This document shows, one piece after another, positions 1 through 64,000 of a stretch of 64,000 nucleotides of DNA. The DNA is from Pseudobdellovibrionaceae bacterium. Its GTDB lineage: Bacteria > Bdellovibrionota > Bdellovibrionia > Bdellovibrionales > UBA1609. The stretch is from positions 436 to 64,435 of the forward strand of contig JAMLIO010000004.1 in the NCBI GenBank assembly GCA_023954155.1, written 5' to 3'. Both the position numbers and the translations under genes were made by a program. Within the stretch, counting starts at the first letter, position 1. Each line of letters opens with the position of its first letter. Under the pieces are notes generated by a model that did no database searches, was not told where the DNA came from, and saw nothing but the letters and a program-made list of their open reading frames with translations.

Positions 1-252
1 CACCGCCGCCGTGTGCCCGTCGGTCACGAAGTCGTGGATCTTCACGATGTGCGGATGCGCGAGGTCCATCGCCCGTCGCACCTCGCGCTTCAAATCCTCG
101 ACCGAAGCCCGGTCGTTGGCCACGACTTCGGGCAGGAATTTCAACGCCGTGTCGCGACCCAGCTCATCGTCCCGCGCCCGCCACCCCACCCCCCACCCCC
201 CCCCGCTCACCTTGATCACAATAACCTGCCGCCCCCCCCCCCCCACCCCCAA
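1..252 (-). CDS. Hanks-type Ser/Thr protein kinase, 5' end only (gene runs off the window at nt 1)
   Basis: Minus-strand frame is open from nt 1 up to an in-frame upstream stop (TAA, 276-274). Translation: GGGGRQVIVIKVSGGGWGVGWRARDDELGRDTALKFLPEVVANDRASVEDLKREVRRAMDLAHPHIVKIHDFVTDGHTAAV. This gives a Gly-loop, the ALK lysine, the alphaC Glu and an HPxIV block. Start is uncertain (GTG 246 or TTG 252). Absent from the ORF track because it has no stop inside the window. Confidence 0.55.
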   Translation of the reverse strand, partial: MGVGGGGRQVIVIKVSGGGWGVGWRARDDELGRDTALKFLPEVVANDRASVEDLKREVRRAMDLAHPHIVKIHDFVTDGHTAAV

Positions 253-487
253 GGCTGCAAAAAAAACAGAGAACTTAGTTGACAAAAAGCTTAAAAATCG
301 CCAGAACTTAGCCTTTAGTGTGTGTTACAAATATTCTGTTAAGGGCCTCTGGCCAACTGATAGAGAGTTGTAATGCCGCTTTTTTTGTGTCCAATTTTTT
401 GCAATTAACACTGTAAGTATTTGGAATTTATAGGTAATTAGTGAGCCTCTTTAGTTAATTAAATGCTCAGAAAGAAGGGTGACAAAC

Positions 488-811
488 GTGCAAAGTCAGA
501 AAATCAGAATCCGTTTAAAGTCTTTTGATCATAAGTTACTTGATCAATCTACGAAAGAGATCGTAGATACGGCACAAAGAACAGGAGCTAAGGTTACAGG
601 TCCAATTCCTCTACCAACAAGAATCAATAAGTACACAGTGCTTAGATCTCCTCACGTAGATAAAAAATCTCGCGAACAATTTGAGATCCGCACTCATAAG
701 AGACTATTAGATATTCTTGAGCCTACACAACAAACAGTGGATCAATTGATGAAATTAGATCTATCTGCGGGTGTACATGTTGAAATCAAACTAAGCAAAG
801 TTGAGAAGTAG
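488..811 (+). CDS. rpsJ: 30S ribosomal protein S10
   Basis: [20 protein letters not shown]... is typical S10, and it is the first gene of the S10 operon. GTG 488 is preferred: a purine-rich AAGGG lies 8 nt upstream and the N-terminus then has the usual form. GTG 479 from the ORF track is the alternative. Confidence 0.95.
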
Positions 812-819
812 AGGGTAAC

Positions 820-1530
820 ATGTCAGAAACTAACAATGAAACAAATGTAGTAGCTGAAGAGACTCAAACACAAGAAGTCCAAACTTCTGATTCTTCTGCT
901 TCAGTAAATTTAAAAGGTTTTTTTGGATTTAAAAGAGGAATGTCTGCTGTGTATAGCGAAAGCGGCGAGAGAATTCCTGTGACTGTTCTAGAGTGCAAAC
1001 CTTGGACAATCACTCAAATCAAAACTCAAGAAAAAGATGGTTACACAGCAGTGCAAATCTCTGGTGACCCTAAGAAAGCCAAAAACAGCTTAAAGTCTGA
1101 ACTAGGTCATGTGAAAAAAGCAGGACTTGATTCTGCTCCTAGACATTCTGGTGAAATCCGCCAAGAGCTTCCTGAAGGTGTAGCAGTGGGACAAAAAGTC
1201 ACTGTAGCCTCTTTTGAAAAAGGTCAGACAGTAAAAGTGACTGCGACTTCAAAAGGTAAAGGTTTTTCTGGTGTGATGAAACGTTACGGTTTTGGTGGTG
1301 GTCCTGCCTCTCACGGATCTGGCTTCCACAGAAAACCAGGTTCTATCGGTAACCGTGAATTTCCAGGTCGCGTACAGCCTGGTAAAAAAATGGCAGGTCA
1401 ACATGGGAATAAACCAGTGACTGTTAAAGGCTTGGAAGTTGTTGATGTAATTCCTGAGAAGAATGTTCTTTTATTAAAAGGTTCTGTACCAGGTGCAACT
1501 AACAGTTTAGTTAAAATCGTGAAGCTGTAG
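820..1530 (+). CDS. rplC: 50S ribosomal protein L3
   Basis: KGKGFSGVMKRYGFGGGPASHGS L3 block and operon position. Has an acidic N-terminal extension of about 28 aa before the conserved GFFGFKRGM start region. Confidence 0.95.
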   Translation: MSETNNETNVVAEETQTQEVQTSDSSASVNLKGFFGFKRGMSAVYSESGERIPVTVLECKPWTITQIKTQEKDGYTAVQISGDPKKAKNSLKSELGHVKKAGLDSAPRHSGEIRQELPEGVAVGQKVTVASFEKGQTVKVTATSKGKGFSGVMKRYGFGGGPASHGSGFHRKPGSIGNREFPGRVQPGKKMAGQHGNKPVTVKGLEVVDVIPEKNVLLLKGSVPGATNSLVKIVKL

Positions 1531-1546
1531 AAGGATCGAGGATAAA

Positions 1547-2173
1547 ATGGCAACTATAGACGTATTAAATTGGAAAAATTCAAAAGTGGGTCAAGTAGAT
1601 TTATCTGCTGATATCTTTGAACGCCCTGTAAGAAAAGATCTTTTACAGACTGTTGTGAAATGGCAGTTGGCAAAAAGAAGACAAGGTACACACATGACTA
1701 AAACTAAAGGTTTAGTCAGTGGTGGTGGAGCAAAACCTTACAAACAAAAAGGAACAGGTAATGCCCGTAGAGGTTCTAGTCGTTCTCCACTTATTCGTGG
1801 TGGTGGTGTGATTTTTGGACCACAACCAAGAGATTACTCTTACACACTTCCTAAGAAGCAAAGAATTGCGGCTCTTAAAACAGCTCTTTCTTATTTGTAT
1901 GCTGAAGGAAAGCTTAAAGTGGTTGATAAATTTGAGTCTACTGGAAAGACAAAAGAAGCAGCTCAAAACCTACAAGCTATTGGTGTGAAAAAAGCAGTAT
2001 GTGTGGGAACAGATAAAGAGGCTACATTTGCAAGAGCCACTCGTAATATCCCTACTTATTTATATTTAACTGCGGAATCTATGAACGTGTATGACCTTTT
2101 AAAGTACGACCAAGTTGTTCTTGAAAAAGACTCTGTTCAAAAGATCCAAGAGAAATTAGGAGCGGAGGCATAA
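1547..2173 (+). CDS. rplD: 50S ribosomal protein L4
   Basis: GGGAKPYKQKGTGNARRGSSRSPLIRGGGVIFGP block and operon order. Confidence 0.95.
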   Translation: MATIDVLNWKNSKVGQVDLSADIFERPVRKDLLQTVVKWQLAKRRQGTHMTKTKGLVSGGGAKPYKQKGTGNARRGSSRSPLIRGGGVIFGPQPRDYSYTLPKKQRIAALKTALSYLYAEGKLKVVDKFESTGKTKEAAQNLQAIGVKKAVCVGTDKEATFARATRNIPTYLYLTAESMNVYDLLKYDQVVLEKDSVQKIQEKLGAEA

Positions 2174-2174
2174 A

Positions 2175-2453
2175 ATGATCGGTGTAATTAAAAGACCATT
2201 AGTAACTGAAAAGATCTCCATGCTTTCTGAAAAAGGCATTTATGCTTTTGAAGTAGACCGCAAAGCTACAAAAACAGAAGTTAAGAATCTTATAGAAAAG
2301 AATTTCGACGTAAAAGTAGAGTCTGTGAAAACTTTAATCTGCCGTGGACGTTCAAAAAGAACTGTGCAAGGTCAAACTAAAGTCAAATATTGGAAGAAGG
2401 CTCTGGTAAAACTTAAAAAAGGCGAAAAACTGTCGCTATTTGAGGGAGCATAA
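2175..2453 (+). CDS. rplW: 50S ribosomal protein L23
   Basis: Size, the [10 protein letters not shown]... N-terminus and position between L4 and L2. Confidence 0.93.
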
Positions 2454-2455
2454 GC

Positions 2456-3277
2456 ATGGGAATTAGAGTTTTAAGACCTAGACATAACAGTTTAAGAAAT
2501 CGCTCTGTTTCTGATTTTAAAGAGATCACAAAAGCAACTCCAGAAAAGAGTTTGACTGAGCCTTTAAATAAAAAAGCATCCAGAAACAACTTCGGTAGAA
2601 TCACTATGCGCCATGCAGGTGGTGGACATAAAAGAAGATACCGTGTGATTGATTTCAAAAGAATCAAGAGAGACATCGAAGGTACAGTAGCTGCGATTGA
2701 GTACGATCCAAACAGAACGTGCCGTATTGCTCTGATCAACTACCCTGATGGTGACAAGGCTTATATCTTGGCTCCAGTAGGATTAGAGGTTGGAAGCAAA
2801 GTGATCTCGAGTAACAAAGCTGATATCAAGCCAGGTAACTGCTTAGATTTAGCTGTGATCCCAGCGGGTACAACGATCCATAACGTGGAGTTGCGTCCTG
2901 GCAAAGGTGGTCAGTTAGTTCGTGGTGCAGGTGTTGGTGCCTCTTTGGTGGCTAAACTTGGAAAATACTGCCAAGTTAAATTGCCAAGTGGTGAAGTTCG
3001 TTTAGTGCTTTCCACTTGTAAGGCTACAATTGGTCAAGTGGGCAATACAGATCATGAAAATATTAAATTAGGTAAAGCTGGTCGTAAAAGATGGATGGGT
3101 ATTAGACCTACAGTTCGCGGTATGGCGATGAACCCTATTGATCACCCACTTGGTGGTGGTGAAGGTGTGGGTAAAGGACATCACCCAGTGAGTCCATGGG
3201 GTCAACCTTCTAAGGGTTACAAAACTAGAAAAAATAAACGCACTAGCAATATGATTGTTAAGAGAAGAAGTAAGTAA
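2456..3277 (+). CDS. rplB: 50S ribosomal protein L2
   Basis: [18 protein letters not shown] and [13 protein letters not shown] motifs. Confidence 0.96.
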
Positions 3278-3287
3278 GGAGTAGATT

Positions 3288-3557
3288 GTGTCTAGATCAT
3301 TAAAAAAAGGTCCATTTGTTGATGAGCATCTGATGAAGAAAATTGAAAACGCAATTTCTACAGGTGACAAAAAAGTGATTAAAACTTGGTCGCGCAGATC
3401 TACTGTACTTCCTGAGTGCACAGGTCTTACGTTTGCAGTTCACAACGGTCGTAAGTTTGTCCCAGTTTACGTTCAAGACAATATGGTAGGTCACAAGTTC
3501 GGTGAATTTGCTCCTACTAGAACATACACTGGTCATGGCGATAAAAAAGGTAAATAG
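3288..3557 (+). CDS. rpsS: 30S ribosomal protein S19
   Basis: GTG start. [11 protein letters not shown]...[11 protein letters not shown] is typical S19. Confidence 0.95.
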
Positions 3558-3570
3558 GTCGGAGTAAAAA

Positions 3571-3903
3571 ATGGAAGTAAAAGCTAGTTTAAAATATGCA
3601 CGAATTGGAACACAGAAAGCACGTTTAGTGGCTGATTTGGTTCGTGGTAAAGACGTGAATGAGGCTCTTCAAACTTTGGCCTTCACTGAAAAGAAAGGTG
3701 CCGTTTTGATTAAGAAGTTAATCGAATCTGGTGTTGCCAATGCTGAGCAAAAGAAAGTGATTGATGTGGACAATCTTTATGTAAAGACCATCACAGTAGA
3801 TCAAGGTCCAATGCTAAAAAGATTTACACCAAGAGCAAAGGGCAGTGCTTCAGGTATTTTGAAGAAAATGAGTCACATCAACATCGTTTTGGATGAAAGA
3901 TAA
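3571..3903 (+). CDS. rplV: 50S ribosomal protein L22
   Basis: Sequence and position between S19 and S3. Confidence 0.94.
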   Translation: MEVKASLKYARIGTQKARLVADLVRGKDVNEALQTLAFTEKKGAVLIKKLIESGVANAEQKKVIDVDNLYVKTITVDQGPMLKRFTPRAKGSASGILKKMSHINIVLDER

Positions 3904-3918
3904 GGAAGGCGGGAAAAC

Positions 3919-4584
3919 ATGGGTCAAAAGGTTAATCCAATTGGTTTAAGAGTCGGTGTTATCAGAACTTGGGATTCTCGCTGGTATTCCAAAGGTAAAG
4001 AGTACGCTACAAACTTACACGAAGATTACAAATTAAGAGAATATGTAAAAAAACAATTAAAACACGCAGGTGTATCTAAAGTTGAAATCGAAAGATCGGC
4101 ACAAAAAGTAAAAGTGATCGTTTCAACTGCACGTCCTGGTGTGGTGATCGGTAAAAAAGGTTCTGGTATCGATCAATTAAGAGTGCAATTGCAAGCCTTA
4201 ACCACAAGTGAAGTGCATGTGAGCATTCAAGAGGTGCGTAAACCTGATGTGGATGCTCAATTGGTGGCTTCTAACATTGCTATGCAACTTGAGAAAAGAA
4301 TTTCATGGAGAAGAGCTTTAAAGAAAGCTATCGCTGCGGCGTCTCGTGGTGGTGTTCGTGGAATTAAAGTGCAAGTGAGTGGAAGATTAGATGGTGCAGA
4401 AATTGCGCGTACGGAATGGTACAACGAAAAGAGCGTTCCATTACATACATTAAGAGCAGACATTGATTACGGTACAGCAGAGGCTTTAACAGCTTATGGA
4501 ATTATCGGAATGAAAGTTTGGATTTATCGTGGAGATGTTCTTTCTATGAAAGAAGTCGAGGAGGCAGGTCGTGTTAAGTCCTAA
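3919..4584 (+). CDS. rpsC: 30S ribosomal protein S3
   Basis: [13 protein letters not shown]... N-terminus with a KH-domain pattern. Confidence 0.96.
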
Positions 4585-4984
4585 GAAGATTAAATGGCGT
4601 AAACAAAGAAAAGGTCGCATCAAAGGTAAAGCCACCCGTGGAACTGATATCAGCTTCGGAGACTTCGCTTTACAAACTACAGAGATGGGACGCATCACGG
4701 CTCGTCAGATTGAGGCCAGTCGTATTGCGATCAGTAGATCGGTAAAAAGAGGCGGTAAGCTTTGGATCAGAATTTTCCCAGATAAACCTATTACTAAAAA
4801 GCCTGCTGAGGTGAGAATGGGTTCGGGTAAAGGAAGTGTGGAATTATGGGTAGCACCTGTAAAACCAGGTCGCATTTTGTTTGAAATGAACGGTGTGACT
4901 CGCGAACAAGCTAAAGAAGCTTTTAGACTTGCAGCTCATAAACTTCCCGTAAAAACAAAGTTTCTTGAGAAGGAAGAGGCATAA
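4571..4984 (+). CDS. rplP: 50S ribosomal protein L16
   Basis: GTG start overlapping the rpsC end. [16 protein letters not shown] resembles E. coli MLQPKRTKFRKMHKGR. Confidence 0.95.
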
Positions 4985-4986
4985 TC

Positions 4987-5178
4987 ATGAAGTTCAAAGA
5001 AATTAAAGATTTAACAGTTGAAGAGCTAAGAAAGCGTGAAGGGTCACTAAGAACCGAACTTTTCATGGTGAAGATGAAGCACGCTTTAGGTCAGGTTGCC
5101 AATCCTCTTTTAGTAAGAGGTTTAAGACGTGACATTGCTAAAGTGAAAACTTCCATCAACCAAAAGTTGGCGAAGTAG
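4987..5178 (+). CDS. rpmC: 50S ribosomal protein L29
   Basis: 63 aa, with the ELRxxxxxELxxELFxLRMQ-type pattern, and operon order. Confidence 0.93.
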   Translation: MKFKEIKDLTVEELRKREGSLRTELFMVKMKHALGQVANPLLVRGLRRDIAKVKTSINQKLAK

Positions 5179-5187
5179 GAGTGAGCT

Positions 5188-5475
5188 ATGAGTGAAAATG
5201 AAGTAAAAAAACGCGGTCGTAAAATTGAAGTTGTTGGTGAAGTGATCAGCGATAAAATGGACAAGACAATTTCTGTAAAAATATTTAGAAATGTAAAACA
5301 TCCTAAATATCAGAAGTATGTGAAAAGAACGTCTGTATTTAAAGCTCACGATGAAAAGAACATTGCTAAAGTTGGTGATAAAGTTCGTATCATGGAGACT
5401 CGTCCATTGAGTAAAACGAAAAGATGGCAACTTTCTGCAATTCTTGGAGCTGATGGTAAAGAGGTGCAGAGATGA
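5188..5475 (+). CDS. rpsQ: 30S ribosomal protein S17
   Basis: [14 protein letters not shown] pattern. ATGA overlap with rplN. Confidence 0.94.
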
Positions 5476-5840
5476 TTCAAGTACAAACACGTTTAAATGT
5501 GGCAGATAATTCTGGCGCAAAAGAAGTTCAATGTATTAAAGTTTTAGGCGGTTCTAAAAGAAGAACTGCTGGAGTCGGTGACATCATCGTGGTTTCTATT
5601 AAGCAGGCCATTCCTAACTCTAAAGTTAAAAAAGGGGATGTAGCAAAAGCTGTGATCGTTAGAACTATTCACAAGATTCGCAGACCAGATGGCAGCTATA
5701 TCCGTTTTGATGAGAACTCTGCCGTTTTATTAAATAACAATAAAGAGCCAATTGGAACTCGTATTTTTGGACCAGTTGCTAGAGAGTTAAGAGCAAAATC
5801 TTTTATTAAGATTGTATCTCTAGCTCCTGAGGTTCTGTAG
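5472..5840 (+). CDS. rplN: 50S ribosomal protein L14
   Basis: [27 protein letters not shown]... aligns end to end with E. coli L14 as I recall it. Confidence 0.96.
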
Positions 5841-5845
5841 GAGAT

Positions 5846-6391
5846 ATGATGAGTTACACTAAAAATTTATATGATAAAGAAGTAGTTCCAGCTCTTAAAA
5901 AAGAGCTTAACACTGAGAACATCATGAAAGTTCCTACGATTGAAAAGATCGTAATCAACACATGTATCAGTGAAGCAGTTCAAAACCCGAAGTTATTAAA
6001 CGTAGCTGTAGATGAATTGTCTGCAATTACTGGCCAAAAAGCTGTGGTCACTAAAGCTAAAAAAGCGATTGCAAACTTCAAATTAAGAGAAGGTATGCCG
6101 CTAGGTGCGCGTGTGACATTACGTCGTGAAAAGGCTTGGGCATTTATGGATCGTTTGGTTCATTTAGCACTTCCAAGTGTAAGAGACTTTAGAGGTATTT
6201 CTCCTAAAGGCTTTGACGGACGTGGTAACTACAATATGGGAGTTAAAGAACAGATTATTTTCCCAGAAATCAGTTACGATAAAGTTGATAAAGTAAGAGG
6301 TATGAACATTACAATTTGTACCACAGCAAAAACCGACGCAGAAGGAAAGGCGCTTTTAGAAAAGCTAGGTATGCCTTTCAGAAGTAAGTAG
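5846..6391 (+). CDS. rplE: 50S ribosomal protein L5
   Basis: L5 sequence (NxMxVPxIEKIVIN..., FRGxSxxxFDGRGNY). Starts 5 nt after the rplN stop, so no rplX lies between them. Confidence 0.95.
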
Positions 6392-6401
6392 AGGAGTGAT
6401 A

Positions 6402-6791
6402 ATGGATACTATTGCTGACTTCATAACAAGAATTAGAAACGCTGGATTTGCAAAACACGAAAAAGTGGATATTGCGAGTTCAAAGATTAAAGAAGGTATT
6501 GCTCGTATTCTTAAGGACCACGGTTATATTAAAACATTCCGTGTGGCTCAAGATGGCAAGCAAGGACTCATGCGTGTTTATTTAAATTACGACAAGACAG
6601 GCCGCCCTGCAATTGAGAGCATCCAAAGAGTGAGTCGTCCAAGTAAGCGTGTGTATGTGAAAAGCACTGAAATTCCTCAAGTTCGTTCTGGCTATGGGAT
6701 TACAATCCTAAGTACGAATAAGGGTGTTTTAAGTGGTGAAGAAGCTACTACCAGTAATGTGGGTGGCGAAATTTTATTAAAGATTTGGTAG
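6402..6791 (+). CDS. rpsH: 30S ribosomal protein S8
   Basis: MDTIADFITRIRNA... ATG 6402 with a GAGGAG RBS at 6391-6396. The ORF track start 6396 adds two residues. Follows rplE directly, so no rpsN lies between them. Confidence 0.95.
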   Translation: MDTIADFITRIRNAGFAKHEKVDIASSKIKEGIARILKDHGYIKTFRVAQDGKQGLMRVYLNYDKTGRPAIESIQRVSRPSKRVYVKSTEIPQVRSGYGITILSTNKGVLSGEEATTSNVGGEILLKIW

Positions 6792-6798
6792 GTATAAA

Positions 6799-7338
6799 AT
6801 GTCTAGAATTGGAAAATTACCTGTTAAAGTTGAAGACAAAGTGAACGTAGAGATCAAAGACACTTTGGTGACAATTAAAAACGGAAACAAAGTTCAAGAA
6901 GTTCGTGTTACTGGTCCTATCAAAGTAGAACTTAAAGATGGGGCGATCCAAGTGACTCGCGAAAATGATGAGCCAAAAACAAAAGCTCTGCACGGTCTTT
7001 ACCGAAGACTTATTGGGAACGCTATGACAGGTGTTTCTAAAGGTTGGTCCAAAGCCCTGATCCTTAATGGTGTCGGGTACAGAGCCAACGTTGCGGGTAA
7101 AAACCTAGAGCTAACTCTTGGGTTTAGTCATCCCATTAGCTTCCCAATCCCTGAAGGTATTGAGATTAAAGTGGATAAACAAACTAACGTGTCTATCACA
7201 GGAGCTGACAAAGCTTTGGTAGGGCAGGTTGCAGCTAAAATCCGTGGATTCAGACCACCAGAGCCATTCCTTGGTAAAGGTATTCGCTATGATGATGAAG
7301 TGATCCGCAGAAAAGCTGGTAAGTCTGGCGGTAAATAA
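6799..7338 (+). CDS. rplF: 50S ribosomal protein L6
   Basis: [11 protein letters not shown]... is typical L6. Confidence 0.95.
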
Positions 7339-7352
7339 GAGAGGTATGTGAA

Positions 7353-7727
7353 ATGAAATTAAAGATTAACAAATCAATGAGCGAAAGATTAAAAGCTCGC
7401 TTAAAAAACAAGATTCGTATCAGAAGAAAAGTAACTGGTACTGTTGAAAGACCTCGCTTAACTGTATTCAGATCTTCAAAATACATCTATGCGCAACTGG
7501 TGGATGATGTGAATGGAGCAACTTTAGCGTCAGTGTCTTCTTCAGGTATCAGTGGCCTAAAAGGAACAAGCAATTGCGATGCAGCTAAATCTGTAGGCGC
7601 AAAGATTGCTGAGATTGCTAAAGGTAAGAACATTGAAAAAGTAGTATTTGATAGAAACGGTTATGTTTATCACGGCAAAGTTAAAGCTTTAGCAGAAGGT
7701 GCTAGAGAAGCTGGGTTACAATTTTAA
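7353..7727 (+). CDS. rplR: 50S ribosomal protein L18
   Basis: [20 protein letters not shown] block. Confidence 0.94.
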
Positions 7728-7736
7728 GGAACGAGG

Positions 7737-8216
7737 GTGAGTGTGGAAACAACAACAAATCAAGAATTTGAAGAAAGAGTTGTAGCGATTAACAGAGTTG
7801 CCAAAGTGGTAAAGGGCGGTAGACGCTTTTCCTTCTCGGCTCTTGTGATTGCTGGAGACGGAACGGGCTCTGTAGGTTTTGGAACAGGCAAAGCTAACGA
7901 AGTTCCAATGGCGATCAGCAAAGCAGCTCGTATCGCAAAAAAGAATGCGACTCCATTTACAATGAAAGAAAACAGAACCATCCCTCATGAAGTGATTGGT
8001 ACTTTTGGTGCGGCTAAGGTGGTATTGATCCCTGCGGCTCCAGGTACTGGTGTGATTGCTGGTGGTGCTGTGAGAGCGGTTTTAGAGTCAGTAGGAATTA
8101 AGGACATCCTTACAAAATGTGTGGGAACAAGAAACCCCCATAATGCAGTAAGAGCGACTTTAGATGGCTTAGCACAACTGACTGATAAGACTTTAAAAGA
8201 AAGATTGGACGTGTAA
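7737..8216 (+). CDS. rpsE: 30S ribosomal protein S5
   Basis: [25 protein letters not shown]..GxVGFGxGKA block. GTG start. Confidence 0.95.
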
Positions 8217-8217
8217 T

Positions 8218-8400
8218 ATGGCAAAATCATTTCATGTAAAATTAGTAAAAAGCCGTAATGGTGCTACAAAAACTCAGCTTGCGACTTTGGACGCCATGGG
8301 TTTACGTAAGATTGGGTCTGAAAAGGTATTGGCTGATAATGAAGCTAACCGTGGTCAGATCTTTAAAATGCAACATTTGTTAAAGGTGACTCCACAGTAG
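8218..8400 (+). CDS. rpmD: 50S ribosomal protein L30
   Basis: 60 aa, VKLVKSRNGATKTQLATLDAMGLRKIG pattern, and operon order. Confidence 0.92.
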   Translation: MAKSFHVKLVKSRNGATKTQLATLDAMGLRKIGSEKVLADNEANRGQIFKMQHLLKVTPQ

Positions 8401-8495
8401 TCAGCTTTAATGCCTGCTGTTTATGCAGGTATAGGTCGCCCGCTCGTTTGAGCGGTAGGTATAAATATCTAGGTTTAGGAATTTAGGAGCAGAAT

Positions 8496-8936
8496 ATGTC
8501 TTTATTGTCAGAGCTAAAAATTAACAAAGGTGCAACACACTCTAAGAAAAGAATTGGTCGTGGTGACGGTTCTGGCCAAGGAAGTACAGCAGGTAAAGGT
8601 CATAAAGGTCAAAAAGCAAGATCTGGCGGTAAAGTGCGTGTAGGTTTTGAAGGTGGTCAAATGCCACTGATGAGACGTTTACCTAAGTTTGGATTTTCAA
8701 ACGCCCAGTTTAAGAATGTTTATGAAATCGTGACTACAGGTCAGTTGAATAAATTTAGCGGTGATGTCACACTGGAAACCCTTCAGACTGCGGGTTTGGT
8801 TAAAAAAGGTGACGTTAAGGTTAAGGTATTGACCAAAGGCGAAATTAAGACGAACCTCAATTTGAAAGTACATAAAATTAGCGAATCAGCAAAAGCGGCT
8901 ATTGAAAAAGCCGGAGGAACAGTCGAGGTCATCTAG
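8496..8936 (+). CDS. rplO: 50S ribosomal protein L15
   Basis: RIGRGDGSGQGSTAGKGHKGQKARSGG block. Confidence 0.95.
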   Translation: MSLLSELKINKGATHSKKRIGRGDGSGQGSTAGKGHKGQKARSGGKVRVGFEGGQMPLMRRLPKFGFSNAQFKNVYEIVTTGQLNKFSGDVTLETLQTAGLVKKGDVKVKVLTKGEIKTNLNLKVHKISESAKAAIEKAGGTVEVI

Positions 8937-10261
8937 TGTCAAATGCGGTTGAAGCCATAACAAAAAACAGCAGCTTAAAAAACAAACTTCTTTTCACTTT
9001 AGGAATGCTTGCCATCTACAGGATCGGGGTTCAAGTTCCGTCTCCTGGTTTGGATGGAGCGGCAGTGATGTCGTTCTTCCAATCTCAAAGTGGTGGGTTA
9101 TTTGGTCTTTTTAACACCTTCACAGGAGGAGCGTTAGAAAGATTCAGTATTTTTGCCTTAGGCGTAATGCCTTACATCTCGGCTTCGATCATTTTCCAGA
9201 TCTTACAGGCTGCCGTGCCTTCACTTGAAGCGATGAAAAAAGAAGGCCCTGCAGGACAGAAAAAGATCAGTCAATATACAAGATATGCCACCATCTTACT
9301 TTGTTTTGTGCAAGGTTATGCCATGGCCAATTGGATGGCTTCAGAAAGCAGTCCAGATGGAAGCCCTCTGGTGATCACTCCTATGTTTGGTTTTGTGCCG
9401 TTCCAAGTGGTGACCATTATGACGTTAACTGCAGGAACATGTTTTTTGATGTGGATCGGTGAACAGATCACTGAACGTGGCATCGGAAACGGAATCAGCT
9501 TGATCATCTTTGCGGGGATTGTGTCTGGTATTCCAGGTGGCGCTGCCGCTTTATGGAAGCAAGTCAGTTCTGGCGAAATGGCGGCTTTAGTGGCATTCAT
9601 CCTTCTTGCGGGAATGGTTGGGGTGATCTCCTTTATTATTTTTATGGAAGTGGCTCAACGTCGTTTACCTATTCAGCATTCACAAAGAGGGACAGGACGT
9701 CAGGCGATGCAACAGCCCACAAGTCACTTGCCCTTAAAACTGAACTTTGCAAACGTAATTCCACCCATTTTTGCGTCCAGTTTATTGATGTTCCCAGCTA
9801 CAATGACTCAGTTTTTTGATAGTCCGTGGTTGGTCTCCCTACAGCAGTCTTTCATGCCTACTGGGGCCTTATATAATATTATCTTTATTGGTTTAGTGGT
9901 GTTCTTTTGCTTTTTCTATACAGAAATTGTCTTTAATCCTAAGGACGTGGCAGAAAACCTTAAAAAACAGGGAGGCTTTATCCCTGGTGTTCGTGCGGGA
10001 AACAGCACGGCAGAATATATTAAAAGAGTTTTGGACCGTCTGACAGTTGTGGGAGCTATTTACCTGAGTGCAGTTTGTATTATGCCTACGATTGCTACTG
10101 AGGCCCTTAAAGTGCCATTTTATTTTGGTGGGACCAGCGTTCTGATTATGGTCGGTGTGGCTTTAGACTTTGTACAACAGGTACAAACTCATATTTTATC
10201 TAGCAAATATGAAGGTCTAATGAAAAATATGCGTGTTCGCGGAAGAAGAGTTAGATACTGA
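8936..10261 (+). CDS. secY: Preprotein translocase subunit SecY
   Basis: 441 aa, multi-TM, typical SecY blocks (GVMPYISASII, WIGEQITERGIGNGISLIIFAGI). GTG start overlaps the rplO stop. Confidence 0.96.
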   Translation: MSNAVEAITKNSSLKNKLLFTLGMLAIYRIGVQVPSPGLDGAAVMSFFQSQSGGLFGLFNTFTGGALERFSIFALGVMPYISASIIFQILQAAVPSLEAMKKEGPAGQKKISQYTRYATILLCFVQGYAMANWMASESSPDGSPLVITPMFGFVPFQVVTIMTLTAGTCFLMWIGEQITERGIGNGISLIIFAGIVSGIPGGAAALWKQVSSGEMAALVAFILLAGMVGVISFIIFMEVAQRRLPIQHSQRGTGRQAMQQPTSHLPLKLNFANVIPPIFASSLLMFPATMTQFFDSPWLVSLQQSFMPTGALYNIIFIGLVVFFCFFYTEIVFNPKDVAENLKKQGGFIPGVRAGNSTAEYIKRVLDRLTVVGAIYLSAVCIMPTIATEALKVPFYFGGTSVLIMVGVALDFVQQVQTHILSSKYEGLMKNMRVRGRRVRY

Positions 10262-10262
10262 T

Positions 10263-10937
10263 ATGAAATGCCTATTGCTATTTGGTGCCCCTGGGTCTGG
10301 TAAAGGGACCCAATCCGAGCTCTTGAAGACCAAGGGCTTTGCTCATTTGAGCACGGGGGACCTGTTCCGTGAGAACATCAAAAACCAAACTCCACTTGGT
10401 ATTGAAGCTAAGGCCATCATTGAAAAAGGGGATCTGGTCCCTGATAGCATCACCTTAGGTATGCTTAAAGAGGCGATTGGGTCCTTACAATCTGGACAAG
10501 ATAAAAATAGCGGACTTACCTATCAGAACTTTATTTTAGATGGTTTCCCAAGAAACTTAAATCAAGCCAAACAGTTAGAGGCTCTTTCTGAGGAACTAGG
10601 ATTTGCAGTGGAAGCTGTTATTTTCCTAGAGGTTCCTGATAAAGTGCTTTTTGAACGTCTGACAGTGCGTAGACTCTGCAAATCTTGCGGTGCTGTATAC
10701 CACATGTCCTTTAACCCTCCAGCTCAAGAGGGCGTCTGTGACAAATGTGGCGGAGAGGTCTATCAACGTAAGGATGACTCGGCTGAGGTCATTTCCAACC
10801 GTTTAAAGACCTATGCGGACACAACGCTGCCAGTGAAAGGATTCTACGAAAGCCGCGGCAAATTGACCATTTGCTCTGGCGAAGGGACCCCCGAAGAGAT
10901 TCAAAAAAGAATACTTAAAATTGTTGAAAATTTTTAA
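10263..10937 (+). CDS. adk: Adenylate kinase (Zn-lid type)
   Basis: MKCLLLFGAPGSGKGTQ P-loop and a CxxC...CxxC lid (CKSCGAVYH...CDKCGGE). ATG 10263 lies 2 nt after the secY stop. The ORF track start 10233 would overlap secY. Confidence 0.93.
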   Translation: MKCLLLFGAPGSGKGTQSELLKTKGFAHLSTGDLFRENIKNQTPLGIEAKAIIEKGDLVPDSITLGMLKEAIGSLQSGQDKNSGLTYQNFILDGFPRNLNQAKQLEALSEELGFAVEAVIFLEVPDKVLFERLTVRRLCKSCGAVYHMSFNPPAQEGVCDKCGGEVYQRKDDSAEVISNRLKTYADTTLPVKGFYESRGKLTICSGEGTPEEIQKRILKIVENF

Positions 10938-11009
10938 AAAGTATTGGACTTCAGCAGACGTGGGTGTTAATTTCCTGCGTTCTTGTATGAATTTTAGTGG
11001 GAGTGGCAG

Positions 11010-11123
11010 ATGAAAGTTCGTCCATCAGTGAAACCAATTTGTAAAAAATGTAAGATCATCAAACGCCAAGGCGTCATCCGTGTGATCTGTGAAAATCCTA
11101 AACATAAACAAAAGCAGGGGTAA
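11010..11123 (+). CDS. rpmJ: 50S ribosomal protein L36
   Basis: Below the ORF-track size cut-off. Hand translation: [37 protein letters not shown] (37 aa), classic L36. Confidence 0.93.
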
Positions 11124-11126
11124 TAA

Positions 11127-11501
11127 ATGGCTCGTGTCGCAGGTGTAGATTTACCTAGAAACAAGAGAATGGAAATTGCTTTAACTTATATCTATGGCAT
11201 TGGCCGAGTTAAAGCTCGTGAAATCTGTAAAGATTTAAACATCAATTTAGATCTTAAATCTGATGATTTAACAGATCAAAACGTTGCAGATCTTAGAGTT
11301 TACTTAGAAGAAAAAATCAAAGTTGAAGGGGACCTTCGCAGAGAAGTTGGACTTTCAATTAAGAGACTTATGGACTTGGGTTGCTACAGAGGCTTAAGAC
11401 ATAAAAAAGGTTTGCCTGTAAGAGGACAAAGCACTCGTCAGAATGCAAGAACTCGTAAGGGACCTAAGAAAACTGTAGCTAACAAGAAAAAAGCAGTTTA
11501 A
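11127..11501 (+). CDS. rpsM: 30S ribosomal protein S13
   Basis: [14 protein letters not shown]..., typical S13. Confidence 0.95.
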
Positions 11502-11516
11502 GGCTTGAGGTAAATA

Positions 11517-11909
11517 ATGGCTGTTGATAAAAACAAAGCAATCAAAAAGAAATCTAAGAAAAACGTTCCAGTAGGTCGCTGCTATATCAATGCGGCTTTT
11601 GGTAATATCATTATCTCTGTGACTGATCCTGCGGGCAATGTGATCGCATGGTCATCTGCAGGCGTGTTAGGCTTCAAAGGAAGTCGTAAAGGAACTCCTT
11701 ATGCGGCTCAAGTGACTGCAGAGGACGCACTTAAAAAAGCTCAAGATCAAGGTATTAAAGCTGTAGATGTTTACCTAAAAGGACCAGGTGCTGGTCGTGA
11801 ACCTGCAGTGAGAACAATCGCTTCTGTTGGAATCAAAGTGAACTCTTTTAGAGACATCACTCCCATTCCACATAACGGTTGCCGCCCACCCAAAAGAAGA
11901 CGCGTATAA
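11517..11909 (+). CDS. rpsK: 30S ribosomal protein S11
   Basis: [22 protein letters not shown]...[11 protein letters not shown] block. Confidence 0.95.
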
Positions 11910-11920
11910 GGAGAAGATCA

Positions 11921-12973
11921 ATGGAACAGCATTATTATAAGTTTTGGACAGATTTAATCACTCCTCGCTCTTTTGAAACAGAAGATAGAAGTGCGACGTA
12001 TGGTCGTTTCAAGGTTGAGCCTTTAGAAAAAGGCTATGGAATGACTTTGGGTAACTCTTTAAGACGAGTTTTATTAAGCTCAATGATGGGCTCAGCAGTG
12101 ACTGCTGTGAAACTTGGTGGAGTGTTACACGAGTTCAGCACTCTTCCAGATATTATGGAAGATGTGACAGATATTATTTTAAACTTAAAAGAAATCCGTT
12201 TTAAGCAATACAGCTCAGAGCCTCAAGTTCTAAGAATTAGAAAGTCAGGTGTGGGTGCTGTAACAGCTGCGGATATCGAAACTAACTCTAACGTTGAAGT
12301 TTTAAACCCAGCTCAGCATATTGCGACACTTGGTAAGAACGCTAATTTTGACGCTGAAATTGTAGTTTCTTTTGGCCGTGGTTACGAGCCTGCGGAAATG
12401 CACAGTGAAGGTTTAGATGTAGGGTTCATTCCAGTGGATGCTTTATTCAGTCCTATTAAGCGTGTGAACTACCAAGTCGCCAACGCCCGTGTAGGACAAA
12501 GAACAGACTATGACTCTTTAGAGCTTGAACTTTGGACAGATGGTTCTTTAAGACCAGATGAGGCTTTATCTTTAGCTTCTAAAATCTTAAAAGAGCAACT
12601 TCAGGTGTTTGTCACTTTTGATGAAAGTGTTGAGCCTGCTGTGAGTGAAACTGAAGAGTTAGTGCCTACTTTGAATGAGAACCTATTTAGACCTGTTGAA
12701 GACCTTGAGTTGAGTGTTCGCAGTGCAAACTGTCTAAAGAACGCCAACATTCGTTTCATTGGTGAATTGGTGACTCGCTCTGAAGGCGAAATGCTTAAGA
12801 CTAAAAACTTTGGTCGTAAATCATTGAATGAAATCAAAGACATTTTGGTTCGCATGGGACTTGGCTTGGGAATGAAGATTGAAGGTTGGCCGCCTCCAGG
12901 ATGGGATCCTAATAACCCACCTGTAATCAGCAGACCTTCTGCCGAAAATGCAGATAACACAGATATGAACTAA
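11921..12973 (+). CDS. rpoA: DNA-directed RNA polymerase subunit alpha
   Basis: ATG 11921 with an AAGGAG RBS at 11908-11913. The ORF track start 11879 overlaps rpsK and is unlikely. [18 protein letters not shown] and the CTD block [16 protein letters not shown] are present. Follows rpsK directly, so no rpsD lies between them. Confidence 0.94.
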
Positions 12974-12985
12974 TTGAGGTAAGTG

Positions 12986-13462
12986 ATGAGACATAAGGTA
13001 GTTAAAAACTCATTTGGAAGAAGACCTGGTCCACGTAAAGCGTTGATCAGAGGTCTAGTAGATGCTTTAGTTGAGCACGGTCGTATCAAAACGACTTTAA
13101 CAAAAGCTAAAGTGATTCGTGGTAAAGTTGAAAGAGCCATCACTAAAGGCAAAGAGAACACAGTTCATGCAAAAAGAGTGGTTTTACAAAAGTACCCTAA
13201 CCCAAATACTGTAGAGACCATTTTTAATGATCTATCTAAGAGATTTAAAGATCGTCCAGGTGGTTACACACGTATTATTAAATTGGGTGCAAGAACTGGT
13301 GACAGTGCTCCGATGGCCTACATTGAGTTTGTAGATTACAATCCTGCTGATAAAAAGGTAGTGGATGTAGCGGCTCAAAAAGAGGTTACAGCTAAGAAGG
13401 CCACAACTCTTAGAAAGAGAAAAAGAAAGATTCAAGAAAAATCTAGAATCGTGAACCGATAA
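12986..13462 (+). CDS. rplQ: 50S ribosomal protein L17
   Basis: MRHKVVKNSFGRRPGPRKAL... ATG 12986 is preferred over GTG 12983. Confidence 0.94.
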   Translation: MRHKVVKNSFGRRPGPRKALIRGLVDALVEHGRIKTTLTKAKVIRGKVERAITKGKENTVHAKRVVLQKYPNPNTVETIFNDLSKRFKDRPGGYTRIIKLGARTGDSAPMAYIEFVDYNPADKKVVDVAAQKEVTAKKATTLRKRKRKIQEKSRIVNR

Positions 13463-13549
13463 TCTAACAAAGTACCACGTCTTCTAAGAGGTGTTGCTTG
13501 TGATTTTTAGAGTGCAGAACATAACAGGTGATCGCACGATAAAACAAAA

Positions 13550-13583
13550 AACGCGCTTAAAAGAGCGCGTTTTTTTTATTTTT
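13550..13583 (+). terminator. Rho-independent terminator of the alpha operon
   Basis: Perfect 8-bp stem AACGCGCT / AGCGCGTT (13550-13557 / 13564-13571), loop TAAAAG, followed by TTTTTTTATTTTT. Confidence 0.85.
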
Positions 13584-13674
13584 GAATCTTCCTGTAGTCT
13601 TTGATAGAACGGCAGAATGCACAACGCACTAGTTTGGGATAGAAGTGTAAAAGTGCACGATAAAGGGATGTTTT

Positions 13675-14304
13675 ATGAAATCAACACGTAAGTTGGCCAT
13701 TTGGGTTTTAAGTTTCCTCATCTTTGCAACGGTGGGTGGATATGCCGTCATGAAGTTTGTTAAAGAGTCTATGGATGCTAAACGCTATAAAGGCATAGAT
13801 TCTACCTTGTCTTCGCTAGAGAAGCTAAAGCAGATGCAAGCCTCAGGGGCACCAGATTTTGAATTTAAAGTGATCCATCCCTTTGCAAAACAGGGTGTGG
13901 GAGCATCTGATATCGATGGCAAGCCAGTGGCTCTTTCACAATATAAAGGCAAAGTGATCCTTTTAAACTTTTGGGCCAGTTGGTGTGAGCCCTGTATTAA
14001 AGAGTTCCCAGACTTGATCTCCTTAGTGAATAAGGTGCCAGGGGTAGTTGTGATAGCAATAAGCCGTGACAATCAACAGGAGGACGCAGAGGGCTTTATA
14101 CGAGCCTTTCCTGAGTCACGAGGCAAGATCACCTTTGGTTGGGACCCTGACGGGGATATCACCCGCATGTACGGCACTGAGGTGCTGCCAGAATCTATCA
14201 TCATCAAAAAAGACTTTAAGGTCGATAAAAAGGTCTCGGGCATAGAGGCTTGGGCCTCTGACACGATTGTGAACTACTTTAAGTTTTTAACTGATCAAGA
14301 TTGA
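13675..14304 (+). CDS. TlpA/ResA-family thiol-disulfide oxidoreductase (membrane-anchored thioredoxin fold)
   Basis: N-terminal TM helix and the FWASWCEPCIKEFP CxxC motif. Confidence 0.8.
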   Translation: MKSTRKLAIWVLSFLIFATVGGYAVMKFVKESMDAKRYKGIDSTLSSLEKLKQMQASGAPDFEFKVIHPFAKQGVGASDIDGKPVALSQYKGKVILLNFWASWCEPCIKEFPDLISLVNKVPGVVVIAISRDNQQEDAEGFIRAFPESRGKITFGWDPDGDITRMYGTEVLPESIIIKKDFKVDKKVSGIEAWASDTIVNYFKFLTDQD

Positions 14305-14420
14305 CCTTATGGGTTAATAATTTTCTCGTTATATTTTTGTTACGCACACTTCAGTGGATTGACCTGGAGCTGAGGCACTATGGTATGCACTCGGGTACAA
14401 ACAAAAACAGAGGGGAAAAT

Positions 14421-14819
14421 ATGAAAAAACTAATTTTAATTGCATTTACTGTTATGGGCTTTTCAATGGCTGCAAGTGCGCAAGAAACAATCAATGAAAT
14501 CACAAGATTAAATACATTGTTGTTTGATGGACAAGACCTCACGGTGGGTTACCGTATAGGTGGTGGCTGTGCGACTCATGAAACACGCATCAGTGTAGAA
14601 CTAGTCAAACTTGCAGATCCCAACGATTACTTTAGCCGTAACGTATTTGAAGTGAAAGTGTTTGATGTGACTCCAAACCCTGATTACTGTGAAGCACTTT
14701 TATATCCTACATATAAGGTTAACCTAAAAGATATGATCCAAGCCGAGGCTCAAAAGAAAGGTTTAAATGCCTACGATGTAGAAGTGACCTTCCCATCGGT
14801 TGACGTTCGTATTCGCTAA
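14421..14819 (+). CDS. Small secreted protein, function unknown
   Basis: ATG 14421 preceded by GAGGGG. Signal peptide MKKLILIAFTVMGFSMAASAQE. The ORF track start 14301 is unlikely. Confidence 0.6.
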   Translation: MKKLILIAFTVMGFSMAASAQETINEITRLNTLLFDGQDLTVGYRIGGGCATHETRISVELVKLADPNDYFSRNVFEVKVFDVTPNPDYCEALLYPTYKVNLKDMIQAEAQKKGLNAYDVEVTFPSVDVRIR

Positions 14820-14845
14820 AATTTTTCTGGCTATTAGGGCGCGAT

Positions 14846-16819
14846 TTAAAACTTCAGTTTTTTTAATGCGTCCTTAGCCTTATCTTTGATCTTATCTACC
14901 TGTTCGTCTTTAATTTTTGCTTCTAATTTTTGAAGTTCAGTTTGTAGTAGCTGATCTATGTTTTGGCTTTCTTTATCTAAAAGATTTACGTCTCCTAAGT
15001 AGGGTTTAATGTACTTGGTTTGAATGGATTTCAACGAGTTGTCAGCCAGAGCTTGGACTTGATTTTGAACCTGCTCAATCTCTCCAGAAAAATGTCCTTT
15101 GATGCCGTCGCTGACCTTTTGTCCTAGGGAACTTTTAATCAGCATATCAGGATCAAGGAAATTTCCCTTTAAGAACACATCCACATTAAAGTTAGGCAAA
15201 TTTGCAAAGATGGGCTGAAGGATCTTTTGAATATCCGTCTTACTGCTTTCAAAAAGAAATTTTGCATCTTTGAATTGATTAAAGAACCCAAAATCAGAGA
15301 GTTGGAGTTCTGCGATGCTCCCTTTAAGAGCGCCATGAACAGAAGCCTGTTCAAGAAACAATTTTAAAGAAGAGTCATTAAAAATTTTAAATGAACTGAT
15401 GGGATACCAAGCCGACACATTAAAGCTTTCACCCATTTTTTGCAGGTGATGGTTGAGCTTAATATCAATATTTATATCTTCAAATTTATGCTGAGGAATA
15501 TCTCCGCGTAAGAAGATCTCAAGGGGCTTACCAATGGTTTTTTGGTTGTCAGCAATGTTTAAAACATGGCCTTTAAAATTTTGTAAGTCTTGGTGGGTTT
15601 TGGATTTGCCATCAATATTTAATTTCTTAATCCATAATTTGGGACGAATATGTTTGCCAAAGTGAATGTACTCTCCAGTTTCGGCAATGGTCTGCTTAAG
15701 AAGAGTTTTGTATTCTGCTTCTAAAGTTGTGGTAGCTTCCTCGGTGGTGGCAGCAGTGTCAGTACGGGCTGAAGATTCAAGTTGGCCACGTAAGGCATCT
15801 GTGGCTTTACTGCCAAGGCGATCTTCGACGGCCTTTTCAGAGTTTTTACGAGCTTGAGTGATCCAGTGTTGGATCAGATAAAAACGAGTTTGGAATAGAT
15901 TGCCAAAAAACTCCTGTGAAAAGCTGGCTGGACTGATGTCAGGAAATTTAAATTTAGCTTTCACTTCAGAGAGTTTACTTTGAATGTCTTTTTGCAGCCT
16001 GGCTTCGATGTTTTTTATATCGTCAAGTTCAGACTTAATGTCAGATTTTAAATTTTTGAGCTCATCGCGAGTGGACTTGGCCTCTGTGACTAACTTTTTG
16101 GTGGCGGAAAGTGCAGTCATCCATTCCGCACTGGTGTCGGGAGTTTGGTTGAGTTTTTTGGCCTGAGCAATAAGGCCTTCATACTTTTCTTTTTTAAAAT
16201 GGGACTGAATCTCTTTGGCTTTGAGTTTCTTTTTGTCCAAAAGATTTTTGTAGTCGTCTTCGAGTTTTTTAAGATTCAGGTCCTGGGAGATCTTTTTCAG
16301 TTCCTGATTGTAGTCTTTGTTCTTTGAAAAATTATAAAGGTTTTCAAAGATGCTTCCTTCAAATTTCTTGTCGAAGGCCTGCTGTTTGCTGCCCTTAAAG
16401 TCTGTAGAAATAGAAATCAAACGCTGGCTTTCAGGAGACACATACCCCTTTTTCTTGCGGGGAGAATTGACCTTTAGGCCCTCAAGATAAGCATTGTCGC
16501 TGGTGATCGACATGAACATCAGGTCTTTACGGTTCAGCTCAATGGCAAGTTTTCCAATAGAAAATAAGTTCTCCATGGGCTTTTCGTGGTTGGTGAAATC
16601 CACGTCTAAAATTTCTAAACTAGGTTTGGCAAGATCAAGCTTCAGACTGCCAATATTGACTTCGGCTCCGTAAGCTTTGGTCATGGATTTTTCTAAGATG
16701 TATTTGATGTGTAAATTTAAAAAACAGAAGTAATAAACGGCTAAGAGTCCAAAAATGAGGGCGAGTAGTAAGATGGCCTCTGTTCTAAAAATGCCTTTAC
16801 GTTTTTTTGTTTTTGCCAT
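14846..16819 (-). CDS. Large uncharacterised N-terminally anchored protein (resembles the TIGR03545 / AsmA-like family, from memory)
   Basis: 657 aa, a single N-terminal TM, long coiled-coil-like K/E-rich middle. Tightly coupled (1-nt gap) to the upstream small membrane protein. Confidence 0.5.
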   Translation of the reverse strand: MAKTKKRKGIFRTEAILLLALIFGLLAVYYFCFLNLHIKYILEKSMTKAYGAEVNIGSLKLDLAKPSLEILDVDFTNHEKPMENLFSIGKLAIELNRKDLMFMSITSDNAYLEGLKVNSPRKKKGYVSPESQRLISISTDFKGSKQQAFDKKFEGSIFENLYNFSKNKDYNQELKKISQDLNLKKLEDDYKNLLDKKKLKAKEIQSHFKKEKYEGLIAQAKKLNQTPDTSAEWMTALSATKKLVTEAKSTRDELKNLKSDIKSELDDIKNIEARLQKDIQSKLSEVKAKFKFPDISPASFSQEFFGNLFQTRFYLIQHWITQARKNSEKAVEDRLGSKATDALRGQLESSARTDTAATTEEATTTLEAEYKTLLKQTIAETGEYIHFGKHIRPKLWIKKLNIDGKSKTHQDLQNFKGHVLNIADNQKTIGKPLEIFLRGDIPQHKFEDINIDIKLNHHLQKMGESFNVSAWYPISSFKIFNDSSLKLFLEQASVHGALKGSIAELQLSDFGFFNQFKDAKFLFESSKTDIQKILQPIFANLPNFNVDVFLKGNFLDPDMLIKSSLGQKVSDGIKGHFSGEIEQVQNQVQALADNSLKSIQTKYIKPYLGDVNLLDKESQNIDQLLQTELQKLEAKIKDEQVDKIKDKAKDALKKLKF

Positions 16820-16820
16820 T

Positions 16821-17345
16821 TTAAGCCTCGATTTGATCTAGGTATTTGATGTACAGCAACACTAAAGATGATTTCATAAAAGCCTTATAGGGCCTAGTCT
16901 GCTTAAGGCGCGTGAGGACCTTTTCTTGGTATTTGATCACAAGGGTATAAGCCATAATAAAAACAATAGGAAATACCACCAGAGACACCAGAGTGGCCCC
17001 TGCTGTGATGGTATAATTGAATTTAAGCCAATGAAATATAGGATGCTCGTACATGGTGGTCCAGAGTGGTTTAAGGGCTTCCATCTCAAGTAAAAACTTG
17101 CCCACTTTGTGAAAGGTGGGAATTAGAGGCAGGGAGACGAGGGCAAAAAATGCGGAGCCCAAGAAGAAAGCACCCAGTTGAACTCTGAAAAATAGAGCAA
17201 TCAAAGCGCTGGTGACCCCTAGGGCTGAAACCCAACCACAGAAACCAGTGAAGATTCCGAGGCTGAATCCAAAGGCCAATAAGAAGGCCCCTTCATTTTG
17301 ATGTAATAACCTAATAAGTTTGATGAGTTGTCGAATGATAAACAT
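16821..17345 (-). CDS. Small polytopic membrane protein (DUF2062 / TIGR03546-like partner, from memory)
   Basis: 174 aa, 4-5 predicted TM helices, immediately upstream of the 657-aa gene. Confidence 0.45.
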   Translation of the reverse strand: MFIIRQLIKLIRLLHQNEGAFLLAFGFSLGIFTGFCGWVSALGVTSALIALFFRVQLGAFFLGSAFFALVSLPLIPTFHKVGKFLLEMEALKPLWTTMYEHPIFHWLKFNYTITAGATLVSLVVFPIVFIMAYTLVIKYQEKVLTRLKQTRPYKAFMKSSLVLLYIKYLDQIEA

Positions 17346-17578
17346 GAATGAAATTGTAGCACCAGTTGAGCTGCGTTGAATAGAGGCTAAAGCGTTTGGC
17401 TATTGTGATGCTTGGTGAGTTTTGATTAAAACGCCTGCACTTTGGGTGGTAGGAGAGATTTTAGGGTGCTGGGGTCTTAAAAATCTTGATTTCTGCAATG
17501 CAAAATGAGAGTTTTAAACAATTATTTGCCTTGCTATAAAGGCCTTAATTCATTAGTTTTTTGTTTTTACGACTCTAT

Positions 17579-17655
17579 GGTGGCGTAGCTCAGTTGGATA
17601 GAGCAACAGCCTTCTAAGCTGTGGGTCGCAGGTTCGACTCCTGCCGCCATCACCA
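17579..17655 (+). tRNA. tRNA-Arg (anticodon TCT)
   Basis: Cloverleaf folded by hand. Acceptor GGTGGCG/CGCCATC. D arm GCTC-AGTTGGATA-GAGC. Anticodon stem ACAGC/GCTGT with loop CTTCTAA. Variable loop GGGTC. T arm GCAGG-TTCGACT-CCTGC. Encoded ACCA end. Confidence 0.9.
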
Positions 17656-17679
17656 TCTTCAACATCTGGAGAGTATTTT

Positions 17680-18612
17680 TTGGCTAAAGTATTGCTCTTG
17701 CCTCTGTTTATGCTCTCGTGGTGTTTATATCAGCTCCCGTACTCTTGGTTTCTAAAGCTAGGCAAAGGCTTTGGGCGTTTTTTACGTTTAATAGGATTTA
17801 GGACTCGAATAGTTCGCAATAATATTGATTTGGTTTTTGCAAAAACCATGAGTGAGGATGAGAGAGAAGAGTTTCATAAAAAAGTATTTGAGAATGTCGG
17901 AATTTCTTTTTTAGAAATTGTTCGGAATTTTTCTTTATCCAAAGAAGATATTCTTAAAGAGTTAAGAATATCGCCGAAGGACTTAGCGTTTTTAGAAGAT
18001 TTAAGGCGGAGTAAAGAAGGTGCTGTGTTTATCAGTGCTCATATTGGCAATTGGGAGTTGTTTGCCTGTGGAGTATCGGCAAGAGACTTTCCAGTTTCTG
18101 TGATTGCAAAAAAAATGTCGGGAGGAATATCACAAGCTCTGGTTGAGTCTCGACGTAAAGAAACCGCACTTAAGATCATCTATACGGGTGGAACGCTACA
18201 AAAAATGGCTGAGGATCTTGGGGAAGGGCGTTTTGTTGGGTTTATGGTGGATCAGCACATGCCTGGCAAAAAAGGGATCAGAGTTAATTTTTTTGGAGTC
18301 CCAGCAGCAAGTATTCGTGGCTTATCCAAACTAGCTAAAGAGACCCAGTGTAAGATCATTCCCATGTGTGCTGTGCGTGCAGATGACGGATATCATGATA
18401 TCGTGCTGTTACCAGAGTTGCCATATATTCATGTCACTGATTCTACGTTAAGTGCTGAAGCCAGATGGGAAAAAGAAGAGTGGTTAAATACTCAAAACTA
18501 TCAACATGCTATCGAGAAACTTATTATGCATGCCCCAGAACAATGGCTTTGGATTCATCGCAGGTGGAAAGCCAAAAGAGATCCGTTGGACTTTGAATTC
18601 GTACTTCCTTAA
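17680..18612 (+). CDS. LpxL/HtrB-family lipid A (Kdo2-lipid IVA) late acyltransferase
   Basis: ISAHIGNWELF (HxxxxE/D acyltransferase motif of the LpxL family) and size of about 310 aa. The TTG start is uncertain. Confidence 0.7.
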   Translation: MAKVLLLPLFMLSWCLYQLPYSWFLKLGKGFGRFLRLIGFRTRIVRNNIDLVFAKTMSEDEREEFHKKVFENVGISFLEIVRNFSLSKEDILKELRISPKDLAFLEDLRRSKEGAVFISAHIGNWELFACGVSARDFPVSVIAKKMSGGISQALVESRRKETALKIIYTGGTLQKMAEDLGEGRFVGFMVDQHMPGKKGIRVNFFGVPAASIRGLSKLAKETQCKIIPMCAVRADDGYHDIVLLPELPYIHVTDSTLSAEARWEKEEWLNTQNYQHAIEKLIMHAPEQWLWIHRRWKAKRDPLDFEFVLP

Positions 18613-19000
18613 AGTAACGCCCGAAAATCAGAATATTTTAATAAGGTAAGCGTAATTTGAAAAAAATCTACGACATTTTTTGTCATGTTTAGCTTTTATT
18701 CTGGATTAGAGGCTGTATATAAGGGTTTTTAGATAAGAATGGGCACAAAATTTAGTAAAATCCTTGATTTTAGTCCGTCAAAATTCTTTTTAGCTTTAAA
18801 AAAAGAATAAATATCAAACCTAAGAGACCAAAAAGGTCCAAAGCTTTTTCCTTTATTACAGAGAAAAAATTATCCGCTATTTTGTCGCGATCATTTTAAT
18901 CTTCAGGCGCTACGTTTAAGTCAGCAATAATTACAAGATCAAATATGGCACAGGCCCTGCTCTATATCAGATAAGATTTTATTTGGAGGATCTGATAAAA

Positions 19001-20506
19001 ATGGGACGTGCAGTGGTTTTCAAGGTATACATATTTATTTTGTGGGCTGTTGTGACAATGGGCCAGCAGGTGTATGCGGCTTCAGAGATCAGCTTAAATG
19101 CAAAAGATATGGCTTTTTTAAAAGCCGTTAAACAAGAGACATTATCTTATGTCCAAGATCAGACTGAAGTGACTGAAGCTTTTAAAGCGTGTATAGAGCG
19201 CAATATCTGTGATGCTAAATTTCATGTGATAGATAGCTCAAACCTTCCCTTTGCTATGGTTTTTGACAGCAAACAAGAACTTTTGAATCTGATTCGCAGA
19301 CTTCACACCAAATTTAGAACCCTAACTGCTTTAAGAAATAAAAACATGTACGAATCTATTAAGGTGCAAGACCTGGCGTTTTTATCCCCGATGGCTGGCT
19401 TACCTGCAATGAGATTTACAACATGGGGCGAGTATGGCCGTGCTGAAATGAACAGGATTTTTAAAATTATAGAAGATGATAATAAAACCAAACAAGAGTT
19501 CAAAAATCAATTTGGCATTAGTCAAAGGAAAGATTACAGAGAAGATTATCACACAGATTATAATTTAGAACTTATGGCTATTGATAATTATGAAGTGCAA
19601 ATGAACCAGATGCTTGCCGCAATTCCTATGTTTAATGAAGTGATGTTTGCAGAAGTAGGGAGACGAGAATCGGAGCTTTCTGAACGAGCCATAGTAGACA
19701 AGATGAATGCGTTTTTGAATAATTTAGCCAAAAGCAGAAAGACTGTAGAGGCTATTGCCGATGATAATGTGGTGGACACTATGATGTTCCCTGTAATGGT
19801 CAGCCAAGTTTTAGCAAAAAATCCTGACATGGTTGCATCTTATGAAAAATTAAGTGCGTTTGCCTTGGCAAGAAAAAATTTATTTACAGCTTTTGTGGAT
19901 AAATTTACGAACGCCATGACTTGGGCCCTAGTTGGATGTGTTGCGACCAGTATTATTGTACCTCAGGCAGCACCCTTGATCATGGGGGTTTGTGGAGCGT
20001 TGGGACTAGGCACTTTGACTGTGATGGTTGCACATACTTTGATTGAAATTGACAGGATCAGTCCTTTAGTCCGAACGGGACTTGTAGACCCTTCGAACTT
20101 ATCACATTTAAATTCGGTTTTGGCTCATCAGCTGCTGATGGCCTTTATTATAGGTACGGGTGCTGTGCCCAATATTCTTAAGTTAGCCAAATCAGCTACA
20201 TTTACGGCACCTACACAATACTACTCACAAATGGTCAAAGAGATGTCTAATAGAGCCACATCTGGGCAGGCATGGAAAGCCTACGCTAGGGAACACCTTG
20301 AAGGGGGAAGGCAGCAACTGGCAACAGTAGTAAAGGGGTTTGCCAAAACTAATGCTAAAGACCTCACAGCCAGAGTGCCTGCTTCGACAGTCTACCAAGC
20401 CTATAAGCTAGTCCCTACGTCAGTGCTTATGAAATATGATCTGTTTGAGATATTCACATTGTCAGATTCTTTACGTTTGCAGATGTCATTACTGGCTGTG
20501 AAGTAA
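19001..20506 (+). CDS. Hypothetical exported/membrane protein
   Basis: ATG 19001 with a GGAGG RBS. Signal peptide (…VVTMGQQVYAASE) and a hydrophobic cluster around aa 310-400. No family recognised. Confidence 0.6.
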   Translation: MGRAVVFKVYIFILWAVVTMGQQVYAASEISLNAKDMAFLKAVKQETLSYVQDQTEVTEAFKACIERNICDAKFHVIDSSNLPFAMVFDSKQELLNLIRRLHTKFRTLTALRNKNMYESIKVQDLAFLSPMAGLPAMRFTTWGEYGRAEMNRIFKIIEDDNKTKQEFKNQFGISQRKDYREDYHTDYNLELMAIDNYEVQMNQMLAAIPMFNEVMFAEVGRRESELSERAIVDKMNAFLNNLAKSRKTVEAIADDNVVDTMMFPVMVSQVLAKNPDMVASYEKLSAFALARKNLFTAFVDKFTNAMTWALVGCVATSIIVPQAAPLIMGVCGALGLGTLTVMVAHTLIEIDRISPLVRTGLVDPSNLSHLNSVLAHQLLMAFIIGTGAVPNILKLAKSATFTAPTQYYSQMVKEMSNRATSGQAWKAYAREHLEGGRQQLATVVKGFAKTNAKDLTARVPASTVYQAYKLVPTSVLMKYDLFEIFTLSDSLRLQMSLLAVK

Positions 20507-20575
20507 AAATAGGACTTTAATATAATATTTGTGTAGATTGTTTCACAATTACTAGAAGTGCGCCATACTCAAATT

Positions 20576-21610
20576 ATGGCGCATTTTTTTTTAGCAGGGT
20601 CTCATAATAATTTATGTTTATCATTGGCCGTCATTGTTCAAGAAGAACTTAAGGACAGTCACATTATCTATCTGAAAAGATCTAATCAAGACAAAGAGTT
20701 TCTTTATTTCTTTAGAAACCAAATGCAGGAGATGGGTATAACAGTGAGTTTTCCTTGCGAGAGACCAGTGAGGTCCAAAAGGGATGCAAAAGATGACAAA
20801 GTTTATGGGCGCAGGATAAAATCAGTCATTAAAAAATTAAAGAAGAAAAAAGAACCAGGTTCGTATTATTTTTTTGATGATCGTACGGTGGAAAGCCAGT
20901 ACATCAGTAGTAAGGTTATGAAAAAGGCCGATAAAGCCTTTCTGGTTCAAGATGAAATGAACTTTTTTGTCCCGTCAGCTCAAAAGAAAACCTCAGCTGT
21001 AATGCATTTTTTTAAAAAACTAAAATATGGTTTTTTTCTAAAAGACTTAGTGCAAGTGGGACAGTTGCGCAAATATGATGGATTATTCTGCTTAAAGCCT
21101 GAAGCTATGCTTGAATCATATAAGCAACTGACTCGTGTGAATCTGATTCAAGCTAAAGCCCTCTTTAATACGTATTTAAGAAATATTTCAGCGTCTTTAT
21201 TTAATGAAAAATTTGAAGAATTTTTTGATCTTACTGAACGCGAAACTCTGATTTTTTTGCCAAAGATTATAAATGCAGAGGAAATTACAGGTATAAGGGT
21301 AGAGCTGCTGCATAAATTTGCAGGGCAAAAGTACCCTCATAAGTTTTTTATAAAAAACCATTCTGAAGGCAAGATTATTATTAAAGAGCAAGATATTGGG
21401 CATGGACTCAAGTTTGTTCCCAATGGGATACCAGATGAGTGCTTTTTTGTCTTTGGTGAGGAAAGATCCTTCAATTATTATATGGCCCCGTCTATTTCTC
21501 TTTTGTTAATTAAGCTTAATAAGTCAGCAGCTAAAGTATCACTTATTGGTGCGAGTAGGGACGCTGAATATGGTGATGGAATTCGGGAGTTTATGAAAGT
21601 GATGGTGTAA
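20576..21610 (+). CDS. Hypothetical protein; possible GT52-like (sialyl)transferase architecture
   Basis: Long ORF in the polysaccharide island. YFFDDRT resembles the D/E-D/E-G motif region of GT52 enzymes, but no clear HP motif is present. The assignment is speculative. Confidence 0.5.
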   Translation: MAHFFLAGSHNNLCLSLAVIVQEELKDSHIIYLKRSNQDKEFLYFFRNQMQEMGITVSFPCERPVRSKRDAKDDKVYGRRIKSVIKKLKKKKEPGSYYFFDDRTVESQYISSKVMKKADKAFLVQDEMNFFVPSAQKKTSAVMHFFKKLKYGFFLKDLVQVGQLRKYDGLFCLKPEAMLESYKQLTRVNLIQAKALFNTYLRNISASLFNEKFEEFFDLTERETLIFLPKIINAEEITGIRVELLHKFAGQKYPHKFFIKNHSEGKIIIKEQDIGHGLKFVPNGIPDECFFVFGEERSFNYYMAPSISLLLIKLNKSAAKVSLIGASRDAEYGDGIREFMKVMV

Positions 21611-21759
21611 GCTTTGGGCGAAAAAAGCACATTGCTCTAAGGCTTATTTATGTGTCACGTGAAGGATCTGGCACGTATTTCTATACTTGAATTGAAATTA
21701 GCTACTTATTTATATGCGATGAGTTAAAGGCAGTTATAGATTTATAGTGCTGTTATATT

Positions 21760-23220
21760 GTGTCCGCCATGGCATCAAAAATGGGGTTGGGAATGGATAA
21801 GGCGGACAGATTTATATTGGTAGACTTTGAGTTAGATATTTATAATGAATTTGTAGCGCAGGGGATGCAGCCAGAATTCTTCTACCTTAGAAATTATGCG
21901 AGATATAAAAAAAAAGTAAATAAAGATCAGCGTATTATGGATTTTGATGTCATGAGGTGGGCAAAATTTGAATGGCCTGCTCGTGAAGAATATTTAAATA
22001 ATGTGGAATATCAAAATCTTATTCAAAAGGTTTTTAAGTTATTGATTGAAGATGGGCTATACAGTCGATTTTATATTAGAGATAAAGGTGAAAGATTTTC
22101 TGTAATACCACGATGGGGATGGGTAGATATGTATAATCATATTTACAAGTCGCTGTATTATTACTTAGATATTATTGTTAAATATAAGATTACAAGTATT
22201 ATTTGTTCAAAGATTCCACACGAGGGCTCCCTAGTTATTTTGTTTTTGCTAGCTAAAGAAATGGGTTTAGAGTGTATCGCCTGTCATCAAAGTCAATTTT
22301 CTAACTGCTTTTGGATTACTAAAAATGCGAGTTTTGGTACTTTTTTTGAGAGACAAAATATGTTGACAACAAAGCAAGAGAAAACACTTGTAATTCCCGA
22401 AGTGAAATCGCCGCATTACATGAAGACCGTTGTGAATCGTAAAACTATATTTAATTTAAGGGTAAGAAATATTTCTAAAACTATTTTAAGAACACTTGCG
22501 TTGGTGTGGATTTTTAATCCTGATAAATATAAAAAAACTTTTCATGGCTTATATAGGAGTTTTCAAAGGCTTCCACTTACTAGAGATTATAGTAAAACTG
22601 TGCGGTTCAAATCTGAAGGAGAATATGTATATTTCCCCTTGCACTTGCAACCAGAAATGACAACTGATAGCTTGGGCATGCAATATGCTGACCAAATAAA
22701 TGCAGTGGAAAAATTGAGATCCATGATTCCTAAAGAATGGATTATATATTGTAAAGAAAATCCAAAGCAAAATTTATTTATGAGAGAAGATGATTTTTAT
22801 TATAGGCTGGCAACAATACCAAATGTGCAAATTGTTGATGTTCATTCTAATACCTTTGATTTAATTAAATATTCCAAGTTTATTGCAACAATAACAGGAA
22901 CTGCGGGTTGGGAAGCCTTACGTATGGGAAAGAAGGTTCTATTATTTGGTGATGTTTGGTATCAGGACCTAAGTGGTGTATATAAGGTCCGAGATATTGT
23001 TAGTATAGATGAAATGGAGCTATCAAGTTCTATTGAAAGGAAAAGTCTTGAGCAAGGCTTTTCAGCATTAACAAAATACTTGCACAAGGGAGTTATAAAT
23101 AGCGCTTATAAAGCTATGGTCGAAGAATATGACGATGCAGAAAATGCAAAGTGTGTTGTAAGTAGTATTTGTGAGGCGGTGAACGGTGGTCTTGATAAGA
23201 AGGTAGAAATAAGTTTATAA
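21760..23220 (+). CDS. Capsule polysaccharide biosynthesis protein (Capsule_synth / KpsS-KpsC-like fold)
   Basis: YFPLHLQPEMTTDS and TITGTAGWEALRMGKKVLLFGDVWY resemble conserved blocks of KpsS/KpsC-type CMP-ulosonic-acid transferases (from memory). Start is uncertain (GTG 21760 or ATG 21769). Confidence 0.55.
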   Translation: MSAMASKMGLGMDKADRFILVDFELDIYNEFVAQGMQPEFFYLRNYARYKKKVNKDQRIMDFDVMRWAKFEWPAREEYLNNVEYQNLIQKVFKLLIEDGLYSRFYIRDKGERFSVIPRWGWVDMYNHIYKSLYYYLDIIVKYKITSIICSKIPHEGSLVILFLLAKEMGLECIACHQSQFSNCFWITKNASFGTFFERQNMLTTKQEKTLVIPEVKSPHYMKTVVNRKTIFNLRVRNISKTILRTLALVWIFNPDKYKKTFHGLYRSFQRLPLTRDYSKTVRFKSEGEYVYFPLHLQPEMTTDSLGMQYADQINAVEKLRSMIPKEWIIYCKENPKQNLFMREDDFYYRLATIPNVQIVDVHSNTFDLIKYSKFIATITGTAGWEALRMGKKVLLFGDVWYQDLSGVYKVRDIVSIDEMELSSSIERKSLEQGFSALTKYLHKGVINSAYKAMVEEYDDAENAKCVVSSICEAVNGGLDKKVEISL

Positions 23221-23235
23221 AGATAAACATACTGT

Positions 23236-24372
23236 TTATTTCATGTTTAAGATTGAAAATATCTTTTTATAAAAGGATACAGTTTGAAGCTTTTTTTTCT
23301 TTAAATCTTCTAGATAAGGACTTTGCTTATTAGCAAGACATTCATTTAAAGCTATAAGTGTCTTATCGGAAAAATTTGAATTAATATCAATGCAACGATG
23401 TTCTATATTTAAATCTGTAAATAAATAGTGCACTCTGTCTAATATCCCTAAGCCAAGTACGGGCTTTTCCATTGCTAGGCTGCATACATTTGAGTGGAAT
23501 CGACTTCCTATTACTGCGGCACTGTCTCGATAAATAGAGAACAAAATATTAGTACCATCGTTGCCCTGTAAAAGTGGTGCAATAAAAATATTGGATCGAT
23601 ATTTATAACCACTTAGTGGCTTTATTATATCGCATATAGCTTCGATATCGCTGAAAATATGTGGAACAAAGATTACTTTCATTTTTAAAATATTAATAAC
23701 GTAGTCTAGTATTTGTCGCATTTCTATTAAATATTCATGAATATCAAAGGCTGTTCGGCGAGAGCTTTTCATGCTTAGTTGGTCAGCAGTCACATTTATA
23801 GCAATATATGGCTCTTCGCATTTTAGTATTTGTTTAGACTCTGAACTAGTATAAAAAAAGCCATGATCTAGTATCTCTGGAATAGTTTCGAAATACTTGA
23901 AACCGATGTTGTTTTTTAAATTCAAAATTGAACCATCATTGCGAAGGGCAATATGAATATTTGCATTTTCAAAGGATGCATCTAGAAAACTTCTAAATTT
24001 TTCAATGTTTCCATCAGGTATTTCTTTATGTGGGTGGCATCCAACGCTAGTGATTAAAGTTGGTATTTTAATCCGACTTAGATTTTCTCTACTGATGTCA
24101 ATAGTTGTACCTGTAGCGCTTTCAGGTAACCAATAATCTAAAAACCCACCCCCACCAATTACAAAAAGGTCAAAAGTATTTATATAATCAATGAACGCGG
24201 AATTGAATTCCATGCGATCAGCTTCTTGGTAATTTTTATAAAACTTTCGAATTTCAAGATTTGTTTTTTTAAAATATGTAAGATTTTCTTTTAATATTTT
24301 TTCGAATCCTATGTGACTGGCGTTATCGCCAATATTTCCATAAAATGAAGCGATATGTAAAATATTAGTCAT
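23236..24372 (-). CDS. Polysaccharide pyruvyl transferase family protein
   Basis: N-terminal IGDNASHIGF, a GGGGF block, and C-terminal GSRFHSNVCSLAMEKPVLGLG, all typical of the CsaB/WcaK family. Abuts the neuA stop. Confidence 0.7.
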   Translation of the reverse strand: MTNILHIASFYGNIGDNASHIGFEKILKENLTYFKKTNLEIRKFYKNYQEADRMEFNSAFIDYINTFDLFVIGGGGFLDYWLPESATGTTIDISRENLSRIKIPTLITSVGCHPHKEIPDGNIEKFRSFLDASFENANIHIALRNDGSILNLKNNIGFKYFETIPEILDHGFFYTSSESKQILKCEEPYIAINVTADQLSMKSSRRTAFDIHEYLIEMRQILDYVINILKMKVIFVPHIFSDIEAICDIIKPLSGYKYRSNIFIAPLLQGNDGTNILFSIYRDSAAVIGSRFHSNVCSLAMEKPVLGLGILDRVHYLFTDLNIEHRCIDINSNFSDKTLIALNECLANKQSPYLEDLKKKKLQTVSFYKKIFSILNMK

Positions 24373-25077
24373 TTAATTCTCTATGTTAATTAGATTTTTT
24401 TCTATTAGAAATTCTGCATAAAGCCAATCATCCATTGTGTCTAGATCAACAGAGGCTCCGAGCCCTTCCATTATAAATGGGATTATTTTGTTGTTAAGAT
24501 AATTTTTTTCCTTTTTTAAAAAACTAGTGTCAGAAAGGTATAGTGACCCATTGTGTTCATAGGTTAATGGGAAATCTTGTCTTCGCAGTTGAGTTGTACT
24601 GGGTATAATTTGTTTAAGCTTGTTGTCGCATATCATAAATGAGTACTGAGGGGGCTTACGTTGTTTAATTACAGACACAGACATTAAAGCATTTTGATCA
24701 ATGGTTGTCTCAATAATTCCATTGATATCTTGGTATGACCTAAAGGGCGACGTGGGTTGAAGAAGAAGTAAATAATCATATTGTTTATTTACTTCTTCTA
24801 AGGCGTGTAGAATAACATCCATGCTTGTGCTTGTATCTAGCGCTAAGTGGTTTGGACGAATAAATGGTACTTTACATCCGTATTGTTCTGCTATGGCTGC
24901 GATTTCATTATCGTCAGTAGATAAGACTATATCGTCTAGATATTTGGATTTTTTTGCTGCTTCAATAGTCCACGCAATAAGTGGATGTTTGCCAAGTTGT
25001 TTTATGTTCTTTCTTGGAATTCCTTTGGATTGACCTCTGGCAGTAATAAGCGCGAGAATTGTTTTGTTTTTATACAT
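24373..25077 (-). CDS. neuA: N-acylneuraminate cytidylyltransferase (CMP-sialic acid synthetase)
   Basis: ILALITARGQSKGIPRKNIKQLGKHPLIAWTI is a typical CMP-NeuAc synthetase N-terminus. Start ATG 25077 (8-nt overlap with neuC) or 25098. Confidence 0.85.
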   Translation of the reverse strand: MYKNKTILALITARGQSKGIPRKNIKQLGKHPLIAWTIEAAKKSKYLDDIVLSTDDNEIAAIAEQYGCKVPFIRPNHLALDTSTSMDVILHALEEVNKQYDYLLLLQPTSPFRSYQDINGIIETTIDQNALMSVSVIKQRKPPQYSFMICDNKLKQIIPSTTQLRRQDFPLTYEHNGSLYLSDTSFLKKEKNYLNNKIIPFIMEGLGASVDLDTMDDWLYAEFLIEKNLINIEN

Positions 25078-26209
25078 ACGGGTTTTGATATAGTTCAATA
25101 AATTGTTTTTGATTTGAGATATTCCAAACGTTATTACTGAGTGTATTTAAAAAATGTTCAGCGCTTTTTCCATATCCGTAGTGATGGCAGATTGGGAAGC
25201 GTTTATTTCCATGTTCAGCAATTGTTTTAAGTATAAGATTGTTCTCAAAAGGAATGTCGGCAATGGACGTATGTTTAAAACGACGGTTCTGCCTTGTGCC
25301 TAAATTTATAGTTGGTATACCGTAAACAGGGGCCTCGTGTATGCCACAGCTAGAGTTGCCGATAATAAATCTACTATTTTTTAATAGGGTTAAGAAATAT
25401 TCAAATCTAAGGGAGGGGAAAATTTTAAATTTGCTGTTTTTTTGAAACAGCTCATAAGCTCTGAAAATATGATTGGAGCCAGAATCATTATTTGGATAAA
25501 TAACAACATAGTTTCTGCCTGATTCCAGCAACGCTTGTGCAAATATTTTTGCATTATTAAATGCAATTTCTTGGTTTTCGGTTGTAACTGGATGCAATAA
25601 TGCAATTGAGTAATCATCAAATTTTATGTCATAGTGTCGTTTTACTTGTGACAAGGAGGGAAGGTCATCGGACAACATTATATCAATATCAGGGGAGCCA
25701 ATATTAAATATGGCAGATTTGTCTTCTCCTAATTGCAGCAAACGTTTTTTTGCATTTTCATTAGCAACAAAATGTATATGTGAGAGTTTGGATACAGAAT
25801 GTCGAATAATTTCATCAATTGTGCCTGAGACCTCTCCGCCTTCAATATGGGCAACTAAGATATTCTGTAATGCACCGACGGAGGCACCAGCTAAGGCTTC
25901 GACTCGATCTCCATGTACTACAATAAGGTCAACGGGATTTTCGTGAAGATATCGACTTAGACCAATGATTGTATTAGCTAATACAATTTCCATATTGTCA
26001 TTTTCAATTTGGTTAAGAAATATAAATGTATTCTCGAACCCTGATTTTTCAATCTCAGTAAGTGTTCTGCCGTATTTACTCAATGTGTGCATGCCAGTGA
26101 CAAAAATTTGATATTCAAAATCGTTAGAGTATTTGACTGAATTGATAAGTGGTTTTAGCTTTCCAAAATCGGCTCTGGTTCCAGTAACGAATAGTATTCG
26201 TTTTTTCAT
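25070..26209 (-). CDS. neuC: UDP-N-acetylglucosamine 2-epimerase (hydrolysing)
   Basis: [22 protein letters not shown]..., HGDRVEALAGA, HIEGGEVSGTIDE. ATG 26209 overlaps the neuB stop (TAATG). Confidence 0.85.
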   Translation of the reverse strand: MKKRILFVTGTRADFGKLKPLINSVKYSNDFEYQIFVTGMHTLSKYGRTLTEIEKSGFENTFIFLNQIENDNMEIVLANTIIGLSRYLHENPVDLIVVHGDRVEALAGASVGALQNILVAHIEGGEVSGTIDEIIRHSVSKLSHIHFVANENAKKRLLQLGEDKSAIFNIGSPDIDIMLSDDLPSLSQVKRHYDIKFDDYSIALLHPVTTENQEIAFNNAKIFAQALLESGRNYVVIYPNNDSGSNHIFRAYELFQKNSKFKIFPSLRFEYFLTLLKNSRFIIGNSSCGIHEAPVYGIPTINLGTRQNRRFKHTSIADIPFENNLILKTIAEHGNKRFPICHHYGYGKSAEHFLNTLSNNVWNISNQKQFIELYQNPYV

Positions 26210-27255
26210 TAAACAATATCCTTCCAACTAAGGTGTTCGTCATTGGAGATATCTCTTGCTGCTTTCTTTCCAAGTACTGTTTCGAAGAATTCGGCTTTAA
26301 TTTCTCCTGTTCCAGGTCTTTTTACCCAAATATTATCTGTTGTGATTGCCTCACCTTTTTTAACGCTTTTTATAGTAACGACAGTGGCGTAAGCAAAGTC
26401 TCTAGTAACCTGTTCTTCTTCGAGTAAGCTATTTTTTGTGCCTCCTCGTTCTTGTTGCAGAATATTGCAACCATCAATTAACTCTCGAAGCGTAGTCGGA
26501 TCCATAGAGCATATGATATCAGGCCCCTGCCGATCCATTGAATCCGTAAAATGACGCTCTAAAATAGATGCACCTAAAGCAACGGCTCCAAAACAAGCTA
26601 AGTTATTTGTTGTATGGTCAGAAAGACCAATAACTGCGTCTGAAAACTCATTTGCTAAGTCTGTCATTGCTCCGAGTCTAACCAAGTGAAACGGTGTGGG
26701 ATATAAATTTGTTGTGTGCAGAAGAGCGTATGGGGTTTTGTGTTCCCTAAGAATTTCCACTGATTTCCTGACACTCTCTAGATTATTCATCCCAGTACTT
26801 AAGATAATCGGTTTGCCTAAGCGAGCTATATGTTTAATTAGAGGATAGTTATTACACTCGCCAGAACCAATTTTAAAAGCAGGAATATCAAACTTTGCTA
26901 AACGATCAGCGGCAGCTCTTGAAAATGGTGTGCTGATAAAGATGGCGCCTTTAGATTGTGTATATTGCATCAACTCGTATTCTTCGTCTTCGTTTAAGGC
27001 GCATTTTGACATTATTTCATAGATAGATTTATCGGAGTTTCCAGGAATAACTTTTTTTGCGTGGGTGCTCATTTCATCATCGATAATATGTGTTTGATGT
27101 TTAATAACCTCTGCGCCCCCAGAAATTGCAGCGTCAACCATTTGCTTTGCAACTTCTAAAGAGCCGTTATGATTTATACCTATTTCAGCAATTACAATTG
27201 GCGGGTATGCATACCCTACGGGGCGATCACCAATAAAAAAATGAGGGTAGTTCAT
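26209..27255 (-). CDS. neuB: N-acetylneuraminate (nonulosonate) synthase
   Basis: [26 protein letters not shown] and a C-terminal SAF domain. ATG 27255 with an AGGAG RBS. The ORF track start 27348 adds 31 unlikely residues. Confidence 0.88.
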
Positions 27256-27505
27256 AATGCTCCTAGTGCTTTTTAAGATGAATCTACTATGGAAATTCAA
27301 ATATTTGTATATTACATTGTAAGCACAAGCAGTATAGTTATCTGGCAAATATATGGAAAATTTCCAGTAGAATTTGTGTAAAATCGGTACCGTGACACGA
27401 AACGACGCGAAGCGTTAAGTCTGCCGAGTTCAATAGAAACTATATGCCTTTATGTAGTATTGAGGGCTTATACGGGATATATCTTCAACTAAGAAGGAAC
27501 TTATT

Positions 27506-28900
27506 TTGAAAAATATAGTTGTAATTTTAGCGGCAGGTTCTGGGGTCAGAAGTGGCTTTAATACCCCTAAGCAATTGGTAAAATTAGCAGGGCGTCCTGT
27601 TGTTTCACACGCTATAAAGCCTTTTGAGGTGAGTTCATTTATTGATGAAATTGCCATTGTAACTAGTCCAGATAGCTATACTGAAATTGAAGCTTTAGTT
27701 CATAAAGAGGGATACAAAAAAGTTAAAAAAATCATTCTAGGTGGTAGAGAGCGTTGGGAATCCTCTTGGGCTGCCATTAGTGCTTATCGAAATGAGTCAA
27801 GTAATGAGGAGCTAAATTTAATTTTTCATGATGCTGTTCGCCCTCTAGTCGATGAATTTATTGTTGAACGAGTCGTTAAAGCCCTGACGGAAAATTCTTG
27901 TGTGGATGTGGTTATCAACACTGTTGATACGATTGTTGAGGTTGATGATTCAAATAACTATATAGGTAGAATTTTAGATAGATCTAAGCTGCGTAATGGA
28001 CAAACCCCACAAGGCTTTCGCTACAATGTTATTAAGAAAGCCTATGAAAAAGCTATTGAGGACCCTAATAAGGTTTTTACAGATGATTGTGGTATTGTTA
28101 TGAAATATCTACCTGAAGAGAAAATATATTTAGTGGAAGGAAGCTCTTACAATCACAAATTAACCTATAACGAAGACCTCGCTATTTTAGATAAGCTTTT
28201 TCAAATGAAGAGGAACTTGGTGACAACCTCAAATTTGGATGAAGGATTTTCTAAATGTTTAGAAGGTTTAAAAGATAAAGTGGTTGTCATTTTTGGCGGA
28301 ACAAGTGGAATTGGCGAAGAGATTCAAAATATTTTACAAAATGCAGAAGTTAAGTCTTATCCTATATCAAGGAAAACAGGTTGTGATATTGCGTCCATAG
28401 AGTCTGTAGAGGCTGCTTTAAAAGAAATCAATGCTAAAGAAGGAAGAATAGATTTTATTATAAATACTGCGGGTATTCTGCCGAAACAATCGTTGGCGTT
28501 AATGGATTACAAAGATATTCATAATTCAATTGCCATAAACTATTTAGGAGCAGTTAATATTGCTTACGCGGGATTTCAATACTTAAGTCAAAGTTCTGGT
28601 GGGCTTCTTTTGTTTACATCAAGCTCTTATACATACGGTCGAGCGTTTTATAGTCTGTACAGCTCCAGTAAAGCGGCGATAGTCAATCTTGTGCAAGCTT
28701 TGGCTGAAGAATGGGGTGATTTTGGTGTTAATGTAAATTGTGTTAGCCCAGAAAGAACGTTGACCCCGATGAGAATTGCGGCTTTTGGTAAAGAAGATCC
28801 TATGACTTTGCTAAGTGCGGTGGATGTTGCTAAAGCTTCTATCAAGATTTTATGTATGGAAGAAACAGGTCTTGTGATTGATGTTAAAAGACAGCCCTGA
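27506..28900 (+). CDS. Bifunctional cytidylyltransferase (IspD/TarI-like) + short-chain dehydrogenase: Bcs1-like ribulose-5-P reductase / CDP-ribitol pyrophosphorylase
   Basis: N-terminal VVILAAGSGVRSGFNTPKQLVKLAGRPV (IspD/TarI). C-terminal GGTSGIGEEI ... YSSSKAAIVNL (SDR Rossmann fold and YxxxK). This is the same fusion architecture as H. influenzae Bcs1. TTG start. Confidence 0.7.
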   Translation: MKNIVVILAAGSGVRSGFNTPKQLVKLAGRPVVSHAIKPFEVSSFIDEIAIVTSPDSYTEIEALVHKEGYKKVKKIILGGRERWESSWAAISAYRNESSNEELNLIFHDAVRPLVDEFIVERVVKALTENSCVDVVINTVDTIVEVDDSNNYIGRILDRSKLRNGQTPQGFRYNVIKKAYEKAIEDPNKVFTDDCGIVMKYLPEEKIYLVEGSSYNHKLTYNEDLAILDKLFQMKRNLVTTSNLDEGFSKCLEGLKDKVVVIFGGTSGIGEEIQNILQNAEVKSYPISRKTGCDIASIESVEAALKEINAKEGRIDFIINTAGILPKQSLALMDYKDIHNSIAINYLGAVNIAYAGFQYLSQSSGGLLLFTSSSYTYGRAFYSLYSSSKAAIVNLVQALAEEWGDFGVNVNCVSPERTLTPMRIAAFGKEDPMTLLSAVDVAKASIKILCMEETGLVIDVKRQP

Positions 28901-28987
28901 GTATTGGCGTGTGACTCACGCTTGATGCGGAACGGCACTGGCTATCTGTTTGGTGTATTGGCTCTTCATATTTTATAATCCTGAACA

Positions 28988-30025
28988 ATGAAAGCTGTAC
29001 TGTTCTGTCAAAATCCATATGCGTTTGGCATTCTTAACCCAATCAAAGAAGAACTTTTGTCACAAGGTGATACCTATATGTGGTATGTGCCATCAAGATT
29101 ATTGGCACAGTTTCCTTACAAAGAAGATGTTTTTACTACATCTATAAAAGAGGTGGCTGATTTTGTTCCTGATGCGCATTTTGTGCCAGGGAATGAAATA
29201 CCGTACTATTTGAAGGGTGTAAAAGCGCAGGTTTTTCATGGCCTAGCATCTGAAAAGAAAGGCCATCTCCATATACGTCACTATTTTGATTTATACTTAA
29301 CACCAGGACCGCTTTATACGCGGGACTATGAATTTCTTAAAAACCGTTACCGTAATTTTGAAGTGGTAGAAACAGGATGGTCCAAGCTTGATCCTTATTC
29401 ATATAAGTACAGCGAGTTAGATGAAGAAAAGAGGCGTTTGTTAAAAGAAACCAATACCCAAAAGATAATTTTGTATGCTCCCACTTTTTCGCCTTCTCTG
29501 ACTTCTGCTCCTTATATGGTAAGCGAAGTGGAAAAGTTAGCTCGATATCCAGAGTATTTAATATTGATTAAGTTTCATGATTTGATGGATAAATCGTGGG
29601 TTCAAACTTATGAAGAATTGGCTTTAAAATATGAGAATATAAAAATCGAGAAGAACCACAGTATTTTAAAGTATCTTTTAATGGCAGATTTGATGGTGAG
29701 TGATACCTCATCGGTGATTTATGAATTTTTGCTTTTAGATAAGCCAGTAATCACGTTTAAGAATATTTCTCGTAATATTAAGTGGGATAATCAATTAGAG
29801 TACAAAAATTTGGATACACAAGTCCGCATCAACCTGCAGGATGATCCGTATCGTGAGAATCGTAAGTATATCTTTGATCAATTTCATCCCTATCGAGACG
29901 GAAACTCTTCTCGGCGCATGGTCATGGCTGTTAAAGACTATATTGTTAAATTTGGTGTTCCATCTGCAAGAAAGATATCTCTTCTAAGGAAGCTCAAAAT
30001 CATTAAGATGTTTGGGCGAATTTAA
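28988..30025 (+). CDS. CDP-glycerol/ribitol poly(alditol phosphate) phosphotransferase (TagB/TagF/TarL family)
   Basis: ILYAPTFSPS and ADLMVSDTSSVIYEFLLLDKPVI match the conserved TagF-family C-terminal blocks. Confidence 0.7.
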   Translation: MKAVLFCQNPYAFGILNPIKEELLSQGDTYMWYVPSRLLAQFPYKEDVFTTSIKEVADFVPDAHFVPGNEIPYYLKGVKAQVFHGLASEKKGHLHIRHYFDLYLTPGPLYTRDYEFLKNRYRNFEVVETGWSKLDPYSYKYSELDEEKRRLLKETNTQKIILYAPTFSPSLTSAPYMVSEVEKLARYPEYLILIKFHDLMDKSWVQTYEELALKYENIKIEKNHSILKYLLMADLMVSDTSSVIYEFLLLDKPVITFKNISRNIKWDNQLEYKNLDTQVRINLQDDPYRENRKYIFDQFHPYRDGNSSRRMVMAVKDYIVKFGVPSARKISLLRKLKIIKMFGRI

Positions 30026-30050
30026 TTATTGAGCAAAAGAGCATAGATTT

Positions 30051-30899
30051 TTATTGTGGATTATTCTTAATATAATCTTTGTAAGGTAGATCCAAATTTA
30101 AGTATTTTACTTTATGATGTGATTTTCGTGTTTCTACTGGAGGTAATTCCATGTAGTTGCCGTATAAACAGCTTAAAAATTGTTCGTACTCTTTCGGTGC
30201 CCACACTTCAAAATCATTGAAAGGGAGTCGTATGCGTTCGTCATACCATGATTTTTTATGTATCTCTTTTGTCTTCCAGGCTCCAAAATAATTTACAATG
30301 TACTCGGCTTGTTCCCAGGGTATAAGTCTGGCTAAGTTATCAATTTTTTTTAAAATGGTCTTTTTGGAATAAAATAACTTTGCTATCGAAGCAAGAATGT
30401 AATGTCCCATTCTGTGTAATAGAACAGGGGAGCGAGCTTTAAGTGTGAATACTCTGCGATACACTTTTAAATAGAAGCGCATTTTTTTGACATTTTTAAT
30501 TTGTTCCTTCTTATTAGAAGTGATGCCGTCTAATGGAAAAATATCTATATAGATACCTCTCGGGAAAGGCTGTGTGAAATTTGCTACTAAAGTCGTTCTT
30601 GTGTCGTAGAGTTTGGCATAGTGATATGGAAAAGTATCGTTGTCATGATGAGTTTCAAGAACATAATGAGGCGGTAGCATTTTGTGGGCATTAGCAATGA
30701 AGGTGTCGTATTCGGGTCTGGGGATCGAGATGTCGATGTCGTCATCCCAAGGAATAAAGCCCTTGTGACGAATGGCACCTAATAGGGTTCCGCCAACCGC
30801 ATAATATTGGACATTATTTTGGTCTAAGATTGTAACTAAGTCTTTAAACATCGGGCTTAGTCTTTTTTGTAGTTCTGCTATTTCGATCTCTGCTTGCAT
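30051..30899 (-). CDS. LicD-family phosphotransferase
   Basis: YYAVGGTLLGAIRHKGFIPWDDDIDISIPRPEY is the canonical LicD nucleotidyltransferase-fold motif. Confidence 0.8.
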   Translation of the reverse strand: MQAEIEIAELQKRLSPMFKDLVTILDQNNVQYYAVGGTLLGAIRHKGFIPWDDDIDISIPRPEYDTFIANAHKMLPPHYVLETHHDNDTFPYHYAKLYDTRTTLVANFTQPFPRGIYIDIFPLDGITSNKKEQIKNVKKMRFYLKVYRRVFTLKARSPVLLHRMGHYILASIAKLFYSKKTILKKIDNLARLIPWEQAEYIVNYFGAWKTKEIHKKSWYDERIRLPFNDFEVWAPKEYEQFLSCLYGNYMELPPVETRKSHHKVKYLNLDLPYKDYIKNNPQ

Positions 30900-31156
30900 A
30901 GAGTAAGTAAGTTACGATTTATTTTGATTTAAGTCATGGTGGCTTTGACTGAAGATTGTTGCTTTGCGTCGGCCTAGTGCTGAATGAAGAGGCTGCTTAG
31001 AAAATTTGGCTTTTATTATAAAAATATCCGTAACCCAGATATTTCAGTATATCTCCCCAATTAAATCATATTTGACCCTGCTATGGATTTTGAAAGGCCT
31101 TAGTTTGGTAATTTCTTGACATTTTTATGTATATACAATACACTACAGGAGTTGTT

Positions 31157-31249
31157 TTGGATTTTTCTTGGGATGAGACAAAAAACAGAAGGAACTTTAA
31201 AAAGCATGGCATTTGGTTTGATGAGTCGCTCAGAGGTGTTAGATTATGA
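31157..31249 (+). pseudogene. Truncated BrnT-family (DUF497) toxin remnant
   Basis: TTG-initiated 30-codon frame (M)DFSWDETKNRRNFKKHGIWFDESLRGVRL*. The N-terminal FxWDxxKxxxNxxKHGxxF motif of BrnT is present, but the frame stops about 60 codons early. The stop overlaps the brnA ATG (ATGA). Confidence 0.6.
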
Positions 31250-31494
31250 AAAAAAAATATAATTTTTCTGGAGCTACAAAACGTACTTCGCGTGTAAAGC
31301 GTCAAATTTCCGAAGACACTGTGAAGGTTCCGACTAGTATTCGTTTGGATGGCTCCTTGCTTGCTTGGTATAAAACTGAAGCTGAGAGGTTGGGGATTCC
31401 TTACCAAACATTGATAGGAAGCATTTTACATAGATATGCACAATCTGAGCTCATAGATCGTGAAGAGGTTTATAGAATTAAAAACTCTGGATGA
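31246..31494 (+). CDS. BrnA-family antitoxin (RHH/CopG-like)
   Basis: 82 aa. SIRLDGSLLAWYKTEAERLGIPYQTLIGSILHRYAQ is typical BrnA. Confidence 0.75.
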   Translation: MKKKYNFSGATKRTSRVKRQISEDTVKVPTSIRLDGSLLAWYKTEAERLGIPYQTLIGSILHRYAQSELIDREEVYRIKNSG

Positions 31495-31541
31495 ATAATT
31501 AGCTTTTTTTAAGAAGAAGCTCATTTAGCTAAATTTATTTT

Positions 31542-32678
31542 CTAAGGCATTTTTAATTCTTTACAAAATTGGATAAAAGGCAAAACCCTGCCGTTAGGAG
31601 CACTTCCGTAGTCTTGTGTTCCCAGGTGAACTTGATAGAAGGCGGGGATGTCGGTGCGCTCCTTAAAATATTGGATATGTGTCGAGAGCTTTTTTTCTCC
31701 AGTTTTACATTCTACGGCAAAAATGGGTTTTTTGTTTTTTAAAACTACAAAATCTATTTCTCGTCCATCTGTGTCTCTTAAATATCGAAGCTCCATATTA
31801 TAACCTTCGGTGTCTTCAATATAATGACAGAATTTTAAAAGCTGGCTGGCCACTAAATTTTCGAATCGAAATCCTCTTTCATCGACTTGGGACCAATCCC
31901 ATAAGTAATATTTTTGAAGTTTTTTAACGGCTCTGATTTTTTTTGCGCCATAAGGAGCTATCGAAAAGCAATAGTAAAGGTGAGACAAGATTTCTAACCA
32001 ACGTTTAATAGTGGGTTGAGAGACTTGTAAGTCCTCTTCGAGACTTTTTAAAGAAAGTGGGGACCCGACTCTAGACGGGAGAAGCTCTGCGAGTAAAAGT
32101 AAAAGAGATGTGTCTTTAACATTTTCTAAATCATTAAGATCTTCGTAAACAACTTTTTGCATTCGGTCTTTTTGCCAAATTCGGTGTTCGTTCTCATTTT
32201 TTGCAAATAAGGGTTCTGGAAATCCTCCAAATTGAAGTAAATTTTCTAAGTCTTTAGGGGAAGGGTTTTTTTTGTATTCTAAAGCAGAAAATGGATGAAG
32301 GCGAAAATATCTATACCTGCCAAGTAAGGAATCTCCTCCCTTTCTGAAATAATCTAATTTTGCTGACCCAGTTACAATAAACCGATGATCTTCTTTGTGT
32401 TTGTCATATAAACCTTTTAATAAGTTTCTCCATTTTCGATACTTATGAATTTCATCAAAAATGAGAATTTTTTCTTGTAAAGGAAGCTGATTTTTCAAAA
32501 TAAGAGACTTATCTAAGGTGTCATCCCAATTTAAGTAGGATTTGTTTTTAACGGTTGAAGGCGAAACAAAAGCTAAGCTTAAAGTGGTTTTACCCACTTG
32601 GCGAGGACCTCCAATAAAAACCATTTTTTTGTTTAATGCGGATTGAATATGGGGGCTGAGGTATCTTTTTGTTTTCAT
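31542..32678 (-). CDS. AAA-family ATPase with DUF4143 C-terminal domain (COG1373-like)
   Basis: Walker A FIGGPRQVGKTTL, Walker B ILIFDEIH, size of about 380 aa. Confidence 0.75.
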   Translation of the reverse strand: MKTKRYLSPHIQSALNKKMVFIGGPRQVGKTTLSLAFVSPSTVKNKSYLNWDDTLDKSLILKNQLPLQEKILIFDEIHKYRKWRNLLKGLYDKHKEDHRFIVTGSAKLDYFRKGGDSLLGRYRYFRLHPFSALEYKKNPSPKDLENLLQFGGFPEPLFAKNENEHRIWQKDRMQKVVYEDLNDLENVKDTSLLLLLAELLPSRVGSPLSLKSLEEDLQVSQPTIKRWLEILSHLYYCFSIAPYGAKKIRAVKKLQKYYLWDWSQVDERGFRFENLVASQLLKFCHYIEDTEGYNMELRYLRDTDGREIDFVVLKNKKPIFAVECKTGEKKLSTHIQYFKERTDIPAFYQVHLGTQDYGSAPNGRVLPFIQFCKELKMP

Positions 32679-32781
32679 TCAAGACTTCTTCCTTTAAGGA
32701 TTGTGTTTAATAAAGGTATGATAGCGAGAAGGTAGTCTAGCTATCAGTGCCATTACCTACACTTAATACTATTTTAGCGTT

Positions 32782-32848
32782 ATGAGTAGTTTAAAGTCAA
32801 CTTTGAAACACTCATGAGTAGTTTAAAGTTGACTTTAAACTACTCATG
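32782..32848. repeat. Two tandem palindromic units (operator-like)
   Basis: Unit 2 (32813-32848) is CATGAGTAGTTTAAAGT-TG-ACTTTAAACTACTCATG, a perfect 17+2+17 palindrome. Unit 1 (32782-32815) is ATGAGTAGTTTAAAGT-CAA-CTTTGAAACACTCAT, imperfect. The half-site ATGAGTAGTTTAAAGT repeats with a 32-bp period. Confidence 0.85.
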
Positions 32849-33244
32849 ATAAGGTTTGTTCTAAAATAAGACATCGTGGGCCGCATTTTATACTAATCGA
32901 CTTTATCAAGGCCTTTACGGGGTGGTTCCAAGCTTATCTAAAAATATCCGAAACTCAGCATCCATTGTGTGGATGCTTCAATTGCGCTGGATTTAAGCTT
33001 GTACAGATTTTGCGAGGACTTGGTTTTGATTCGTTTGGACTCTTTTATATACGAAATAGAAAAGATGGGTCCAAATATCATCTCATTATGAAGCGGTTTG
33101 GGCTCCTTAATTACCGATTTTGACCTGATCTCGCTTTATATTGGATTACACTAGGGTAATAAAAATCTTTACTTATTATATTTAATAAGTTGTAAGGATA
33201 GGCAACTTGGGTCAATGGCAAGTCAGATTTGAAAGTGCGAAATT

Positions 33245-33553
33245 ATGAAAAGAATGAAAGATGTATTATTAAATGTAGATGATTCAGAGTACACAATTGG
33301 TCAAATGGTGAGAGCTTTTAGAAAAGGGAAAAACTTAACCTTAGAACAAGTGCAAGAGCTAACGGGCATTTCCATCACCAACCTTTCGGCTATTGAAAAC
33401 GATAAAGTTGATCTTGGTGTAAAAAGAGCCAGTATGTTAGCCGTAGCATTTGGTGTTCATCCTAGAGATATCTTATTCCCGAATGACAAATGGGAAAAAT
33501 CTAAAGAAATTCAGAAGATTGAAGCTAGAGCAAGAAAAATGACAGCGGTTTAA
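33245..33553 (+). CDS. XRE-family helix-turn-helix transcriptional regulator
   Basis: IGQMVRAFRKGKNLTLEQVQELTGISITNLSAIENDK is a classic HTH_3 domain. Confidence 0.8.
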   Translation: MKRMKDVLLNVDDSEYTIGQMVRAFRKGKNLTLEQVQELTGISITNLSAIENDKVDLGVKRASMLAVAFGVHPRDILFPNDKWEKSKEIQKIEARARKMTAV

Positions 33554-33556
33554 AAA

Positions 33557-34267
33557 TCAGAGATTTAGCTTTCTTATCCTGTCCCATAAAAGAGCTTCGG
33601 GGATATCCATCTTAAGTGCTGACATGCATTCGTTAAGGCGGCCTCGGCGTTCTTTTAAACTTTCTATGGCTTTGGTGAGATCGCTTTTAATGCTTTCCCC
33701 GTAAGCTTGTTGTGCTTTTCTAATGGCTTGATGAAGCTGAGACGAAGGTATTGTAAGCATGGCCAGATCAATAAGGTCTCTGCTAAAAACACTATCGTCT
33801 GACCAACGATCAGAGTTAGCTAGTAGCTTGCTTGTTGCCATATCAAGCGGAGTCAAAGTGGGTACACCACATACAATGTCCTTAGTGTTAGGGGAGTCTA
33901 AAGAGACTCTTCCTTCAAAAATAATTTCAAACTTAATTTCAACATTACCCTGCTTAATCATGGTTCGAATCCCATATTGATCTGTGCGGACGTCACGAGA
34001 TACATTTATCTGTAAACCTTGGCGAATAAGGGGTGAGAGGTCGTTTTTTATTTTAATTAGCTGTCTTAATTTACGATAACCCTCTAAATCCGATATTAAA
34101 AAATCAATATCCACAGATTCGCGATATTCACCATGAGTTAAGACAATCGCAGTTCCGCCACCAAAAAGACACCCATGTGCTCTGAGTGCTTCAGCATCTA
34201 AAGCTTGGAGGACGGTGGCAATTCGTAAATGATGATCTCTTTTAAACAAGCAGTTTCTCCGTACCAA
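33557..34267 (-). CDS. Nucleotidyltransferase AbiEii/AbiGii-family toxin (DUF1814)
   Basis: CLFGGGTAIVLTHGEYRESVDIDFLISD matches the GGTAL...R.S.DIDF motif of AbiEii-type toxins. 26-nt overlap with the upstream HTH gene. Confidence 0.7.
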   Translation of the reverse strand: MVRRNCLFKRDHHLRIATVLQALDAEALRAHGCLFGGGTAIVLTHGEYRESVDIDFLISDLEGYRKLRQLIKIKNDLSPLIRQGLQINVSRDVRTDQYGIRTMIKQGNVEIKFEIIFEGRVSLDSPNTKDIVCGVPTLTPLDMATSKLLANSDRWSDDSVFSRDLIDLAMLTIPSSQLHQAIRKAQQAYGESIKSDLTKAIESLKERRGRLNECMSALKMDIPEALLWDRIRKLNL

Positions 34268-34739
34268 ATAAAGCCATAAGTTCTTGAATCAGTTTAAGTT
34301 CTTTGGATTCCATTGCATTTAAGTCTATATGACGCCAATTGCGTTCGTACAGATTCAATGCCTCTTCAGGACTAAGTGTTTGAGTTTGTTTAATTTGCCA
34401 TGCCAGCTTTTTTAACTGGGGATATTTGGACAAAGATATTTTACTTTTTTGAGTTAAATTAAGCTTGGAGGTAGACTGTGTTTTTAACTTAGGATCAAAA
34501 AGTTGAAGCTCGAGTCCTAGTACTGAAATCACATTCATGTACGCGCCTATTGTGACCGAGGTTTCGCCTCGCTCAATCCGATCTAAAGTCACACGAGAAA
34601 TTCCTGCGGCCTCTGCAGTGGCTACAGCAGATATTTTTAAACCTTTACGCCGCGCACGTATCTGCTGCCCCAAATGGAGCAGTGTTTTTTTTAATTTAGG
34701 GCCACTTGGCGGTGCTTTTGCTGGCATAATGTATCTCAT
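34242..34739 (-). CDS. XRE-type HTH protein, putative cognate antitoxin/regulator
   Basis: LGQQIRARRKGLKISAVATAEAAGISRVTLDRIERGE HTH plus a C-terminal domain of about 90 aa. The real start may be the second ATG (34727, MPAKAPP...). Confidence 0.65.
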   Translation of the reverse strand: MRYIMPAKAPPSGPKLKKTLLHLGQQIRARRKGLKISAVATAEAAGISRVTLDRIERGETSVTIGAYMNVISVLGLELQLFDPKLKTQSTSKLNLTQKSKISLSKYPQLKKLAWQIKQTQTLSPEEALNLYERNWRHIDLNAMESKELKLIQELMALFGTEKLLV

Positions 34740-34765
34740 TATATCGGTTTTTATTAAAATGTCTA
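34738..34765 (-). promoter_or_regulatory. Putative sigma70-type promoter of the XRE-AbiEii operon (near-leaderless)
   Basis: On the minus strand: TAGACA (34765-34760), 16-nt spacer, TATAAT (34743-34738). The -10 overlaps the first ATG of the ORF, placing the TSS only a few nt before ATG 34727. Confidence 0.4.
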
Positions 34766-34975
34766 TAATGAGATGCGTTTTTTCTTATGTTAAGGATCCT
34801 TATGTCTCAGAATAAAACAGATAAAATGCGCTAAGCTTACCTAGGGTAACACGCAATAATGGTCATTTTTGTGGCCATTAAATAAGAGTTTGGCCATGAT
34901 TATGTGCTTTTAAAATTACAAAAGGATTTTAAAAATTTGAGTCAAAGTAGATAAAAAATTTAAATAAAGAGAACC

Positions 34976-35878
34976 TTACTTGAGTTTAAACCGTTCCTTA
35001 ATCTCAAAATCTTTCCCATTAAAGGAAATCTGTGCCGCCTCCACATAGGGGTCATGTTCAAAGAACAGATACCAGTTGTCTTTAGAGGCCTGTTTTAGGA
35101 TATTTTCTTTTTCTTCTAAAATAAGAATAGGTTGAATGTCATATCCCATCACCCAGGCTAATTTAACGTGGGTGGAGGTGGGGACAAGGTCGGCGCAGTA
35201 AAAAATACTGGTTTTGCCATCAGAGATTAAAACATTCTGTTGCCCCAGAGTGTGTCCATTGGAAAGGCTGACGCTAATATGTGGGGCGATCTCTGTAGGG
35301 CCATCTAAGACTTTCACGGCATCACTAGCAAACAGAGGTTCAAAGTTAGGTGCGAGGTAACTGGCACGCTCTCTGCGGTTGGGTTTACGAGCCGTATCAA
35401 CATTGGCCTGTTGAATGTAGTAGGTGGCGTTAGGAAAGGTAGGGACGATACGGCCTTGAGGGTCAGCGCACGTTGCTCCACCTGCATGATCAAAATGTAA
35501 ATGAGTTAAGATGACATCAGTGATTTGATCTGGGGTGACGTTATGTTTTTTAAGTGAATTTAAAAGTGAAGTCCCAGATTGGTCGACCCCGTACATCTGT
35601 TCAAACTTACTTCCAGCAGCTTCTCCGTACTTGGCAATAAAATCAGAACCATTTCCCGTGTCGATTAAAATTTTTCGATCATCAGAAATAAGCAGCAGTG
35701 TACGACATTCCATTAAAATTCGATTTTGTTCATCTGTGGGATTAGTTTTAGACCAAAGGACCTTGGGAACTGTGCCAAACATAGCCCCACCATCAAGGCG
35801 AAAAAGCCCCGTAGGTACACTATAGGCTTTGTAAGGACCAATCTGTAAGGAGATGGGCTGGGCTTCTGGTGTGGTCAT
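34976..35878 (-). CDS. MBL-fold metallo-hydrolase
   Basis: ILTHLHFDHAGG (HxHxDH) motif. ATG 35878 with a GAGGAG RBS. The ORF track start 35929 is unlikely. Confidence 0.8.
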   Translation of the reverse strand: MTTPEAQPISLQIGPYKAYSVPTGLFRLDGGAMFGTVPKVLWSKTNPTDEQNRILMECRTLLLISDDRKILIDTGNGSDFIAKYGEAAGSKFEQMYGVDQSGTSLLNSLKKHNVTPDQITDVILTHLHFDHAGGATCADPQGRIVPTFPNATYYIQQANVDTARKPNRRERASYLAPNFEPLFASDAVKVLDGPTEIAPHISVSLSNGHTLGQQNVLISDGKTSIFYCADLVPTSTHVKLAWVMGYDIQPILILEEKENILKQASKDNWYLFFEHDPYVEAAQISFNGKDFEIKERFKLK

Positions 35879-36004
35879 AAGGGGCTCCTCATTTTTGAGT
35901 GATATTCTTTTTATTGATGAATAGCGCAAAATTTATTTTAACAATACTACTGCTGTTTCGATGAATATAACAAAATCTATCTCTTGAAGACAGCTTTATC
36001 CAAC

Positions 36005-37117
36005 TTAAAACGCGAAATTGATTATGTTTTTGTTGTAGTGGAGACGGCTTTCTGGGGCGGCCGAGTAGGCGGCGGCAAGGACGATAACGTCCCACCAGAA
36101 ATGGATGAAAGTGCTTTCTTGAATGGACCAGTTGTTTCTGTGGGTCACGTAGGCGTCGTAAAACCCAAAAAGAGTTTGCACAACTGGAACAGGATTGTCA
36201 CTGCTGATGTGTGCAGCACCAAAAATGACAGAACTGATAATGCTACCCCAGATCTCGGAATCAGTGGTGGTGGTCATATAGGGATATAAAAATCCTCTAA
36301 AGAAGGCCTCTTCACCCACACCTGCTTGATAAGACGTTGCAGCCAAAAAACCTGTATCTGATGCGGCCACTTTTCTGGCATTGTCATCTTTTACGTTCGA
36401 AGCTAAAAGCGCACCAGCTAAAAGCAAAGGTACAATCGTAGTCGGTCGAGCTAAAAACTTAAACTTAAACGGTGCGAGCATCACCCCTTCCATCGTGTCA
36501 CCGTTATTTTTAATGTAAGCATATCGTGTATCGCCTGAGGATTCGGCGTAAGTTCTAAAAGAGTGATATGCACTTAAGAACCCCGCAGCCATTGTGGCTT
36601 GGGCGGCTACTGAAAGTAACTGGTGTGTGGGTTCGGTGGGCATTCCCCCTTCTGAATCTGTTTCTGTATTTATGAGATCTTCGTTGTTGATCTTTTGTGC
36701 GGCCCAAACTGTAGCCCCATACCCTGCAAGTGCGTAGCCCGAATAAAACATCCCAGCAGAAGTTTGTCCTGTCAGCCACTGATCCAGTCCAGGTAAAACA
36801 AAACTTCCTAAAGCAGGGAATAAAATGTATTTTCTTGTGCGTACACTTTTAAAACTAAAAAAAGTAGAAGATTCAGAAAGAAGCAAAGGTGTAGAAGTGT
36901 CTTCCGCAGGCGTTGAAGTGATGGATCGTAAGTCTTCTTCTGAAGAGGGCATAGAGTTCGTATTGGATGCCAGAGTCAATGATGATGTATATAAACGAGG
37001 TTTAAAGTCTTCAAAGGAACGGGCTTGAGAGGATAAAGATAAAAAGACACTTAAGAATGCAAATGTCCACGGCATAAAACGAAAAGCAGACTGACTTGTC
37101 ATAGATTTTCCCCTCAT
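36005..37117 (-). CDS. CPBP-family intramembrane glutamic endopeptidase (CAAX protease-like) with long N-terminal region
   Basis: GVGEEAFFRGFLY (EExxxR motif) and VIFGAAH (FxxxH motif) in the C-terminal third. N-terminal signal/TM. Confidence 0.7.
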   Translation of the reverse strand: MRGKSMTSQSAFRFMPWTFAFLSVFLSLSSQARSFEDFKPRLYTSSLTLASNTNSMPSSEEDLRSITSTPAEDTSTPLLLSESSTFFSFKSVRTRKYILFPALGSFVLPGLDQWLTGQTSAGMFYSGYALAGYGATVWAAQKINNEDLINTETDSEGGMPTEPTHQLLSVAAQATMAAGFLSAYHSFRTYAESSGDTRYAYIKNNGDTMEGVMLAPFKFKFLARPTTIVPLLLAGALLASNVKDDNARKVAASDTGFLAATSYQAGVGEEAFFRGFLYPYMTTTTDSEIWGSIISSVIFGAAHISSDNPVPVVQTLFGFYDAYVTHRNNWSIQESTFIHFWWDVIVLAAAYSAAPESRLHYNKNIINFAF

Positions 37118-37120
37118 CTA

Positions 37121-38314
37121 CTAAGAAAACTGTGAGATAAAACTCTTAAACCTATCCTTGGGAATTCTCACGTCTTCGTCCGATAGAAGACTTAAGTCGT
37201 CTACATAGTTTTTACGTTTTTGTAAAGGTTCTAAATTCTGTTTACACATAAAAAGACCTGTCAAAATCTGTCCTGCATTTTCGGCCTCACGTAAGGCTTT
37301 AATACTGGCGTCAGGGTCATTAAATTGGGATAGATCAGAGGTGGCTTTTTTAAGTAGCAGCTGTGATCCGTCAGGCCACATGATTTCCTTGATCTCTCCT
37401 TCGGGGTAATCCACTTTTTGAATTTCACTGTGGGGTAAAAATTCCACTTCTTGGTAAGCACTTAAATGCTCTTTAGCGTAGTCATAACTTTTGGTGGACC
37501 CATCATGATTGGCAAAAGTCACACAAGGCGAAATCACATCAATCACCGCTGTTCCATTATATCTTAAGGCCGCTGATAGAAGAGCCACCATCTGTTTCAT
37601 ATCCCCAGAAAATCCTCTGGCGACAAAGCCACAACCTAAATCCAAAGCCATACGACAGGTGTCGATAGAGCTAAAAGCATTTGCCTCGCCAGTTTTGGTT
37701 TTATGATTTAAGTCGGCAGTGGCTGAAAATTGCCCTTTAGTCAGTCCATAAACTCCATTGTTAGCAATGATATACACAATGGGAATGTTTCTTCTGATCA
37801 TGTGAACAAAACCCCCAAGACCAATACTTGCGGTGTCGCCATCGCCAGATACGCCGATGAGCTTGAGTTGAGATTTTGCGAGGTGAACCCCTAAAGACAC
37901 AGGAGCCATCCGACCATGAATAGAGTTAAAGCCATGGGCCTGATTTAAAAAGTAAGCTGGAGTTTTAGAGGAACATCCAATACCTGAGAGTTTCACAATG
38001 TCATAAGGAGAAATGTCAGATTGATAGAGGGCTCCAATGATTTGATTAGTAATGCTGTCATGTCCGCAACCTGTGCATAGAGTAGAGGGGAGGCCCTTAT
38101 AATCAGCACGCGTGTATCCCAAACTATTGATGGCGGCAGCAGGCTTGGGGGTCACAGCGCCACTGGCATTTGTAGGCGGCTTGGAGCCTTCAGTGCCACT
38201 GACACTTGCAGGTGGTTTGGAAACTCCAGAACTATTGATGCTTGCGGGTTTGGTGCTTGGTGAAGCTTGAGGCGGTCTTAATTTAGGAGGTGTGCTTTTG
38301 TTGTCTTCACTCAT
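37121..38314 (-). CDS. 2-oxoacid:ferredoxin oxidoreductase beta (TPP-binding) subunit, KorB-like
   Basis: CTGCGHDSI, GIGCSS and GDGDTASIGLGG TPP-binding blocks. Has a P/S/K/A-rich N-terminal extension of about 65 aa. 4-nt overlap with the alpha subunit. Confidence 0.8.
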   Translation of the reverse strand: MSEDNKSTPPKLRPPQASPSTKPASINSSGVSKPPASVSGTEGSKPPTNASGAVTPKPAAAINSLGYTRADYKGLPSTLCTGCGHDSITNQIIGALYQSDISPYDIVKLSGIGCSSKTPAYFLNQAHGFNSIHGRMAPVSLGVHLAKSQLKLIGVSGDGDTASIGLGGFVHMIRRNIPIVYIIANNGVYGLTKGQFSATADLNHKTKTGEANAFSSIDTCRMALDLGCGFVARGFSGDMKQMVALLSAALRYNGTAVIDVISPCVTFANHDGSTKSYDYAKEHLSAYQEVEFLPHSEIQKVDYPEGEIKEIMWPDGSQLLLKKATSDLSQFNDPDASIKALREAENAGQILTGLFMCKQNLEPLQKRKNYVDDLSLLSDEDVRIPKDRFKSFISQFS

Positions 38315-40131
38315 GGCGTGACCTCGGGTTCTGAGTGTTGGGGCGCGGGCACGTTTAATAGAGCTTTGATCTTGTGAGCTACAGTTTCAGCCTGAATGGG
38401 CCAACCATTAAAAGTACTGACCCCCATTACCTGACATTTGGGGCTTTCAAGTTGAGATTTTAAAATTTGCATCAGTTGCAGGTCCCTGTTCTGTTCAATG
38501 ACGATAATCTGTTCATGAGACGCTGCGAATTCTAGAACCTCGTCGTGCAAGGGAAGTGATTTGACTTCGCATAAATCAAATTTATATCCACTAAGCAGAT
38601 TAAAAATTTCTGGAAAAATTTGAGTGGTGGTGCCGTAGTACATGAGCCCCAAAGAGTTGTTTGCATTTGCGATACGAGGTTGAGGCAGACGGGCTCTGGC
38701 ATTGAGCACTTTCTTTTTCAGACGTTCAAGCTTGTCTTCATACACATCGGGGTTTTCGGAATAAGAGGCATCGGTGTTATGTCCAGAGCCTCTAGTCATA
38801 TAAGGCGCAAGCTTATGATGAGTGCCTGGTAAGGTGCGACTGGGTACCCCCTCTTCATCGCCTAGGTAGCGTTGAAAATCAGGTAGGGACTCAAGGTCTA
38901 TTTCTGAAAGGACCTTGCCTCGGTTTAATGGACTAGAGGGCTGCTTAAGTGTCGGTCCTACCCATGTGTTCATACCTAGATCAAGGTCAGATAACACAAA
39001 CACAGGCGTTTGATAGTATTCAGAAACATCAAAAGCTGTAAAAGCCATATTGTAGCACTCGTTGATTGTGCTGGGGAGTAAAATAGGATGGAAGGTGTCT
39101 CCGTGTGAGGAGTAGTAAGCGCTGAGTACATCCCCTTGTGATGTACGAGTGGGTAAGCCCGTTGAAGGCCCCACTCTTTGAATGTCCCACACCACAGTAG
39201 GAATTTCGGCAAAGTAGGCCAGTCCTATAGCTTCGTTCATCAAACTTAAGCCTGGACCAGAGGTGGCTGTGGCTGCACGCGCACCTGCCCAGTTGGCACC
39301 GACAACAGCGCACACGGCAGAAATCTCGTCTTCGGCTTGAATCACTGCATAGTGATTTTTACCTTTAGAGCTTTTGGGACGCAAATGTTCCACATAGTTT
39401 TCAAAAGACTCCACCAACGAAGAGGACGGTGTGATCGGGTACCATGTCGCCACCGTACAACCTGCATCCACCCAACCCAGGGCCGCAGCCTGATTGCCTT
39501 CGATGAGGATTTGATCTGTAGGTGGCTCTTTTTTGAGAGTGGAGATATGAGCACTGAGTTCTGTAAATTCAGACGCATGCTCTTGGATAAAAAGCTCATA
39601 CCCTTTTTCAAAAGCTTGAAAGTTAAGATCCACAACAGAAGATGACTTAAAGGTCTCTTGTAATAAAGTTTTAAAAGTTTCAGGTTTTAAACCCAAAAGG
39701 GCTGCTGTCCACCCCACATAATAGAGATTGGAAATACGTTTTTTAATTTTGATGGGCGCTTCTATGTCTTTACCTAATGCACGAAACGAAGCGCTGAACT
39801 GTTTAGGGCGGTCTTCTGCTAAAGACTTTTGATCCTGATTGAAAAAGATTAAACTTTCTGAAGTGGTAAAGTCAGTCAGGTCTTTGTTAAAAGTTTGAGG
39901 GTTAAGTCCTAGGTACAAATCATTTTGGGATTTTAGACCATTGTAACTTTCGCTTAGTCGCAGAATATAATATGTGGGAAGACCTTCAATATTAGAAGGG
40001 AAAATGTTTTTTCCCACAACATGAAAGCCCTCACGAAACAGAGCCTTATGCAGTAAGCGGTTTGCGGTTAGGCTTCCACTTCCATTGGGTGAGGCGATGA
40101 TGATTTGAAAATCAAAAAAAGAGACGCTCAT
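38311..40131 (-). CDS. 2-oxoacid:ferredoxin oxidoreductase alpha subunit (fused gamma-alpha type), KorA-like
   Basis: N-terminal POR gamma-like block (ASPNGSGSLTANRLL...) followed by the POR_N block GNQAAALGWVDAGCTVATWYPITPSS. Confidence 0.8.
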   Translation of the reverse strand: MSVSFFDFQIIIASPNGSGSLTANRLLHKALFREGFHVVGKNIFPSNIEGLPTYYILRLSESYNGLKSQNDLYLGLNPQTFNKDLTDFTTSESLIFFNQDQKSLAEDRPKQFSASFRALGKDIEAPIKIKKRISNLYYVGWTAALLGLKPETFKTLLQETFKSSSVVDLNFQAFEKGYELFIQEHASEFTELSAHISTLKKEPPTDQILIEGNQAAALGWVDAGCTVATWYPITPSSSLVESFENYVEHLRPKSSKGKNHYAVIQAEDEISAVCAVVGANWAGARAATATSGPGLSLMNEAIGLAYFAEIPTVVWDIQRVGPSTGLPTRTSQGDVLSAYYSSHGDTFHPILLPSTINECYNMAFTAFDVSEYYQTPVFVLSDLDLGMNTWVGPTLKQPSSPLNRGKVLSEIDLESLPDFQRYLGDEEGVPSRTLPGTHHKLAPYMTRGSGHNTDASYSENPDVYEDKLERLKKKVLNARARLPQPRIANANNSLGLMYYGTTTQIFPEIFNLLSGYKFDLCEVKSLPLHDEVLEFAASHEQIIVIEQNRDLQLMQILKSQLESPKCQVMGVSTFNGWPIQAETVAHKIKALLNVPAPQHSEPEVTP

Positions 40132-40142
40132 GCTCTTAAGGA

Positions 40143-40901
40143 TTAGGCCTCAGTCTTGGGACTGTCAAGTTCGTGGTCGTAGGCTTGGGGATTTATGGTG
40201 AGCACCCACTCTTTGTAGGCCTTTTTTACCACTTCAATATCTCCAGTGGGTTCAATGACAGGTCCAATATGAATATTGAGTCGTCCTGGGTAAGGGATCA
40301 GGCGGCCTTTGGGCCACAGCTTGGTGTTCCCATCAATATAGAGAAATAAAATGGGAGTGGCGTTAGTCTGAGAAAAGATGCTCACGCCTCTTTTGAAATT
40401 TTTAATATAGCCGTCAGCAGAACGTGTGCCTTCGGGGAATAAAATCAACCAAATTCGATCCAAGTTACTTAATAAACTGTTGATCAGCGTGATCACTTCC
40501 CCTTTTTTATCGTGGCGATCAATAGGGATAGCACCTAGGCAGTATTTTGAGAAAAAGGTAAAAATATCATTTCTAAACCAGTAATCTTTAGCTGCTGAAA
40601 TATAAAGGTCTCCCCAATATTTAAAGGGCACAGCGGCGGTGATAGACGTAGCATCCAAATGAGAGGAGTGGTTGCTGATGATCAGCAGTTTGGGGTGCTT
40701 TTGATAAAGTTCTTTAAAAGAGCCATGCACCTTAATGCGAATATAAATTCCAAAGCCCAAGCCTTTCAAAAAGAAGGCCCAGACTAAACTCACAAGCCAT
40801 GCCAAAAGATCAAAGTGGCGCGTAAAAAGAGGCAGATGCTTCAAGTGTGAAGGCAGCTTGGTCCACTGATCATTTTCGTAGTTCCAGTTTTTCATCTTCA
40901 T
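40143..40901 (-). CDS. plsC: 1-acyl-sn-glycerol-3-phosphate acyltransferase family protein
   Basis: NHSSHLD (HxxxxD) and FPEGTRS motifs. Confidence 0.8.
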   Translation of the reverse strand: MKMKNWNYENDQWTKLPSHLKHLPLFTRHFDLLAWLVSLVWAFFLKGLGFGIYIRIKVHGSFKELYQKHPKLLIISNHSSHLDATSITAAVPFKYWGDLYISAAKDYWFRNDIFTFFSKYCLGAIPIDRHDKKGEVITLINSLLSNLDRIWLILFPEGTRSADGYIKNFKRGVSIFSQTNATPILFLYIDGNTKLWPKGRLIPYPGRLNIHIGPVIEPTGDIEVVKKAYKEWVLTINPQAYDHELDSPKTEA

Positions 40902-41042
40902 GAGTTTAACCTCTTAATCTCCACCTAAATATGCCAGCCTCTGGCGTTTGCATCTAGTTTTGTTCTCATTATGTCTCACCTTTTATGACAATGGCATTGT
41001 ATGACTCTGCCTTCAGTGATCGGGGAGCGCCTGTGAAGTCCT

Positions 41043-41978
41043 TTACTGAAGCTGTCGTTCCATCCAAGGAAGTATCTGTAGAAAATAGTAGTAAGCAGGA
41101 TATACAAAGATCACTTTACTAACACGGCTAAGAATATCGCCACGACCGATGATGAATACCCCTTGATCTTTAATGCCCAAATCCTTTCTGATAATAGACA
41201 GAGTCCAATCCCCAATGACAGAAAAGATCACGGCAATAAGACCTGCACAGATCCAATCCAGTTCGTCTCGTTCGGGCAGCATACGGCGCCATCCCCAAGC
41301 CGCAGCCAGAGTAACAAGAGCTGCGACAACAAAACCTTCAAGTTTGATTTTGGAATTGATTCTGTTGCGCAAATTGATTTTGCCAAACTTTAAGCTGAGG
41401 CTGGCGCACACTGCTACAGAAAGTTCGCTAAGAGTGTAAAGGTAGATGATGATATAAAGACCATGGTCTAAATAAAGTATTCTGCCGCCATGAAGATAGA
41501 ACCAACCAAATAAAGAGTAACAGATCACAGACAGTGAAATGTACTGCACCATGTGGGTGACGTTATTCATAAAGATGGGAATAAGAATAAAAGCGAAAAG
41601 AGCCACCATTGGTAGGGCATAAAATACATTTAAGTAATCGGCCCCAGCATGTAAAAACCATGCGGTTACAACAATTAAAATGTACTCAAAACCAACAAAC
41701 CAGTGTCTGTGGTACATCCCCACCATTTGAAAAAAAGTTTTGCTAGCAAGTACAGAAAAAATTGCAAGTGCTACTAAGGGCCATGGCTTTGGAAGCGCGA
41801 AAACAACAAACAATACGGGCAGTACATAAGCCCAACTGACAAGGCTAGACCAACCTGTTTGATAAAAAATATCTTTGTTTCTTGAGGAAAATAGCAAAAT
41901 TCCTAATAGAGCTAAAAATAAAGCCAAGATTCCAAAATTCTCAAGATAAAATGCATTAGAAAAAAGAAAGCCGTCCAC
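41043..41978 (-). CDS. CdsA-like (CTP_transf_1 family) polytopic membrane protein with degenerate signature
   Basis: About 8 TM helices. The C-terminal SIIRKDLGIKDQGVFIIGRGDILSRVS aligns with the CDP-diglyceride synthetase signature SxxKRxxxxKDxGxxxPGHGGxxDRxD, but HGG and both Asp residues are replaced. Confidence 0.55.
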   Translation of the reverse strand: MDGFLFSNAFYLENFGILALFLALLGILLFSSRNKDIFYQTGWSSLVSWAYVLPVLFVVFALPKPWPLVALAIFSVLASKTFFQMVGMYHRHWFVGFEYILIVVTAWFLHAGADYLNVFYALPMVALFAFILIPIFMNNVTHMVQYISLSVICYSLFGWFYLHGGRILYLDHGLYIIIYLYTLSELSVAVCASLSLKFGKINLRNRINSKIKLEGFVVAALVTLAAAWGWRRMLPERDELDWICAGLIAVIFSVIGDWTLSIIRKDLGIKDQGVFIIGRGDILSRVSKVIFVYPAYYYFLQILPWMERQLQ

Positions 41979-42138
41979 AAAATCCCCTCAGAGGCGTACC
42001 TATAAAGTTGTTTAAGGGGATATTAGTCGGCATTGAAAACGATGTGTAGAGGCGGCGGGCAGAAGGTGTGCATATTGATGCCTTTTGTCATTTTGGCGAG
42101 AAAGTTTACCTCTTCTCTATTTAGTATCATCTTGAGGT

Positions 42139-43365
42139 ATGACAAATATCCTTCTGCTCGAAAAGATTCATTCCATCGCAAAAACTCATTACGAAGCCCA
42201 CGGTTTTCAAGTGACCGAACACGGTCCGTCTGAAACAGGGGCCCCTTTGGTGGGGCTTCTTAAGGGACAAGATATTGTGGGTTTACGGTCTAAAACTCAG
42301 CTCACTGGCGAGGTCTTACAAGAGTCACCCCATCTATCCGCAGTAGGAGCTTATTGTATAGGCACAAATCAAATCGACTTACAAACTGCATGCAAGTTGG
42401 GAGTCGCCGTATTTAATGCCCCTTTTAGTAACACTCGAAGTGTAGCCGAGATGGTGCTAGCCGAGATCATCTGTCTAGCGAGGGGTTTGTTTGCAAAATC
42501 CCAAAAGATGCACGCAGGAATCTGGGAAAAGTCAGCTGCAGGATCAAATGAAATCCGTGGAAAAGTTTTAGGCATTGTGGGTTATGGCCATATTGGCTCC
42601 CAGGTTGGAATTTTGGCTGAAAGCTTAGGCATGAGAGTGATCTTTTACGATGCCATTAAAAAATTACCCTTAGGAAACGCTGAAGAGATGATGACTTTGG
42701 GGGACGTACTCAGTCGTTCCGATTTTGTCACACTACATGTGCCACTGGATAAAACTACAGAGTGGATGATCGGCGAAAAACAATTTTCCATGATGAAAAA
42801 GGGTGCTGCATTTATCAACGCCAGCCGAGGACATGTCGTGCGTTTAGAGGCTTTAAAAAATGCTTTATTAACAGGGCATATATCAGGTGCTGCGATCGAC
42901 GTTTTCCCAGAAGAGCCCAAAGAAAACAACAGCACCTTTGCCCATGAGTTACAAAATATAGAAAATGTCATCTTAACTCCACACATCGCGGGAAGCACGA
43001 TTGAGGCCCAAGAGTCTATAGGAGTGGAGGTCACAGAAAGCCTGATCCGCTTTATGAAAACGGGCCATTCTGTGGGGGCTGTGAACTTCCCACAACTGTA
43101 TTTATCTGAACTGCAATCTGGCTACAGAATCCTAAACGTTCACAAAAACGTGGCAGGAGTCCTAGGGGAAGTAAATAAAATCTTCTCTCACCACAATATA
43201 AATATCTTAAGCCAACAGCTAAAAACCAACGAACAGATAGGGTATTTAGCGGTAGACGTAGAGGGCGCGGTAGACCCCAAAGTCGTAGATGCAATAGCCC
43301 ATCTGCCCACCTCCATCAAAACCCGCTTTCTTGCCAGCGAAGAGTTAGGTTCTAAATTTATTTGA
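42139..43365 (+). CDS. serA: D-3-phosphoglycerate dehydrogenase with C-terminal ACT domain
   Basis: GIVGYGHIGSQVG NAD-binding block, the catalytic-region block TPHIAGST, and an ACT domain. The last 13 codons lie inside palindromic element A. Confidence 0.9.
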   Translation: MTNILLLEKIHSIAKTHYEAHGFQVTEHGPSETGAPLVGLLKGQDIVGLRSKTQLTGEVLQESPHLSAVGAYCIGTNQIDLQTACKLGVAVFNAPFSNTRSVAEMVLAEIICLARGLFAKSQKMHAGIWEKSAAGSNEIRGKVLGIVGYGHIGSQVGILAESLGMRVIFYDAIKKLPLGNAEEMMTLGDVLSRSDFVTLHVPLDKTTEWMIGEKQFSMMKKGAAFINASRGHVVRLEALKNALLTGHISGAAIDVFPEEPKENNSTFAHELQNIENVILTPHIAGSTIEAQESIGVEVTESLIRFMKTGHSVGAVNFPQLYLSELQSGYRILNVHKNVAGVLGEVNKIFSHHNINILSQQLKTNEQIGYLAVDVEGAVDPKVVDAIAHLPTSIKTRFLASEELGSKFI

Positions 43366-43672
43366 AGTTTAAGTTTTGTCTTTGAATTTTAAGTTTTCTT
43401 AGAGATACATCTATCGAATGGCAGCTCCGAGCGAGCAATGCGTATCCGACTTGCGGCATAACTTTTGAATTGAAGTTTAATTTAAGGGAAGCTCCAAAGA
43501 AGTTTCTCTTAAATTAAACTTCAATTCAAGTTATGACGAAAGCCGAGACGCTTTGCACCCGAGTCGGCCTGTCTGCCATTCGATAGATGTATCTCTAAGA
43601 AAACTTAAAATTCAAAGACAAAACTTAAACTTCAAATAAATTTAGAACCTAACTCTTCGCTGGCAAGAAAGC
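43325..43672. repeat. Palindromic element A: exact 100-bp inverted arms around a 148-nt quasi-palindromic centre
   Basis: 43325-43424 is the exact reverse complement of 43573-43672, verified base by base. Inner near-perfect stem 43457-43486 / 43508-43535. Confidence 0.95.
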
Positions 43673-43710
43673 TTAGGGGGTGAGAGTTGTGGAGGAGTCT
43701 GGGGGAGCTT

Positions 43711-45084
43711 TTAGAGGTCGAAGACTTTGCCAGGGTTCATGATGTTGTCGGGGTCAAAGACGGTTTTGACTTGTTTCATGAGTTGGATTTCAGCTTCGGA
43801 TCTGCTGAAATTTAGAAAAGATTTTTTCACTAAGCCTACGCCATGTTCGGCTGAGATGCTGCCTTCGAATTCTTGAATCTTTTTGAACATGTAGGGGCTG
43901 GTGTTTTTGCAGGTGTTGATGAACTCGTCGAGTGGCATATCGTCGGGTCTGAGAATGTTGATGTGTAAGTTTCCATCACCTATGTGGCCAAACCATACAA
44001 CTTCGAAATTGGGGTATTTGGCATTTAAGTATTCTTCTGTGGTTTGTAAAAATTTGGGAATTAAACTGGTTTTTACTGAGACATCGTTTTTGTACGGGGA
44101 CTTATATGAAATGCACTCAGAAATGTCTTCTCTGTACTTCCACAGTTCTTTGTATTGACTGTGGTTCTGACTTAAAACGCCGTCAGTGATGAGCCCCTCT
44201 TCGAGAGCCTTTTCAAATAATCCCAGTGCTGTTTCTTCTTGGTTTTCGCTTTCAAAGTCGATGACTAAATAGTAGGGAGTCTTCTCGGCAATAGGGAATT
44301 GTAAAGTGGGGTTGTGGTGCAAAACATGTTTTAAGGCTTTGTCTGTAAACATCTCAAAGGCATTTAGGGTGAGTGAGCGAAAAAGTTTAAGTGTCGGTAA
44401 GATGGCGTCCACGCTATCTAAGGCTAACAAAAAAACCTGAGGGTTACGTTGAGGTTGAGTCAGTTTGAGTGTGGCTTTGGTGATAAAGCCCAGAGTGCCT
44501 TCGCTGCCAATAAAAAGGTTTTTAAAATCGTAACCTGTGGCGTTTTTTTCCAGTCCTTTATTAAGGTGTAAAACCTCTCCAGCACCTGTGACCACTTCCA
44601 AAGAGGTGACCCACTGTCTGAACATGCCGTAACGGATGACGTTAATGCCTCCAGCGTTAGTGGCAATGTTGCCCCCAATTTGGCTTGAGCCTACAGCGGC
44701 AAAATCTACTGGAAAAAAAAGCCCCTGATCTTTAGCAAAGTTTTGTAAGGTTTCTGTTACAACACCTGCTTCACAGGTGACACTTTGGTCGTCAGCATTA
44801 AAATCTAAAATTTGACTCATCTTTTCAAAAGACACAATCAGTTCCCCATTCAGAGCCACAGCTCCTGCGCTTAAACCTGTGCGTCCGCCACTGGGGACAA
44901 GGCCGACTCGGTTTTCACGTGCCCAGAGGACGATCTTCTGTACGTCTTCGGTGGATTTGGGAAAGGCCACGGCAAGGGCATTGGGAGTAAACTGCTTTAA
45001 CCAATCTTGGCCGTAAAAGGAAAGACTGTCTTTATCGAATAAAAGCTGCTCGGGTGGCAGCAAAGATTTTAAACTTTCAACCAT
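43711..45084 (-). CDS. FAD-linked oxidase (GlcD / D-lactate / D-2-hydroxyacid dehydrogenase family)
   Basis: 457 aa. FAD_binding_4 blocks (GGRTGLSAGAV, SQIGGNIATNAGG) and the C-terminal SAEHGVGLVK block. Confidence 0.8.
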   Translation of the reverse strand: MVESLKSLLPPEQLLFDKDSLSFYGQDWLKQFTPNALAVAFPKSTEDVQKIVLWARENRVGLVPSGGRTGLSAGAVALNGELIVSFEKMSQILDFNADDQSVTCEAGVVTETLQNFAKDQGLFFPVDFAAVGSSQIGGNIATNAGGINVIRYGMFRQWVTSLEVVTGAGEVLHLNKGLEKNATGYDFKNLFIGSEGTLGFITKATLKLTQPQRNPQVFLLALDSVDAILPTLKLFRSLTLNAFEMFTDKALKHVLHHNPTLQFPIAEKTPYYLVIDFESENQEETALGLFEKALEEGLITDGVLSQNHSQYKELWKYREDISECISYKSPYKNDVSVKTSLIPKFLQTTEEYLNAKYPNFEVVWFGHIGDGNLHINILRPDDMPLDEFINTCKNTSPYMFKKIQEFEGSISAEHGVGLVKKSFLNFSRSEAEIQLMKQVKTVFDPDNIMNPGKVFDL

Positions 45085-45098
45085 AATGAAAAAATGGC

Positions 45099-45458
45099 TT
45101 ATTTTTTAAGTTGTGACAAGGCGTTTTGAAGGTTTTTAAAGCGTTCGTCAGAAAATATCTCAAAAGCATGGCCTTCCACACGAGCTGTGTGGATATCTTT
45201 AAAAATACCTAGGGCATCGATAGTCCATTGGGGATCAGGATGGAATTCGCATTTAATCAGGATCTCTTCAAAAACGGCCCCAAGATCCGAGATTTCAGGA
45301 ATTCCGTAGGTTTTCCCTGTGCCTTTGATCTTGTGGAACTCTTCCCTTAAAGATTGAAAGTTTTTGGCTTCAATATGCTTGGTCATCGCTTCCAGCTTGT
45401 TAGGCATGGTTTGGATGTAGTTTTTTTGTAGCTCTTTTAACATTTCATCTAAATTCAT
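45099..45458 (-). CDS. Hpt (histidine phosphotransfer) domain protein
   Basis: FHKIKGTGKTYGIPEI (HxxKG motif). 4-nt overlap with the upstream kinase gene. Confidence 0.75.
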   Translation of the reverse strand: MNLDEMLKELQKNYIQTMPNKLEAMTKHIEAKNFQSLREEFHKIKGTGKTYGIPEISDLGAVFEEILIKCEFHPDPQWTIDALGIFKDIHTARVEGHAFEIFSDERFKNLQNALSQLKK

Positions 45459-46786
45459 GCGGCTGCTCCAGACCCTTGTTTTCTATATTTCCATTTTGGT
45501 AGTGTAAAATAAAAAGTACTTCCTTTTTGTGGAAGCGAGTTCACGCCAATGTCTCCACCGTGCTGTTCCACGATAGCTTTAGCAATAGCTAGCCCTAGAC
45601 CTGTGCCTTTAACCAAAGGATTTTGTTTATTGGTAGCTTGTCTGAATTTTTCAAAGATATATTTTTGATCATCAGGAGCAATTCCTTTTCCTTGATCAGA
45701 GATTTCAATCACCAATTGGTGTCGGGCATTTACAAAGTAATTCACTGTCACATATCCATTTTCAGGACTGTATTTGATGGCGTTGGATAAAAAGTTGGTG
45801 AGCACCTGTTGAATGCGATCTTGGTCAATAAAAATATCAATGGGTGTTTGCTGACGAATCGCCAGTTTAACCTGTGCAGTTTCGCAAAGACCTTGTAAGC
45901 TGCCAAAGGTTTTATTTAATAGATCTTCAATTTGTATCCATTTTTCATCGAGGTCTAATTTTTTAGCTTCAATCTTTGCTAAGTCTAAAAGATCGTTAAT
46001 CAAACGAATCAGACGATCAGTTTCTGTTTCCGCAATATTTAATAAGTTTACTGATTGAGGTGTAAGACTGTTAATAGCACTATTTTTAAGTAGACTTAAA
46101 GACCCTTTAATAGATGTCAGAGGAGTTCTTAACTCGTGGCTGGCAATATTTAAGAATTCAGACTTGGCGGAATCCAAAGTCTTTAACTCTTCAATGTTGT
46201 TGATCACTCGTTGAGCCAGGGAATTAAATGTAGATTGCAAGTCTCCAATTTCATTGGCATCAGGAGCTTGGAACTCGTAAGTGTAACGATCATTTAAGAA
46301 ATCCAACATTCGATGGTACAGGTTATCTAAAGGTTCAAAAATAGACCGATGAATATAGATGGAAATAAAAATTGTGCTGGCAATAAAACAAGAGATTAAA
46401 AGATAAATACACCAAACGATACGACTTCGATGAGCATCAAGCTTGGCTGAAAGATAATCACGATAATTGGTCTCTTGATCTACAAAATATTTAATGCGAT
46501 CGGGAATGGAATTGAACTTTCTATTGTTAATCGACTGAATGATGGAACTTAGAGCCTCTTGTCGATACTGTGGAGTGAGTTTTTTTCTCCACTCTACAAG
46601 TTCATTGGCAAAGTCTTTGGTGTACTTGGCAGATTTTAAAGTGGCCTCAATTTCCCAACTGGATTTCAGTTCAGAGTAGGTGTTTCTCCAATCTAAAAAA
46701 GAATCAATACATAATACAAGTGCGCCACCAAAACTGATGACGGCCACAAGCACTATAAAACGGATTCTAAATAAAATGGAATTCAC
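45455..46786 (-). CDS. Sensor histidine kinase
   Basis: Two TM segments plus a HAMP-like region. H-box ASHELRTPLTSI. N/G boxes LSNAIKYSP, DQGKGI, GTGLGLAIAK. Confidence 0.88.
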   Translation of the reverse strand: MNSILFRIRFIVLVAVISFGGALVLCIDSFLDWRNTYSELKSSWEIEATLKSAKYTKDFANELVEWRKKLTPQYRQEALSSIIQSINNRKFNSIPDRIKYFVDQETNYRDYLSAKLDAHRSRIVWCIYLLISCFIASTIFISIYIHRSIFEPLDNLYHRMLDFLNDRYTYEFQAPDANEIGDLQSTFNSLAQRVINNIEELKTLDSAKSEFLNIASHELRTPLTSIKGSLSLLKNSAINSLTPQSVNLLNIAETETDRLIRLINDLLDLAKIEAKKLDLDEKWIQIEDLLNKTFGSLQGLCETAQVKLAIRQQTPIDIFIDQDRIQQVLTNFLSNAIKYSPENGYVTVNYFVNARHQLVIEISDQGKGIAPDDQKYIFEKFRQATNKQNPLVKGTGLGLAIAKAIVEQHGGDIGVNSLPQKGSTFYFTLPKWKYRKQGSGAAA

Positions 46787-47151
46787 AGATTACCTGTCTC
46801 CTTTAAAATCTCGTGGATCTTTTCATTTAAGGTCAAAGGGTCAAAAGGTTTAGGGATAAAACCTGTGCCTATGGTTTCAAAGGTCTCTTTGTCTGTCATT
46901 TGTGAGCGAGCACTTAAAAAGATCACGGGAGTTTTTAAGTGCATTTTGCGTAACTCTTGACAAACCTTAAGGCCATTCATTTTAGGCATCATTTCATCAA
47001 GAAGAATTACATCAAAAGGTTCCTTTAAAGCTAAGTGGTAAGCGTCTTCGCCGTTATCTACAGCGGTGACCTCGTGACCTGCCATTGTTTCCAAAGTCAT
47101 TTTGGCAATAAGAGAGATATTTGGATCATCTTCAGCGAGCAGAATTTTCAA
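46783..47151 (-). CDS. Single-domain response regulator (REC)
   Basis: MKILLAEDDP..., ILLDEMMPKMNG, and a conserved Lys in IPKPF. Confidence 0.88.
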   Translation of the reverse strand: MKILLAEDDPNISLIAKMTLETMAGHEVTAVDNGEDAYHLALKEPFDVILLDEMMPKMNGLKVCQELRKMHLKTPVIFLSARSQMTDKETFETIGTGFIPKPFDPLTLNEKIHEILKETGNL

Positions 47152-47385
47152 GCCTCACTCCTTATGTGTCATCTCAGTTGTTAAATGCCCGTAACTTTGC
47201 GGGTTTACTCTTTAATTTCATCGGAGTGGGGACTTTGAATCTTAATACGCTAAGCATCTAGTTTTATTATTAAATTATAAGGTTATAAGCTTTGTGGCAT
47301 GGGGATGGATATCATCTAGTTTTTCTGGAAGTCTTTGCCCTAGAGGATGGTCGTGCCTTAAACTAAAACGTACGCAGGAGTTTTT

Positions 47386-48360
47386 ATGAAAACAGCTTTA
47401 ACGGAGATGTTAAATTGCCAGTGGCCCATTATTGGGGCTCCCATGTTTATTGTAGGCACGGTGGATATGGTCGCTGCTATTAGCAATGCGGGTGGAGTGG
47501 GTACGATTCCGTCTTTGAACTTTCGCAGCACCGAACTTCTGGATCAAGGTCTAAGTGAGATGCGTACAAAAACCACAAAGACTTTTGGAATTAACCTGAT
47601 TGTTCATAAAAGCAATACCAGATGGGAGGCTGATCTTGATGTGTGCGCTCAGCATAAGGTTCCCTTTTTTATCACAAGCTTAGGATCACCAGTTCGTGTG
47701 ATCGAAAGAGTAAAACCTTATGGGGCAAAAGTGTTTTGCGATGTGACTAATATTAAACATGCAAAAAAAGCCTTAGATGGGGGTGCTGATGGAATTATTG
47801 CTGTGTGTGCAGGTGCAGGAGGACATGCGGGACCTCACTCTCCGTTCTCTTTGGTTTCAGAATTGCAACAGCTTACAGATAAACCTATTGTGATTGCGGG
47901 GGCTATCGCTAACGGAAAAACTATTTTAGCCAGTTTGGCATTAGGGGCTTCGGGAGTAAGTATCGGTACGCGATTTATTGCCACTACTGAAGCCAATGCT
48001 AGCCCTGAATACAAGCAGGCGATTTTAAATGCCAAAACAGAAAATATTCATAAAAGTATTAAAATGACAGGCATTCCCGCCTCCGTCATTCGTACACCTG
48101 AAGTGGAAGCCATGTTTAGGCCACCGACACTCATGGAAAAGTTGATTTATTTGATTGAAAAAAAGAATCAAGGTAAAACCAATTTCAGCAAAAAATTACG
48201 AAAAATATCTGGCTATAATTGGTCATGGAATAGTGTGTGGAGTGCGGGAGAATCTGTGGGGCAGATTCACGATATTAAATCTTGTGAAGTGGTGATGGCA
48301 GGACTTGTGGATGAAATGCAACTGGCGTTTAATGAATTAAATAAAATCCATGCGCTCTGA
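47386..48360 (+). CDS. Nitronate monooxygenase / FabK-like FMN oxidoreductase (NMO family)
   Basis: PIIGAPMFIVGTVDMVAAISNAGGVGTIPS and GADGIIAVCAGAGGHAG blocks. Confidence 0.8.
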   Translation: MKTALTEMLNCQWPIIGAPMFIVGTVDMVAAISNAGGVGTIPSLNFRSTELLDQGLSEMRTKTTKTFGINLIVHKSNTRWEADLDVCAQHKVPFFITSLGSPVRVIERVKPYGAKVFCDVTNIKHAKKALDGGADGIIAVCAGAGGHAGPHSPFSLVSELQQLTDKPIVIAGAIANGKTILASLALGASGVSIGTRFIATTEANASPEYKQAILNAKTENIHKSIKMTGIPASVIRTPEVEAMFRPPTLMEKLIYLIEKKNQGKTNFSKKLRKISGYNWSWNSVWSAGESVGQIHDIKSCEVVMAGLVDEMQLAFNELNKIHAL

Positions 48361-48412
48361 ACGTTCAGGGTGGTAAGGAAATTTAGCAGAGATATACACG
48401 AAAGGGTGTGAT

Positions 48413-50809
48413 ATGCAGCAGTTTTTTCTTTTAATCTTAGTGTTGCTTTTTGTGCAGGAGGGGTTTTCAAGCTGGGCGGCTCAACCAGCAGTTATTGCTG
48501 GAGTGGTCAGTACAAAAGATAAGAAAGGCCTTCGTTTACGCTCTTGCCCAAACACAAACTGTCCAATATCAGGAGCTCTAAAAGAGGGTAAAACTTATTA
48601 CTTTGAAAATAAAATGCACGGGGAGTGGTATAGAATATTTAATCAATATGCGCACGGTGATTATGTAAAAGTTGATCTTGGATATACAACGCAGGCTAAA
48701 GCCTCTAGAAGAAGTTTTAACGAAAATGTACTTAAAGAAGCTATTGATAAGGCTCTTAACGAGAAGTTTTTCAATGTAAAGCCTATCTCAGATAGTGGAA
48801 AGACAATTGACTCTTTAACTCTAGAAAGAGCAACTGATTTTGTGCAAGTGTATTCCTTTTTGCTCTATGGCCGTAGGCATTATGGTGTCTATGACATGTT
48901 ATCAGAAAATTCAGGCCTTTTGCATTTTACTGATGGCAAAATGGGATATTGTCTTTTAGCGTCCTCAGGTAGGAGTGTAGAAAAATCTCATGGGTTTTCG
49001 TACGATCTTATGACAAAAGACATTGTGGGATCTATAAATGTCAAACTAAAGAAGACATATAGCTTAGATCAGTTTCCATATAAGCATAAAGGATATTCAT
49101 TCTTTGGTAACATTTGTGCTATTGATTTTTTTGATAAAAAAACAGAACAAGATGTTCTTAATAAAGACATCTATGTCAGGGACTTAGGGCGTATATTAAA
49201 ATCTAGGAAATCTTTTTTAATAGATGAAATTGATAAAGTATCAAGTTTTGAAAATAAAAACCTAGTCGACAAAAGTAAAAACGAAATAGAAAAGTATGCT
49301 CCCTTGTTTACATCGCAGCTCAAAGCAGCCTATTTCTATAATATAAATCGATATCAAAATAGAGTATTTGCCTATTATGACAGTGCTAAAAAAGAAAATC
49401 AGATGAAAATCAGTGGCCTGATCAAAGATTTGGATTTGAATATTAAATATAAGTCTTTTGTTATTAAGTTTGATGCGAATACAAGCGGACCAAGAGGAAT
49501 GCAGTATAAAGGTGCGATTTATGCACAAGAAGACATGGAGATAAATCAGATAAAAATATATAAAGGCGAATATGTTGATCTTAATGAGTTGGTAAAGATC
49601 TTATATGTTGGTTCTAAGTACCCAAAATTAAAAGCCAATGTCGAGTTTGGGTTTGCACGCACGATAGATCAAAAAAACTTCAGTGATTTAAAAGGTTTGT
49701 TTTTTGATCTTAAAAATATAAATATTAAAAGTAAGTTATATGCGATTTCTCCGCATTATATTTCATTTTATGATGACGATCATGGAACTTTGGGTTTAGA
49801 GCCCAGAACCTTTAGCGTGACAGAAGAAGTTAGAGCCACAAATTCTAAATACTTTGGGGCTAATAAATTTATGAATCAACGTATAGACTTTGTTGTAGGT
49901 TATAGTCCGTCGGCTAATGAAAAACCTTTAGGTTGCGTAACAACAAATATAAATTATGTAAATCTAGAAAAAGAAATATTGGCTTTGGGTTTATCAGAAG
50001 ATCAGATTATTAAAATTCGTGGTAATGAAGTAGAAATTAGTAAACCACTGGATATATATGGGCTAATACAATTAGCACCTCATTCTAAACTTATTCTAAA
50101 TATATCGGATTGTATGAAGACTATTTTCTTATATCAGGCGATGGCTCAACCAGGAAGCCGTTGGCAAGGGCGTGTCCTAGAGTCTGAAACCCAAGTTTTT
50201 TTTGAAAAAGATAAGGTGGTTAGGATTTTAGATAAGGACGGCGAAAAGGCAGTGTATTCAAAATACACTACCAATATTAATGTAGGTTTCAAGCAAGGAG
50301 TAACCAAATACCCCTTGTGTATTCTAAACAAACTTGCGAAGTATTCACCACTAGAGAGATTAGTTCTAGAACCTTGTGATTATGCATTCAGTGAAGTGAA
50401 GCTGCATGAGATAGAACAAATAGATGCTGAAAAGGGAACTATTACTATTCAAGGTCGTACTTATCGAACTAAAGATATCACTTCGAAATTGACAGCTAGG
50501 ATAGATGAGCAAGAATTTTGGTTGCCCTTTGTTCCTGACCTAAATACGTTGAAATATAAAGATAGAATTCATAATATTATTCGTGAATATTATGTTTTCC
50601 CTTCTGCATGGGTTGGCAGTGACACTAAATTAAGTGGACGTGCAGATTATTGTGGAGATAAGTATGTAGACTGTGAGCCTGATTCACAACAGTCTGAAGG
50701 ACAACAGATCAGAACGATGGATTTTGAGGCATTTAAGAATAAGACCATTATGCTTAAGCTTTACGAAAGTATACCAGATCCTAGTAATTTTTGTGAGGGG
50801 TTCTGTTAG
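48413..50809 (+). CDS. Large secreted protein with N-terminal SH3b-like domain; remainder unknown
   Basis: Signal peptide. GLRLRSCPNTNCPISGALKEGKTYYFENKMHGEWYRIF...GDYV resembles bacterial SH3. About 700 aa have no recognised family. The C-terminal end is Cys-rich. Confidence 0.6.
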   Translation: MQQFFLLILVLLFVQEGFSSWAAQPAVIAGVVSTKDKKGLRLRSCPNTNCPISGALKEGKTYYFENKMHGEWYRIFNQYAHGDYVKVDLGYTTQAKASRRSFNENVLKEAIDKALNEKFFNVKPISDSGKTIDSLTLERATDFVQVYSFLLYGRRHYGVYDMLSENSGLLHFTDGKMGYCLLASSGRSVEKSHGFSYDLMTKDIVGSINVKLKKTYSLDQFPYKHKGYSFFGNICAIDFFDKKTEQDVLNKDIYVRDLGRILKSRKSFLIDEIDKVSSFENKNLVDKSKNEIEKYAPLFTSQLKAAYFYNINRYQNRVFAYYDSAKKENQMKISGLIKDLDLNIKYKSFVIKFDANTSGPRGMQYKGAIYAQEDMEINQIKIYKGEYVDLNELVKILYVGSKYPKLKANVEFGFARTIDQKNFSDLKGLFFDLKNINIKSKLYAISPHYISFYDDDHGTLGLEPRTFSVTEEVRATNSKYFGANKFMNQRIDFVVGYSPSANEKPLGCVTTNINYVNLEKEILALGLSEDQIIKIRGNEVEISKPLDIYGLIQLAPHSKLILNISDCMKTIFLYQAMAQPGSRWQGRVLESETQVFFEKDKVVRILDKDGEKAVYSKYTTNINVGFKQGVTKYPLCILNKLAKYSPLERLVLEPCDYAFSEVKLHEIEQIDAEKGTITIQGRTYRTKDITSKLTARIDEQEFWLPFVPDLNTLKYKDRIHNIIREYYVFPSAWVGSDTKLSGRADYCGDKYVDCEPDSQQSEGQQIRTMDFEAFKNKTIMLKLYESIPDPSNFCEGFC

Positions 50810-50820
50810 GGCTCAACCTC

Positions 50821-51150
50821 TTAATCGTTGAGTCCAAACAAATCTTCAAGTTCATTGTTTTGGTACATTTCCATTAAAATGTCGCTGCCGCCAACAAGTT
50901 CTTTTTTGTAGTAAAGTTGAGGAATGGTGGGCCAGTTGCCGTACTCTTTAATACCTTGGCGGATTTCTTCGTCTTCTAGAACATTGACGGTGTGGAAATT
51001 ATCGACACCGATTTCACGTAAAATGGCCACAGCACGAGCCGAAAAACCGCACTGAGGAAAAGCTGCATTGCCTTTCATAAATAGAACAATATCGTTTTTG
51101 CTCAATTCGTTTTCGATCTTTTGTTTGGTTTGTTCGTTAAGTTCTGACAT
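50821..51150 (-). CDS. grxD: Monothiol glutaredoxin (Grx4 family)
   Basis: PQCGFS active site and WPTIPQLY. ATG 51150 with an AGGAG RBS. Confidence 0.88.
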   Translation of the reverse strand: MSELNEQTKQKIENELSKNDIVLFMKGNAAFPQCGFSARAVAILREIGVDNFHTVNVLEDEEIRQGIKEYGNWPTIPQLYYKKELVGGSDILMEMYQNNELEDLFGLND

Positions 51151-51267
51151 GGTCACTCCTCTTAATTTTTGGTCCATCTTGCCGTTTGTTTTATAGTCTT
51201 AGGCATTTTAATATTCGATTTACACCTTAAAACTTGTTCAACTCTCATTAAATATGGTTTTCCTTAT

Positions 51268-51498
51268 TCAATCTAATTGAATGGGTCTGACACTTAAAGC
51301 GTGCAACTTGCCAGATTGGAACTCGGGTTTAAAAAGCTCTAAGATTTTTTGGTGGCGTTGCAATCGAGGTAAGGCGTTGATGGCATCACAAGCAATGCGC
51401 ACTTCAAAATTATTGCCACCACCAGTTTGATCAATCACGTAGAGTTGGGCGTCAGCATAGGTTTCTAAGATTCGAGCTTCAATGTCTTTAGGTGTCAT
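51268..51498 (-). CDS. BolA/IbaG-family protein
   Basis: 76 aa, RxxRHQxI-type motif (RLQRHQKILELF...LHALSV). Sits next to the monothiol glutaredoxin, a common pairing. Confidence 0.75.
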   Translation of the reverse strand: MTPKDIEARILETYADAQLYVIDQTGGGNNFEVRIACDAINALPRLQRHQKILELFKPEFQSGKLHALSVRPIQLD

Positions 51499-51602
51499 AG
51501 GCTCTCAGCTATATAACAAAATCTTTAAGAATCCAACGCTTTGGGTGTGAATTGTTTTTATCCCAGCTTGTCAGGGGACAGTGAGCCAAGTAAAAGTGGT
51601 TT

Positions 51603-51881
51603 ATGGAACACTTTTTTGTACCCGCCCCCCCAGAACATGTAAAAAAACAGAAGGCTTTGGCGCGTGAATTACGCAAAACGCCATGGTGGGACCAGCAAAT
51701 CTCAAAAGGGATTTGCCACTATTGTCAGGGGCAGTTTTCTAAGGCCGAACTGACTATGGATCACAAAATTCCTGTCATTCGTGGGGGCCAGAGCACTAAA
51801 TCCAATGTCGTGCCATCGTGCAAAACGTGCAATTCCAACAAGAAATACCTTACTGATGTTGAATATTTAAGCGACAAATGA
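51603..51881 (+). CDS. Small HNH endonuclease
   Basis: CHYCQG...LTMDHKIPVIRGGQSTKSNVVPSCKTCNSNK (the HNH beta-beta-alpha-metal motif with Cys pairs). Confidence 0.8.
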   Translation: MEHFFVPAPPEHVKKQKALARELRKTPWWDQQISKGICHYCQGQFSKAELTMDHKIPVIRGGQSTKSNVVPSCKTCNSNKKYLTDVEYLSDK

Positions 51882-51964
51882 ATAGAAGGACTTGCTTAAA
51901 TTAAAAATCCTTTCCAAAATGAAAGCCCATGACCTTAACTACATAACCTGCGGAGGAGTGTTCA

Positions 51965-53794
51965 TTGGCTAAGATTACATCAAGCAGTACAGCCGAATAT
52001 TTTGCAAAGAACCTACAACAGGTGGGGTTTTCGTCAGCGACTAAAGCTGTTTTAACCACTTTAAAAGAAACAGTGGATAACTCATTAGATGCTTGCGAAG
52101 ATCATAAGATTCTACCTGAATTAAAGATTGAAATCGAAAAGATTGGCACTGGGGGTTCCAAAAGTGCGGATTTAATACGCATTATGGTGGAAGATAATGG
52201 CCCAGGGTTATCGCCAGAAGACCTTCCACGTGTATTTGGCGAGTACTTGGCCTCTTCAAAGTTTGGACGTGGTCGCTGTTCTCGTGGTCAGCAGGGGATT
52301 GGTATTTCTGCGGCCACCACATGGGCGCAGCTCACCAATGCCGCTGGGGCCAAGGTTTTAAGTAAAACAAAGAATATGCGTAAAGCCATAGAAATGCGCA
52401 TTGATGTAGATATCAAATCGAATAAAGGTCTAGTGAAAGATAAAAAGACTGTGGATTGGGACAAAGACCATGGTCTTCGTGTGGAGTTTGTGATTGATGG
52501 TCGCTTGCAGCTTAATGGAGATGGTGGGATTTTAACGTATCTTGAAGGAACCTCACTCGTAAACCCGCATTTAAAATTACATTATAAGATCAACGATGAC
52601 ATTGATGTGAACGTGGATCGCGTAACAGAAGACGTTCCTGTGGCTCCGCCAGCAACCTTACCTCATCCTCATACTATGAAATTGGGTGAGTTTATGACCC
52701 ATGCTCATTTATTTGGAAACGTAAACTTGCAGAAATTTTTAAAAACAGGTTTTTCTCGTGTGACTGATAGTACGTTAAGTGACTTTGTTAAAAATGGAAT
52801 GCCTAAAAAATTCTTAGCTCAGCCTATATCAAAAACTTCGGAGTCAGAATTTAAGGATATTTTTAAGGCTATACAAGAAACAGAGCTGCCTAACCCCACC
52901 ACGCGCTCAGTGCTTACCATTGGGGAAGAGGCTTTAGCCAACAGTATTCAACGTTTAGGTGCCATTGACTTTTTTAGTATTGTCACCCGTAAACCTAAAA
53001 TATGTGACTTTAAGCCTGTAGTGGTGGAAGTAGCCATTGCGAGGTTCTTAGATCGTGGGAAGGAAGACGAAAGTATTCAGCTTTTACGTTTTGCTAACCG
53101 TGTGCCTTTACAATTCGATAAGGCAGGATGTGCGATCACTAAAGCTGTGGAGTCCGTCAACTGGCGTTCTTATGGCCTGAACCAGTCCAAAAATAATTTG
53201 CCTTTGGGTCCTTACATTTTTGCGATCAGTGTAACGTCGCCGTTTATTAAGTTTAAAAACGCATCTAAAGAGACCATTGATTCTAGTGATGAATTAGTGG
53301 AAGAGATTCGTCGCGCGCTGATGCAAACAGGGCAAAAGCTTTCAAGACACATTCGTCGAGAAGCTAAAGCTGCGGATTTAGAGCGAAAACTTCAACATAT
53401 TGAAAAGTTTGGACCTATTTTGGTTCGTGGACTTGTGCAGATTGTGGGTGCGGCTGACAAACGTCGCGACAAAGCCACTGAAGGTTTAGAAAAGATATTG
53501 GGACGTGATACCAACGTAGCAGAAAAAGAATTAGAGGTCGCAGAGAGCCGCTTGCAGGATTTAAAACAAAAAGAAGGTTTTGATTCTAGTGGGTCCGAGG
53601 ATTTAGAGTCTTTCACAGAGAGCGAACAGCTGTCCTTAGATTCATCATTCGATAAAGATTCAAGAAAGATGAGCTCAAAACCCAACAAGAAGAAAAGTAA
53701 GACTTCAGGCAAAAAGGCAGTGAAGAAAGCGTCTTCCACAAAGGCCGCTGCAAAAAAAGCATCTAAGAAAGTGGCAGCAAGACCTAAAAAATAA
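51965..53794 (+). CDS. top6B: DNA topoisomerase VI subunit B (GHKL ATPase + transducer) with Lys/Ala-rich C-terminal tail
   Basis: The N-terminus STAEYFAKNLQQVGFSS...LKETVDNSLDACEDHKILPELKIEI parallels archaeal Top6B. Bergerat-fold N box (ExxxNSLDA), G1 (EDNGPGL) and G2 (GQQGIGISAA) are present. TTG start 8 nt after GGAGG. Confidence 0.8.
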   Translation: MAKITSSSTAEYFAKNLQQVGFSSATKAVLTTLKETVDNSLDACEDHKILPELKIEIEKIGTGGSKSADLIRIMVEDNGPGLSPEDLPRVFGEYLASSKFGRGRCSRGQQGIGISAATTWAQLTNAAGAKVLSKTKNMRKAIEMRIDVDIKSNKGLVKDKKTVDWDKDHGLRVEFVIDGRLQLNGDGGILTYLEGTSLVNPHLKLHYKINDDIDVNVDRVTEDVPVAPPATLPHPHTMKLGEFMTHAHLFGNVNLQKFLKTGFSRVTDSTLSDFVKNGMPKKFLAQPISKTSESEFKDIFKAIQETELPNPTTRSVLTIGEEALANSIQRLGAIDFFSIVTRKPKICDFKPVVVEVAIARFLDRGKEDESIQLLRFANRVPLQFDKAGCAITKAVESVNWRSYGLNQSKNNLPLGPYIFAISVTSPFIKFKNASKETIDSSDELVEEIRRALMQTGQKLSRHIRREAKAADLERKLQHIEKFGPILVRGLVQIVGAADKRRDKATEGLEKILGRDTNVAEKELEVAESRLQDLKQKEGFDSSGSEDLESFTESEQLSLDSSFDKDSRKMSSKPNKKKSKTSGKKAVKKASSTKAAAKKASKKVAARPKK

Positions 53795-53811
53795 TTCGGA
53801 GATAAAAAGAT

Positions 53812-54981
53812 ATGGCAAAGGCAAGAGTAGCAGGATCAGGGAATTCACAGAAAGACATCATTTATAAAGCAAAGGCCATCTGTGAGGGCATGTTAAGTGA
53901 TTTAGAAAAGGCCAAGCGCCCTGTCTTGGAATCTATCAAGTGCAGCTTGGACAATTCAGAATACGACCCAAGGCTTGGGTATTTGACTCCAGCGGGAAAG
54001 ATGGTGCGCTCAGAGTTAAATGTGTCTTCAGTGCAAAAATTAGCACGTACAGTGTTTATGTTAGATATTTTACTTAACAACGTAAATACAGGTGGTGTGA
54101 ACACCAAAAGAGAGCTGTACTATATGGCAAAAGGTTTGGTGAAAAGCGATAAAGAGCTTAAACCCATAGACTTTGATGACCAGAATGAAAGTGACTCCAT
54201 TATTGATTTTATCACGGATATGCTTGAGGTGTATCGCGAAGAGATGAATTGTTTTGCGAATGATCGTGGGGGACAAACTTACTCACAACAGCTTGTGGTC
54301 ACTGAAACTTTAAATGATGGAACTAAAGCTGTTATTGACTTGAGCTCATTAGGTACTACCCCTTTTCAGCCCAAGAACAAACCACAGGCCTTAACATTAA
54401 AGGCTAAAAGTAAAATTGATTTTTGTTTGGTTGTAGAATCAGAAGGTACGGCGAACACTCTGGTAAGTAATGGGTTTACCAAAAGAAATAAGTGTATCCT
54501 GATGGGTGCTCAAGGGGTGCCTAGTAACGGGGTCAGAGGTTGGTGTAAATTGATTCAAGATCAGCTTAAGATTCCTATTTATTTCTTCGGAGATCTGGAT
54601 GCGTACACTCTGCAAAATATTTACAGAACTCTTAAAGCAGGATCGGCTGCGAGTTTGATTCGTAACAAAGACTTTTCCGCTCCAGATGTAAAGTTTTTAG
54701 GAGTTTTGCCTGAAGATATTAAAAAATACGACCTTCACTATTATGATGTGAAGTCTAACGATGCTTCTGAAATGCGAGCTCTTAAAAAAGCCAAAGATGT
54801 TCTTGCTAATGACCCCTTTTTCCAGGATGCAAAAAACAAAAAGGTCGCAAGCATTCTTAACTTTTTGATCAAAAATAGAATACGTTGCGAACAGCAAGCG
54901 ATCTTTAGTGTGGATCCCAAGGACCCCATAATGCCCGAGAAGATCATTCTTAAGAAGATCAAAGAAAAGTCTTGGGTGTAA
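53812..54981 (+). CDS. top6A: DNA topoisomerase VI subunit A (Spo11-like)
   Basis: KRELYYMAKG (catalytic Tyr region of the winged-helix 5Y-CAP). Toprim Glu (VVESEGTANTL) and DxD (FFGDLDAYT). Immediately downstream of top6B. Confidence 0.8.
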   Translation: MAKARVAGSGNSQKDIIYKAKAICEGMLSDLEKAKRPVLESIKCSLDNSEYDPRLGYLTPAGKMVRSELNVSSVQKLARTVFMLDILLNNVNTGGVNTKRELYYMAKGLVKSDKELKPIDFDDQNESDSIIDFITDMLEVYREEMNCFANDRGGQTYSQQLVVTETLNDGTKAVIDLSSLGTTPFQPKNKPQALTLKAKSKIDFCLVVESEGTANTLVSNGFTKRNKCILMGAQGVPSNGVRGWCKLIQDQLKIPIYFFGDLDAYTLQNIYRTLKAGSAASLIRNKDFSAPDVKFLGVLPEDIKKYDLHYYDVKSNDASEMRALKKAKDVLANDPFFQDAKNKKVASILNFLIKNRIRCEQQAIFSVDPKDPIMPEKIILKKIKEKSWV

Positions 54982-55146
54982 AACACCTAGAGCGCTTTGG
55001 ATTTTAGGATCAGTGACCAATTTTGGCCCCGTTAGATGGGGTAGGGCGTATTATTTGGTAAATCCTTGATCTTTAAGGATTTATACGGGTTTTGTGTGGT
55101 AATTTTTGGCGTGCTTTTTGCCTCTGAAGGGGTGGAGGAGCACGGG

Positions 55147-57174
55147 ATGAATAAAAAGCTCAACGTTCTTATTTTGTTTTTGATTTCTGGTTTTTGGCTG
55201 GGAACAGGTTGTGCTTTAAACAGTGCTGATGAATCTCCATTGGGTGATCTGCGCGGGGGACAGACTAACGATCCTGATTACAATGTCAGCTTGTGGCCCA
55301 CGCCAGTAGGTGAGGACCCGAATCCCATGCTCATCGGTGAACTTACAGGTTGGCCCAAAATTGAAAAAGACAATACGGTTTTATTTATTGGGGATCAGTC
55401 GCTACAGGGCAACTGGGGTTTGGCTTTACAAAAACTTTTGGTGGAAGACGAAGAAGCTTCTCTGACTTTATCTGGATGTAATGCCACTGCACAGAGTTGG
55501 AAGTCTGGAGCTGAGGCCAGCTGCTTGTACAGTGCACCGTTTGTAAAATACAAAGAAGGTCGACTATTTTTAACTCAAAATTTACAAGCAGGCACAGACC
55601 GTGCGTTACCCTTAATTCTTGCTCACGAGAATGTATCTAAAGTGGTATTAAGTTTTGGGGCTTATTTGAAAGACATCACTGATGCAAAAATTCTTCAGGA
55701 CGAACTTGTGGCTCTCGAAATTTTAGCAAAATGGGCACACAGTGCGGGAAAGACCTGTTACTTTGTCACCCCTGTAGGGGAATACTTTTTAGAATCTGGA
55801 CAGGTCATTTTACCGATTGAACTTTTAGCACGCATGAAAGTACTTTTAGAGCCTTACTGTTATTGGGTGGATGCCGTCGAAGCTCGTAAAACATTTTTAG
55901 ATGCCACACAAATCAATATTGAAGGCAAAATCACCGAGGCAACACCAGATGACAGTGCTGAACCTTATATTCGTATTGATGAAAAACCACCTGTGGATTT
56001 ACCAAAACTGCCACCTCTGGTTTTACCAGACATGTCTTTAGATTTGTCTGAAGTTCCTGAGATCATTGCTGATAAAGAGAGTCCGATTGCGGGTAGACCT
56101 GAGCCACAAGTGCCAGCCAGTGGTGCCACTGAAGTGCCACCTAAAAAAGAAGAACCTGCTACTGTCCCTGCCACTCAGTCAGAAGATCAACACAAAGAAG
56201 ACCCCGCTACGGTTCCTCCTACTAAGCCTGAGGATCAAAAAGGAGAAGATCCTAACACAACACCTCCTGCTCAGGGTTTGGGGACTACTCCTACGGAACC
56301 CACAGATGAGTCTAGTGGTGGTACAGTGATTCTACCTGATGGAGTAAATCAAGAGATTCCCATTCCACAGCCTCGACCAGATCGAGAGGGTGAAAAACCA
56401 CCTGCCACTGCCGAAGACAAACTGGCGGAAGCCTTAGAGGAACTTGGTCCTGAGAATGTTCCTGTGCCTGCACAGAAACCGAAATTTCTAACAGAAAAAG
56501 ATCAACAGGCCATTCGTGATCAAATTGAAACGAAAACTCCATCAGTGGCGCAAAAAGAAAATAAAGTTATTAAATTCCAAGAGCCCAAATATTTATGGAA
56601 TGGATACGCTCAAGGTTCTAATTATACACGTTATGGTAAAATTGAACTTAAGGCTTACGGCGCTCACTTATATCAAACTAAAAACTTAAGTGATGCGACG
56701 ATGTATTGTCCTAATTATTGGAACTTAGGAGAGGAAGATAAGAAGCATGTGTGGATATATCTTTACTCGGCCATGGCACTCTATGAGTCGACTTTTAATG
56801 CAGGCGCAAGAGCTGTCGAAGTGACTGGTGGAACCAGTATGGGGCTATTCCAGATGGACTATAACAACTGTAAACAATCTGCATCTAAAGCGACAGACCT
56901 TTTAAATGCTCAAGTCAATTTCCGTTGTGCCATCAGAAAATCTGTTTACTTGGTCAGAGAAGGAAAACAGATCGCTAATGGTTCCTATCCTTCAAACTGC
57001 AATCAACAAGGCTGCTCATACCGTGGTGGAGCCATGGACAGATTCTGGTCCACTCTCAGAAAACCCTACCAAGCCAAAATCAGAAACAACAAAGGCCAAC
57101 TAGTAAGTGTCACAGTAGGAAAAAGAAATAAAGTTATTTCTCATCTTAAAAGCTTACCTCACTGTAAGAAATAA
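55147..57174 (+). CDS. Lipoprotein with Pro-rich linker and C-terminal lytic transglycosylase (SLT) domain
   Basis: ATG 55147 after GGAGGA. Lipobox LGTGC. Long P/E/T-rich segment. YESTFNAGARAV...GGTSMGLFQM corresponds to the ES...GLMQ motif of family-1 lytic transglycosylases. Confidence 0.7.
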   Translation: MNKKLNVLILFLISGFWLGTGCALNSADESPLGDLRGGQTNDPDYNVSLWPTPVGEDPNPMLIGELTGWPKIEKDNTVLFIGDQSLQGNWGLALQKLLVEDEEASLTLSGCNATAQSWKSGAEASCLYSAPFVKYKEGRLFLTQNLQAGTDRALPLILAHENVSKVVLSFGAYLKDITDAKILQDELVALEILAKWAHSAGKTCYFVTPVGEYFLESGQVILPIELLARMKVLLEPYCYWVDAVEARKTFLDATQINIEGKITEATPDDSAEPYIRIDEKPPVDLPKLPPLVLPDMSLDLSEVPEIIADKESPIAGRPEPQVPASGATEVPPKKEEPATVPATQSEDQHKEDPATVPPTKPEDQKGEDPNTTPPAQGLGTTPTEPTDESSGGTVILPDGVNQEIPIPQPRPDREGEKPPATAEDKLAEALEELGPENVPVPAQKPKFLTEKDQQAIRDQIETKTPSVAQKENKVIKFQEPKYLWNGYAQGSNYTRYGKIELKAYGAHLYQTKNLSDATMYCPNYWNLGEEDKKHVWIYLYSAMALYESTFNAGARAVEVTGGTSMGLFQMDYNNCKQSASKATDLLNAQVNFRCAIRKSVYLVREGKQIANGSYPSNCNQQGCSYRGGAMDRFWSTLRKPYQAKIRNNKGQLVSVTVGKRNKVISHLKSLPHCKK

Positions 57175-57198
57175 TACCCGTGCGGAGATAGCCTTGTG

Positions 57199-57357
57199 GT
57201 CCATTCAGGATTTCTAGGTTCAGTTTATAAATATATAGTGTGAAAATGTGAGTTCGGCTTGGCATGCTTTTGCGAACGCAAAATCATGCCAAACGTCACT
57301 GTCTGAGCATTTTTGCACTATATATTTATAAACTGAACCTAGAAATCCTGAATGGAC
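57199..57357. repeat. Palindromic element B: perfect 42-bp arms around a 75-nt conserved core
   Basis: 57199-57240 is the exact reverse complement of 57316-57357. The core (57241-57315) contains hairpin TTGGCATGCTTTTGCG-AA-CGCAAAATCATGCCAA. Confidence 0.95.
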
Positions 57358-57366
57358 TCAAAGTGA

Positions 57367-57963
57367 TTAGCCCGCAGAGGGGAGGATTTCAAAGATGACG
57401 AGGGTGCGGACTTTGGAGCTGCTTTTGACTTCGTAGATTTCAAAGGCTTTGTCATTAAGGATAAGATGATTTTCTAGGGCGGTTTTTAAAATCTTAGGAT
57501 AAATTTTTATAGCTCCTAGTGCAGGCGAACCATCGAAGGCGCCCATAATATAGGAGTTGAATTTGATCTCATCAACTTTATAGTTGTGACTTTCAAATTC
57601 AGGATTTTGAGTCAGGTGTGTGAGGTCGGTTGCGCTTTCTAATAAGCAACCTACATGACTTCTCAGACGATGATGATCTACACCGCTGGGGTTATCTAAA
57701 TAATATCCAAAGGTGCGTGCACAAATAATTCCATGGGCTTTGGCAAACTCTTCCACCTCTGTGATGTGTGGGGCCACTTCGTGATAGGGGCCCACAACTT
57801 CTTTAAATATAATTTTGTGGGGTCCAAAAGGTGTATCGGTAAAGACGTCGACTTGAACAGGCAAGTGGAAGCCTGCTCGAAAGGCGATAAAAACTAGAAG
57901 ACCAATGATACCTAAAAAAAATCCAGCTACTGTGCCAGAAAACCATTTCATAATTGATTCCAA
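57367..57963 (-). CDS. Membrane-anchored GyrI-like / effector-binding-domain protein
   Basis: N-terminal TM helix. The remainder resembles GyrI-like small-molecule-binding domains (GPYHEV...HGIICARTFGYYLDNP). Low certainty. Confidence 0.5.
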   Translation of the reverse strand: MESIMKWFSGTVAGFFLGIIGLLVFIAFRAGFHLPVQVDVFTDTPFGPHKIIFKEVVGPYHEVAPHITEVEEFAKAHGIICARTFGYYLDNPSGVDHHRLRSHVGCLLESATDLTHLTQNPEFESHNYKVDEIKFNSYIMGAFDGSPALGAIKIYPKILKTALENHLILNDKAFEIYEVKSSSKVRTLVIFEILPSAG

Positions 57964-58661
57964 GGGACGCGAGTTGAATCCCTTAATACCAAATCTCCAT
58001 TGGAAAGCAATTTTTCAATTTCATTTTGAGGCCATTTTTGAAGGGCCGCTAGAATTTTGGTTCGGAGTGTTACAGAAATTTCAGGTTTTGTACACTCTGC
58101 AACCACTTCTTCAAATCGTAATTTGAGTTGAGTCAAAAATTTATGCCAGCGTTCATCAGAAAGCGGGGCAGATATTTCTTCTACAATACTTGTGGCAGGT
58201 CCCACATCGCTAGGAGAATCGTTCACGTTCAAACCAAGACCCACAAAGATGCCATGACGGTTTCCTATACTTACGGATTCAATCAGTAAGCCCGCCATCT
58301 TTTTATCGTCACAATAAATATCATTAGGGGCTTTAATGCTAAGAGTGGCATCAAACTCATCACTTAAAGCTTGAAAGACAGCCCAGCCAAAAAGCGGAAC
58401 TGCAATGGGCTGAGGGGCGGAAGCCAGTGGAAAGCACCAGGTGCTGAGCAGATGTTGGTCCGCTTCTGTGTTGCTCCAGGTTTTATTGCCACGTCCGCGT
58501 CCTTTAGTTTGAACACCGCTCACATACAACCATGGTAAATGGTTGTTTAGAATCCCATCGCGTTTGGCTTGTGAGTTTGTACTGTCGATACTATCAGAAT
58601 AAAACACTTGCATAGAGTTTTTTTCTGCCCAGTCTTTTGTTGATGTTGCTGCATTGATCAT
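57948..58661 (-). CDS. birA: Biotin--[acetyl-CoA-carboxylase] ligase (no HTH domain)
   Basis: QTKGRGRGNKTWS (the GRGRxGRxW motif) and size of 237 aa. Confidence 0.85.
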   Translation of the reverse strand: MINAATSTKDWAEKNSMQVFYSDSIDSTNSQAKRDGILNNHLPWLYVSGVQTKGRGRGNKTWSNTEADQHLLSTWCFPLASAPQPIAVPLFGWAVFQALSDEFDATLSIKAPNDIYCDDKKMAGLLIESVSIGNRHGIFVGLGLNVNDSPSDVGPATSIVEEISAPLSDERWHKFLTQLKLRFEEVVAECTKPEISVTLRTKILAALQKWPQNEIEKLLSNGDLVLRDSTRVPWNQL

Positions 58662-58686
58662 AGTAGTAGCTCCTTCTGGACTCAGT

Positions 58687-59541
58687 TTAATCTAATAAAA
58701 AACTGATGTCAGCACATGGAACCGAATGGGTGATCAATCCTATACTAATAAACTGGACCCCAGTTTCTGCAACTCCGCGCACGCGTTCAAGATTCATATT
58801 GCCACTGGCCTCGGATTTAATATGAGGTGGGAATTTTTTTACACACGTAGCAATCTGCTCGGTGGTCATATTATCCAGCAAAATTTGGTCGACCTTTGAG
58901 GTGAGTGCCTGCTCAAGTTGTTCTTCGTTTTCTACTTCCAGAATGATCTTTTTACGAGGGTAGAGTTCTTTAATTTGATTCACTAAAGTTTTAATGTCTA
59001 GATCGGTGGTTTTGAGATGGTTCTCTTTAAGCATAATGGCATCAGACAAATTCATTCTGTGATTCTGTCCTCCACCATGAACTACGGCATTCTTTTCAAA
59101 AGTTCGTAGCAAGGGTGTCGTTTTGCGTGTATCTAAAATTTTGCAGGGTGTATGGGCCACCTCAGAGACAAACTTCTGAGTTAAAGTGGCAATCCCGCAC
59201 AAACGGCCTAAAATATTTAGGAGAGTTCGTTCTACTAATAATAAATCGGAGTAGTGACCTTGAAGGGTGGCCATCTTATCTCCCTTTTTTATGGAATCGC
59301 CATCGTGATAAAAAAGAGTGGTAGAAATAGGAGCTCTCAGAGCGGCTCTTTGTGGGAGTTCACGAAGAGCGACTAAAAATTCTTCTCCAGAAAAAACGAG
59401 GTCTTGCTTTGCGAGTATGGTTCCACATGATCTGTGGTGAATGTTGGCACAGAGTTTTGATAAGGCCAAGCATGTGACGTCACCTTCGGGAGCGTCCTCC
59501 TCAAGTGCCTGTGATAAGATTTCTAAGGCAGATAATTTCAT
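58687..59541 (-). CDS. nadC: Nicotinate-nucleotide pyrophosphorylase (carboxylating)
   Basis: ILDTRKTTPLLR, GGGQNHRMNLSD and MLKENH blocks. Confidence 0.88.
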   Translation of the reverse strand: MKLSALEILSQALEEDAPEGDVTCLALSKLCANIHHRSCGTILAKQDLVFSGEEFLVALRELPQRAALRAPISTTLFYHDGDSIKKGDKMATLQGHYSDLLLVERTLLNILGRLCGIATLTQKFVSEVAHTPCKILDTRKTTPLLRTFEKNAVVHGGGQNHRMNLSDAIMLKENHLKTTDLDIKTLVNQIKELYPRKKIILEVENEEQLEQALTSKVDQILLDNMTTEQIATCVKKFPPHIKSEASGNMNLERVRGVAETGVQFISIGLITHSVPCADISFLLD

Positions 59542-59543
59542 CT

Positions 59544-60857
59544 TTAGGCTTGTGGAGGTTCTTCTTCAGCTAAAAGTCTCTTTAATTCTTTATCAATCAT
59601 CTGTTTGGCCAGTTCAGGTACAACTTCCCAAATTACGGACTGAAGCATATTTTTGGCTTCTTTATGCACTAAAGCCCGAAGTTCTTCTTTGCTGATTAAA
59701 ATTTCAGTGATGGCCTTAGGATCATTATGCACTGTCTTTTGAGGTACAGGTGGTAAATCTCCACCGTCAGCAGAAAGCTCATCAATCAGCCCAGGATCCG
59801 TCAACTCATCAATACTTCTGTGTTTAATGCTTGTAGCATTGGAAGTCGATGAACTGTCGGAATGAGGATAGACAATATGGTTTCTGATACTGGTGTCCTC
59901 TTTGGCCATTTGTAAAAGCTCGGCCTCTTCTTCAAGGCTTGGAATGGCGGTGACTTCGGGAAGGATGTCATCTTTAGGATCAGGTTGATCATCCAGAGCT
60001 GAAGGAGGTGGAGTGAAATCCAAAGGCACTTCATCGTCTTGCACGTCACCCATCTCAAATTCAGAAGGTCCACTTTGAGCCCAACGGTCGTTAAGGTCTT
60101 CGTCGTAAGAGCCCGTGATATCCAAAGCTTGAAATCCATCAAGTCCTAAATCTTCACTTAAGGAGTCGTCGTCAAAGTCGGATTCCAAGGGAGCATCAAG
60201 GTCAGGATCGGTTTCACTTAAGTTCAATTCTAAATCCACATCGGTGACTTCAGGTTCAATGTCATCATGTAATGAACGAGAATGAAAACTTTCGTTCATG
60301 TCATCATTTAAGCTTGAATCCAAGGCTTGAGGGTCCAAGAAGTCATCAGAAGTCTCTTCTTCTGGGAGGTCCATAGGGAGATCGTCTTTAAATAAAAGAT
60401 CCTCTGTGGGGTCCTTACGCTTGCGCATGGGAGCCGCTGCGGGTTCTGTCTTAGGTTGTGCAGCACTAGTGGGTCTTGTTGTATCTAAAATACGTGGAAC
60501 AAGGCTTTGAATTTTGGATCGAAGCTGGTCATTGGAAAAGGGCTTTTCTAAACGGCCATCAGCACTGCACGCTAGATATTTGTCCTCGTCGATCTCCATA
60601 AAACTAGACCACATCAGGACCACAGGAACCACAGAAAGTTGTGGATGCTGTTTGATCTGAGCGCACACTTCATACCCATTCATTTTGGAAATGAGCACAT
60701 CGGCAAAAATAATATCAGGCTGAAAGCTCTCAGCCACTTCAATCACATCAATGCCGTGTTGAACTGTTTTGATTTCTAAACCTAGATCCTTCAGGCTGAT
60801 TTCAAACACCCTTTTGATCGTAGAACTTTCATCTGCTAATAAGACGCGTAAAGCCAT
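59544..60857 (-). CDS. Response-regulator receiver domain protein with long acidic disordered region
   Basis: The N-terminal REC domain (RVLLADES...IIFADVLISKMNG...KPF) is followed by about 300 aa of D/E/S/P-rich sequence and a short conserved C-terminal helix. Confidence 0.75.
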   Translation of the reverse strand: MALRVLLADESSTIKRVFEISLKDLGLEIKTVQHGIDVIEVAESFQPDIIFADVLISKMNGYEVCAQIKQHPQLSVVPVVLMWSSFMEIDEDKYLACSADGRLEKPFSNDQLRSKIQSLVPRILDTTRPTSAAQPKTEPAAAPMRKRKDPTEDLLFKDDLPMDLPEEETSDDFLDPQALDSSLNDDMNESFHSRSLHDDIEPEVTDVDLELNLSETDPDLDAPLESDFDDDSLSEDLGLDGFQALDITGSYDEDLNDRWAQSGPSEFEMGDVQDDEVPLDFTPPPSALDDQPDPKDDILPEVTAIPSLEEEAELLQMAKEDTSIRNHIVYPHSDSSSTSNATSIKHRSIDELTDPGLIDELSADGGDLPPVPQKTVHNDPKAITEILISKEELRALVHKEAKNMLQSVIWEVVPELAKQMIDKELKRLLAEEEPPQA

Positions 60858-60932
60858 AATCTAAGTTAATGATTATAAAAAAAAAGAGTCAAGACATAAC
60901 AAAGTGTCAAGATATCATATAGACTGGGTTTT

Positions 60933-62012
60933 GTGATTAAACGTATTGATACCTACATTCTGACAAGCTTTTTGACCTATTTTGCGGTCTCTTTATGTGT
61001 GCTCTTAGTGCTGTTTTTATCTGTGGATTTGATGTCTAGTCTTAATAGATTCGAGGTGGGAGGAACTATCCTGCTTTCGTACTACATCAATTATTTACCT
61101 TGGATCGCTTATCATATGGCCCCCATTTCTGCTTTGTTAGCCATGGTTTTTTTGATGACAAGGCTAGTAAAGTCTAGTGAGCTGACCGCCCTCTTTGCCT
61201 CTGGTTACGGACTTTTTCGTATTATAGGGTCGGTCTTAGTTTTTTTAGTGTTTCTTACAGTAGGAATGTTTTGGTTTGGCGACCAAGTGATGCCAACAGC
61301 CATGGATAAGCGTTATTACATTTATTATGTCGAGATGAAAAAAGACCCTAATCGTTATTCTAAAACTCGTCAGAAGAACATCTGGTACAAAACTGAAGAT
61401 GCCATCATTCATTTTAATGAAATTTTAAGCCCTAATAATGTGGCTGGGGTGCAGTTATTTTTTATTGATCCAGAAAGCTGGATGCTGCAAAGCCATTACG
61501 AAGCCAAAAATCTGACTCTCAAGGATGGGTTTTGGGTTCTGGCTGATGGGCAGAAATCGCAATACGACAAGACCTCAGAAAAGTTTCAGGTGAGCGATTT
61601 CAAAGAGGCTGTGCTGCCTGCAGTAACACAAGTCGAAGACATGCAAGTCAGTGGTGAAGCCACAGAAAACCTAAGTCTGAAGGACCTACGGCATCTGATT
61701 CGACAGAATGAACGCATTGGACTGCAAAACCATGACATTAAGGTGATCTATTGGAGCAAATTTTCTTTTGTCCTCACAGCCTTAATCCTCCCACTCCTAG
61801 GACTCTCCATGACTTCCGTAGATCGCAGAGGAGGCAACGCCTTTTTAGGAGCCTCCATCGGCGGCTTTATGGTTCTTGCTTATTGGATTTTATACAGCTC
61901 CACCTTGTCTATAGGAAAAGCCGGTTTCATCCCACCTTTTGCCGCCGCTTTTATGGTCCCTATGTTAGGCTTTATCTTAATAGCAGCGTTGATTCAAAGA
62001 GTCCTCAAGTGA
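60933..62012 (+). CDS. LptF/LptG-family LPS export permease
   Basis: MIKRIDTYILTSFL... N-terminus and a 6-TM YjgP/YjgQ architecture with a periplasmic beta-jellyroll region. GTG start. Confidence 0.8.
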   Translation: MIKRIDTYILTSFLTYFAVSLCVLLVLFLSVDLMSSLNRFEVGGTILLSYYINYLPWIAYHMAPISALLAMVFLMTRLVKSSELTALFASGYGLFRIIGSVLVFLVFLTVGMFWFGDQVMPTAMDKRYYIYYVEMKKDPNRYSKTRQKNIWYKTEDAIIHFNEILSPNNVAGVQLFFIDPESWMLQSHYEAKNLTLKDGFWVLADGQKSQYDKTSEKFQVSDFKEAVLPAVTQVEDMQVSGEATENLSLKDLRHLIRQNERIGLQNHDIKVIYWSKFSFVLTALILPLLGLSMTSVDRRGGNAFLGASIGGFMVLAYWILYSSTLSIGKAGFIPPFAAAFMVPMLGFILIAALIQRVLK

Positions 62013-62022
62013 GTCAAAAATA

Positions 62023-62246
62023 GTCTTGTCTGTAAAAACCCGCAATGCAGTGTTGCGCCTCCCGTTGGGTCTTTGGGGTTTGTTTTTGATTATATATACT
62101 CAAAATGCTCAGACAGTGACGTTTGGCATTCTTTTGCGTTCGCAAAAGAATGCCAAGCCGAACTCGCATTTCGACCATATATATAATCAAAAACAAACCC
62201 CAAAGACCCAACGGGAGGCTCGCGTGCGGGTTTTTAAAGACAAGAC
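62023..62246. repeat. Palindromic element C: 22-bp outer arms + perfect 42-bp arms around a 79-nt core homologous to element B
   Basis: 62057-62098 is the exact reverse complement of 62178-62219. The outer pair 62023-62044 / 62225-62246 matches 21 of 22. The core hairpin is TTGGCATTCTTTTGCG-TT-CGCAAAAGAATGCCAA. Confidence 0.95.
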
Positions 62247-62272
62247 CCAGTTTTTTTGTTACAACAAAGCCT

Positions 62273-62857
62273 ATGGCAGTATTAGAAGTATTATTATATC
62301 CAGATCCGCGTTTAAGAAGAAAAGCTAAACCTATTGAAGCAGTGACTCCTGAAATCCAAAAGATTGCTGAGGACATGCTTGAGACTATGTACCAGTATAA
62401 AGGTATTGGTCTTGCTGCTACACAAGTCGGTTTAGAAATTCGTATTTTAGTGATTGATACACGTCCTCGTGATGACAAAGATAGATATGAACAAGATGGA
62501 ATGACTGAACTTGAAAAGCAAGTGGCTCAGCCTCTAGTCATTATCAATCCCGAGATTGTGGAACAAAAAGGCGAGTCTACATTTGATGAAGGTTGTTTAA
62601 GTATTCCTGGATATTTTGAAACTGTAAAACGCCCAGAATATGTCGAGATCAATGCCCTGAATGAGAAAGGGGAAAAGATCAATATCAAAACCGATGGGCT
62701 TTTAGCCACTTGTATTCAACATGAGATTGATCATTTGGATGGAAAGCTTTTTATTGATCGTTTAAGTGTGGTTCGTGCCACTCGTTTGAAAAATAAGATC
62801 AAAAAGAATGGTTATCCTGATCCTGATGAAGAGGCGGCAGAGGAAGCTGAAGCTTAG
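62273..62857 (+). CDS. def: Peptide deformylase
   Basis: MAVLEVLLYPDPRLRRKA..., EGCLSIPG, HEIDHLDG. ATG 62273. The ORF track start 62123 lies inside palindromic element C and is spurious. Confidence 0.92.
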   Translation: MAVLEVLLYPDPRLRRKAKPIEAVTPEIQKIAEDMLETMYQYKGIGLAATQVGLEIRILVIDTRPRDDKDRYEQDGMTELEKQVAQPLVIINPEIVEQKGESTFDEGCLSIPGYFETVKRPEYVEINALNEKGEKINIKTDGLLATCIQHEIDHLDGKLFIDRLSVVRATRLKNKIKKNGYPDPDEEAAEEAEA

Positions 62858-63793
62858 ATGATCAGAACCGTTTTTTTTGGTACGCCTGAATTTGCTGTTC
62901 CCACTCTTGAAGCTTTAGTCGAAGACTCGCGGTTTGAGGTGGTGCATGTGATCAGCCAACCTGATCGCCCTGCGGGTCGAAAGATGCGGCTGACTCCGTC
63001 CATCGTCAAGGCCAGAGCGTTAGAGTTAGGGCTTCCTGTGACCACTCCTGAAAAGTGCAATACACCTGAATTTCTAGAATTTTTTAAAACTCTTAATGCT
63101 GATTTGGCTGTGGTTGTGGCTTTTGGTCAGATTTTGCCACAAAAACTGTTGGATGTTTTGGATCAGAAATTTGTAAACTTACATGGCTCTCTACTACCTA
63201 GATGGCGTGGAGCGGCTCCCATTCAGCGTTCGATCATGGCGGGGGATTTAAAAACGGGTGTGAGTCTGCAAGTCATGGTCAAAAAATTAGATGCAGGGGA
63301 TGTGATCAGCGAAGTGGCCACTTTAATTGAACCTAATGAAAATGCCATCTCTTTACACGATCGTTTGTCCTTATTGGGGGCGCGGTTGGTGCAAGACACT
63401 TTACCGCAATACTGTGCGGGTGAGATCGCTCCCACGGCACAAGATGAGTCTTTGGTGACTTATGCGCATAAGATTGAAAAGTCAGAGTCTGAAATGGATT
63501 GGAATTTGCCAGCCAAACAGATTCATCAGAATTTAAGAGGATTGGCATTGGGCCCTGGAGCCTTTTGTATGTTTAAAGGAAAAAAGTTAAAAATTCATAA
63601 AGCTCTGGTGATTTCAGGAAATTCAGATCAGAAGCTAGGATGTATTTCGATGGTCGAAGCCCAGTCCTTCAGTGTTCAAACAGGGGAAGGGCAACTGCAA
63701 GTGCTTGAAGTTCAGCCCGAATCTAGATCCAAAATGGATGTAAAAGCCTTCATGTTAGGCAATCCTTTGGAATTAGGGCTGGCTTTAGCTTAA
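62858..63793 (+). CDS. fmt: Methionyl-tRNA formyltransferase
   Basis: VFFGTPEFAVPTL, NLHGSLLPRWRGAAPIQ. Follows def directly. Confidence 0.92.
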   Translation: MIRTVFFGTPEFAVPTLEALVEDSRFEVVHVISQPDRPAGRKMRLTPSIVKARALELGLPVTTPEKCNTPEFLEFFKTLNADLAVVVAFGQILPQKLLDVLDQKFVNLHGSLLPRWRGAAPIQRSIMAGDLKTGVSLQVMVKKLDAGDVISEVATLIEPNENAISLHDRLSLLGARLVQDTLPQYCAGEIAPTAQDESLVTYAHKIEKSESEMDWNLPAKQIHQNLRGLALGPGAFCMFKGKKLKIHKALVISGNSDQKLGCISMVEAQSFSVQTGEGQLQVLEVQPESRSKMDVKAFMLGNPLELGLALA

Positions 63794-63843
63794 TTAGCCG
63801 CATCTTGTATTCCCAAATAGAGGGTTCCTTCCTATAAGAGGCT

Positions 63844-64000
63844 ATGAAACCTTTTTTAATTGCTCCCAGTATTTTGTCTTCAGACTTTTCCAAGTTAGGT
63901 GAAGAAGTTCAGAACGTTTTACATGCAGGTGCGGATTGGATTCATGTGGATGTGATGGATGGGCACTTTGTTCCTAATTTGACGATTGGGGCCCCTGTGG
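63844..64000 (+). CDS. rpe: Ribulose-phosphate 3-epimerase (5' part; continues beyond the window)
   Basis: [22 protein letters not shown]...[16 protein letters not shown]. Confidence 0.88.

Follow-up and report, generated by a model that had tools for sequence, protein, structure and literature searches.

A 348-bp nested palindrome at the serA 3' end of a Pseudobdellovibrionaceae bacterium: a candidate for palindrome growth in place

The convergent gap between serA and an FAD-linked oxidase gene of a Pseudobdellovibrionaceae bacterium is occupied almost completely by a nested palindrome of 348 bp. The palindrome is read here, with somewhat better than even confidence, as a genuine chromosomal structure that was grown and kept symmetrical in place and was not inserted as a unit. 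Coordinates refer to the window, i.e. the whole stretch of 64,000 nucleotides that was analysed.

Structure of the palindrome

The palindrome consists of three layers, namely AT-rich outer arms, a GC-rich imperfect hairpin and an AT-rich inner hairpin. The left outer arm (43325..43424) and the right outer arm (43573..43672) are 100 nt long each and enclose 148 nt; they are complementary at 100 of 100 positions, a value that holds for the sequence as assembled, since k below 100 in the MAG assembly could collapse an arm-to-arm SNP. The left arm is repeated exactly, in inverted orientation, in the right arm, which includes an inverted pseudo-copy of the 3' end of serA. Every one of the 100 arm pairs is of the Watson-Crick type and G-T pairs are absent, which argues for copying at the DNA level rather than for compensation at the RNA level. 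The best inverted-repeat score in shuffles of the region was at most 11, compared to 100 for the real arms. Complementarity ends sharply, with no decayed continuation past either end. Inverted similarity between the last 60 nt of serA before the left arm and the sequence past the right arm was at chance level (1428 of 2000 shuffles scored as well), and no decayed extension of the palindrome into the serA coding sequence was found. The exact 100-bp complementary arms with sharp ends that were described in the first-pass annotation were reproduced by the repeat search and the axis scan, which agree on the coordinates. The left arm holds two direct sub-repeats of about 17-20 nt (43361-43377 and 43381-43397). 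The 17-nt sub-repeat was also considered as a genome-wide motif, but beyond the element it has only one weak match and is therefore no general binding motif.

The GC-rich imperfect-hairpin core is formed by a left half (43425..43460, GCTCCGAGCGAGCAATGCGTATCCGACTTGCGGCAT) and a right half (43536..43572). At its apex lies the inner AT-rich hairpin (43457..43535) with a core stem at 43465-43490 / 43504-43529. The repeat search returned this stem as 43465-43493 / 43501-43529 (29 nt, 93%), and a 2-nt bulge in the folds stretches it to 43457-43535; the near-perfect inner stem noted earlier is thereby recovered once the bulge is allowed. The two GC-rich segments flanking the inner hairpin pair imperfectly in the folds, and their former description as related but non-identical is correct. 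The predicted RNA fold of the whole element has a free energy of -237.7 kcal/mol, compared to -80 +/- 5 kcal/mol in shuffles (z = -31). Small ORFs within the element are all 33 aa or shorter.

A unique spacer of 38 nt (43673..43710), outside the palindrome, separates the right arm from the stop of the FAD-oxidase gene; it can be aligned in part with FAD-oxidase-proximal sequence of a lineage with 86% SerA identity. The statement that the element fills the convergent gap therefore applies to nearly all of the gap, with the exception of these 38 nt. Other convergent gaps in the window measure 15-26 nt, and the serA/FAD-oxidase gap is expanded relative to these.

Ends of the flanking genes

The serA gene (42139..43365, plus strand) was identified by its ORF, Pfam domains and homologues, and codes for a D-3-phosphoglycerate dehydrogenase of 408 aa, deposited as MCO5113711.1. 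The Pfam domains are 2-Hacid_dh, 2-Hacid_dh_C and ACT_AHAS_ss, the last of which stops at residue 393, and the conserved KTR motif and the ACT domain finish just ahead of the arm. The SerA tail (43324..43365, plus strand) comprises the Arg396 codon, FLASEELGSKFI and the stop. The arm starts at the second base of the Arg396 codon, and therefore FLASEELGSKFI and the stop fall within the arm. The earlier placement of the serA end inside the arm was right for tail and stop; the arm contains the last 12 codons. SerA relatives carry only 2-7 aa beyond KTR, and in a related strain (L023, see below) the tail is frameshifted by a +2 nt indel and reads KTRFLASEES*. Together with the end of the ACT domain, these observations bear out the view that the tail is arm-derived and non-native, and by these comparisons the 12-residue tail is shown to be, as judged from its sequence, unconstrained read-through into arm sequence. 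The interpretation of the right arm as an inverted pseudo-copy of a gene end was upheld.

The convergent gene (43711..45084, minus strand) codes for an FAD-linked oxidase with the Pfam domains FAD_binding_4 and FAD-oxidase_C. It resembles D-2-hydroxyglutarate dehydrogenase (D2HGDH), a name that one homologue carries in UniRef. SerA and D2HGDH are described as metabolically coupled (PMC9504171, citing Zhang et al. 2017).

Independent assembly and strain variation

An assembly artefact, i.e. a foldback chimera or a hairpin of the de Bruijn graph, would be in line with the metagenome-assembled source, with the round arm length of 100 nt and with a possible collapse of arm variants at an assembler k below 100. 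This explanation was effectively refuted. L023, an independent MEGAHIT k141 contig from a different sample, spans the palindrome at 99% identity with unique flanks on both sides and with variants of its own, so the foldback artefact against which the first-pass annotation had cautioned does not apply. Moreover, the right arm is also present in a third strain (L009), and in two other lineages the contigs assembled at k=31 stop exactly k-1 nt inside matching arms, from either side.

L023 differs from the window by four small private differences in the palindrome. Its arms differ from each other by one SNP and one 2-nt indel, and its inner stem is perfect, with 2 additional nt. In the right half of the GC core, a T is common to L023 and L012 (a contig of the lineage with 80% SerA identity) and is missing from the window. 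The locus is an indel hotspot: the 348 nt of the palindrome show 4 events, 3 of them indels, and the 2030 nt of flank only 2 (Fisher P = 0.005).

A homologue of the right arm was found at 99% identity in L023, and over about 59 nt with 10 differences in L009, a 97% strain from ERZ27276804 in which the GC core is replaced by unrelated sequence. The right arms of the window and L009 differ by 10 events in about 60 nt, whereas left and right arm of the window differ by 0 in 100 (Poisson P ~5e-5; 7e-3 by a conservative estimate). Since the right arm predates the strain split, as indicated by the 10 differences, and the window arms are nevertheless identical, the arms of the window are shown by these alignments to evolve in concert, as far as sequence comparison can tell. 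At one right-arm site, L023 and L009 have a T and the window has an A that matches its own left arm. The excess of events over the flank and the concerted evolution of the arms agree with the earlier proposal of a structure that is unstable and yet maintained.

The gene junction in related lineages

In four lineages (SerA identity 73-100%), an inverted repeat brackets the serA/FAD-oxidase gap, and the arm sequence is unrelated in each. In the 86% lineage, the contigs L001 (serA side) and L024 and L025 (FAD-oxidase side) share a terminal 30-mer, which equals k-1 of a k=31 graph. The same k-1 terminal sharing was found in the 80% lineage, in which the arm takes in the last four serA codons and the stop; in both lineages the adjacency of serA and the FAD-oxidase gene was deduced from synteny and not from a single contig. 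The 73% lineage has 26-nt arms (85%) that span from the serA tail to the FAD-oxidase stop. Among syntenic relatives at 56% identity or less, the gaps range from -7 to 628 nt and a significant inverted repeat is absent. Distant relatives have abutting or overlapping stop codons without a hairpin, and the convergent synteny is ancient. As the position of the arms is kept but their sequence is lineage-specific, growth in place fits better than inserted 100-bp terminal repeats.

The left half of the GC core matches the centre of L012 at 96% over 28 nt and the right half at 95% over 22 nt, while the outer arms cannot be aligned and the inner AT-rich hairpin (43457..43535) is missing in L012. A check for an inverted spacer in any of the lineages gave no sign that the arms had crossed over, as the core is oriented alike in the window, in L023 and in L012. 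The opening codons of the arm (R-F-L) resemble the native R-F-V tail of the 86% lineage; from this likeness we infer that the serA end served as the template for the outer right arm, and that copying at this locus would have run in this direction.

Selection for an RNA structure was considered as a quite unlikely origin of the symmetry. According to this explanation, the element coordinates serA and the D2HGDH-like gene as a terminator for both directions, as a 3' stabiliser or under the control of RNase III, and its symmetry is maintained mainly by selection for base pairing. The persistence of the bracket architecture in four lineages through complete sequence turnover, the extremely stable predicted fold, and the ancient convergent synteny together with the metabolic coupling described for SerA and D2HGDH (PMC9504171) are consistent with such a role. 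A terminator consensus scan of the element returned a weak hairpin with a T-run on the minus strand (43341-43322), but no terminator for the serA strand. As in bidirectional intrinsic terminators, the structure occupies the convergent gap and its stem starts at or within the stop codon; it differs from them by a stem about 10 times longer and by the missing U-tract on the serA strand, where the consensus scan was negative. In Rfam, searched at gathering and permissive thresholds, the only matches were to generic miRNA-precursor hairpins, and these stayed below the family threshold, in one case with 93.6 bits compared to 230. Compensation at the RNA level would not be expected to leave 100 of 100 Watson-Crick pairs without G-U, and the strains tolerate arm indels and replacement of the whole centre. 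Distant relatives cope with abutting or overlapping stops in place of a hairpin. Selection on RNA would explain the retention of the arms and not the origin of their perfection, and is compatible with growth in place.

Sister palindromes in the window

Two further palindromes, B and C, are present in the window; the serA palindrome is referred to as A. Palindrome B (57199..57357) fills a convergent gap and has 50-nt arms (96%) around a GC-rich core in common with C; at the corresponding junction, the 86% relative has an 80-nt gap with a simple A-tract/hairpin/T-tract terminator. Palindrome C (62023..62246) has an outermost inverted repeat of 22 nt (62023-62044 / 62225-62246), and its interior contains 42-nt perfect arms (62057-62098 / 62178-62219) and the core shared with B. 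The shared core, about 95 nt long with TATATA runs at its borders, is dispersed as a repeat (70 nt at 94%). In both palindromes the core is conserved and the long arms are variable, and both insertions are missing in the 86% relative. Upstream of def at locus C, TGCGGGTTTTTAAAGACAAGAC is kept in the 86% relative, and the inverted copy at 62023-62044 has no counterpart there. By this comparison the right outermost copy is ancestral and the left one is demonstrably a derived inverted copy of the flank; inverted copying of an ancestral flank at locus C is thus shown, on the evidence of sequence.

Searches for copies and marks of mobility

A second copy of arm or centre was found neither in the 64-kb window nor in 534 kb of related DNA. 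The search for further copies of arms and centre that had been advised in the first-pass annotation was therefore negative over this range. A target-site duplication was not found, and the flanks ...AAAACCC| and |TTAGGGGG have no common direct repeat. With blastn, the 348 nt had no match in plasmid and phage collections. A scan of a genome collection without the source MAG with the most conserved 20-mer of the core gave only a chance match in an actinobacterium, a metagenome scan with the other core half gave 0 matches, and a viral scan with the B/C core gave 0 matches. No transposase was found among the proteins scanned or annotated around the three palindromes, the window shows no RAYT gene, and no convincing microhomology was detected at the outer arm junctions. 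A protelomerase or telomere site, an integron attC site, IS200/IS605 ends and CRISPR were rejected, as neither an associated gene nor a defining motif was found in the window.

These data bear on a possible, though rather unlikely, explanation, namely that a non-autonomous mobile palindrome of the MITE or REPIN type was inserted at the serA 3' end. Its arms would be terminal inverted repeats that happen to give a new C-terminus and stop, and family members would differ by lineage at one hotspot. This would account for a gap that is expanded relative to the other convergent gaps of the window (15-26 nt) and to distant relatives, for a GC core that is about 96% common to two lineages with unalignable arms and is swapped in the 97% strain, for the dispersed core of about 95 nt between TATATA runs in B and C, and for the 86% relative without the B and C insertions. 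Evidence to the contrary is the missing target-site duplication, the missing second copy in the 64 kb and 534 kb searched and the lack of plasmid or phage matches. Furthermore, B and C have a conserved core and variable arms, the reverse of what is expected for a transposase-recognised terminal repeat; the outermost C arm was copied from local ancestral flank and not imported; and the A arm opens with codons that are similar to the native SerA tail. The core is passed without a break by the k=141 assemblies and by a k=31 assembly (L012), and is thus probably not a high-copy, high-identity repeat. The 100-nt arms are terminal inverted repeats by form, but do not discriminate between the hypotheses. 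The earlier name "Element A" implies a discrete, insertable unit; this was not supported, given the missing target-site duplication, the missing second copy in the range searched, and arms that are lineage-specific at a kept position.

Bacterial MITEs and in-frame palindromic elements, such as Rickettsia palindromic elements and Neisseria Correia elements, are non-coding, hairpin-forming, intergenic sequences of 100-350 bp, and elements of the MITE type can overlap gene ends and add codons or terminators. The palindrome resembles these in size, hairpin and gene-end overlap, and the B/C core is dispersed as well; it differs by the lack of a target-site duplication or a second copy in the window and the 534 kb, by arms that are locus-specific and not conserved in a family, and by the local origin of the outermost C arm. 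REP and REPIN sequences are high-copy imperfect palindromes of 20-40 nt with a GTAG or CGTC tag that occur as inverted pairs and are mobilised by RAYT. The GC-rich core is likewise an imperfect hairpin situated between convergent genes; its two halves are inverted relative to each other and their mismatches are conserved. A consistent GTAG or CGTC tag is absent (GTAG follows the core in L012 only), as is a RAYT gene in the window. REPINs are not known to carry 100-bp perfect AT-rich arms.

Proposed origin

For the favoured history of growth and homogenisation in place, a GC-rich imperfect hairpin core in the convergent serA/FAD-oxidase gap is the presumed seed. A hairpin formed at replication would give rise to template switching, the putative enzymatic route, or to non-crossover gene conversion between the two sides. 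Inverted copying from side to side would extend the palindrome outward and erase arm mismatches at the same time. Extension would halt where selection forbids it, on the serA side at the conserved KTR end of the ACT domain, and on the other side near the FAD-oxidase stop. Because the extension would stop only at the conserved KTR end, the dispensable SerA tail and the stop would now be arm sequence. When transcribed, the hairpin may act as a terminator, stabiliser or insulator for both convergent mRNAs; from its sequence, the element probably serves as such a shared 3'-end hairpin.

Some observations speak against growth in place. Between the window and the 80% lineage, conservation is far higher in the GC core than in the arms, and L009, a 97% strain, has unrelated sequence in place of the core; a core that is mobile or exchanged horizontally would give this pattern as well. 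Dispersal of the B/C core as a repeat is real. In addition, arms of 100 bp exceed documented template-switch expansions, and no junction microhomology was identified. A combined history is also conceivable, although unlikely, in which GC-rich hairpin cores are mobile, and their landing in an intergenic junction triggers progressive palindromisation of the surrounding DNA. The dispersed B/C core and an A core that is shared or swapped between lineages would be in favour of core mobility. If true, a hairpin element and the inverted copying of its flanks would be coupled in a way not described so far, by which super-hairpins of 150-350 bp are built, ordinary terminators are replaced and the 3' ends of neighbouring genes are rewritten.

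Growth in place has its closest counterpart in template switching, which is known to correct, create and expand inverted repeats (Ripley model; PMC5941160, PMC8794818, PMC13100816), and the natural cases on record have arms that range from a few bp to about 48 bp (PMC13100816). In both cases one arm templates the other, imperfect repeats become perfect, and flanks copied in inverted form lengthen the arms; orthologous repeats stay symmetrical while their sequence drifts, comparable to the concerted arms and the copy at locus C described here. The present case differs by its 100-bp arms within a three-layer palindrome of 348 bp, by the overwritten protein C-terminus and by its recurrence at one junction across lineages; moreover, it is known from its sequence end products, in which no junction microhomology was identified. 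An engineered interrupted palindrome of 246 bp in E. coli lacZ is comparable in size and design; it provokes breaks, and inverted duplications centred on itself arise without SbcCD and RecA (PMC3315005). That palindrome is artificial and subject to SbcCD-dependent breakage and recombinational repair, whereas the present one is natural and kept across strains. Coding palindromes with long perfect inverted repeats that overlap protein-coding sequence are described for mitochondrial genes of Nematomorpha (PMC6649704). As described there, both arms are intragenic and protein-encoding, whereas in the present palindrome the coding part is limited to the last 12 codons, dispensable ones, of a single gene.

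Implications

Bacterial chromosomes are not expected to maintain long perfect palindromes stably; here a natural case of 348 bp persists across strains, with arms that are kept identical, probably by exchange between the two. Template-switch growth of inverted repeats is documented mostly at the scale of 5-50 bp. In practice, palindromes of this kind cause breaks in k=31 assemblies at predictable positions and may render annotated protein C-termini unreliable. At a single gene junction the palindrome reappears in several lineages, and its sequence has taken the place of the C-terminus and the stop of an enzyme of an essential pathway. It offers a tractable natural system for palindrome growth and tolerance, for the possible remodelling of gene ends by replication template switching, and for hairpin cores as possible seeds.

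Structure of Element A

Element A is a nested palindrome of 348 bp (43325-43672), located between serA (42139..43365, +) and the convergent gene for a FAD-linked oxidase resembling D-2-hydroxyglutarate dehydrogenase (D2HGDH; 43711..45084, -). Its arms (43325-43424 and 43573-43672) are 148 nt apart and complementary at 100/100 nt; the best inverted-repeat score of the region was 100, compared to at most 11 in shuffled sequences. The abrupt arm ends described in the first-pass annotation were confirmed, with no inverted similarity above chance between the 60 nt of serA 5' of the left arm and the DNA past the right arm. The centre, previously described as degenerate, has two further layers. Related but non-identical GC-rich segments (43425-43460 and 43536-43572) pair imperfectly, with regularly spaced mismatches, around an AT-rich inner hairpin at the apex (core stem 43465-43490 / 43504-43529). 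As RNA, the fold was predicted at -237.7 kcal/mol, compared to -80 ± 5 for shuffles. No canonical terminator was detected on the serA strand of Element A.

Within serA, the left arm opens with the second base of the Arg396 codon. The palindrome occupies nearly the whole gap between the two genes and does not, contrary to the earlier proposal, fill it completely, because 38 unique nt (43673-43710) adjoin the oxidase stop codon. Convergent gaps elsewhere in the window are only ~3-26 nt long, except at a second palindrome, B. A weak sigma-70-like match (43331-43358, +, and 43666-43639, -; TTGCCA, 16-nt spacer, TAAATT; 9/12) is present in both arms and faces inward to the core; the number of matches is near chance (2 found, 1.4 expected).

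Comparison with other strains

An assembly artefact, such as a foldback, was effectively excluded. An independent MEGAHIT contig (k=141; L023) from another sample, with an identical oxidase, runs through all of Element A into serA. In a third strain (L009; oxidase 97% identical), the outer ~59 nt of the right arm have a homologue, next to which lies an unrelated centre. Both observations show that the structure is real; the arm identity of 100/100 is given as assembled, since a k below 100 in the MAG could have collapsed an arm-to-arm SNP. Element A of L023 is 99% identical to that of the window and has four private differences, namely a SNP in the right arm, 1 additional nt in the GC core, 2 in the inner stem, which make the stem perfect, and 2 in the serA-side arm. 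In L009 (1920-2050), the replacement for the centre contains GC-rich hairpins (e.g. TTTTGCCCGTAGGGCAAA) and has no Rfam match; the contig stops there.

The Pfam ACT domain of SerA ends at residue 393 and is followed by a conserved KTR motif (394-396). SerA proteins of eleven relatives end 2-7 residues past KT[RK]; that of the window continues after KTR with FLASEELGSKFI, and that of L023 reads KTRFLASEES* through the 2-nt arm indel. Since this indel alters the tail, the tail is, judged from these sequences, unconstrained arm sequence, in agreement with the earlier proposal that it derives from the element.

Exchange between the arms

The right arm is older than the split between the window strain and L009, because both carry it at the same place. 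Over ~60 nt, 10 events distinguish the right arm of the window from that of L009, versus 0 in 100 between the left and right arms of the window (Poisson P ~5e-5, or 7e-3 with a conservative rate). As the arms diverged between strains while those of the window are identical, the latter must, on this comparison, have exchanged information since the split. At one right-arm site, L023 and L009 have T and the window has A, as in its own left arm, which looks like mismatch correction. The window and L023 differ by 4 events (3 indels) in the 348 nt of Element A, versus 2 in 2030 nt of flanking sequence (Fisher P = 0.005).

All arm pairs are of the Watson-Crick type (100/100), and the lack of G-T pairs points to DNA-level copying rather than selection on RNA pairing. 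Selection purely at the RNA level leaves the perfect Watson-Crick arms unexplained and is better viewed as a reason why the palindrome may have been retained.

The serA/oxidase junction in related lineages

In the lineage with 80% SerA identity, three k=31 contigs stop 15 nt past the serA stop codon. In the same samples, G CACCTCACTTATTGAATTGAATTAAAAGTA directly past the oxidase stop equals the serA end CGC CACCTCACTTATTGAATTGAATTAAAAGTA; this repeat comprises the last four serA codons and the stop, inverted. In the 86% lineage, the 30-mer GATCTGATTTAAAATAAAGTCACTTTCTTA terminates a serA-side contig and two oxidase-side contigs alike. A length of 30 nt equals k-1, which is the mark left when a perfect inverted repeat of 31 nt or more collapses the de Bruijn graph from both sides. 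Intact contigs of the 73% lineage have a 137-nt gap bracketed by 26-nt arms at 85%, which span from the codons of the SerA tail as far as the stop of the oxidase gene. The 910-nt gap of the 75% lineage (L005, 3921-4832) is not a palindrome; it holds small ORFs of 108 and 107 aa, with no Pfam match on record, and an ordinary hairpin spans the serA stop. Arm sequences could not be aligned between lineages.

In public assemblies made at k=31 (L001-L004, L010-L014, L024, L025, L107), contigs end exactly 30 nt inside perfect inverted-repeat arms. A 30-mer shared by two contig ends thus allows palindromes of this kind, and the starts of their arms, to be located in fragmented data.

Of 80 distant serA loci (identity ≤56%), none of those with the convergent oxidase shows an inverted repeat above chance; the gaps at these loci measure -7, -4, 2, 41, 122, 571 and 628 nt. 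For this reason, the inverted-repeat bracket is apparently a feature of the window's clade, at an originally very short junction. The stop codons abut or overlap at L026, L041, L036 and L030 (SerA identity 52-56%; gaps of 2, -4, -7 and 41 nt), so that the 3' ends of both mRNAs must overlap there. The convergent pairing of serA with a D2HGDH-like oxidase is, by its distribution, ancient.

The GC layer of Element A matches the centre of the 80% lineage at 96% identity over 28 nt and 95% over 22 nt. In that lineage the core halves adjoin without the inner AT hairpin, with orientation and mismatches as in the window. L009 is devoid of this GC core. The core matched no Rfam family, nothing in plasmid and phage collections or a metagenome scan, and no further site across the 64 kb of the window and 534 kb of related DNA.

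Sister palindromes

The window contains just four loci with large palindromes. Two of them, B (57199-57357) and C (62023-62246), are built like A from a GC-rich imperfect core and long perfect or near-perfect AT-rich arms. The cores of B and C belong to one dispersed repeat (~95 nt between TATATA runs; 94% over 70 nt) and their arms are locus-specific, opposite to transposons with their conserved terminal repeats. A contig of a 91% strain breaks exactly 30 nt into the left arm of B; therefore, B is also real.

An unbroken 21.8-kb contig of the 86% lineage covers the junctions orthologous to B and C. Both palindromes are absent from it, and gaps of about 80 nt with ordinary hairpins are present instead (80 nt at B, with a classical A-tract/hairpin/T-tract terminator; 81 nt at C). 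At C, TGCGGGTTTTTAAAGACAAGAC lies upstream of def and is conserved in this relative, and its inverted copy on the far side of the palindrome (62023-62044) has no counterpart there. Given one conserved and one unmatched copy, ancestral flank was demonstrably copied, in the lineage of the window, inverted across the hairpin core.

An insertion of the MITE/REPIN type, with which the behaviour of the cores as exchangeable modules would agree, is an unlikely origin of Element A: a target-site duplication is lacking, arms are specific to each locus, the flank-derived arm at C is of local origin, and extra copies were not found in the 64-kb window and 534 kb of related DNA.

An AAA_14/DUF4143 gene (31542..32678, -) and a gene of the Xre-type HTH family (33245..33553, +) diverge from a region that holds two tandem 32-nt units (32782-32847), each a palindrome in its own right (arms of 33 nt at 91%, zero spacer). 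These units look like a double operator rather than a palindrome of the A/B/C type. Neighbouring genes at 51965-54981 encode topoisomerase VI B (Topo-VIb_trans and HATPase) and A (TP6A_N and Spo11 Toprim) domains, a type IIB topoisomerase of archaeal/eukaryotic type, present here in a Bdellovibrio-like organism. Directly upstream of this pair, the 86% relative carries a small HNH gene.

Proposed origin and function

The best-supported reading is that Element A is a palindrome which grows in situ around a hairpin core and whose arms are homogenised there. Both steps would proceed through replication template switching between the arms, or through non-crossover conversion. Template switching corrects, creates and expands inverted repeats (PMC5941160, PMC8794818, PMC13100816), and long palindromes provoke template switching or related inverted duplications (PMC3315005). 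The first arm codons, R-F-L, are similar to R-F-V, the native tail in the 86% lineage, which suggests that the outer portion of the right arm was templated by the serA end. Selection would halt growth at the ACT domain end on the serA side and near the oxidase stop on the other.

The hairpin may end both convergent mRNAs, with a role as terminator, stabiliser or insulator; the label 'element' and the RNA consequences for A are unproven. In other bacteria the two genes are coupled metabolically, D-2-hydroxyglutarate being a product of SerA that D2HGDH clears (PMC9504171). By analogy, this coupling may account for the ancient serA/oxidase synteny.

Element A represents a large, natural and recurrent case of inverted-repeat expansion and concerted evolution rewriting a gene end. 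It would be of greater interest if the hairpin cores were mobile seeds of palindromisation.

Follow-up and report, generated by a model that had tools for sequence, protein, structure and literature searches.

The question of what leads some bacteria to retain a type II topoisomerase of the archaeal kind has yet to be answered (PMC11302465). It is raised again by the 64-kb stretch of DNA analysed here (the window), which comes from a Pseudobdellovibrionaceae MAG and is a piece of a bacterial chromosome with ribosomal-protein operons and the genes for SecY and RpoA at 1-13 kb, in which two adjacent and co-oriented genes encode what an earlier note had read as the separate B and A subunits of topoisomerase VI (Table 1). 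We confirmed that the pair is a genuine and intact archaeal-type topoisomerase VI in a bacterial chromosome. Taking the evidence as a whole, we are confident that this type IIB pair is an old core feature of the Bdellovibrionales and that it most likely works as a decatenase replacing topoisomerase IV.

Table 1. Positions in the window of the topoisomerase VI genes and of the features discussed with them.
Feature	Position (nt)	Strand	Length, match or basis
top6B, DNA topoisomerase VI subunit B	51965-53794	+	609 aa
top6A, DNA topoisomerase VI subunit A	53812-54981	+	389 aa
HNH endonuclease gene, small	51603-51881	+	92 aa; Pfam HNH 7.5e-13; NCBI MCO5113720.1
Top6B C-terminal tail, aa 538-609	53576-53791	+	AF2 pLDDT, homologue composition
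Catalytic Tyr codon (Y104 of Top6A)	54121-54123	+	aligned with M. jannaschii Y103

Profile, sequence-to-structure and fold searches all assigned Top6B and Top6A to topoisomerase VI. In the profile searches, Top6B scored 510.4 bits against NCBIfam NF003218 (cut-off 274) and 380.7 bits against TIGR01052 (cut-off 380.7), and it was matched by both of the Pfam models with which the earlier note had proposed to check it, Topo-VIb_trans (6.7e-46, residues 311-474) and HATPase_c (9e-9). The N-terminus had been described as collinear with archaeal Top6B, and this holds well beyond the N-terminus, the protein aligning with M. mazei Top6B (PDB 2q2e_B) over collinear residues 5-484 at E 2.9e-83. The core of the AF2 model has pLDDT values mostly of 80-95, and a fold search with this model placed 16 Top6B chains first, their E values running from 1e-41 to 1e-31, and MutL and GyrB followed at about 1e-10. 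Top6B is identical to NCBI MCO5113721.1, which is there named topoisomerase VI.

Four regions can be distinguished in Top6B: a GHKL ATPase domain (approximately aa 1-226), an H2TH domain (approximately 227-305), a transducer (approximately 306-537) and a disordered tail (538-609). The three boxes on which the recognition of a GHKL/Bergerat ATPase had been based, namely the N box (ETVDNSLDA, with E35 and N39), the G1 box (D77-N-G-P-G81) and the G2 box (G108-QQGIG-113), are all present, align to Top6B of M. mazei and S. shibatae, and are invariant in 70 homologues, as is the switch lysine K435 of the transducer. The WKxY motif reads W400-R-S-Y403; its W and Y are invariant in the same 70 homologues, and position 401 is occupied by R in 53 and by K in 17. 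The H2TH domain aligns without a break to M. mazei Top6B through residues 227-305 or thereabouts, and in the AF2 model residues 240-305 form a helical module (pLDDT 78-95) and residues 442-494 a helix of the transducer.

Top6A combines a WHD/5Y-CAP domain (TP6A_N, aa 75-146) with a Toprim domain (aa 204-370), and its Pfam matches to TP6A_N (5.2e-15), another of the models put forward for the check, and to TOP6A-Spo11_Toprim (2.4e-38) both exceed the gathering score. NCBIfam NF003335 leads all other models by over 230 bits, although its score of 398.5 bits falls slightly short of the cut-off, 424, and PDB 1d3y_A is matched at E 2.3e-32. A protein named topoisomerase VI by NCBI, MCO5113722.1, has the same length as Top6A, belongs to its 90% cluster and is encoded on the same 260,610-bp contig. 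The earlier reading had been made to depend on the catalytic tyrosine, and a proper alignment places it: the second Tyr of KRELYY (Y104) aligns with the catalytic Y103 of M. jannaschii, which is residue 35 in the numbering of the 1d3y fragment, the offset being 68. In addition, R100 aligns with M. jannaschii R99, the Toprim E209 with E197 by numbering, and D261-L-D263 lies in the aligned FGDLDAY / FTDGDPY motif. None of R100, Y104, E209, D261 and D263 varies among the 79 homologues that cover the catalytic columns, and the KRELYY, Toprim Glu and DxD elements reported for a Spo11/Top6A-like protein are thereby all accounted for. Some distant sequences labelled Top6A are long (830-950 aa) and were considered as B-A fusions; this was rejected, as they are intein-interrupted Top6A and thus offer no Top6B loops for comparison.

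Top6A, Spo11 and JetD/MksG have a common Toprim and winged-helix fold, which gives some ground for reading the pair as a DNA-breaking or defence module, either a Spo11/TopoVIB-like break maker or a Toprim nuclease of the Wadjet/Mks JetD/MksG type with a GHKL ATPase. The lack of conservation of the KGRR loop, discussed below, points the same way. However, the ATPase motifs, switch Lys, H2TH domain and transducer are all kept and invariant, unlike those of TopoVIB-like proteins, and no SMC or kleisin partner genes lie near top6B and top6A. PADLOC, which holds Wadjet/Mks models, returned zero matches for Top6B or Top6A at E up to 0.01. With neighbours that are not SMC or kleisin genes, and because PADLOC was empty for both subunits, the defence or JetD/MksG nuclease reading was rejected, and we give a DNA-breaking module of any kind almost no credence. 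A MutL/Hsp90 identity for Top6B fared no better, MutL models matching a stretch of 68 residues at E 6e-4 where the Top6B model reaches 5e-153, and MutL folds matching at about 1e-10 where Top6B folds reach 1e-41. Profile scores and fold ranks thus favour topoisomerase VI over a MutL/Hsp90-type GHKL protein, and the PADLOC result speaks against an accompanying JetD-like Toprim protein.

Both open reading frames begin and end exactly where the earlier note had put them, with 17 nt between them, and each has a ribosome-binding site: top6B starts with TTG, 6 nt downstream of GGAGGAG, and the ATG start codon of top6A is preceded by GGAG. In 76 of the 80 related loci top6A follows top6B directly, the two genes in most cases overlapping by 4 nt or standing less than 40 nt apart. 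The two genes would be expected to be co-transcribed or translationally coupled. Scanning 51.1-55.3 kb for promoters and terminators gave no information on operon structure: promoter-like sites were rarer than in shuffled sequences, and no credible terminator separated the HNH gene, top6B and top6A.

The small HNH gene had been overlooked in the earlier note on the locus. It sits between bolA and top6B, 83 nt before top6B and on the same strand, and its product matches PDB 4h9d over the full length (E 2.1e-31) and is of the chromosomal Gmet_0936 type. Of 65 related loci, 43 have an HNH gene at most 1 kb before top6B, and the upstream HNH/bolA/grx block is absent in the Bdellovibrio-like subclade. 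Because of this absence and of the near full-length Geobacter homologue (4h9d), the idea that the HNH protein is a partner specific to topoisomerase VI is weakened.

The surroundings of the pair are those of a housekeeping region, as had been described: bolA and glutaredoxin genes lie upstream of top6B on the minus strand, a lipoprotein gene (702 aa) lies downstream of top6A, and the flanking genes include those for a BirA-like ligase, NadC, LptF/G, Def and Fmt as well as the ribosomal operons. The GC content of the two genes is 0.42 and 0.40 (window ORF mean 0.405±0.035) and their GC3 is 0.37 and 0.40 (window ORF mean 0.362±0.066). A relative of Top6A is present in each of 322 species-level genomes; among the 80 best, nearly all carry the label Bdellovibrionales/Bdellovibrionota, and the nearest full-length Top6A outside the clade are only 27-36% identical. 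For the nearest outgroups, cluster look-ups gave hardly any taxonomy beyond a single 'archaeon' label. The earlier description of topoisomerase VI as only sporadic in bacteria therefore does not hold within the Bdellovibrionales, where it is widespread instead. The residues checked (ATPase, switch Lys, the W and Y of WKxY, Tyr and Toprim) are invariant in approximately 70-80 species at 60-86% identity, and the order grx-bolA-HNH-top6B-top6A is common to about 40 species.

These data bear on whether the pair could be recent cargo of horizontal transfer or of a mobile element, such as a Topo VIII/Mini-A-like system or a freshly imported archaeal operon. Bacterial topoisomerase VI ultimately came from archaea by horizontal gene transfer (PMC11302465), and a nuclease gene of the HNH family adjoins the pair. 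Nevertheless, neither an integrase nor a tRNA nor a repeat marks the borders (the single tRNA lies at 17.6 kb), the composition is host-like, synteny is kept across the species just mentioned and relatives occur in all of those 322 genomes, the models that fit best are equivalogs of Topo VI, with B and A as separate subunits, and the HNH gene encodes a chromosomal protein. Composition, synteny and the absence of integrase or tRNA borders effectively refute the mobile-element reading, and the earlier placement of the pair outside any such element stands; we regard a recent transfer as very improbable. Topo VIII/Mini-A, which is borne by plasmids, elements or viruses and has a divergent or missing B subunit, was rejected in view of the chromosomal housekeeping context and the full Top6B. 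Gene order and composition argue that the topoisomerase VI pair belongs to the core of the Bdellovibrionales and has long been inherited vertically, rather than being part of a mobile element.

Two parts of Top6B depart from the archaeal pattern. The basic KGRR loop of M. mazei Top6B senses DNA crossings and is essential for strand passage (PMC5922973), and KGRR186-189 aligns with L183-N184-G185-D186, where no basic residue is present. The site is conserved across the clade as LNG(D/E)GG, and the invariant R180 is the only basic residue nearby. With LNGD in place of KGRR, the sensing of DNA crossings by the present topoisomerase VI may differ from that of M. mazei. The equivalent loop is also variable among other distant Top6B and is thus not a strict criterion of the family; since some of these also have no basic residues there, the case for loop loss as a trait unique to the clade is weakened. 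The second part is the tail, which from residue 538 has AF2 pLDDT values below 50 and no secondary structure, and in which a Ser/Asp/Glu-rich linker is followed by a Lys/Ala/Ser-rich basic end (…KKKSKTSGKKAVKKASSTKAAAKKASKKVAARPKK). The net charge of the last 30 aa is at least +8 in 35 of 70 homologues and zero or negative in 14 of 70; basic tails are frequent, not universal. The Lys/Ala-rich tail, the non-basic loop at the KGRR site and the upstream HNH gene are three minor features of the clade that are new here.

By homology with the archaeal enzyme, Top6B and Top6A would be expected to form an A2B2 heterotetramer in which the GHKL domains of Top6B form an ATP-dependent dimer that traps one DNA duplex, and the transducer would relay this signal to the Top6A dimer. 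Top6A would then cut a second duplex by means of Tyr104 and Toprim-bound Mg2+ (E209, D261, D263), the first duplex would be passed through the break, and the break would be resealed. The job of such an enzyme is most likely the unlinking of replicated chromosomes and the removal of crossings, instead of topoisomerase IV. The M. mazei enzyme is a preferential decatenase (PMC8837201), and topoisomerase VI bacteria outside Pseudomonadota and Terrabacteria, including B. bacteriovorus, are reported to be without ParC/ParE (PMC11302465), so that ATP-dependent decatenation in place of the reportedly missing topoisomerase IV is the most likely function. There are no gyrase or topoisomerase IV genes within the 64-kb window. 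Identity, intact catalytic sites, conservation and chromosomal context are shown; catalytic activity, the role in decatenation and, for this genome, the lack of topoisomerase IV are inferred.

A review of the Bdellovibrio chromosome lists a B. bacteriovorus gene as 'Top IV (Bd0005)', which conflicts with the ParC-absent classification, and suggests that topoisomerase VI contributes to chromosome architecture (PMC11318664). Both points would suit a specialised second decatenase acting beside topoisomerase IV, for example in resolving the many chromosome copies of the filament before synchronous septation or in nucleoid compaction, and the basic Top6B tail could then reflect adaptation to chromatin. 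When families are classified by the GyrA box, however, seven have ParC, every one of them within Pseudomonadota or Terrabacteria, and this leaves B. bacteriovorus out. Bd0005 also adjoins the origin, which we take to be the usual place of gyrA, and no expression or phenotype data were found in the literature. The link with filamentous growth suggested in the earlier note is speculative. We therefore consider a second decatenase unlikely and prefer replacement of topoisomerase IV. It is also conceivable, and about as doubtful, that after a full takeover from topoisomerase IV the enzyme was re-tooled for unlinking several chromosome copies in the predatory filament, perhaps by losing the crossing-sensor loop and gaining a histone-H1-like, Lys-rich DNA-tethering tail and a Gmet_0936-type HNH nickase as partner (e.g. 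for clearing trapped cleavage complexes).

The presence of topoisomerase VI in this chromosome is correctly recognised but is not new, since the enzyme of B. bacteriovorus has already been published (PMC11302465, PMC11318664), the genes here are annotated by NCBI and the pair is conserved across the order. We found no biochemical or genetic study of any Bdellovibrionales topoisomerase VI in the literature. In this one bacterial order the enzyme is encoded by a conserved, syntenic core operon, catalytically intact by sequence, which species-level genomes carry by the hundred. As Bdellovibrio can be grown in culture and is amenable to genetics, it is thus a good system in which to ask whether a bacterium can rely on topoisomerase VI as its only dedicated decatenase.

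Among known systems, M. mazei topoisomerase VI (PDB 2q2e; cryo-EM complexes 9o0g/9o8p) has the same subunit split, B then A, and the same domain order (GHKL, H2TH, transducer; WHD, Toprim). Its catalytic residues, switch Lys and WKxY motif (WRSY here) are all matched, with a fold E of 2e-41 for the B subunit in addition to the sequence match given above, and E 9e-19 for the A subunit. On the other hand, identity in the structure-based alignment of Top6B is only about 30%, the Ig-like C-terminal domain of M. mazei Top6B is missing and a disordered Lys/Ala-rich tail is found instead, and the host is a bacterium that also has gyrase, judging from the published B. bacteriovorus inventory. Closer at hand, Bd2864/Bd2865 of B. 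bacteriovorus HD100 were given as a bacterial topoisomerase VI-A/B pair by Allen & Maxwell 2024, and the enzyme is mentioned in the chromosome review (PMC11318664); HD100 belongs to the same order-level clade, and the likeness is taken from the literature. The proteins of one Bdellovibrio sp. locus are 74% (A) and 65% (B) identical to those of the window, and the subclade that resembles Bdellovibrio differs in having no HNH/bolA/grx block upstream.

The Top6B tail recalls the lysine-repeat C-terminal domains of actinobacterial topoisomerase I, likewise low-complexity and Lys/Ala-rich additions to a topoisomerase, and in Streptomyces TopA such a tail stabilises DNA binding and confers processivity (PMC5714199). 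Actinobacterial topoisomerase I is a type IA enzyme, however, and the likeness is compositional only. Topoisomerase IV (ParC/ParE) is a type IIA enzyme whose cleavage subunit is unrelated to and non-homologous with Top6A, and it has three gates and leaves 4-nt overhangs, whereas topoisomerase VI has two gates and leaves 2-nt overhangs. Its ATP-dependent decatenation of daughter chromosomes is nevertheless the function proposed here for topoisomerase VI, and complementation of a parE(ts) mutant of E. coli by the M. mazei enzyme has been reported from unpublished data (PMC11302465).

The region 51965-54981 encodes a topoisomerase VI with an intact catalytic apparatus. Our ORF list returned the two adjacent genes and the 17-nt gap (top6B stop to top6A start) that an earlier note had read from the sequence alone, and also its bolA/grx genes upstream and lipoprotein gene downstream; the note had, however, overlooked a 92-aa HNH gene.

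Features of the topoisomerase VI locus and of other parts of the window
Feature	Position	Strand	Remarks
ORF, 657 aa	14846-16819	-	no Pfam family at E up to 0.001
ORF, 507 aa	18983-20506	+	no Pfam family at E up to 0.001
ORF, 350 aa	20558-21610	+	no Pfam family at E up to 0.001
AAA_14/DUF4143 ATPase	31542-32678	-	
AbiEii nucleotidyltransferase toxin	33557-34267	-	overlaps HTH antitoxin-like gene
HTH antitoxin-like gene	34242-34739	-	
Secreted or lipoprotein-like ORF, 798 aa	48413-50809	+	GC 0.34; weak SH3_3 match only
Glutaredoxin gene	50821-51177	-	upstream of top6B
BolA gene	51268-51498	-	upstream of top6B
HNH endonuclease gene	51603-51881	+	92 aa; ends 83 nt before top6B
top6B	51965-53794	+	609 aa; TTG start; GGAGGAG 6 nt upstream of start
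KGRR-equivalent loop	52511-52522	+	Top6B aa 183-186, L183-N-G-D186
Top6B C-terminal tail	53576-53791	+	aa 538-609; disordered, pLDDT <50 (AlphaFold2)
top6A	53812-54981	+	389 aa; ATG start preceded by GGAG
Secreted or lipoprotein-like ORF, 702 aa	55066-57174	+	downstream of top6A; long Pro/Glu-rich linker, weak SLT_3 lysozyme-like C-terminus; homologue at 1/80 related loci only

Top6B scored 510 bits against the NCBIfam equivalog NF003218 (DNA topoisomerase VI subunit B; cut-off 274) and 380.7 against TIGR01052, and its Pfam matches were Topo-VIb_trans (6.7e-46) and HATPase_c. Among solved structures, M. mazei Top6B matched best (E 2.9e-83), its residues 14-484 running collinear with 5-484 of the window's protein; S. 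shibatae Top6B came second. The N box (E35, N39), G1 (D77-G81) and G2 (G108-G113) motifs, the switch lysine K435 and the WKxY residues W400 and Y403 are all present and invariant in 70 homologues, in agreement with the GHKL ATPase collinear with archaeal Top6B that had been described. An AlphaFold2 model built on an alignment of 71 sequences had a mean pLDDT of 73, with most of the core at 80-95 and low confidence only in the N-terminal strap, the ATP lid and the whole stretch beyond residue 538. Searched with Foldseek, this model retrieved 16 Top6B chains (E 1e-41 to 1e-31) ahead of MutL and type IIA ATPase domains at ~1e-10. MutL profile models reached at best an E of only 6e-4, across about 70 residues, and a MutL-type GHKL identity was therefore rejected.

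Top6A matched TP6A_N (5.2e-15) and TOP6A-Spo11_Toprim (2.4e-38), each above its gathering score, and by far its best model was NF003335 from NCBIfam, at 398.5 bits slightly under the cut-off of 424. Alignment with M. jannaschii Top6A (1d3y; E 2.3e-32) pairs Y104 with the catalytic Y103, R100 with R99 and E209 with E197, and D261-x-D263 falls within the aligned DxD motif. Y104, R100, E209 and D261/D263 are invariant in 79/79 homologues, counting only sequences that cover those columns. PADLOC, including its Wadjet/Mks models, matched neither subunit, and a Wadjet/Mks Toprim identity was rejected on that result. The earlier note had offered a MutL/Hsp90-type GHKL protein with a JetD-like Toprim protein, or a missing catalytic tyrosine, as grounds for abandoning its claim; neither was found, the profiles it proposed all match the pair, and its assignment of the tyrosine, Toprim Glu and DxD motif was correct. 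Eight distant Top6A representatives, 830-950 aa long, are not B-A fusions but Top6A interrupted by inteins with homing-endonuclease-like inserts; the insertion sites are in the WHD, or at or beside the DxD motif of the Toprim domain.

Relatives of Top6A were found in 322 genomes when each GTDB species was represented by a single genome. The best 80 of these are 70-86% identical and are labelled almost entirely as Bdellovibrionales, Pseudobdellovibrionaceae, Bdellovibrionia or Bdellovibrionota; a few have broad labels only (Deltaproteobacteria, Proteobacteria, Pseudomonadota, 'bacterium'), and Oligoflexia and Bacteriovoracaceae occur as labels of single loci. top6B lies immediately 5' of top6A at 76 of the 80 loci (the remainder being contig ends or, once, not found), usually with a 4-nt overlap or short gap, and the grx/bolA/HNH/top6B/top6A block was seen in about 40 species, with differing downstream genes. 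A library clustered at 50% identity retains a single full-length Top6A representative of the clade (53% identity), and the following full-length sequences are 27-36% identical. Neither gene departs from the window ORFs by more than one standard deviation in GC or GC3, the sole tRNA is 34 kb away, and no integrase occurs near the locus. Taken together, taxonomic spread, synteny, composition, the absence of an integrase or nearby tRNA and the gap in the 50% library indicate that the pair is a core operon, anciently acquired and then vertically inherited. A mobile-element origin does not fit the conserved block, the host-like GC/GC3, the distant tRNA or the lack of a nearby integrase. Bacterial ribosomal-protein operons, SecY, Adk and RpoA (1-13 kb), and flanking genes for a BirA-like ligase, NadC, a response regulator, LptF/G, Def and Fmt, likewise bear out the placing of the pair in a bacterial chromosome outside any mobile element. 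The description of topoisomerase VI as only sporadic in bacteria does not hold within this order, where it is the norm.

At the nearest locus outside the clade (L081; Top6A 34% identical), a 76-aa hydrophobic ORF without a family (1163-1393, +) separates top6B and top6A. Elsewhere in the window, a low-GC stretch at ~20500-33000 (ORF GC 0.31-0.37, window mean 0.405) carries polysaccharide biosynthesis genes (pyruvyl transferase, UDP-GlcNAc 2-epimerase, IspD-SDR fusion, glycerophosphotransferase) and is probably a variable surface-polysaccharide island; the AbiEii and HTH genes at its edge are a type IV toxin-antitoxin or abortive-infection pair. The conserved block lies between two large ORFs whose products are secreted or lipoprotein-like.

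By exact sequence match, NCBI already has the HNH protein as MCO5113720.1 and Top6B as MCO5113721.1, the latter named 'DNA topoisomerase VI subunit B'; MCO5113722.1 ('DNA topoisomerase VI') belongs to the cluster of Top6A, and a Pseudobdellovibrionaceae MAG carries all three on a single contig of 260,610 bp. Allen & Maxwell (2024) reported topoisomerase VI in 17 bacterial families, B. bacteriovorus included, nested in the archaeal clade with at least two transfers implied (PMC11302465), and a 2023 review lists Bd2864/Bd2865 as topoisomerase VI (PMC11318664). The locus is thus a kind of enzyme already annotated and published. Our literature search found no experimental paper on Bdellovibrio topoisomerase VI. 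Our analysis adds the breadth of conservation and three small clade features, the tail, the loop and the HNH gene, which are additions to the cited topoisomerase VI literature.

By homology, the pair is predicted to form an A2B2 two-gate type IIB topoisomerase, and we infer its enzymatic activity from sequence. ATP-driven dimerisation of Top6B would capture the T-segment, the transducer would activate Top6A, Y104 and the Toprim metal site would cleave the G-segment, and the T-segment would pass through the break before resealing. M. mazei topoisomerase VI is a DNA-crossing sensor and preferential decatenase (PMC8837201). Going by the B. bacteriovorus literature, the role is likely decatenation and crossing removal in place of topoisomerase IV. 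Both enzymes co-occur only in Pseudomonadota and Terrabacteria members (7/17 families; PMC11302465), a count that, with the taxonomy table of that paper, excludes Bdellovibrio. The 64-kb window, the part of this genome that our analysis covered, holds no type IIA topoisomerase gene of any kind, whether for gyrase or for topoisomerase IV. A 'Top IV (Bd0005)' annotation cited in the B. bacteriovorus review (PMC11318664) would instead suit a specialised second decatenase beside topoisomerase IV, a less probable alternative.

The HNH protein is homologous over its full length to Gmet_0936, an HNH endonuclease of Geobacter metallireducens (4h9d, E 2.1e-31), with conserved Cys and His/Asn motif positions. 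Its gene lies within 1 kb upstream of top6B on the same strand at 43 of the 65 informative loci and is missing there from the Bdellovibrio-like subclade. This arrangement could reflect conserved synteny or a functional link. A promoter and terminator scan over 51.1-55.3 kb did not discriminate between the two: it gave fewer promoter-like sites than shuffled sequence and no convincing terminator among the HNH, top6B and top6A genes.

Neutralising KGRR186-189 in M. mazei Top6B abolished strand passage (PMC5922973). By residue numbering in the M. mazei alignment, the corresponding loop takes the clade form LNG(D/E)GG after the invariant R180. In a small set of four distant Top6B the loop is also variable, and non-basic in some (L084). 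Judged from sequence, the non-KGRR loop is a departure from the model enzyme and not a unique trait. Where M. mazei Top6B has an Ig-like C-terminal domain, the window's protein has a disordered tail, an acidic/Ser-rich linker followed by a Lys/Ala/Ser-rich basic end. Many but not all clade members share a tail, very variable in sequence and length (5-114 aa past the transducer); the last 30 aa carry a net charge of +8 or more in half of 70 homologues and zero or negative in 14/70. Lysine repeats confer processivity on Streptomyces TopA (PMC5714199); the tail resembles these repeats in composition only.

Follow-up and report, generated by a model that had tools for sequence, protein, structure and literature searches.

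Among the palindromic intergenic repeats and MITEs of bacteria, the usual role ascribed to the REP/BIME, REPIN, ERIC, Correia/NEMIS, RUP and BOX families is that of making transcripts more stable or insulating them. Element B and the related repeats found in the window (i.e. the whole 64-kb stretch of DNA that was analysed) resemble these families in being small (100-350 bp), non-coding, multi-copy and hairpin-forming, and in lying after gene ends, in 3' UTRs. In those families, however, the arms are conserved and the copies are alike from end to end, whereas here it is the centre that is conserved, the arms being specific to each copy, and neither a target-site duplication nor a RAYT or transposase gene is found nearby. 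The attC sites of integrons are likewise imperfect palindromes (60-140 bp) at gene ends, with a structure rather than a sequence common to their copies. They differ in having conserved outer boxes R''/R' (GTTRRRY), a variable centre, extrahelical bases, cassette arrays and an integrase, whereas B is arranged in the opposite manner and lacks these features. An attC site was therefore rejected as a candidate, there being no RYYYAAC ... GTTRRRY outer boxes in B and no integrase or cassette array in the window.

A second group of related systems is of mutational origin. Template switching generates perfect reverse-complement repeats in one event, and it also corrects imperfect inverted repeats, expands them and can invert their spacer (PMC8794818, PMC5941160, PMC8604942, PMC13100816). 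The quasipalindromes ascribed to this process have in common with the elements described here Watson-Crick arms, a flank overwritten by the reverse complement of the opposite one, and multi-base 'compensatory' changes made in one event; the cases described span mostly a few to ~30 nt and carry no repeated core, in contrast to the 42-100 nt found here around conserved cores, with gene ends overwritten (PMC8794818, PMC5941160, PMC8604942, PMC13100816). As far as the accessible part of the source goes, mitochondrial genes of Nematomorpha contain perfect 'coding palindromes' of up to 284 bp, comparable to element A at serA in being long perfect inverted repeats that reach into coding sequence; that part concerns an animal organelle in which both arms are coding, and describes no conserved non-coding core (PMC6649704). 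On present evidence, B is more than a peculiarity of a single locus, but it is best regarded as a variant of two known kinds of sequence, the palindromic repeats of intergenic regions and the palindromes made by template switching, and not as a category of its own.

The gene content of the window is that of a housekeeping region (a ribosomal protein operon, secY, rpoA, serA, topoisomerase VI, lptG, def and fmt), and its 64 kb yielded no gene for a transposase, a recombinase or a reverse transcriptase. The topoisomerase VI subunit B and A genes (Topo-VIb_trans, TP6A_N/Toprim) adjoin each other at 51965-54981 on this bacterial chromosome, a pair that is kept in the relative L028, where it is followed by an HNH-domain gene; a 798-aa ORF at 48413-50809 has no Pfam match at E <= 0.001. 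Three long perfect inverted repeats are present in the window: A, with 100-nt arms, and B and C, with arms of 42 nt each. Further away, a 66-bp near-perfect palindrome without spacer (33-nt arms, 91%) lies at 32782-32847, in the intergenic gap upstream of an AbiEii toxin-like gene (33557-34267), and perhaps arose from the same tendency to form palindromes.

Element B, of 159 bp and non-coding, consists of the following parts and is flanked by two convergent genes:

55066..57174, plus strand: upstream convergent gene, a lipoprotein with a weak SLT_3 lysozyme-like match.
57199..57240, no strand: left arm of B, 42 nt, perfect, the exact reverse complement of 57316-57357.
57241..57315, minus strand: asymmetric core of B, 75 nt, scoring 111.9 bits on the minus strand with covariance model R1.
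57243..57248 (AAAATG, plus strand) with 57308-57313 (CATTTT): six extra base pairs past a 2-nt mismatch, also present in C.
57250..57258, minus strand: second unpaired core segment, 9 nt, GCCGAACTC on the minus strand, identical in B and C.
57259..57292, no strand: inner hairpin of B, 16 bp with a 2-nt spacer, one mismatch in B, perfect in C.
57293..57307, minus strand: unpaired core segment, 15 nt, CTCAGACAGTGACGT on the minus strand, identical in B and C.
57316..57357, no strand: right arm of B, 42 nt, perfect, its end lying 9 nt short of the GyrI-like stop codon (57367-57369, minus strand).
57367..57951, minus strand: GyrI-like gene (weak assignment), 194 aa, the last gene of the RR-nadC-birA operon.

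The anatomy given for B in a preliminary description, i.e. perfect 42-bp arms around a structured core with a 16-bp hairpin and one A/G mismatch, holds in full. The left arm, GTCCATTCAGGATTTCTAGGTTCAGTTTATAAATATATAGTG on the plus strand, recurs on the minus strand as the right arm, with 0 mismatches, and such a match occurred in 0 of 100 dinucleotide-preserving shuffles. In a repeat search the arms reach 50 nt, with 96% identity (57199-57248 / 57308-57357, with 59 nt between them). The element starts with GTCCATT and finishes with AATGGAC, and the single mismatch of the inner hairpin (57259-57274 / 57277-57292) reads C/T on the plus strand and A/G on the minus strand. B folds as a single long hairpin or rod on either strand, at -109.1 and -104.7 kcal/mol (z = -16.6 and -17.9). 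Three metagenomes of this species, assembled independently (L025, L026 and L027, whose contigs are 99.4-99.9% identical to the window), contain it with 100% identity, and it is therefore real DNA and not an assembly artefact.

B takes up 159 nt of the 192-nt gap between the ORF stops at 57174 (plus strand) and 57367 (minus strand), in agreement with the earlier reading that it fills almost the whole of a convergent junction. The names given there to the two genes, SLT lipoprotein and GyrI-like, are more weakly supported: the SLT_3 match of the 55066..57174 protein (E=4.9e-4) is below the Pfam cut-off, and the GyrI-like assignment, at E=0.022 for the window protein, is better in its homologs, the family being matched by 6/6 of them with a best E=4.4e-5. 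The C-terminus (…SLPHCKK) and stop of the lipoprotein are the same as in L028, and the GyrI-like protein carries a 3-residue C-terminal extension (SAG) with respect to its closest homologs. The bases beyond the arms of B are TCAAAGTG on the plus strand and CACAAGGC on the minus strand. No terminator-like site made of a stem and a T-run was found on either strand between 57000 and 57500, as the preliminary description had noted for the lack of a U-tract, and B alone forms a strong structure in this gap. A standard intrinsic (Rho-independent) terminator, with a short G+C-rich stem-loop and a U-tract directly behind it, was therefore rejected as an identity for B.

The closest relative found, L028, in which an adjacent protein is 73% identical and the gene order is unchanged, has gaps of 80 and 81 nt at the junctions where the window has 192 and 236 nt (those of B and C, respectively). 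These short gaps lack B and C and hold small hairpins; the one matching the junction of B, AAAAAAGCATCTTA-ATAG-ATAAGACGCCTTTTTT between A and T runs, looks from its sequence like an ordinary bidirectional terminator. No long inverted repeat was found in the 20.6 kb of L028 that were analysed, and in L029/L030 the convergent pair of genes overlaps. Neither B nor C exists at the corresponding junctions of the closest relative, and both were therefore gained in the lineage of the window. Position and surroundings argue that B has probably replaced, or sits at the expected place of, a bidirectional terminator of the two convergent transcription units.

The relative of B that can be detected in the window is element C, which lies ~4.7 kb away between lptG and def, within an outer pair of arms of its own:

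62023..62044, no strand: outer arm of C on the lptG side, an inverted duplicate (21/22) of the def-upstream block 62225-62246, absent in L028 and L031.
62057..62219, plus strand: element C, paralog of B, with perfect 42-nt arms (62057-62098 / 62178-62219) and a core at 62099-62177.
62225..62246, no strand: outer arm of C on the def side, ancestral host sequence, conserved in L028 and L031 at a fixed register to the start of def.

The cores of the two elements (57244-57313 in B, 62102-62171 in C) are 94% identical over 70 nt and have opposite orientation on the plus strand. The preliminary description had thus been right to expect further copies of the core, along with its account of the anatomy; it had missed, on the other hand, that C is the relative, that the arms diverge and that B is absent from the closest relative. 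The arms of B and C are barely alike, the best ungapped register giving 21/42 identical positions (p ~0.005 against shuffles) and a gapped alignment ~57%, with the residual similarity concentrated in the AT-rich part adjoining the core. Judged by the alignment of the two copies, the pattern is one of a conserved centre with copy-specific arms, the reverse of that of the usual bacterial palindromic repeats. All arm pairs of both elements (42+42), and all 100 of A, are Watson-Crick pairs, with no G·T.

Searches for additional copies with covariance model R1, built on the B/C core, returned only B, C and the L025 copy from 162 kb of window and relatives, and no copy of the core from ~100 kb of relatives' contigs. 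The core 18-mer GACAGTGACGTTTGGCAT occurs in public genome (6) and metagenome (18) contigs, matches that were put down to chance because the similarity does not go past the 18-mer; three core motifs gave 0, 0 and 11 matches in viral contigs, the 11 being likewise attributed to chance, as R1 finds nothing there. Searches against plasmid and phage records with blastn returned no match. The core is present twice in the 64-kb window, so that B, by its sequence, belongs to a small repeat with at least two copies.

Gene annotation around C calls for some care. The longest ORFs run through it, namely 62123-62857, a 244-aa extended 'def', and 62014-62478, a 154-aa antisense ORF, so gene callers could mis-start def within C, the conserved start being the ATG at 62264. 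L025 and L026 (position 1-40, against window 61920-61956) end at one shared base ~100 nt before C and show three SNPs in their last 40 nt; therefore, as far as these contig ends can tell, the region beyond, toward C, may differ between strains.

The junction of C is co-directional and unrelated to the convergent junction of B, a finding that bears on the simplest explanation of B, that of a bidirectional terminator evolved in place between convergent genes. B does lie at the site of the terminator-like hairpin with A and T runs of L028, in a gap with no other strong structure, and C is enclosed by a CCCGCA/TGCGGG stem followed by TTTTT. The occurrence of the core at two unrelated junctions is, however, left unexplained by evolution in place, the stem is many times longer than in the terminators observed in the rest of the clade and no U-tract is found on either strand of B, all of which make this origin very improbable.

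The comparison of the two cores also invites a reading of B as a selected RNA, either a cis-acting 3'-UTR structure or a small RNA such as a 6S-like rod with a conserved bubble. Bubble and hairpin would then be the functional part, and of the closing stem no more than pairing would be required. B and C have both unpaired segments of the core in common with 100% identity, their inner hairpins differ by a compensatory change from G-C to T-A, with the mismatch of B repaired in C, and the fold is extreme (z ~-17). Relative to the gene upstream, the sense of the core is also the same in the two copies (n=2), that gene being the minus-strand GyrI-like operon in the case of B and the plus-strand lptG in the case of C. 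Rfam 15, searched at E up to 10, nevertheless returned for B only generic long-hairpin models of plant and animal microRNA precursors, all far below threshold (the best scoring 51.8 bits where 140 are required), and no bacterial family, so that membership of an Rfam family, 6S included, was rejected. The only promoter match, 9/12 and inside the hairpin, is not convincing and no terminator accompanies it; selected stems normally carry G·U pairs and bulges, of which there are none here in 42 bp. Absence from the closest relative implies that B is not a conserved gene, and two copies are compatible both with selection and with recent copying. We therefore regard a selected RNA as quite improbable.

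The same promoter match, a weak sigma-70-like TTGGCA-17-AATCAT in the core, together with perfect inverted repeats around a short asymmetric segment, would suit an invertible DNA switch in which a recombinase flips the core between the repeats. The core has, however, one orientation in the window and in L025, L026 and L027 (four consensus assemblies), it faces two gene ends and no gene start, the match of 9/12 is buried in the hairpin and no invertase or recombinase gene is present in the window, which leaves this possibility scarcely credible. By eye, the inner hairpin also contains a sigma-54-like TGGCAT-N4-TTGC, with 9 nt from GG to GC instead of the 10 of the consensus.

The origin of the arms can be approached through the outer layer of C and through element A. 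The block upstream of def, TTTTTAAAGACAA...GTTTTTTTGTTACA...ATGGCA, is present as a single copy in each of L028 and L031, with its register to the def start kept; the outer arm of C on the lptG side is an inverted copy of the window's own def block and displaces the sequence that relatives have there. Element A, located at the junction of serA with a FAD-oxidase gene, has a more elaborate build:

43325..43672, no strand: element A, a 348-bp nested palindrome that shares the architecture of B and C but has another core; its arms are perfect over 100 nt, its middle layer is imperfect but conserved, and its inner hairpin spans 29 bp.

The left arm of A begins within serA codon 396 and provides SerA with a novel 10-residue tail. 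The window SerA is 408 aa long and runs into the arm as ...KTRFLASEELGSKFI, whereas the aligned SerA homologs, of 398-406 aa, end as ...TSIKTR followed mostly by 2-4 residues, and by 7 in one. A kinship of the core of A with that of B and C had been suspected by eye (CAGACAG plus GCCGA(A)CTCG) and was rejected in a shuffle test (p ~0.5); it is C, and not element A as the preliminary description had it, that is the detectable relative of B.

A counterpart of A was found in a second species. Its Logan contigs from the serA side (L038-L040) and from the FAD-oxidase side (L042, L043 and L045) stop in one inward-reading 30-mer, CACCTCACTTATTGAATTGAATTAAAAGTA. Logan assemblies are built with k=31, and contigs from both sides stopping in a shared 30-mer are what a perfect inverted repeat leaves behind when, with a length of 30 nt or more, it breaks a k=31 graph assembly. 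The outer end of the CACCTCACTTATTGAATTGAATTAAAAGTA repeat consists of the last four codons and stop of serA, with the inverted copy beside the FAD-oxidase stop. One contig of that species, L044, reads on through a core ~90% identical to that of A, so that strains may be polymorphic for the palindrome; between the two species the arms show no relationship. In L041, from a 92%-identical lineage, homology to the window stops 48 nt inside the arm of A, and in L047, a relative at a greater distance, the serA/FAD-oxidase junction contains two additional genes and a plain hairpin. In the second species the arm (ACTTATTGAATTGAA..TTAA, with the serA stop in it; L044 1609-1650) resembles the central hairpin of A (window 43460-43534; p ~0.004), so that a sequence similar to the A hairpin is placed at the apex in the window and in an outer position in the second species. 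An ancestral flank accompanied by its own inverted copy, the footprint expected of template switching, is therefore seen for the outer arms of C and for the counterpart of A in the second species.

These observations have to be weighed against the alternative of a classical MITE of ~160 bp, with element-borne 42-bp terminal inverted repeats, B and C being old copies in which hairpin-templated correction keeps arms that drift at the neutral rate paired, and with a core under selection, e.g. as a transposase-binding site. B and C are small, non-coding, lineage-specific intergenic insertions, and the exact length of 42 nt of the arms in both, as well as the faint but non-random similarity of their AT-rich parts near the core (21/42, p ~0.005), fits element-borne repeats that have diverged while being kept paired and counts against an origin of the arms from local sequence. 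The terminal inverted repeats of MITEs are conserved among copies, whereas those of B and C are not, and arms at ~50% against a core at 94% identity would need very different constraints within one 160-bp unit. Neither element is framed by a target-site duplication (flanks ...CCTTGTG / TCAAAGT... for B and ...GTGTTGC / TCGCGTG... for C), no transposase is encoded in the 64-kb window, and the arms of A are unrelated in the two species and contain host coding sequence. A classical MITE thus appears unlikely, though it is the principal competing explanation.

On balance, we lean towards B being a copy of a small palindromic repeat family of this Bdellovibrionaceae chromosome, with a conserved asymmetric core and template-switch arms, probably acting as a 3'-end barrier. 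The heritable, repeated unit would be the asymmetric core of ~70 nt, with its 16-bp hairpin and unpaired flanks of 15 and 9 nt, and the arms would derive from DNA-level copying and not from selection on RNA pairing. Arms that are perfect, devoid of G·T and copy-specific, together with reverse-complement copies of host sequence, point to such copying; in particular, the lack of G·T favours it, since selection on RNA would tolerate G·U. During replication the hairpin-prone core could nucleate a fold-back in which the nascent strand briefly templates on itself or on the opposite strand; the template switch would then overwrite one flank with the reverse complement of the other and remove mismatches, and further switching would lengthen the palindrome into adjacent host DNA. 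The core would persist as an asymmetric 'loop' that fold-back copying leaves untouched, while the arms would be rewritten from local sequence. For the 42-nt arms of B itself, the search for a source in neighbouring coding and intergenic DNA and in diverged relatives yielded only chance matches of 11-13 nt, so their host origin is argued by analogy with the outer layer of C and with A, and it is on these grounds that we infer template switching for them as well.

With regard to function, the effect of the element is presumably exerted at the RNA level, as a transcript 3'-end hairpin or a barrier to transcription. B would be transcribed at the 3' ends of both convergent transcripts, where its hairpin (~-105 kcal/mol) would most likely serve as a U-tract-less barrier against read-through and 3' exonucleases, substituting for an ordinary terminator. 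To our knowledge, efficient termination is not known for hairpins lacking a U-tract, and a perfect RNA duplex of 42-50 bp might just as well be cut by RNase III, which would make the transcripts less stable.

It is tempting to speculate further, with more doubt than confidence, that these elements represent 'self-growing palindromes', a class undescribed in bacteria in which a short core triggers repeated fold-back and builds copy-specific arms from host DNA, thereby overwriting terminators, promoter-proximal sequence and last codons, and making terminator-like stems and new C-termini. The core would possibly be the binding site of a fork-stalling protein, or a new mobile unit.

Two practical consequences follow for sequence analysis. 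The same inward-reading k-mer at contig ends across a junction is a cheap detector of palindromes in de Bruijn-graph assemblies, and those who search for RNA structures should bear in mind that perfect 'covariation' of several bases between copies may result from mutation alone and is no evidence of a selected RNA. If the proposed origin is true, the elements would offer a natural case of template switching making palindromes of 40-100 bp, big enough to replace terminators, to rewrite gene 3' ends (10 residues added to SerA, 3 to the GyrI-like protein) and to break short-read assemblies, and the usual logic of repeat elements, with conserved ends and a variable middle, would in this lineage be reversed.

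Follow-up and report, generated by a model that had tools for sequence, protein, structure and literature searches.

The hairpin at 57199-57357 raises a question about how a palindrome is inherited. It lies in a window (the whole stretch of DNA that was analysed, 64,000 nt) that holds a second hairpin with nearly the same centre, and on a first reading the arms of the two looked unrelated. Which part of such an element is passed on, the centre or the whole hairpin, and what might it do? The two hairpins, here called elements B and C, belong to one family of palindromic intergenic repeats, 145-165 bp long. The family is previously undescribed and has an unusual conservation pattern; its class is a familiar one, and it is not a new kind of system.

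Two copies in one window

The earlier note had reported that B and C share a 70-nt core in opposite orientations, and that the arms around it are perfectly self-complementary. Both observations are borne out. The reverse complement of the B core (57244-57313) aligns to 62102-62171 without gaps and with 66 of 70 positions identical, and 42-nt perfect inverted arms surround both cores. The 22-mer CTCAGACAGTGACGTTTGGCAT is common to B and C and occurs twice in the window, against an expectation of 0 (100 shuffles). Three of the four core differences fall in the 16-bp apical hairpin. Each whole unit is a single long hairpin, with fold z-scores of -16 and -18 against dinucleotide shuffles. The parts are as follows, sense being the better-pairing strand.

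57199-57357 (sense +): element B, the complete hairpin with its perfect arms; covariance model R1 gives 109 bits on + and 45 bits on -
57199-57240 (unstranded): B distal left arm, 42 nt, perfect complement of 57316-57357
57316-57357 (unstranded): B distal right arm, 42 nt, perfect complement of 57199-57240
57243-57313 (+): B conserved core, made up of closing stem, two loops and apical hairpin
57243-57249 paired with 57307-57313 (+): B closing stem AAAATGT/GCATTTT, part of the core
57250-57258 (+): B 5' loop GAGTTCGGC, part of the core
57259-57292 (+): B apical hairpin, part of the core
57293-57306 (+): B 3' loop ACGTCACTGTCTGA, part of the core
62057-62219 (sense -): element C, the complete hairpin with its perfect arms; R1 gives 111.9 bits on - and 46.6 bits on +
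62057-62098 (unstranded): C distal left arm, 42 nt, 100% complementary to 62178-62219
62178-62219 (unstranded): C distal right arm, 42 nt, pairs with 62057-62098
62102-62172 (-): C conserved core, loops invariant and as in B
62123-62156 (-): C apical hairpin, a 16-bp perfect stem, part of the core

Further copies and their distribution

Element C lies between lptG and def, and the corresponding intergenic region was recovered from three relatives through their LptG homologues. Nearly all the available sequence of relatives is in short Logan or ENA contigs. One of them (L020, an 84% relative) has an element at the same place, with its core in the orientation opposite to that of C and with 25-bp perfect arms of different sequence. 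In L010 and others (82% relative) the lptG-def spacer is 93 nt long and lacks the element. The closest relative (L009, LptG 99% identical, DNA 90.9%) has a contig that ends about 28 nt into the C left arm. Inverted repeats longer than k stop a k-mer assembler, and palindromes of this kind do break short-read assemblies: relatives' contigs end about k-1 nt inside the arms.

A further copy was reached through protein space. Four of the six reading frames of the core are open, and a profile of these four frames searched against a protein database led to a spurious 55-aa ORF (P0014) in an ENA assembly and from there to the copy L021. This copy (L021:1662-1810) has the same core, 35-bp perfect arms and a position between a ferritin gene and a convergent GST gene. 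Other spurious ORFs also arise from the element. The L021 'protein' is called at L021:1677-1844, and in the window C gives rise to a 154-aa antisense ORF (62014-62478, -) and to a false N-terminal extension of def by 50 residues (62123-62857, +).

The known set thus comprises four full copies (B, C, L020 and L021) and one partial orthologue (L009). The copies occur in at least three organisms and all are intergenic; two of the copies lie within the 64-kb window. An origin as a SMRTbell-type adapter or assembly artefact was rejected, since three independent assemblies show the same architecture and the copies differ in sequence.

Wider searches added nothing to this set. A gapped core pattern gave eight matches in the GTDB representative genomes (which do not include the source MAG), all random by inspection, while two patterns found no match in JGI metagenome contigs or in viral contigs, and blastn with the core found none in plasmid and phage collections. 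An exhaustive profile search of 1.84 billion representative proteins with the core frames returned no further copy; a match there, P0135, is an unrelated tandem-repeat protein. Covariance model R1, run on the window and about 160 kb of relatives' contigs, recovered only the four known copies, and the copy density is low (0 in about 90 kb of other relatives' contigs). The earlier note did not recognise any described repeat family here, and Rfam yields no family at either threshold tried: only a tRNA elsewhere in the window passes the gathering threshold, and at a permissive one only generic long-hairpin miRNA models appear, far under their cut-off (51.8 vs 140 bits). In the public data, the family is seen only in a small clade of uncultured Bdellovibrionaceae.

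Anatomy of the hairpin

The hairpin can be described in four layers. Outermost is the distal stem of 25-42 bp, which is perfectly Watson-Crick. Next come a proximal stem of about 12 bp and the closing stem AAAAUGC/GCAUUUU, where G·U pairs are tolerated. The third layer is an invariant asymmetric internal loop (5' GAGUUCGGC, 3' ACGUCACUGUCUGA) and the fourth is a covarying apical stem of 15-16 bp. Across the four copies the 71-nt centre shows little or no variation: none is seen in either loop (5' GAGTTCGGC, 3' ACGTCACTGTCTGA) or in most of the apical stem.

Covariation was assessed on an alignment of the core plus 12 nt on each side in the four copies, with the structure specified by the analyst. 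Standard pairs fill 97.0% of cells and eight pairs are changed on both sides, a level of covariation reached by none of 500 shuffles. As a control, sliding the partners by 1-3 columns lowers pairing to 32-52%. The compensatory stem change that had been noticed between B and C is part of this pattern. One apical pair (columns 36/55) takes three forms, being G-C in B, U-A in C and A-U in the two further copies. The idea of a real hairpin family with selection acting on its structure therefore stands, because the covariation beats every shuffled and slid control.

One clue to the form in which the element acts is that its two strands do not pair equally well. The strand that reads AAAATGCGAGTTCGGC... 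has G·U as its non-Watson-Crick pairs, at eight distinct sites (11 cells). On the opposite strand G·U is found at one site, the others become A·C, and pairing is 89.6% rather than 97.0%. The difference between eight sites and one corresponds to a two-sided binomial p of about 0.04, based on four copies only, and with so few full copies the orientation and strand statistics are weak. The sense fold is the more stable one by 3-17 kcal/mol in 4/4 copies. This asymmetry points to a functional single-stranded form of one strand, either RNA or ssDNA. G·T is the least harmful mismatch in ssDNA hairpins too, so the pattern does not distinguish RNA from ssDNA. The strand-specific G·U bias fits both the structured RNA and the DNA hairpin that had been proposed for B and C.

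The sequence of the centre appears to matter as well as its pairing. The core loops are 100% identical in the four copies while the arms have drifted to about 50-80% identity, which argues for purifying selection on the core sequence. The identity extends across organisms, at least three in number, that share only 84% identity in LptG. Invariant loops between drifting arms imply sequence-specific recognition of the hairpin tip.

The apical hairpins of C (62123-62156) and B (57259-57292) also hold promoter-like motifs. TTGGCA-N17-AAGAAT (AATCAT in B) is found on both strands and is sigma-70-like at 9/12 positions. A TGGCAT-N4-TTGC motif resembles the sigma-54 -24/-12 elements. Neither match is conserved in L020 or L021, and a sigma-54 promoter in the apical stem was rejected, the spacing being one base short of consensus. 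Several other identities were tried and discarded. No intrinsic (bidirectional) terminator is called at B, and at C the only ones called are small hairpins in the outer flank and not the element itself. There is no U-tract or T-run after the hairpin arms in B, L020 or L021. A small protein gene fails at a stop codon in B that breaks the only ATG-led frame across the core. Readings of the loops as a hammerhead, a twister or a K-turn found no consensus fit and no Rfam support.

The arms are related

The earlier note had described the arms as unrelated in sequence between loci and specific to each locus. This did not survive the comparison with further copies. With blastn, the whole L021 element, core and arms, can be aligned with both C (81% over 144 nt) and B (75% over 150 nt). 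Alignments of the arms alone give z=6.3 for C and L021 and z=5.7 for B and L021 (matched by 0/2000 shuffles each), and z=3.5 for L020 and L021. The arms of C and L021 are identical at 31/39 positions and differ by a 5-nt indel. Judged by these alignments, the arms are diverged homologues, less conserved than the centre, and not locus-specific. Distal arm identity between copies is about 50-80%, and the termini are the least conserved part: it is the outer ends of the arms that differ most (GTCCATTCAGG, GCCTCCCGTTGGG, GGGAAATTAAG and CGGCCCATTGGGG). Because the arms are homologous across loci and organisms, the main 25-42-bp arms must travel with the core.

The identical length of the B and C arms had also been taken as a property of the element. 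The perfect distal stems are in fact 42 bp in B, 42 bp in C, 25 bp in L020 and 35 bp in L021, so the equality of the first two is a coincidence. What all four do share is perfect complementarity of the distal stem. This means that every difference between arms, indels included, is mirrored on the other arm. The argument that the element is the inverse of a MITE loses its original basis, since it rested on locus-specific arms and the arms prove to be homologous and to move with the core.

How the stem is shaped

How can a long stem diverge and remain perfectly paired? Part of the answer may lie at C, where a second, outer pair of arms is found.

62023-62044 (unstranded): C outer left arm, 22 nt, 95% complementary to 62225-62246 (one mismatch)
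62225-62246 (unstranded): C outer right arm, in ancestral flank DNA that L020 and L010 also have, conserved, upstream of def

Aligned with L020 or L010, the window loses homology at about 62015 and regains it at 62225-62230. The outer left arm therefore lies in an inserted stretch with no counterpart in relatives, and it is an inverted copy of the conserved right flank, which was apparently its template. Together these observations suggest that the palindrome grew by copying flanking DNA.

Template switching between the arms of an inverted repeat is known to homogenise arms, to expand them and to invert spacers (PMC8604942; PMC13100816). RNA hairpins, too, can be created and maintained through template switching (PMC8794818). 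The process, also known as quasipalindrome correction, predicts arm perfection in one step, extension into the flank, multi-base compensatory changes and spacer inversion, and the footprints of all of these are seen here. Replication template switching between the arms would thus account for the perfect arms, the growth into the flank, the mirrored indels and the flipped core, and selection against stem mismatches would then filter its products. However, template switching is a mutational process and not an element family, and it leaves both the invariance of the 70-nt tip and the spread to new loci unexplained.

The core is flipped between relatives at one and the same lptG-def site, as a comparison of C with L020 shows. 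Was it inverted in place? A test for in-place inversion of the C core by asymmetric outer-flank homology was not significant. The boundaries of the perfect stems carry a few shared bases. With the upstream gene drawn to the left, TTG lies 0-2 nt from the left end of the stem in 4/4 copies, and TC directly follows the right end in B, C and L021 (3/4 copies). The sites are 57196-57198/57358-57360 and 62054-62056/62220-62221 in the window, L020:4377-4379, and L021:1659-1661/1811-1812. The outer boundary of C thus matches that of the other copies although its core is reversed, which hints at an in-place flip of the core; the hint consists of few bases and is not significant. The earlier note had offered an invertible segment as one interpretation. 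Half of this stands, in that the core does occur in both orientations, even at one lptG-def site. The other half does not, because there is no recombinase gene nearby and an evolutionary flip suffices.

Position in the genome

All copies start 11-44 nt past the stop codon of the upstream gene. B and L021 fill gaps between convergent genes, whereas C and L020 lie between lptG and def; the neighbours of B and C are housekeeping genes. At B, the right arm ends 9 nt from the stop of the convergent gene (57367-57963, -). In 3/4 copies, namely B (upstream gene 55066-57174, +), L020 and L021, the better-pairing strand has the same sense as the upstream gene. In C it is the minus strand, antisense to both neighbours (lptG, 60933-62012, + and def, 62273-62857, +).

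A measure of constraint is available from L009. Its identity to the window is 90.9% overall and 88.9% at the third codon positions of lptG. Over 62013-62084, comprising the outer flank and 28 nt of the C arm, 71/72 positions are identical. At the average divergence between window and L009, one mismatch or fewer in these 72 nt after the lptG stop has a probability of about 0.009. The comparable part of C is therefore more conserved than synonymous sites in this relative of 91% nucleotide identity. A promoter-bearing intergenic region of 75 nt nearby (60858-60932) is 100% identical, so the conservation of the C flank reflects constraint that is not unique to the element. Divergence from L009 is uneven along 58580-62084, with 87.1% identity in a response-regulator gene, 88.9% in a nadC-like gene, 95.6% in lptG and 98.6% in the post-lptG flank and arm.

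What the element might do

The preferred reading, held tentatively and by analogy, is that the element would be a co-transcribed 3'-UTR hairpin acting as a protein-binding, processing or stabilising element. It would work single-stranded on its sense strand, most likely as RNA, carried by the upstream gene's transcript at its 3' end. A protein would recognise the invariant loop, and the long perfect duplex would serve as a processing or stabilising hairpin. The models for this are the Correia and ERIC repeats, co-transcribed hairpins that are handled by RNase III (Correia) or, depending on orientation, by RNase E (ERIC) (PMC2229807; PMC2649163). An observation that does not fit well is that the sense strand of C is antisense to both of its neighbours and yet its core is intact, which is awkward for an RNA that acts purely in cis from a 3'-UTR. 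The intact antisense core would be easier to explain if each copy were transcribed on its own, as a stand-alone small RNA gene with its own promoter (for example a long-hairpin regulatory RNA) and not as a 3'-UTR passenger. The promoter-like match in the apical hairpin, present on both strands, and the AT-rich TATATA boxes that flank the core would be in keeping with this. However, that match reaches only 9/12, lies inside a covarying stem and is not conserved in L020 and L021, the B hairpin has no terminator after it, and no Rfam family matches; a family of independent RNA genes is accordingly judged improbable. A contender that is unlikely but deserves real weight is a REPIN-like non-autonomous element. 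Here the hairpin would form in ssDNA at the replication fork, its tip would be bound and cut by a Y1/HUH transposase (of the RAYT or IS200/IS605 TnpA type) encoded elsewhere, and it would be copied to new intergenic sites. The homologous copies at unrelated loci in different organisms (the ferritin-GST gap of L021, lptG-def and a third site in the window) are what one would expect, as are the two orientations, and the strand-specific pairing bias fits an ssDNA hairpin as well as an RNA. REPINs are themselves long hairpins with compensatory changes, but their REPs are conserved at both ends and their centre is variable (PMC3116915), whereas here the ends are least conserved. In addition, the 30 window ORFs that were scanned contain no Y1/HUH, transposase or reverse transcriptase domain, the density of copies is low, and no empty-site or excision pair is similar enough to mark the ends, L010 being too diverged. 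A RAYT is not known from the host clade.

The remaining explanations concern the palindrome more than its function. It could be a selfish or neutral by-product, in which terminator-like hairpins were enlarged by template switching without any function and the shared core reflects only recent common descent. Large lineage-specific palindromes do occur at convergent gene ends, both in element A (see below) and at the serA-glcD junction in relatives, and arm expansion is seen at C. Nevertheless, loops that stay 100% identical in four copies while the arms diverge to about 50-80% require purifying selection, and the strand-biased G·U pattern would be unexpected, so that this explanation seems quite improbable. 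The model put forward on first reading, of a mobile 70-nt core whose arms are newly built out of local DNA every time it inserts (for instance by fold-back copying of the target), draws on the perfect complementarity of every distal stem, on the outer arm of C being inverted local flank and on the overlap of an element A arm with the 3' end of serA. It is contradicted for the main arms by their homology across loci and organisms. Only the outermost 22 nt of C look locally derived, and the model must be regarded as very doubtful. Hardly credible is a programmed DNA switch in which the arms are recombination sites and an invertase flips the core to control the neighbouring genes. The two core orientations, including those at the lptG-def site of the window and L020, are the one observation in its favour. 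Set against this, no recombinase or invertase gene adjoins B or C, the arms vary in sequence and length between copies as invertase sites do not, each assembly has one orientation, and template switching or RecA-mediated arm exchange explains a rare evolutionary flip (PMC8604942).

Comparison with known repeat families

Several known families resemble this one in part. REPINs are likewise intergenic multi-copy hairpins of about 100-160 nt that are predicted to fold in ssDNA or mRNA, keep their stem by compensatory changes, occur in either orientation and persist vertically within a lineage (PMC3116915). They are REP doublets mobilised by RAYT transposases, the genes of which usually have the repeats on either side. 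The feature of a hairpin with compensatory changes across copies is plainly present here (97% paired, eight double-changed pairs). However, REPINs have two highly conserved ends and a variable central spacer, whereas in this family the centre is invariant and the ends vary most; REPs conserved at both ends of a less conserved spacer are not found in the four copies.

The Correia repeats of Neisseria (CREE, NEMIS) are similar in size at about 100-155 bp and have inverted repeats and a conserved core, and they are transcribed together with adjacent genes into long stem-loops bound or cleaved by RNase III (PMC2649163; PMC2229807). They differ in having conserved terminal inverted repeats of 24-26 bp and a TA target duplication, while neither conserved termini nor a duplication was found in the present family. 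There is no sequence similarity between the two, and the IHF-site consensus is not conserved in the family core. ERIC/IRU, YPAL, RU-3 and RPE are also imperfect-palindrome repeats (100-170 bp) in transcribed intergenic DNA, and the effect of ERIC on the stability of upstream mRNA depends on orientation (PMC2229807). The stems of these repeats are imperfect. In contrast, the distal stems of the present family are perfect over 25-42 bp, with differences and indels mirrored. Again there is no sequence relation, and the host clade is another one.

The repeat is short (<300 bp), non-coding, multi-copy and intergenic, as are MITEs, the elements such as Correia, ERIC and RUP that depend on a DDE transposase. 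It lacks the conserved terminal inverted repeats to which the transposase of a MITE binds, the outer arm ends being what differs most. The flanks of the four copies share no direct repeat, with boundaries that are loosely set and a sole empty site (L010) that is too diverged. The conservation pattern, with an invariant centre and drifting ends, is thus the reverse of that of REPINs and classical MITEs.

Element A and other palindromes of the window

A third palindrome, element A (43325-43672), had been suggested as a distant member of the family. It is a 348-bp near-perfect palindrome with 100-nt arms (100% complementary) and a 148-nt quasi-palindromic centre that includes an inner hairpin of 29 bp (43465-43529). 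The suggestion finds no backing. The covariance model gives A 22.9 bits, against 22.3 bits for an unrelated hairpin at 32781-32849, and so scores it as it would any AT-rich hairpin. When its centre is aligned locally to the family, the result is no better than chance (best z=1.9, 52/1000 shuffles). Element A may nevertheless reflect the same stem-building process as the B/C family. The last 12 residues of SerA (FLASEELGSKFI) come from its left arm; relatives lack them, and their SerA ends 3-5 residues past a conserved TSIKTR. The arms of A carry a TTTGAA(G/T)TTTAAGTTTT motif twice in tandem, at a spacing of about 20 nt.

The serA junction is unsettled in relatives too. Four independent contigs of 80-86% relatives end 15-37 nt past the serA stop (L022:11203-11240; L023/L024:11206-11221; L025:5834-5849), as happens when a k-mer assembly reaches a long inverted repeat or a repeat of another kind; these breaks suggest that long inverted repeats like the palindrome of A are present there as well. 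At the same junction, only a hairpin of 20-26 bp is found in more distant relatives. In a 73% relative (L027:7183-7208/7316-7341), an 85% inverted repeat of 26 nt bridges the convergent pair of serA and a FAD-oxidase gene, overlapping the last serA codons and the stop of the opposite gene, with 107 nt between its arms.

A smaller palindrome lies at 32782-32849, where two tandem 32-nt palindromic units (ATGAGTAGTTTAAAGTCAACTTTGAAACACTC) form a palindrome of about 66 nt. The surrounding gap of 566 nt separates an AAA_14/DUF4143 ATPase gene (31542-32678, -) from an HTH gene (33245-33553, +), and the locus adjoins an AbiEii toxin gene and a second HTH gene (33557-34739). This palindrome may be an operator or a small accessory islet. 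Elsewhere, at 51965-54981, the window carries adjacent genes for both subunits of topoisomerase VI, namely subunit B (609 aa; Topo-VIb_trans, HATPase_c) and subunit A (389 aa; TP6A_N, Toprim). The enzyme is found mainly in archaea and eukaryotes and is not common among bacteria.

Implications

With an invariant centre and drifting ends, whatever factor recognises the element must read the hairpin tip. This invites a more speculative thought, itself improbable, that the family is a hairpin replicator or RNA module turned 'inside-out': its invariant tip, made up of the asymmetric loop and the apical stem, would be the part that is recognised, in place of the ends, and its stem would drift yet be kept perfect by self-templated copying. 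In one form it could be a new class of non-autonomous element handled by a hairpin-specific enzyme. In another it could be a 3'-UTR hairpin from which a double-strand-specific RNase frees a discrete structured RNA about 100 nt long, a process that would recall the maturation of pri-miRNAs.

Whichever reading applies, the family adds a repeat from a poorly sampled lineage of predatory bacteria. It is also a clean natural case of long stems that diverge and yet stay perfectly paired, and as such it could serve to measure template switching in bacteria.
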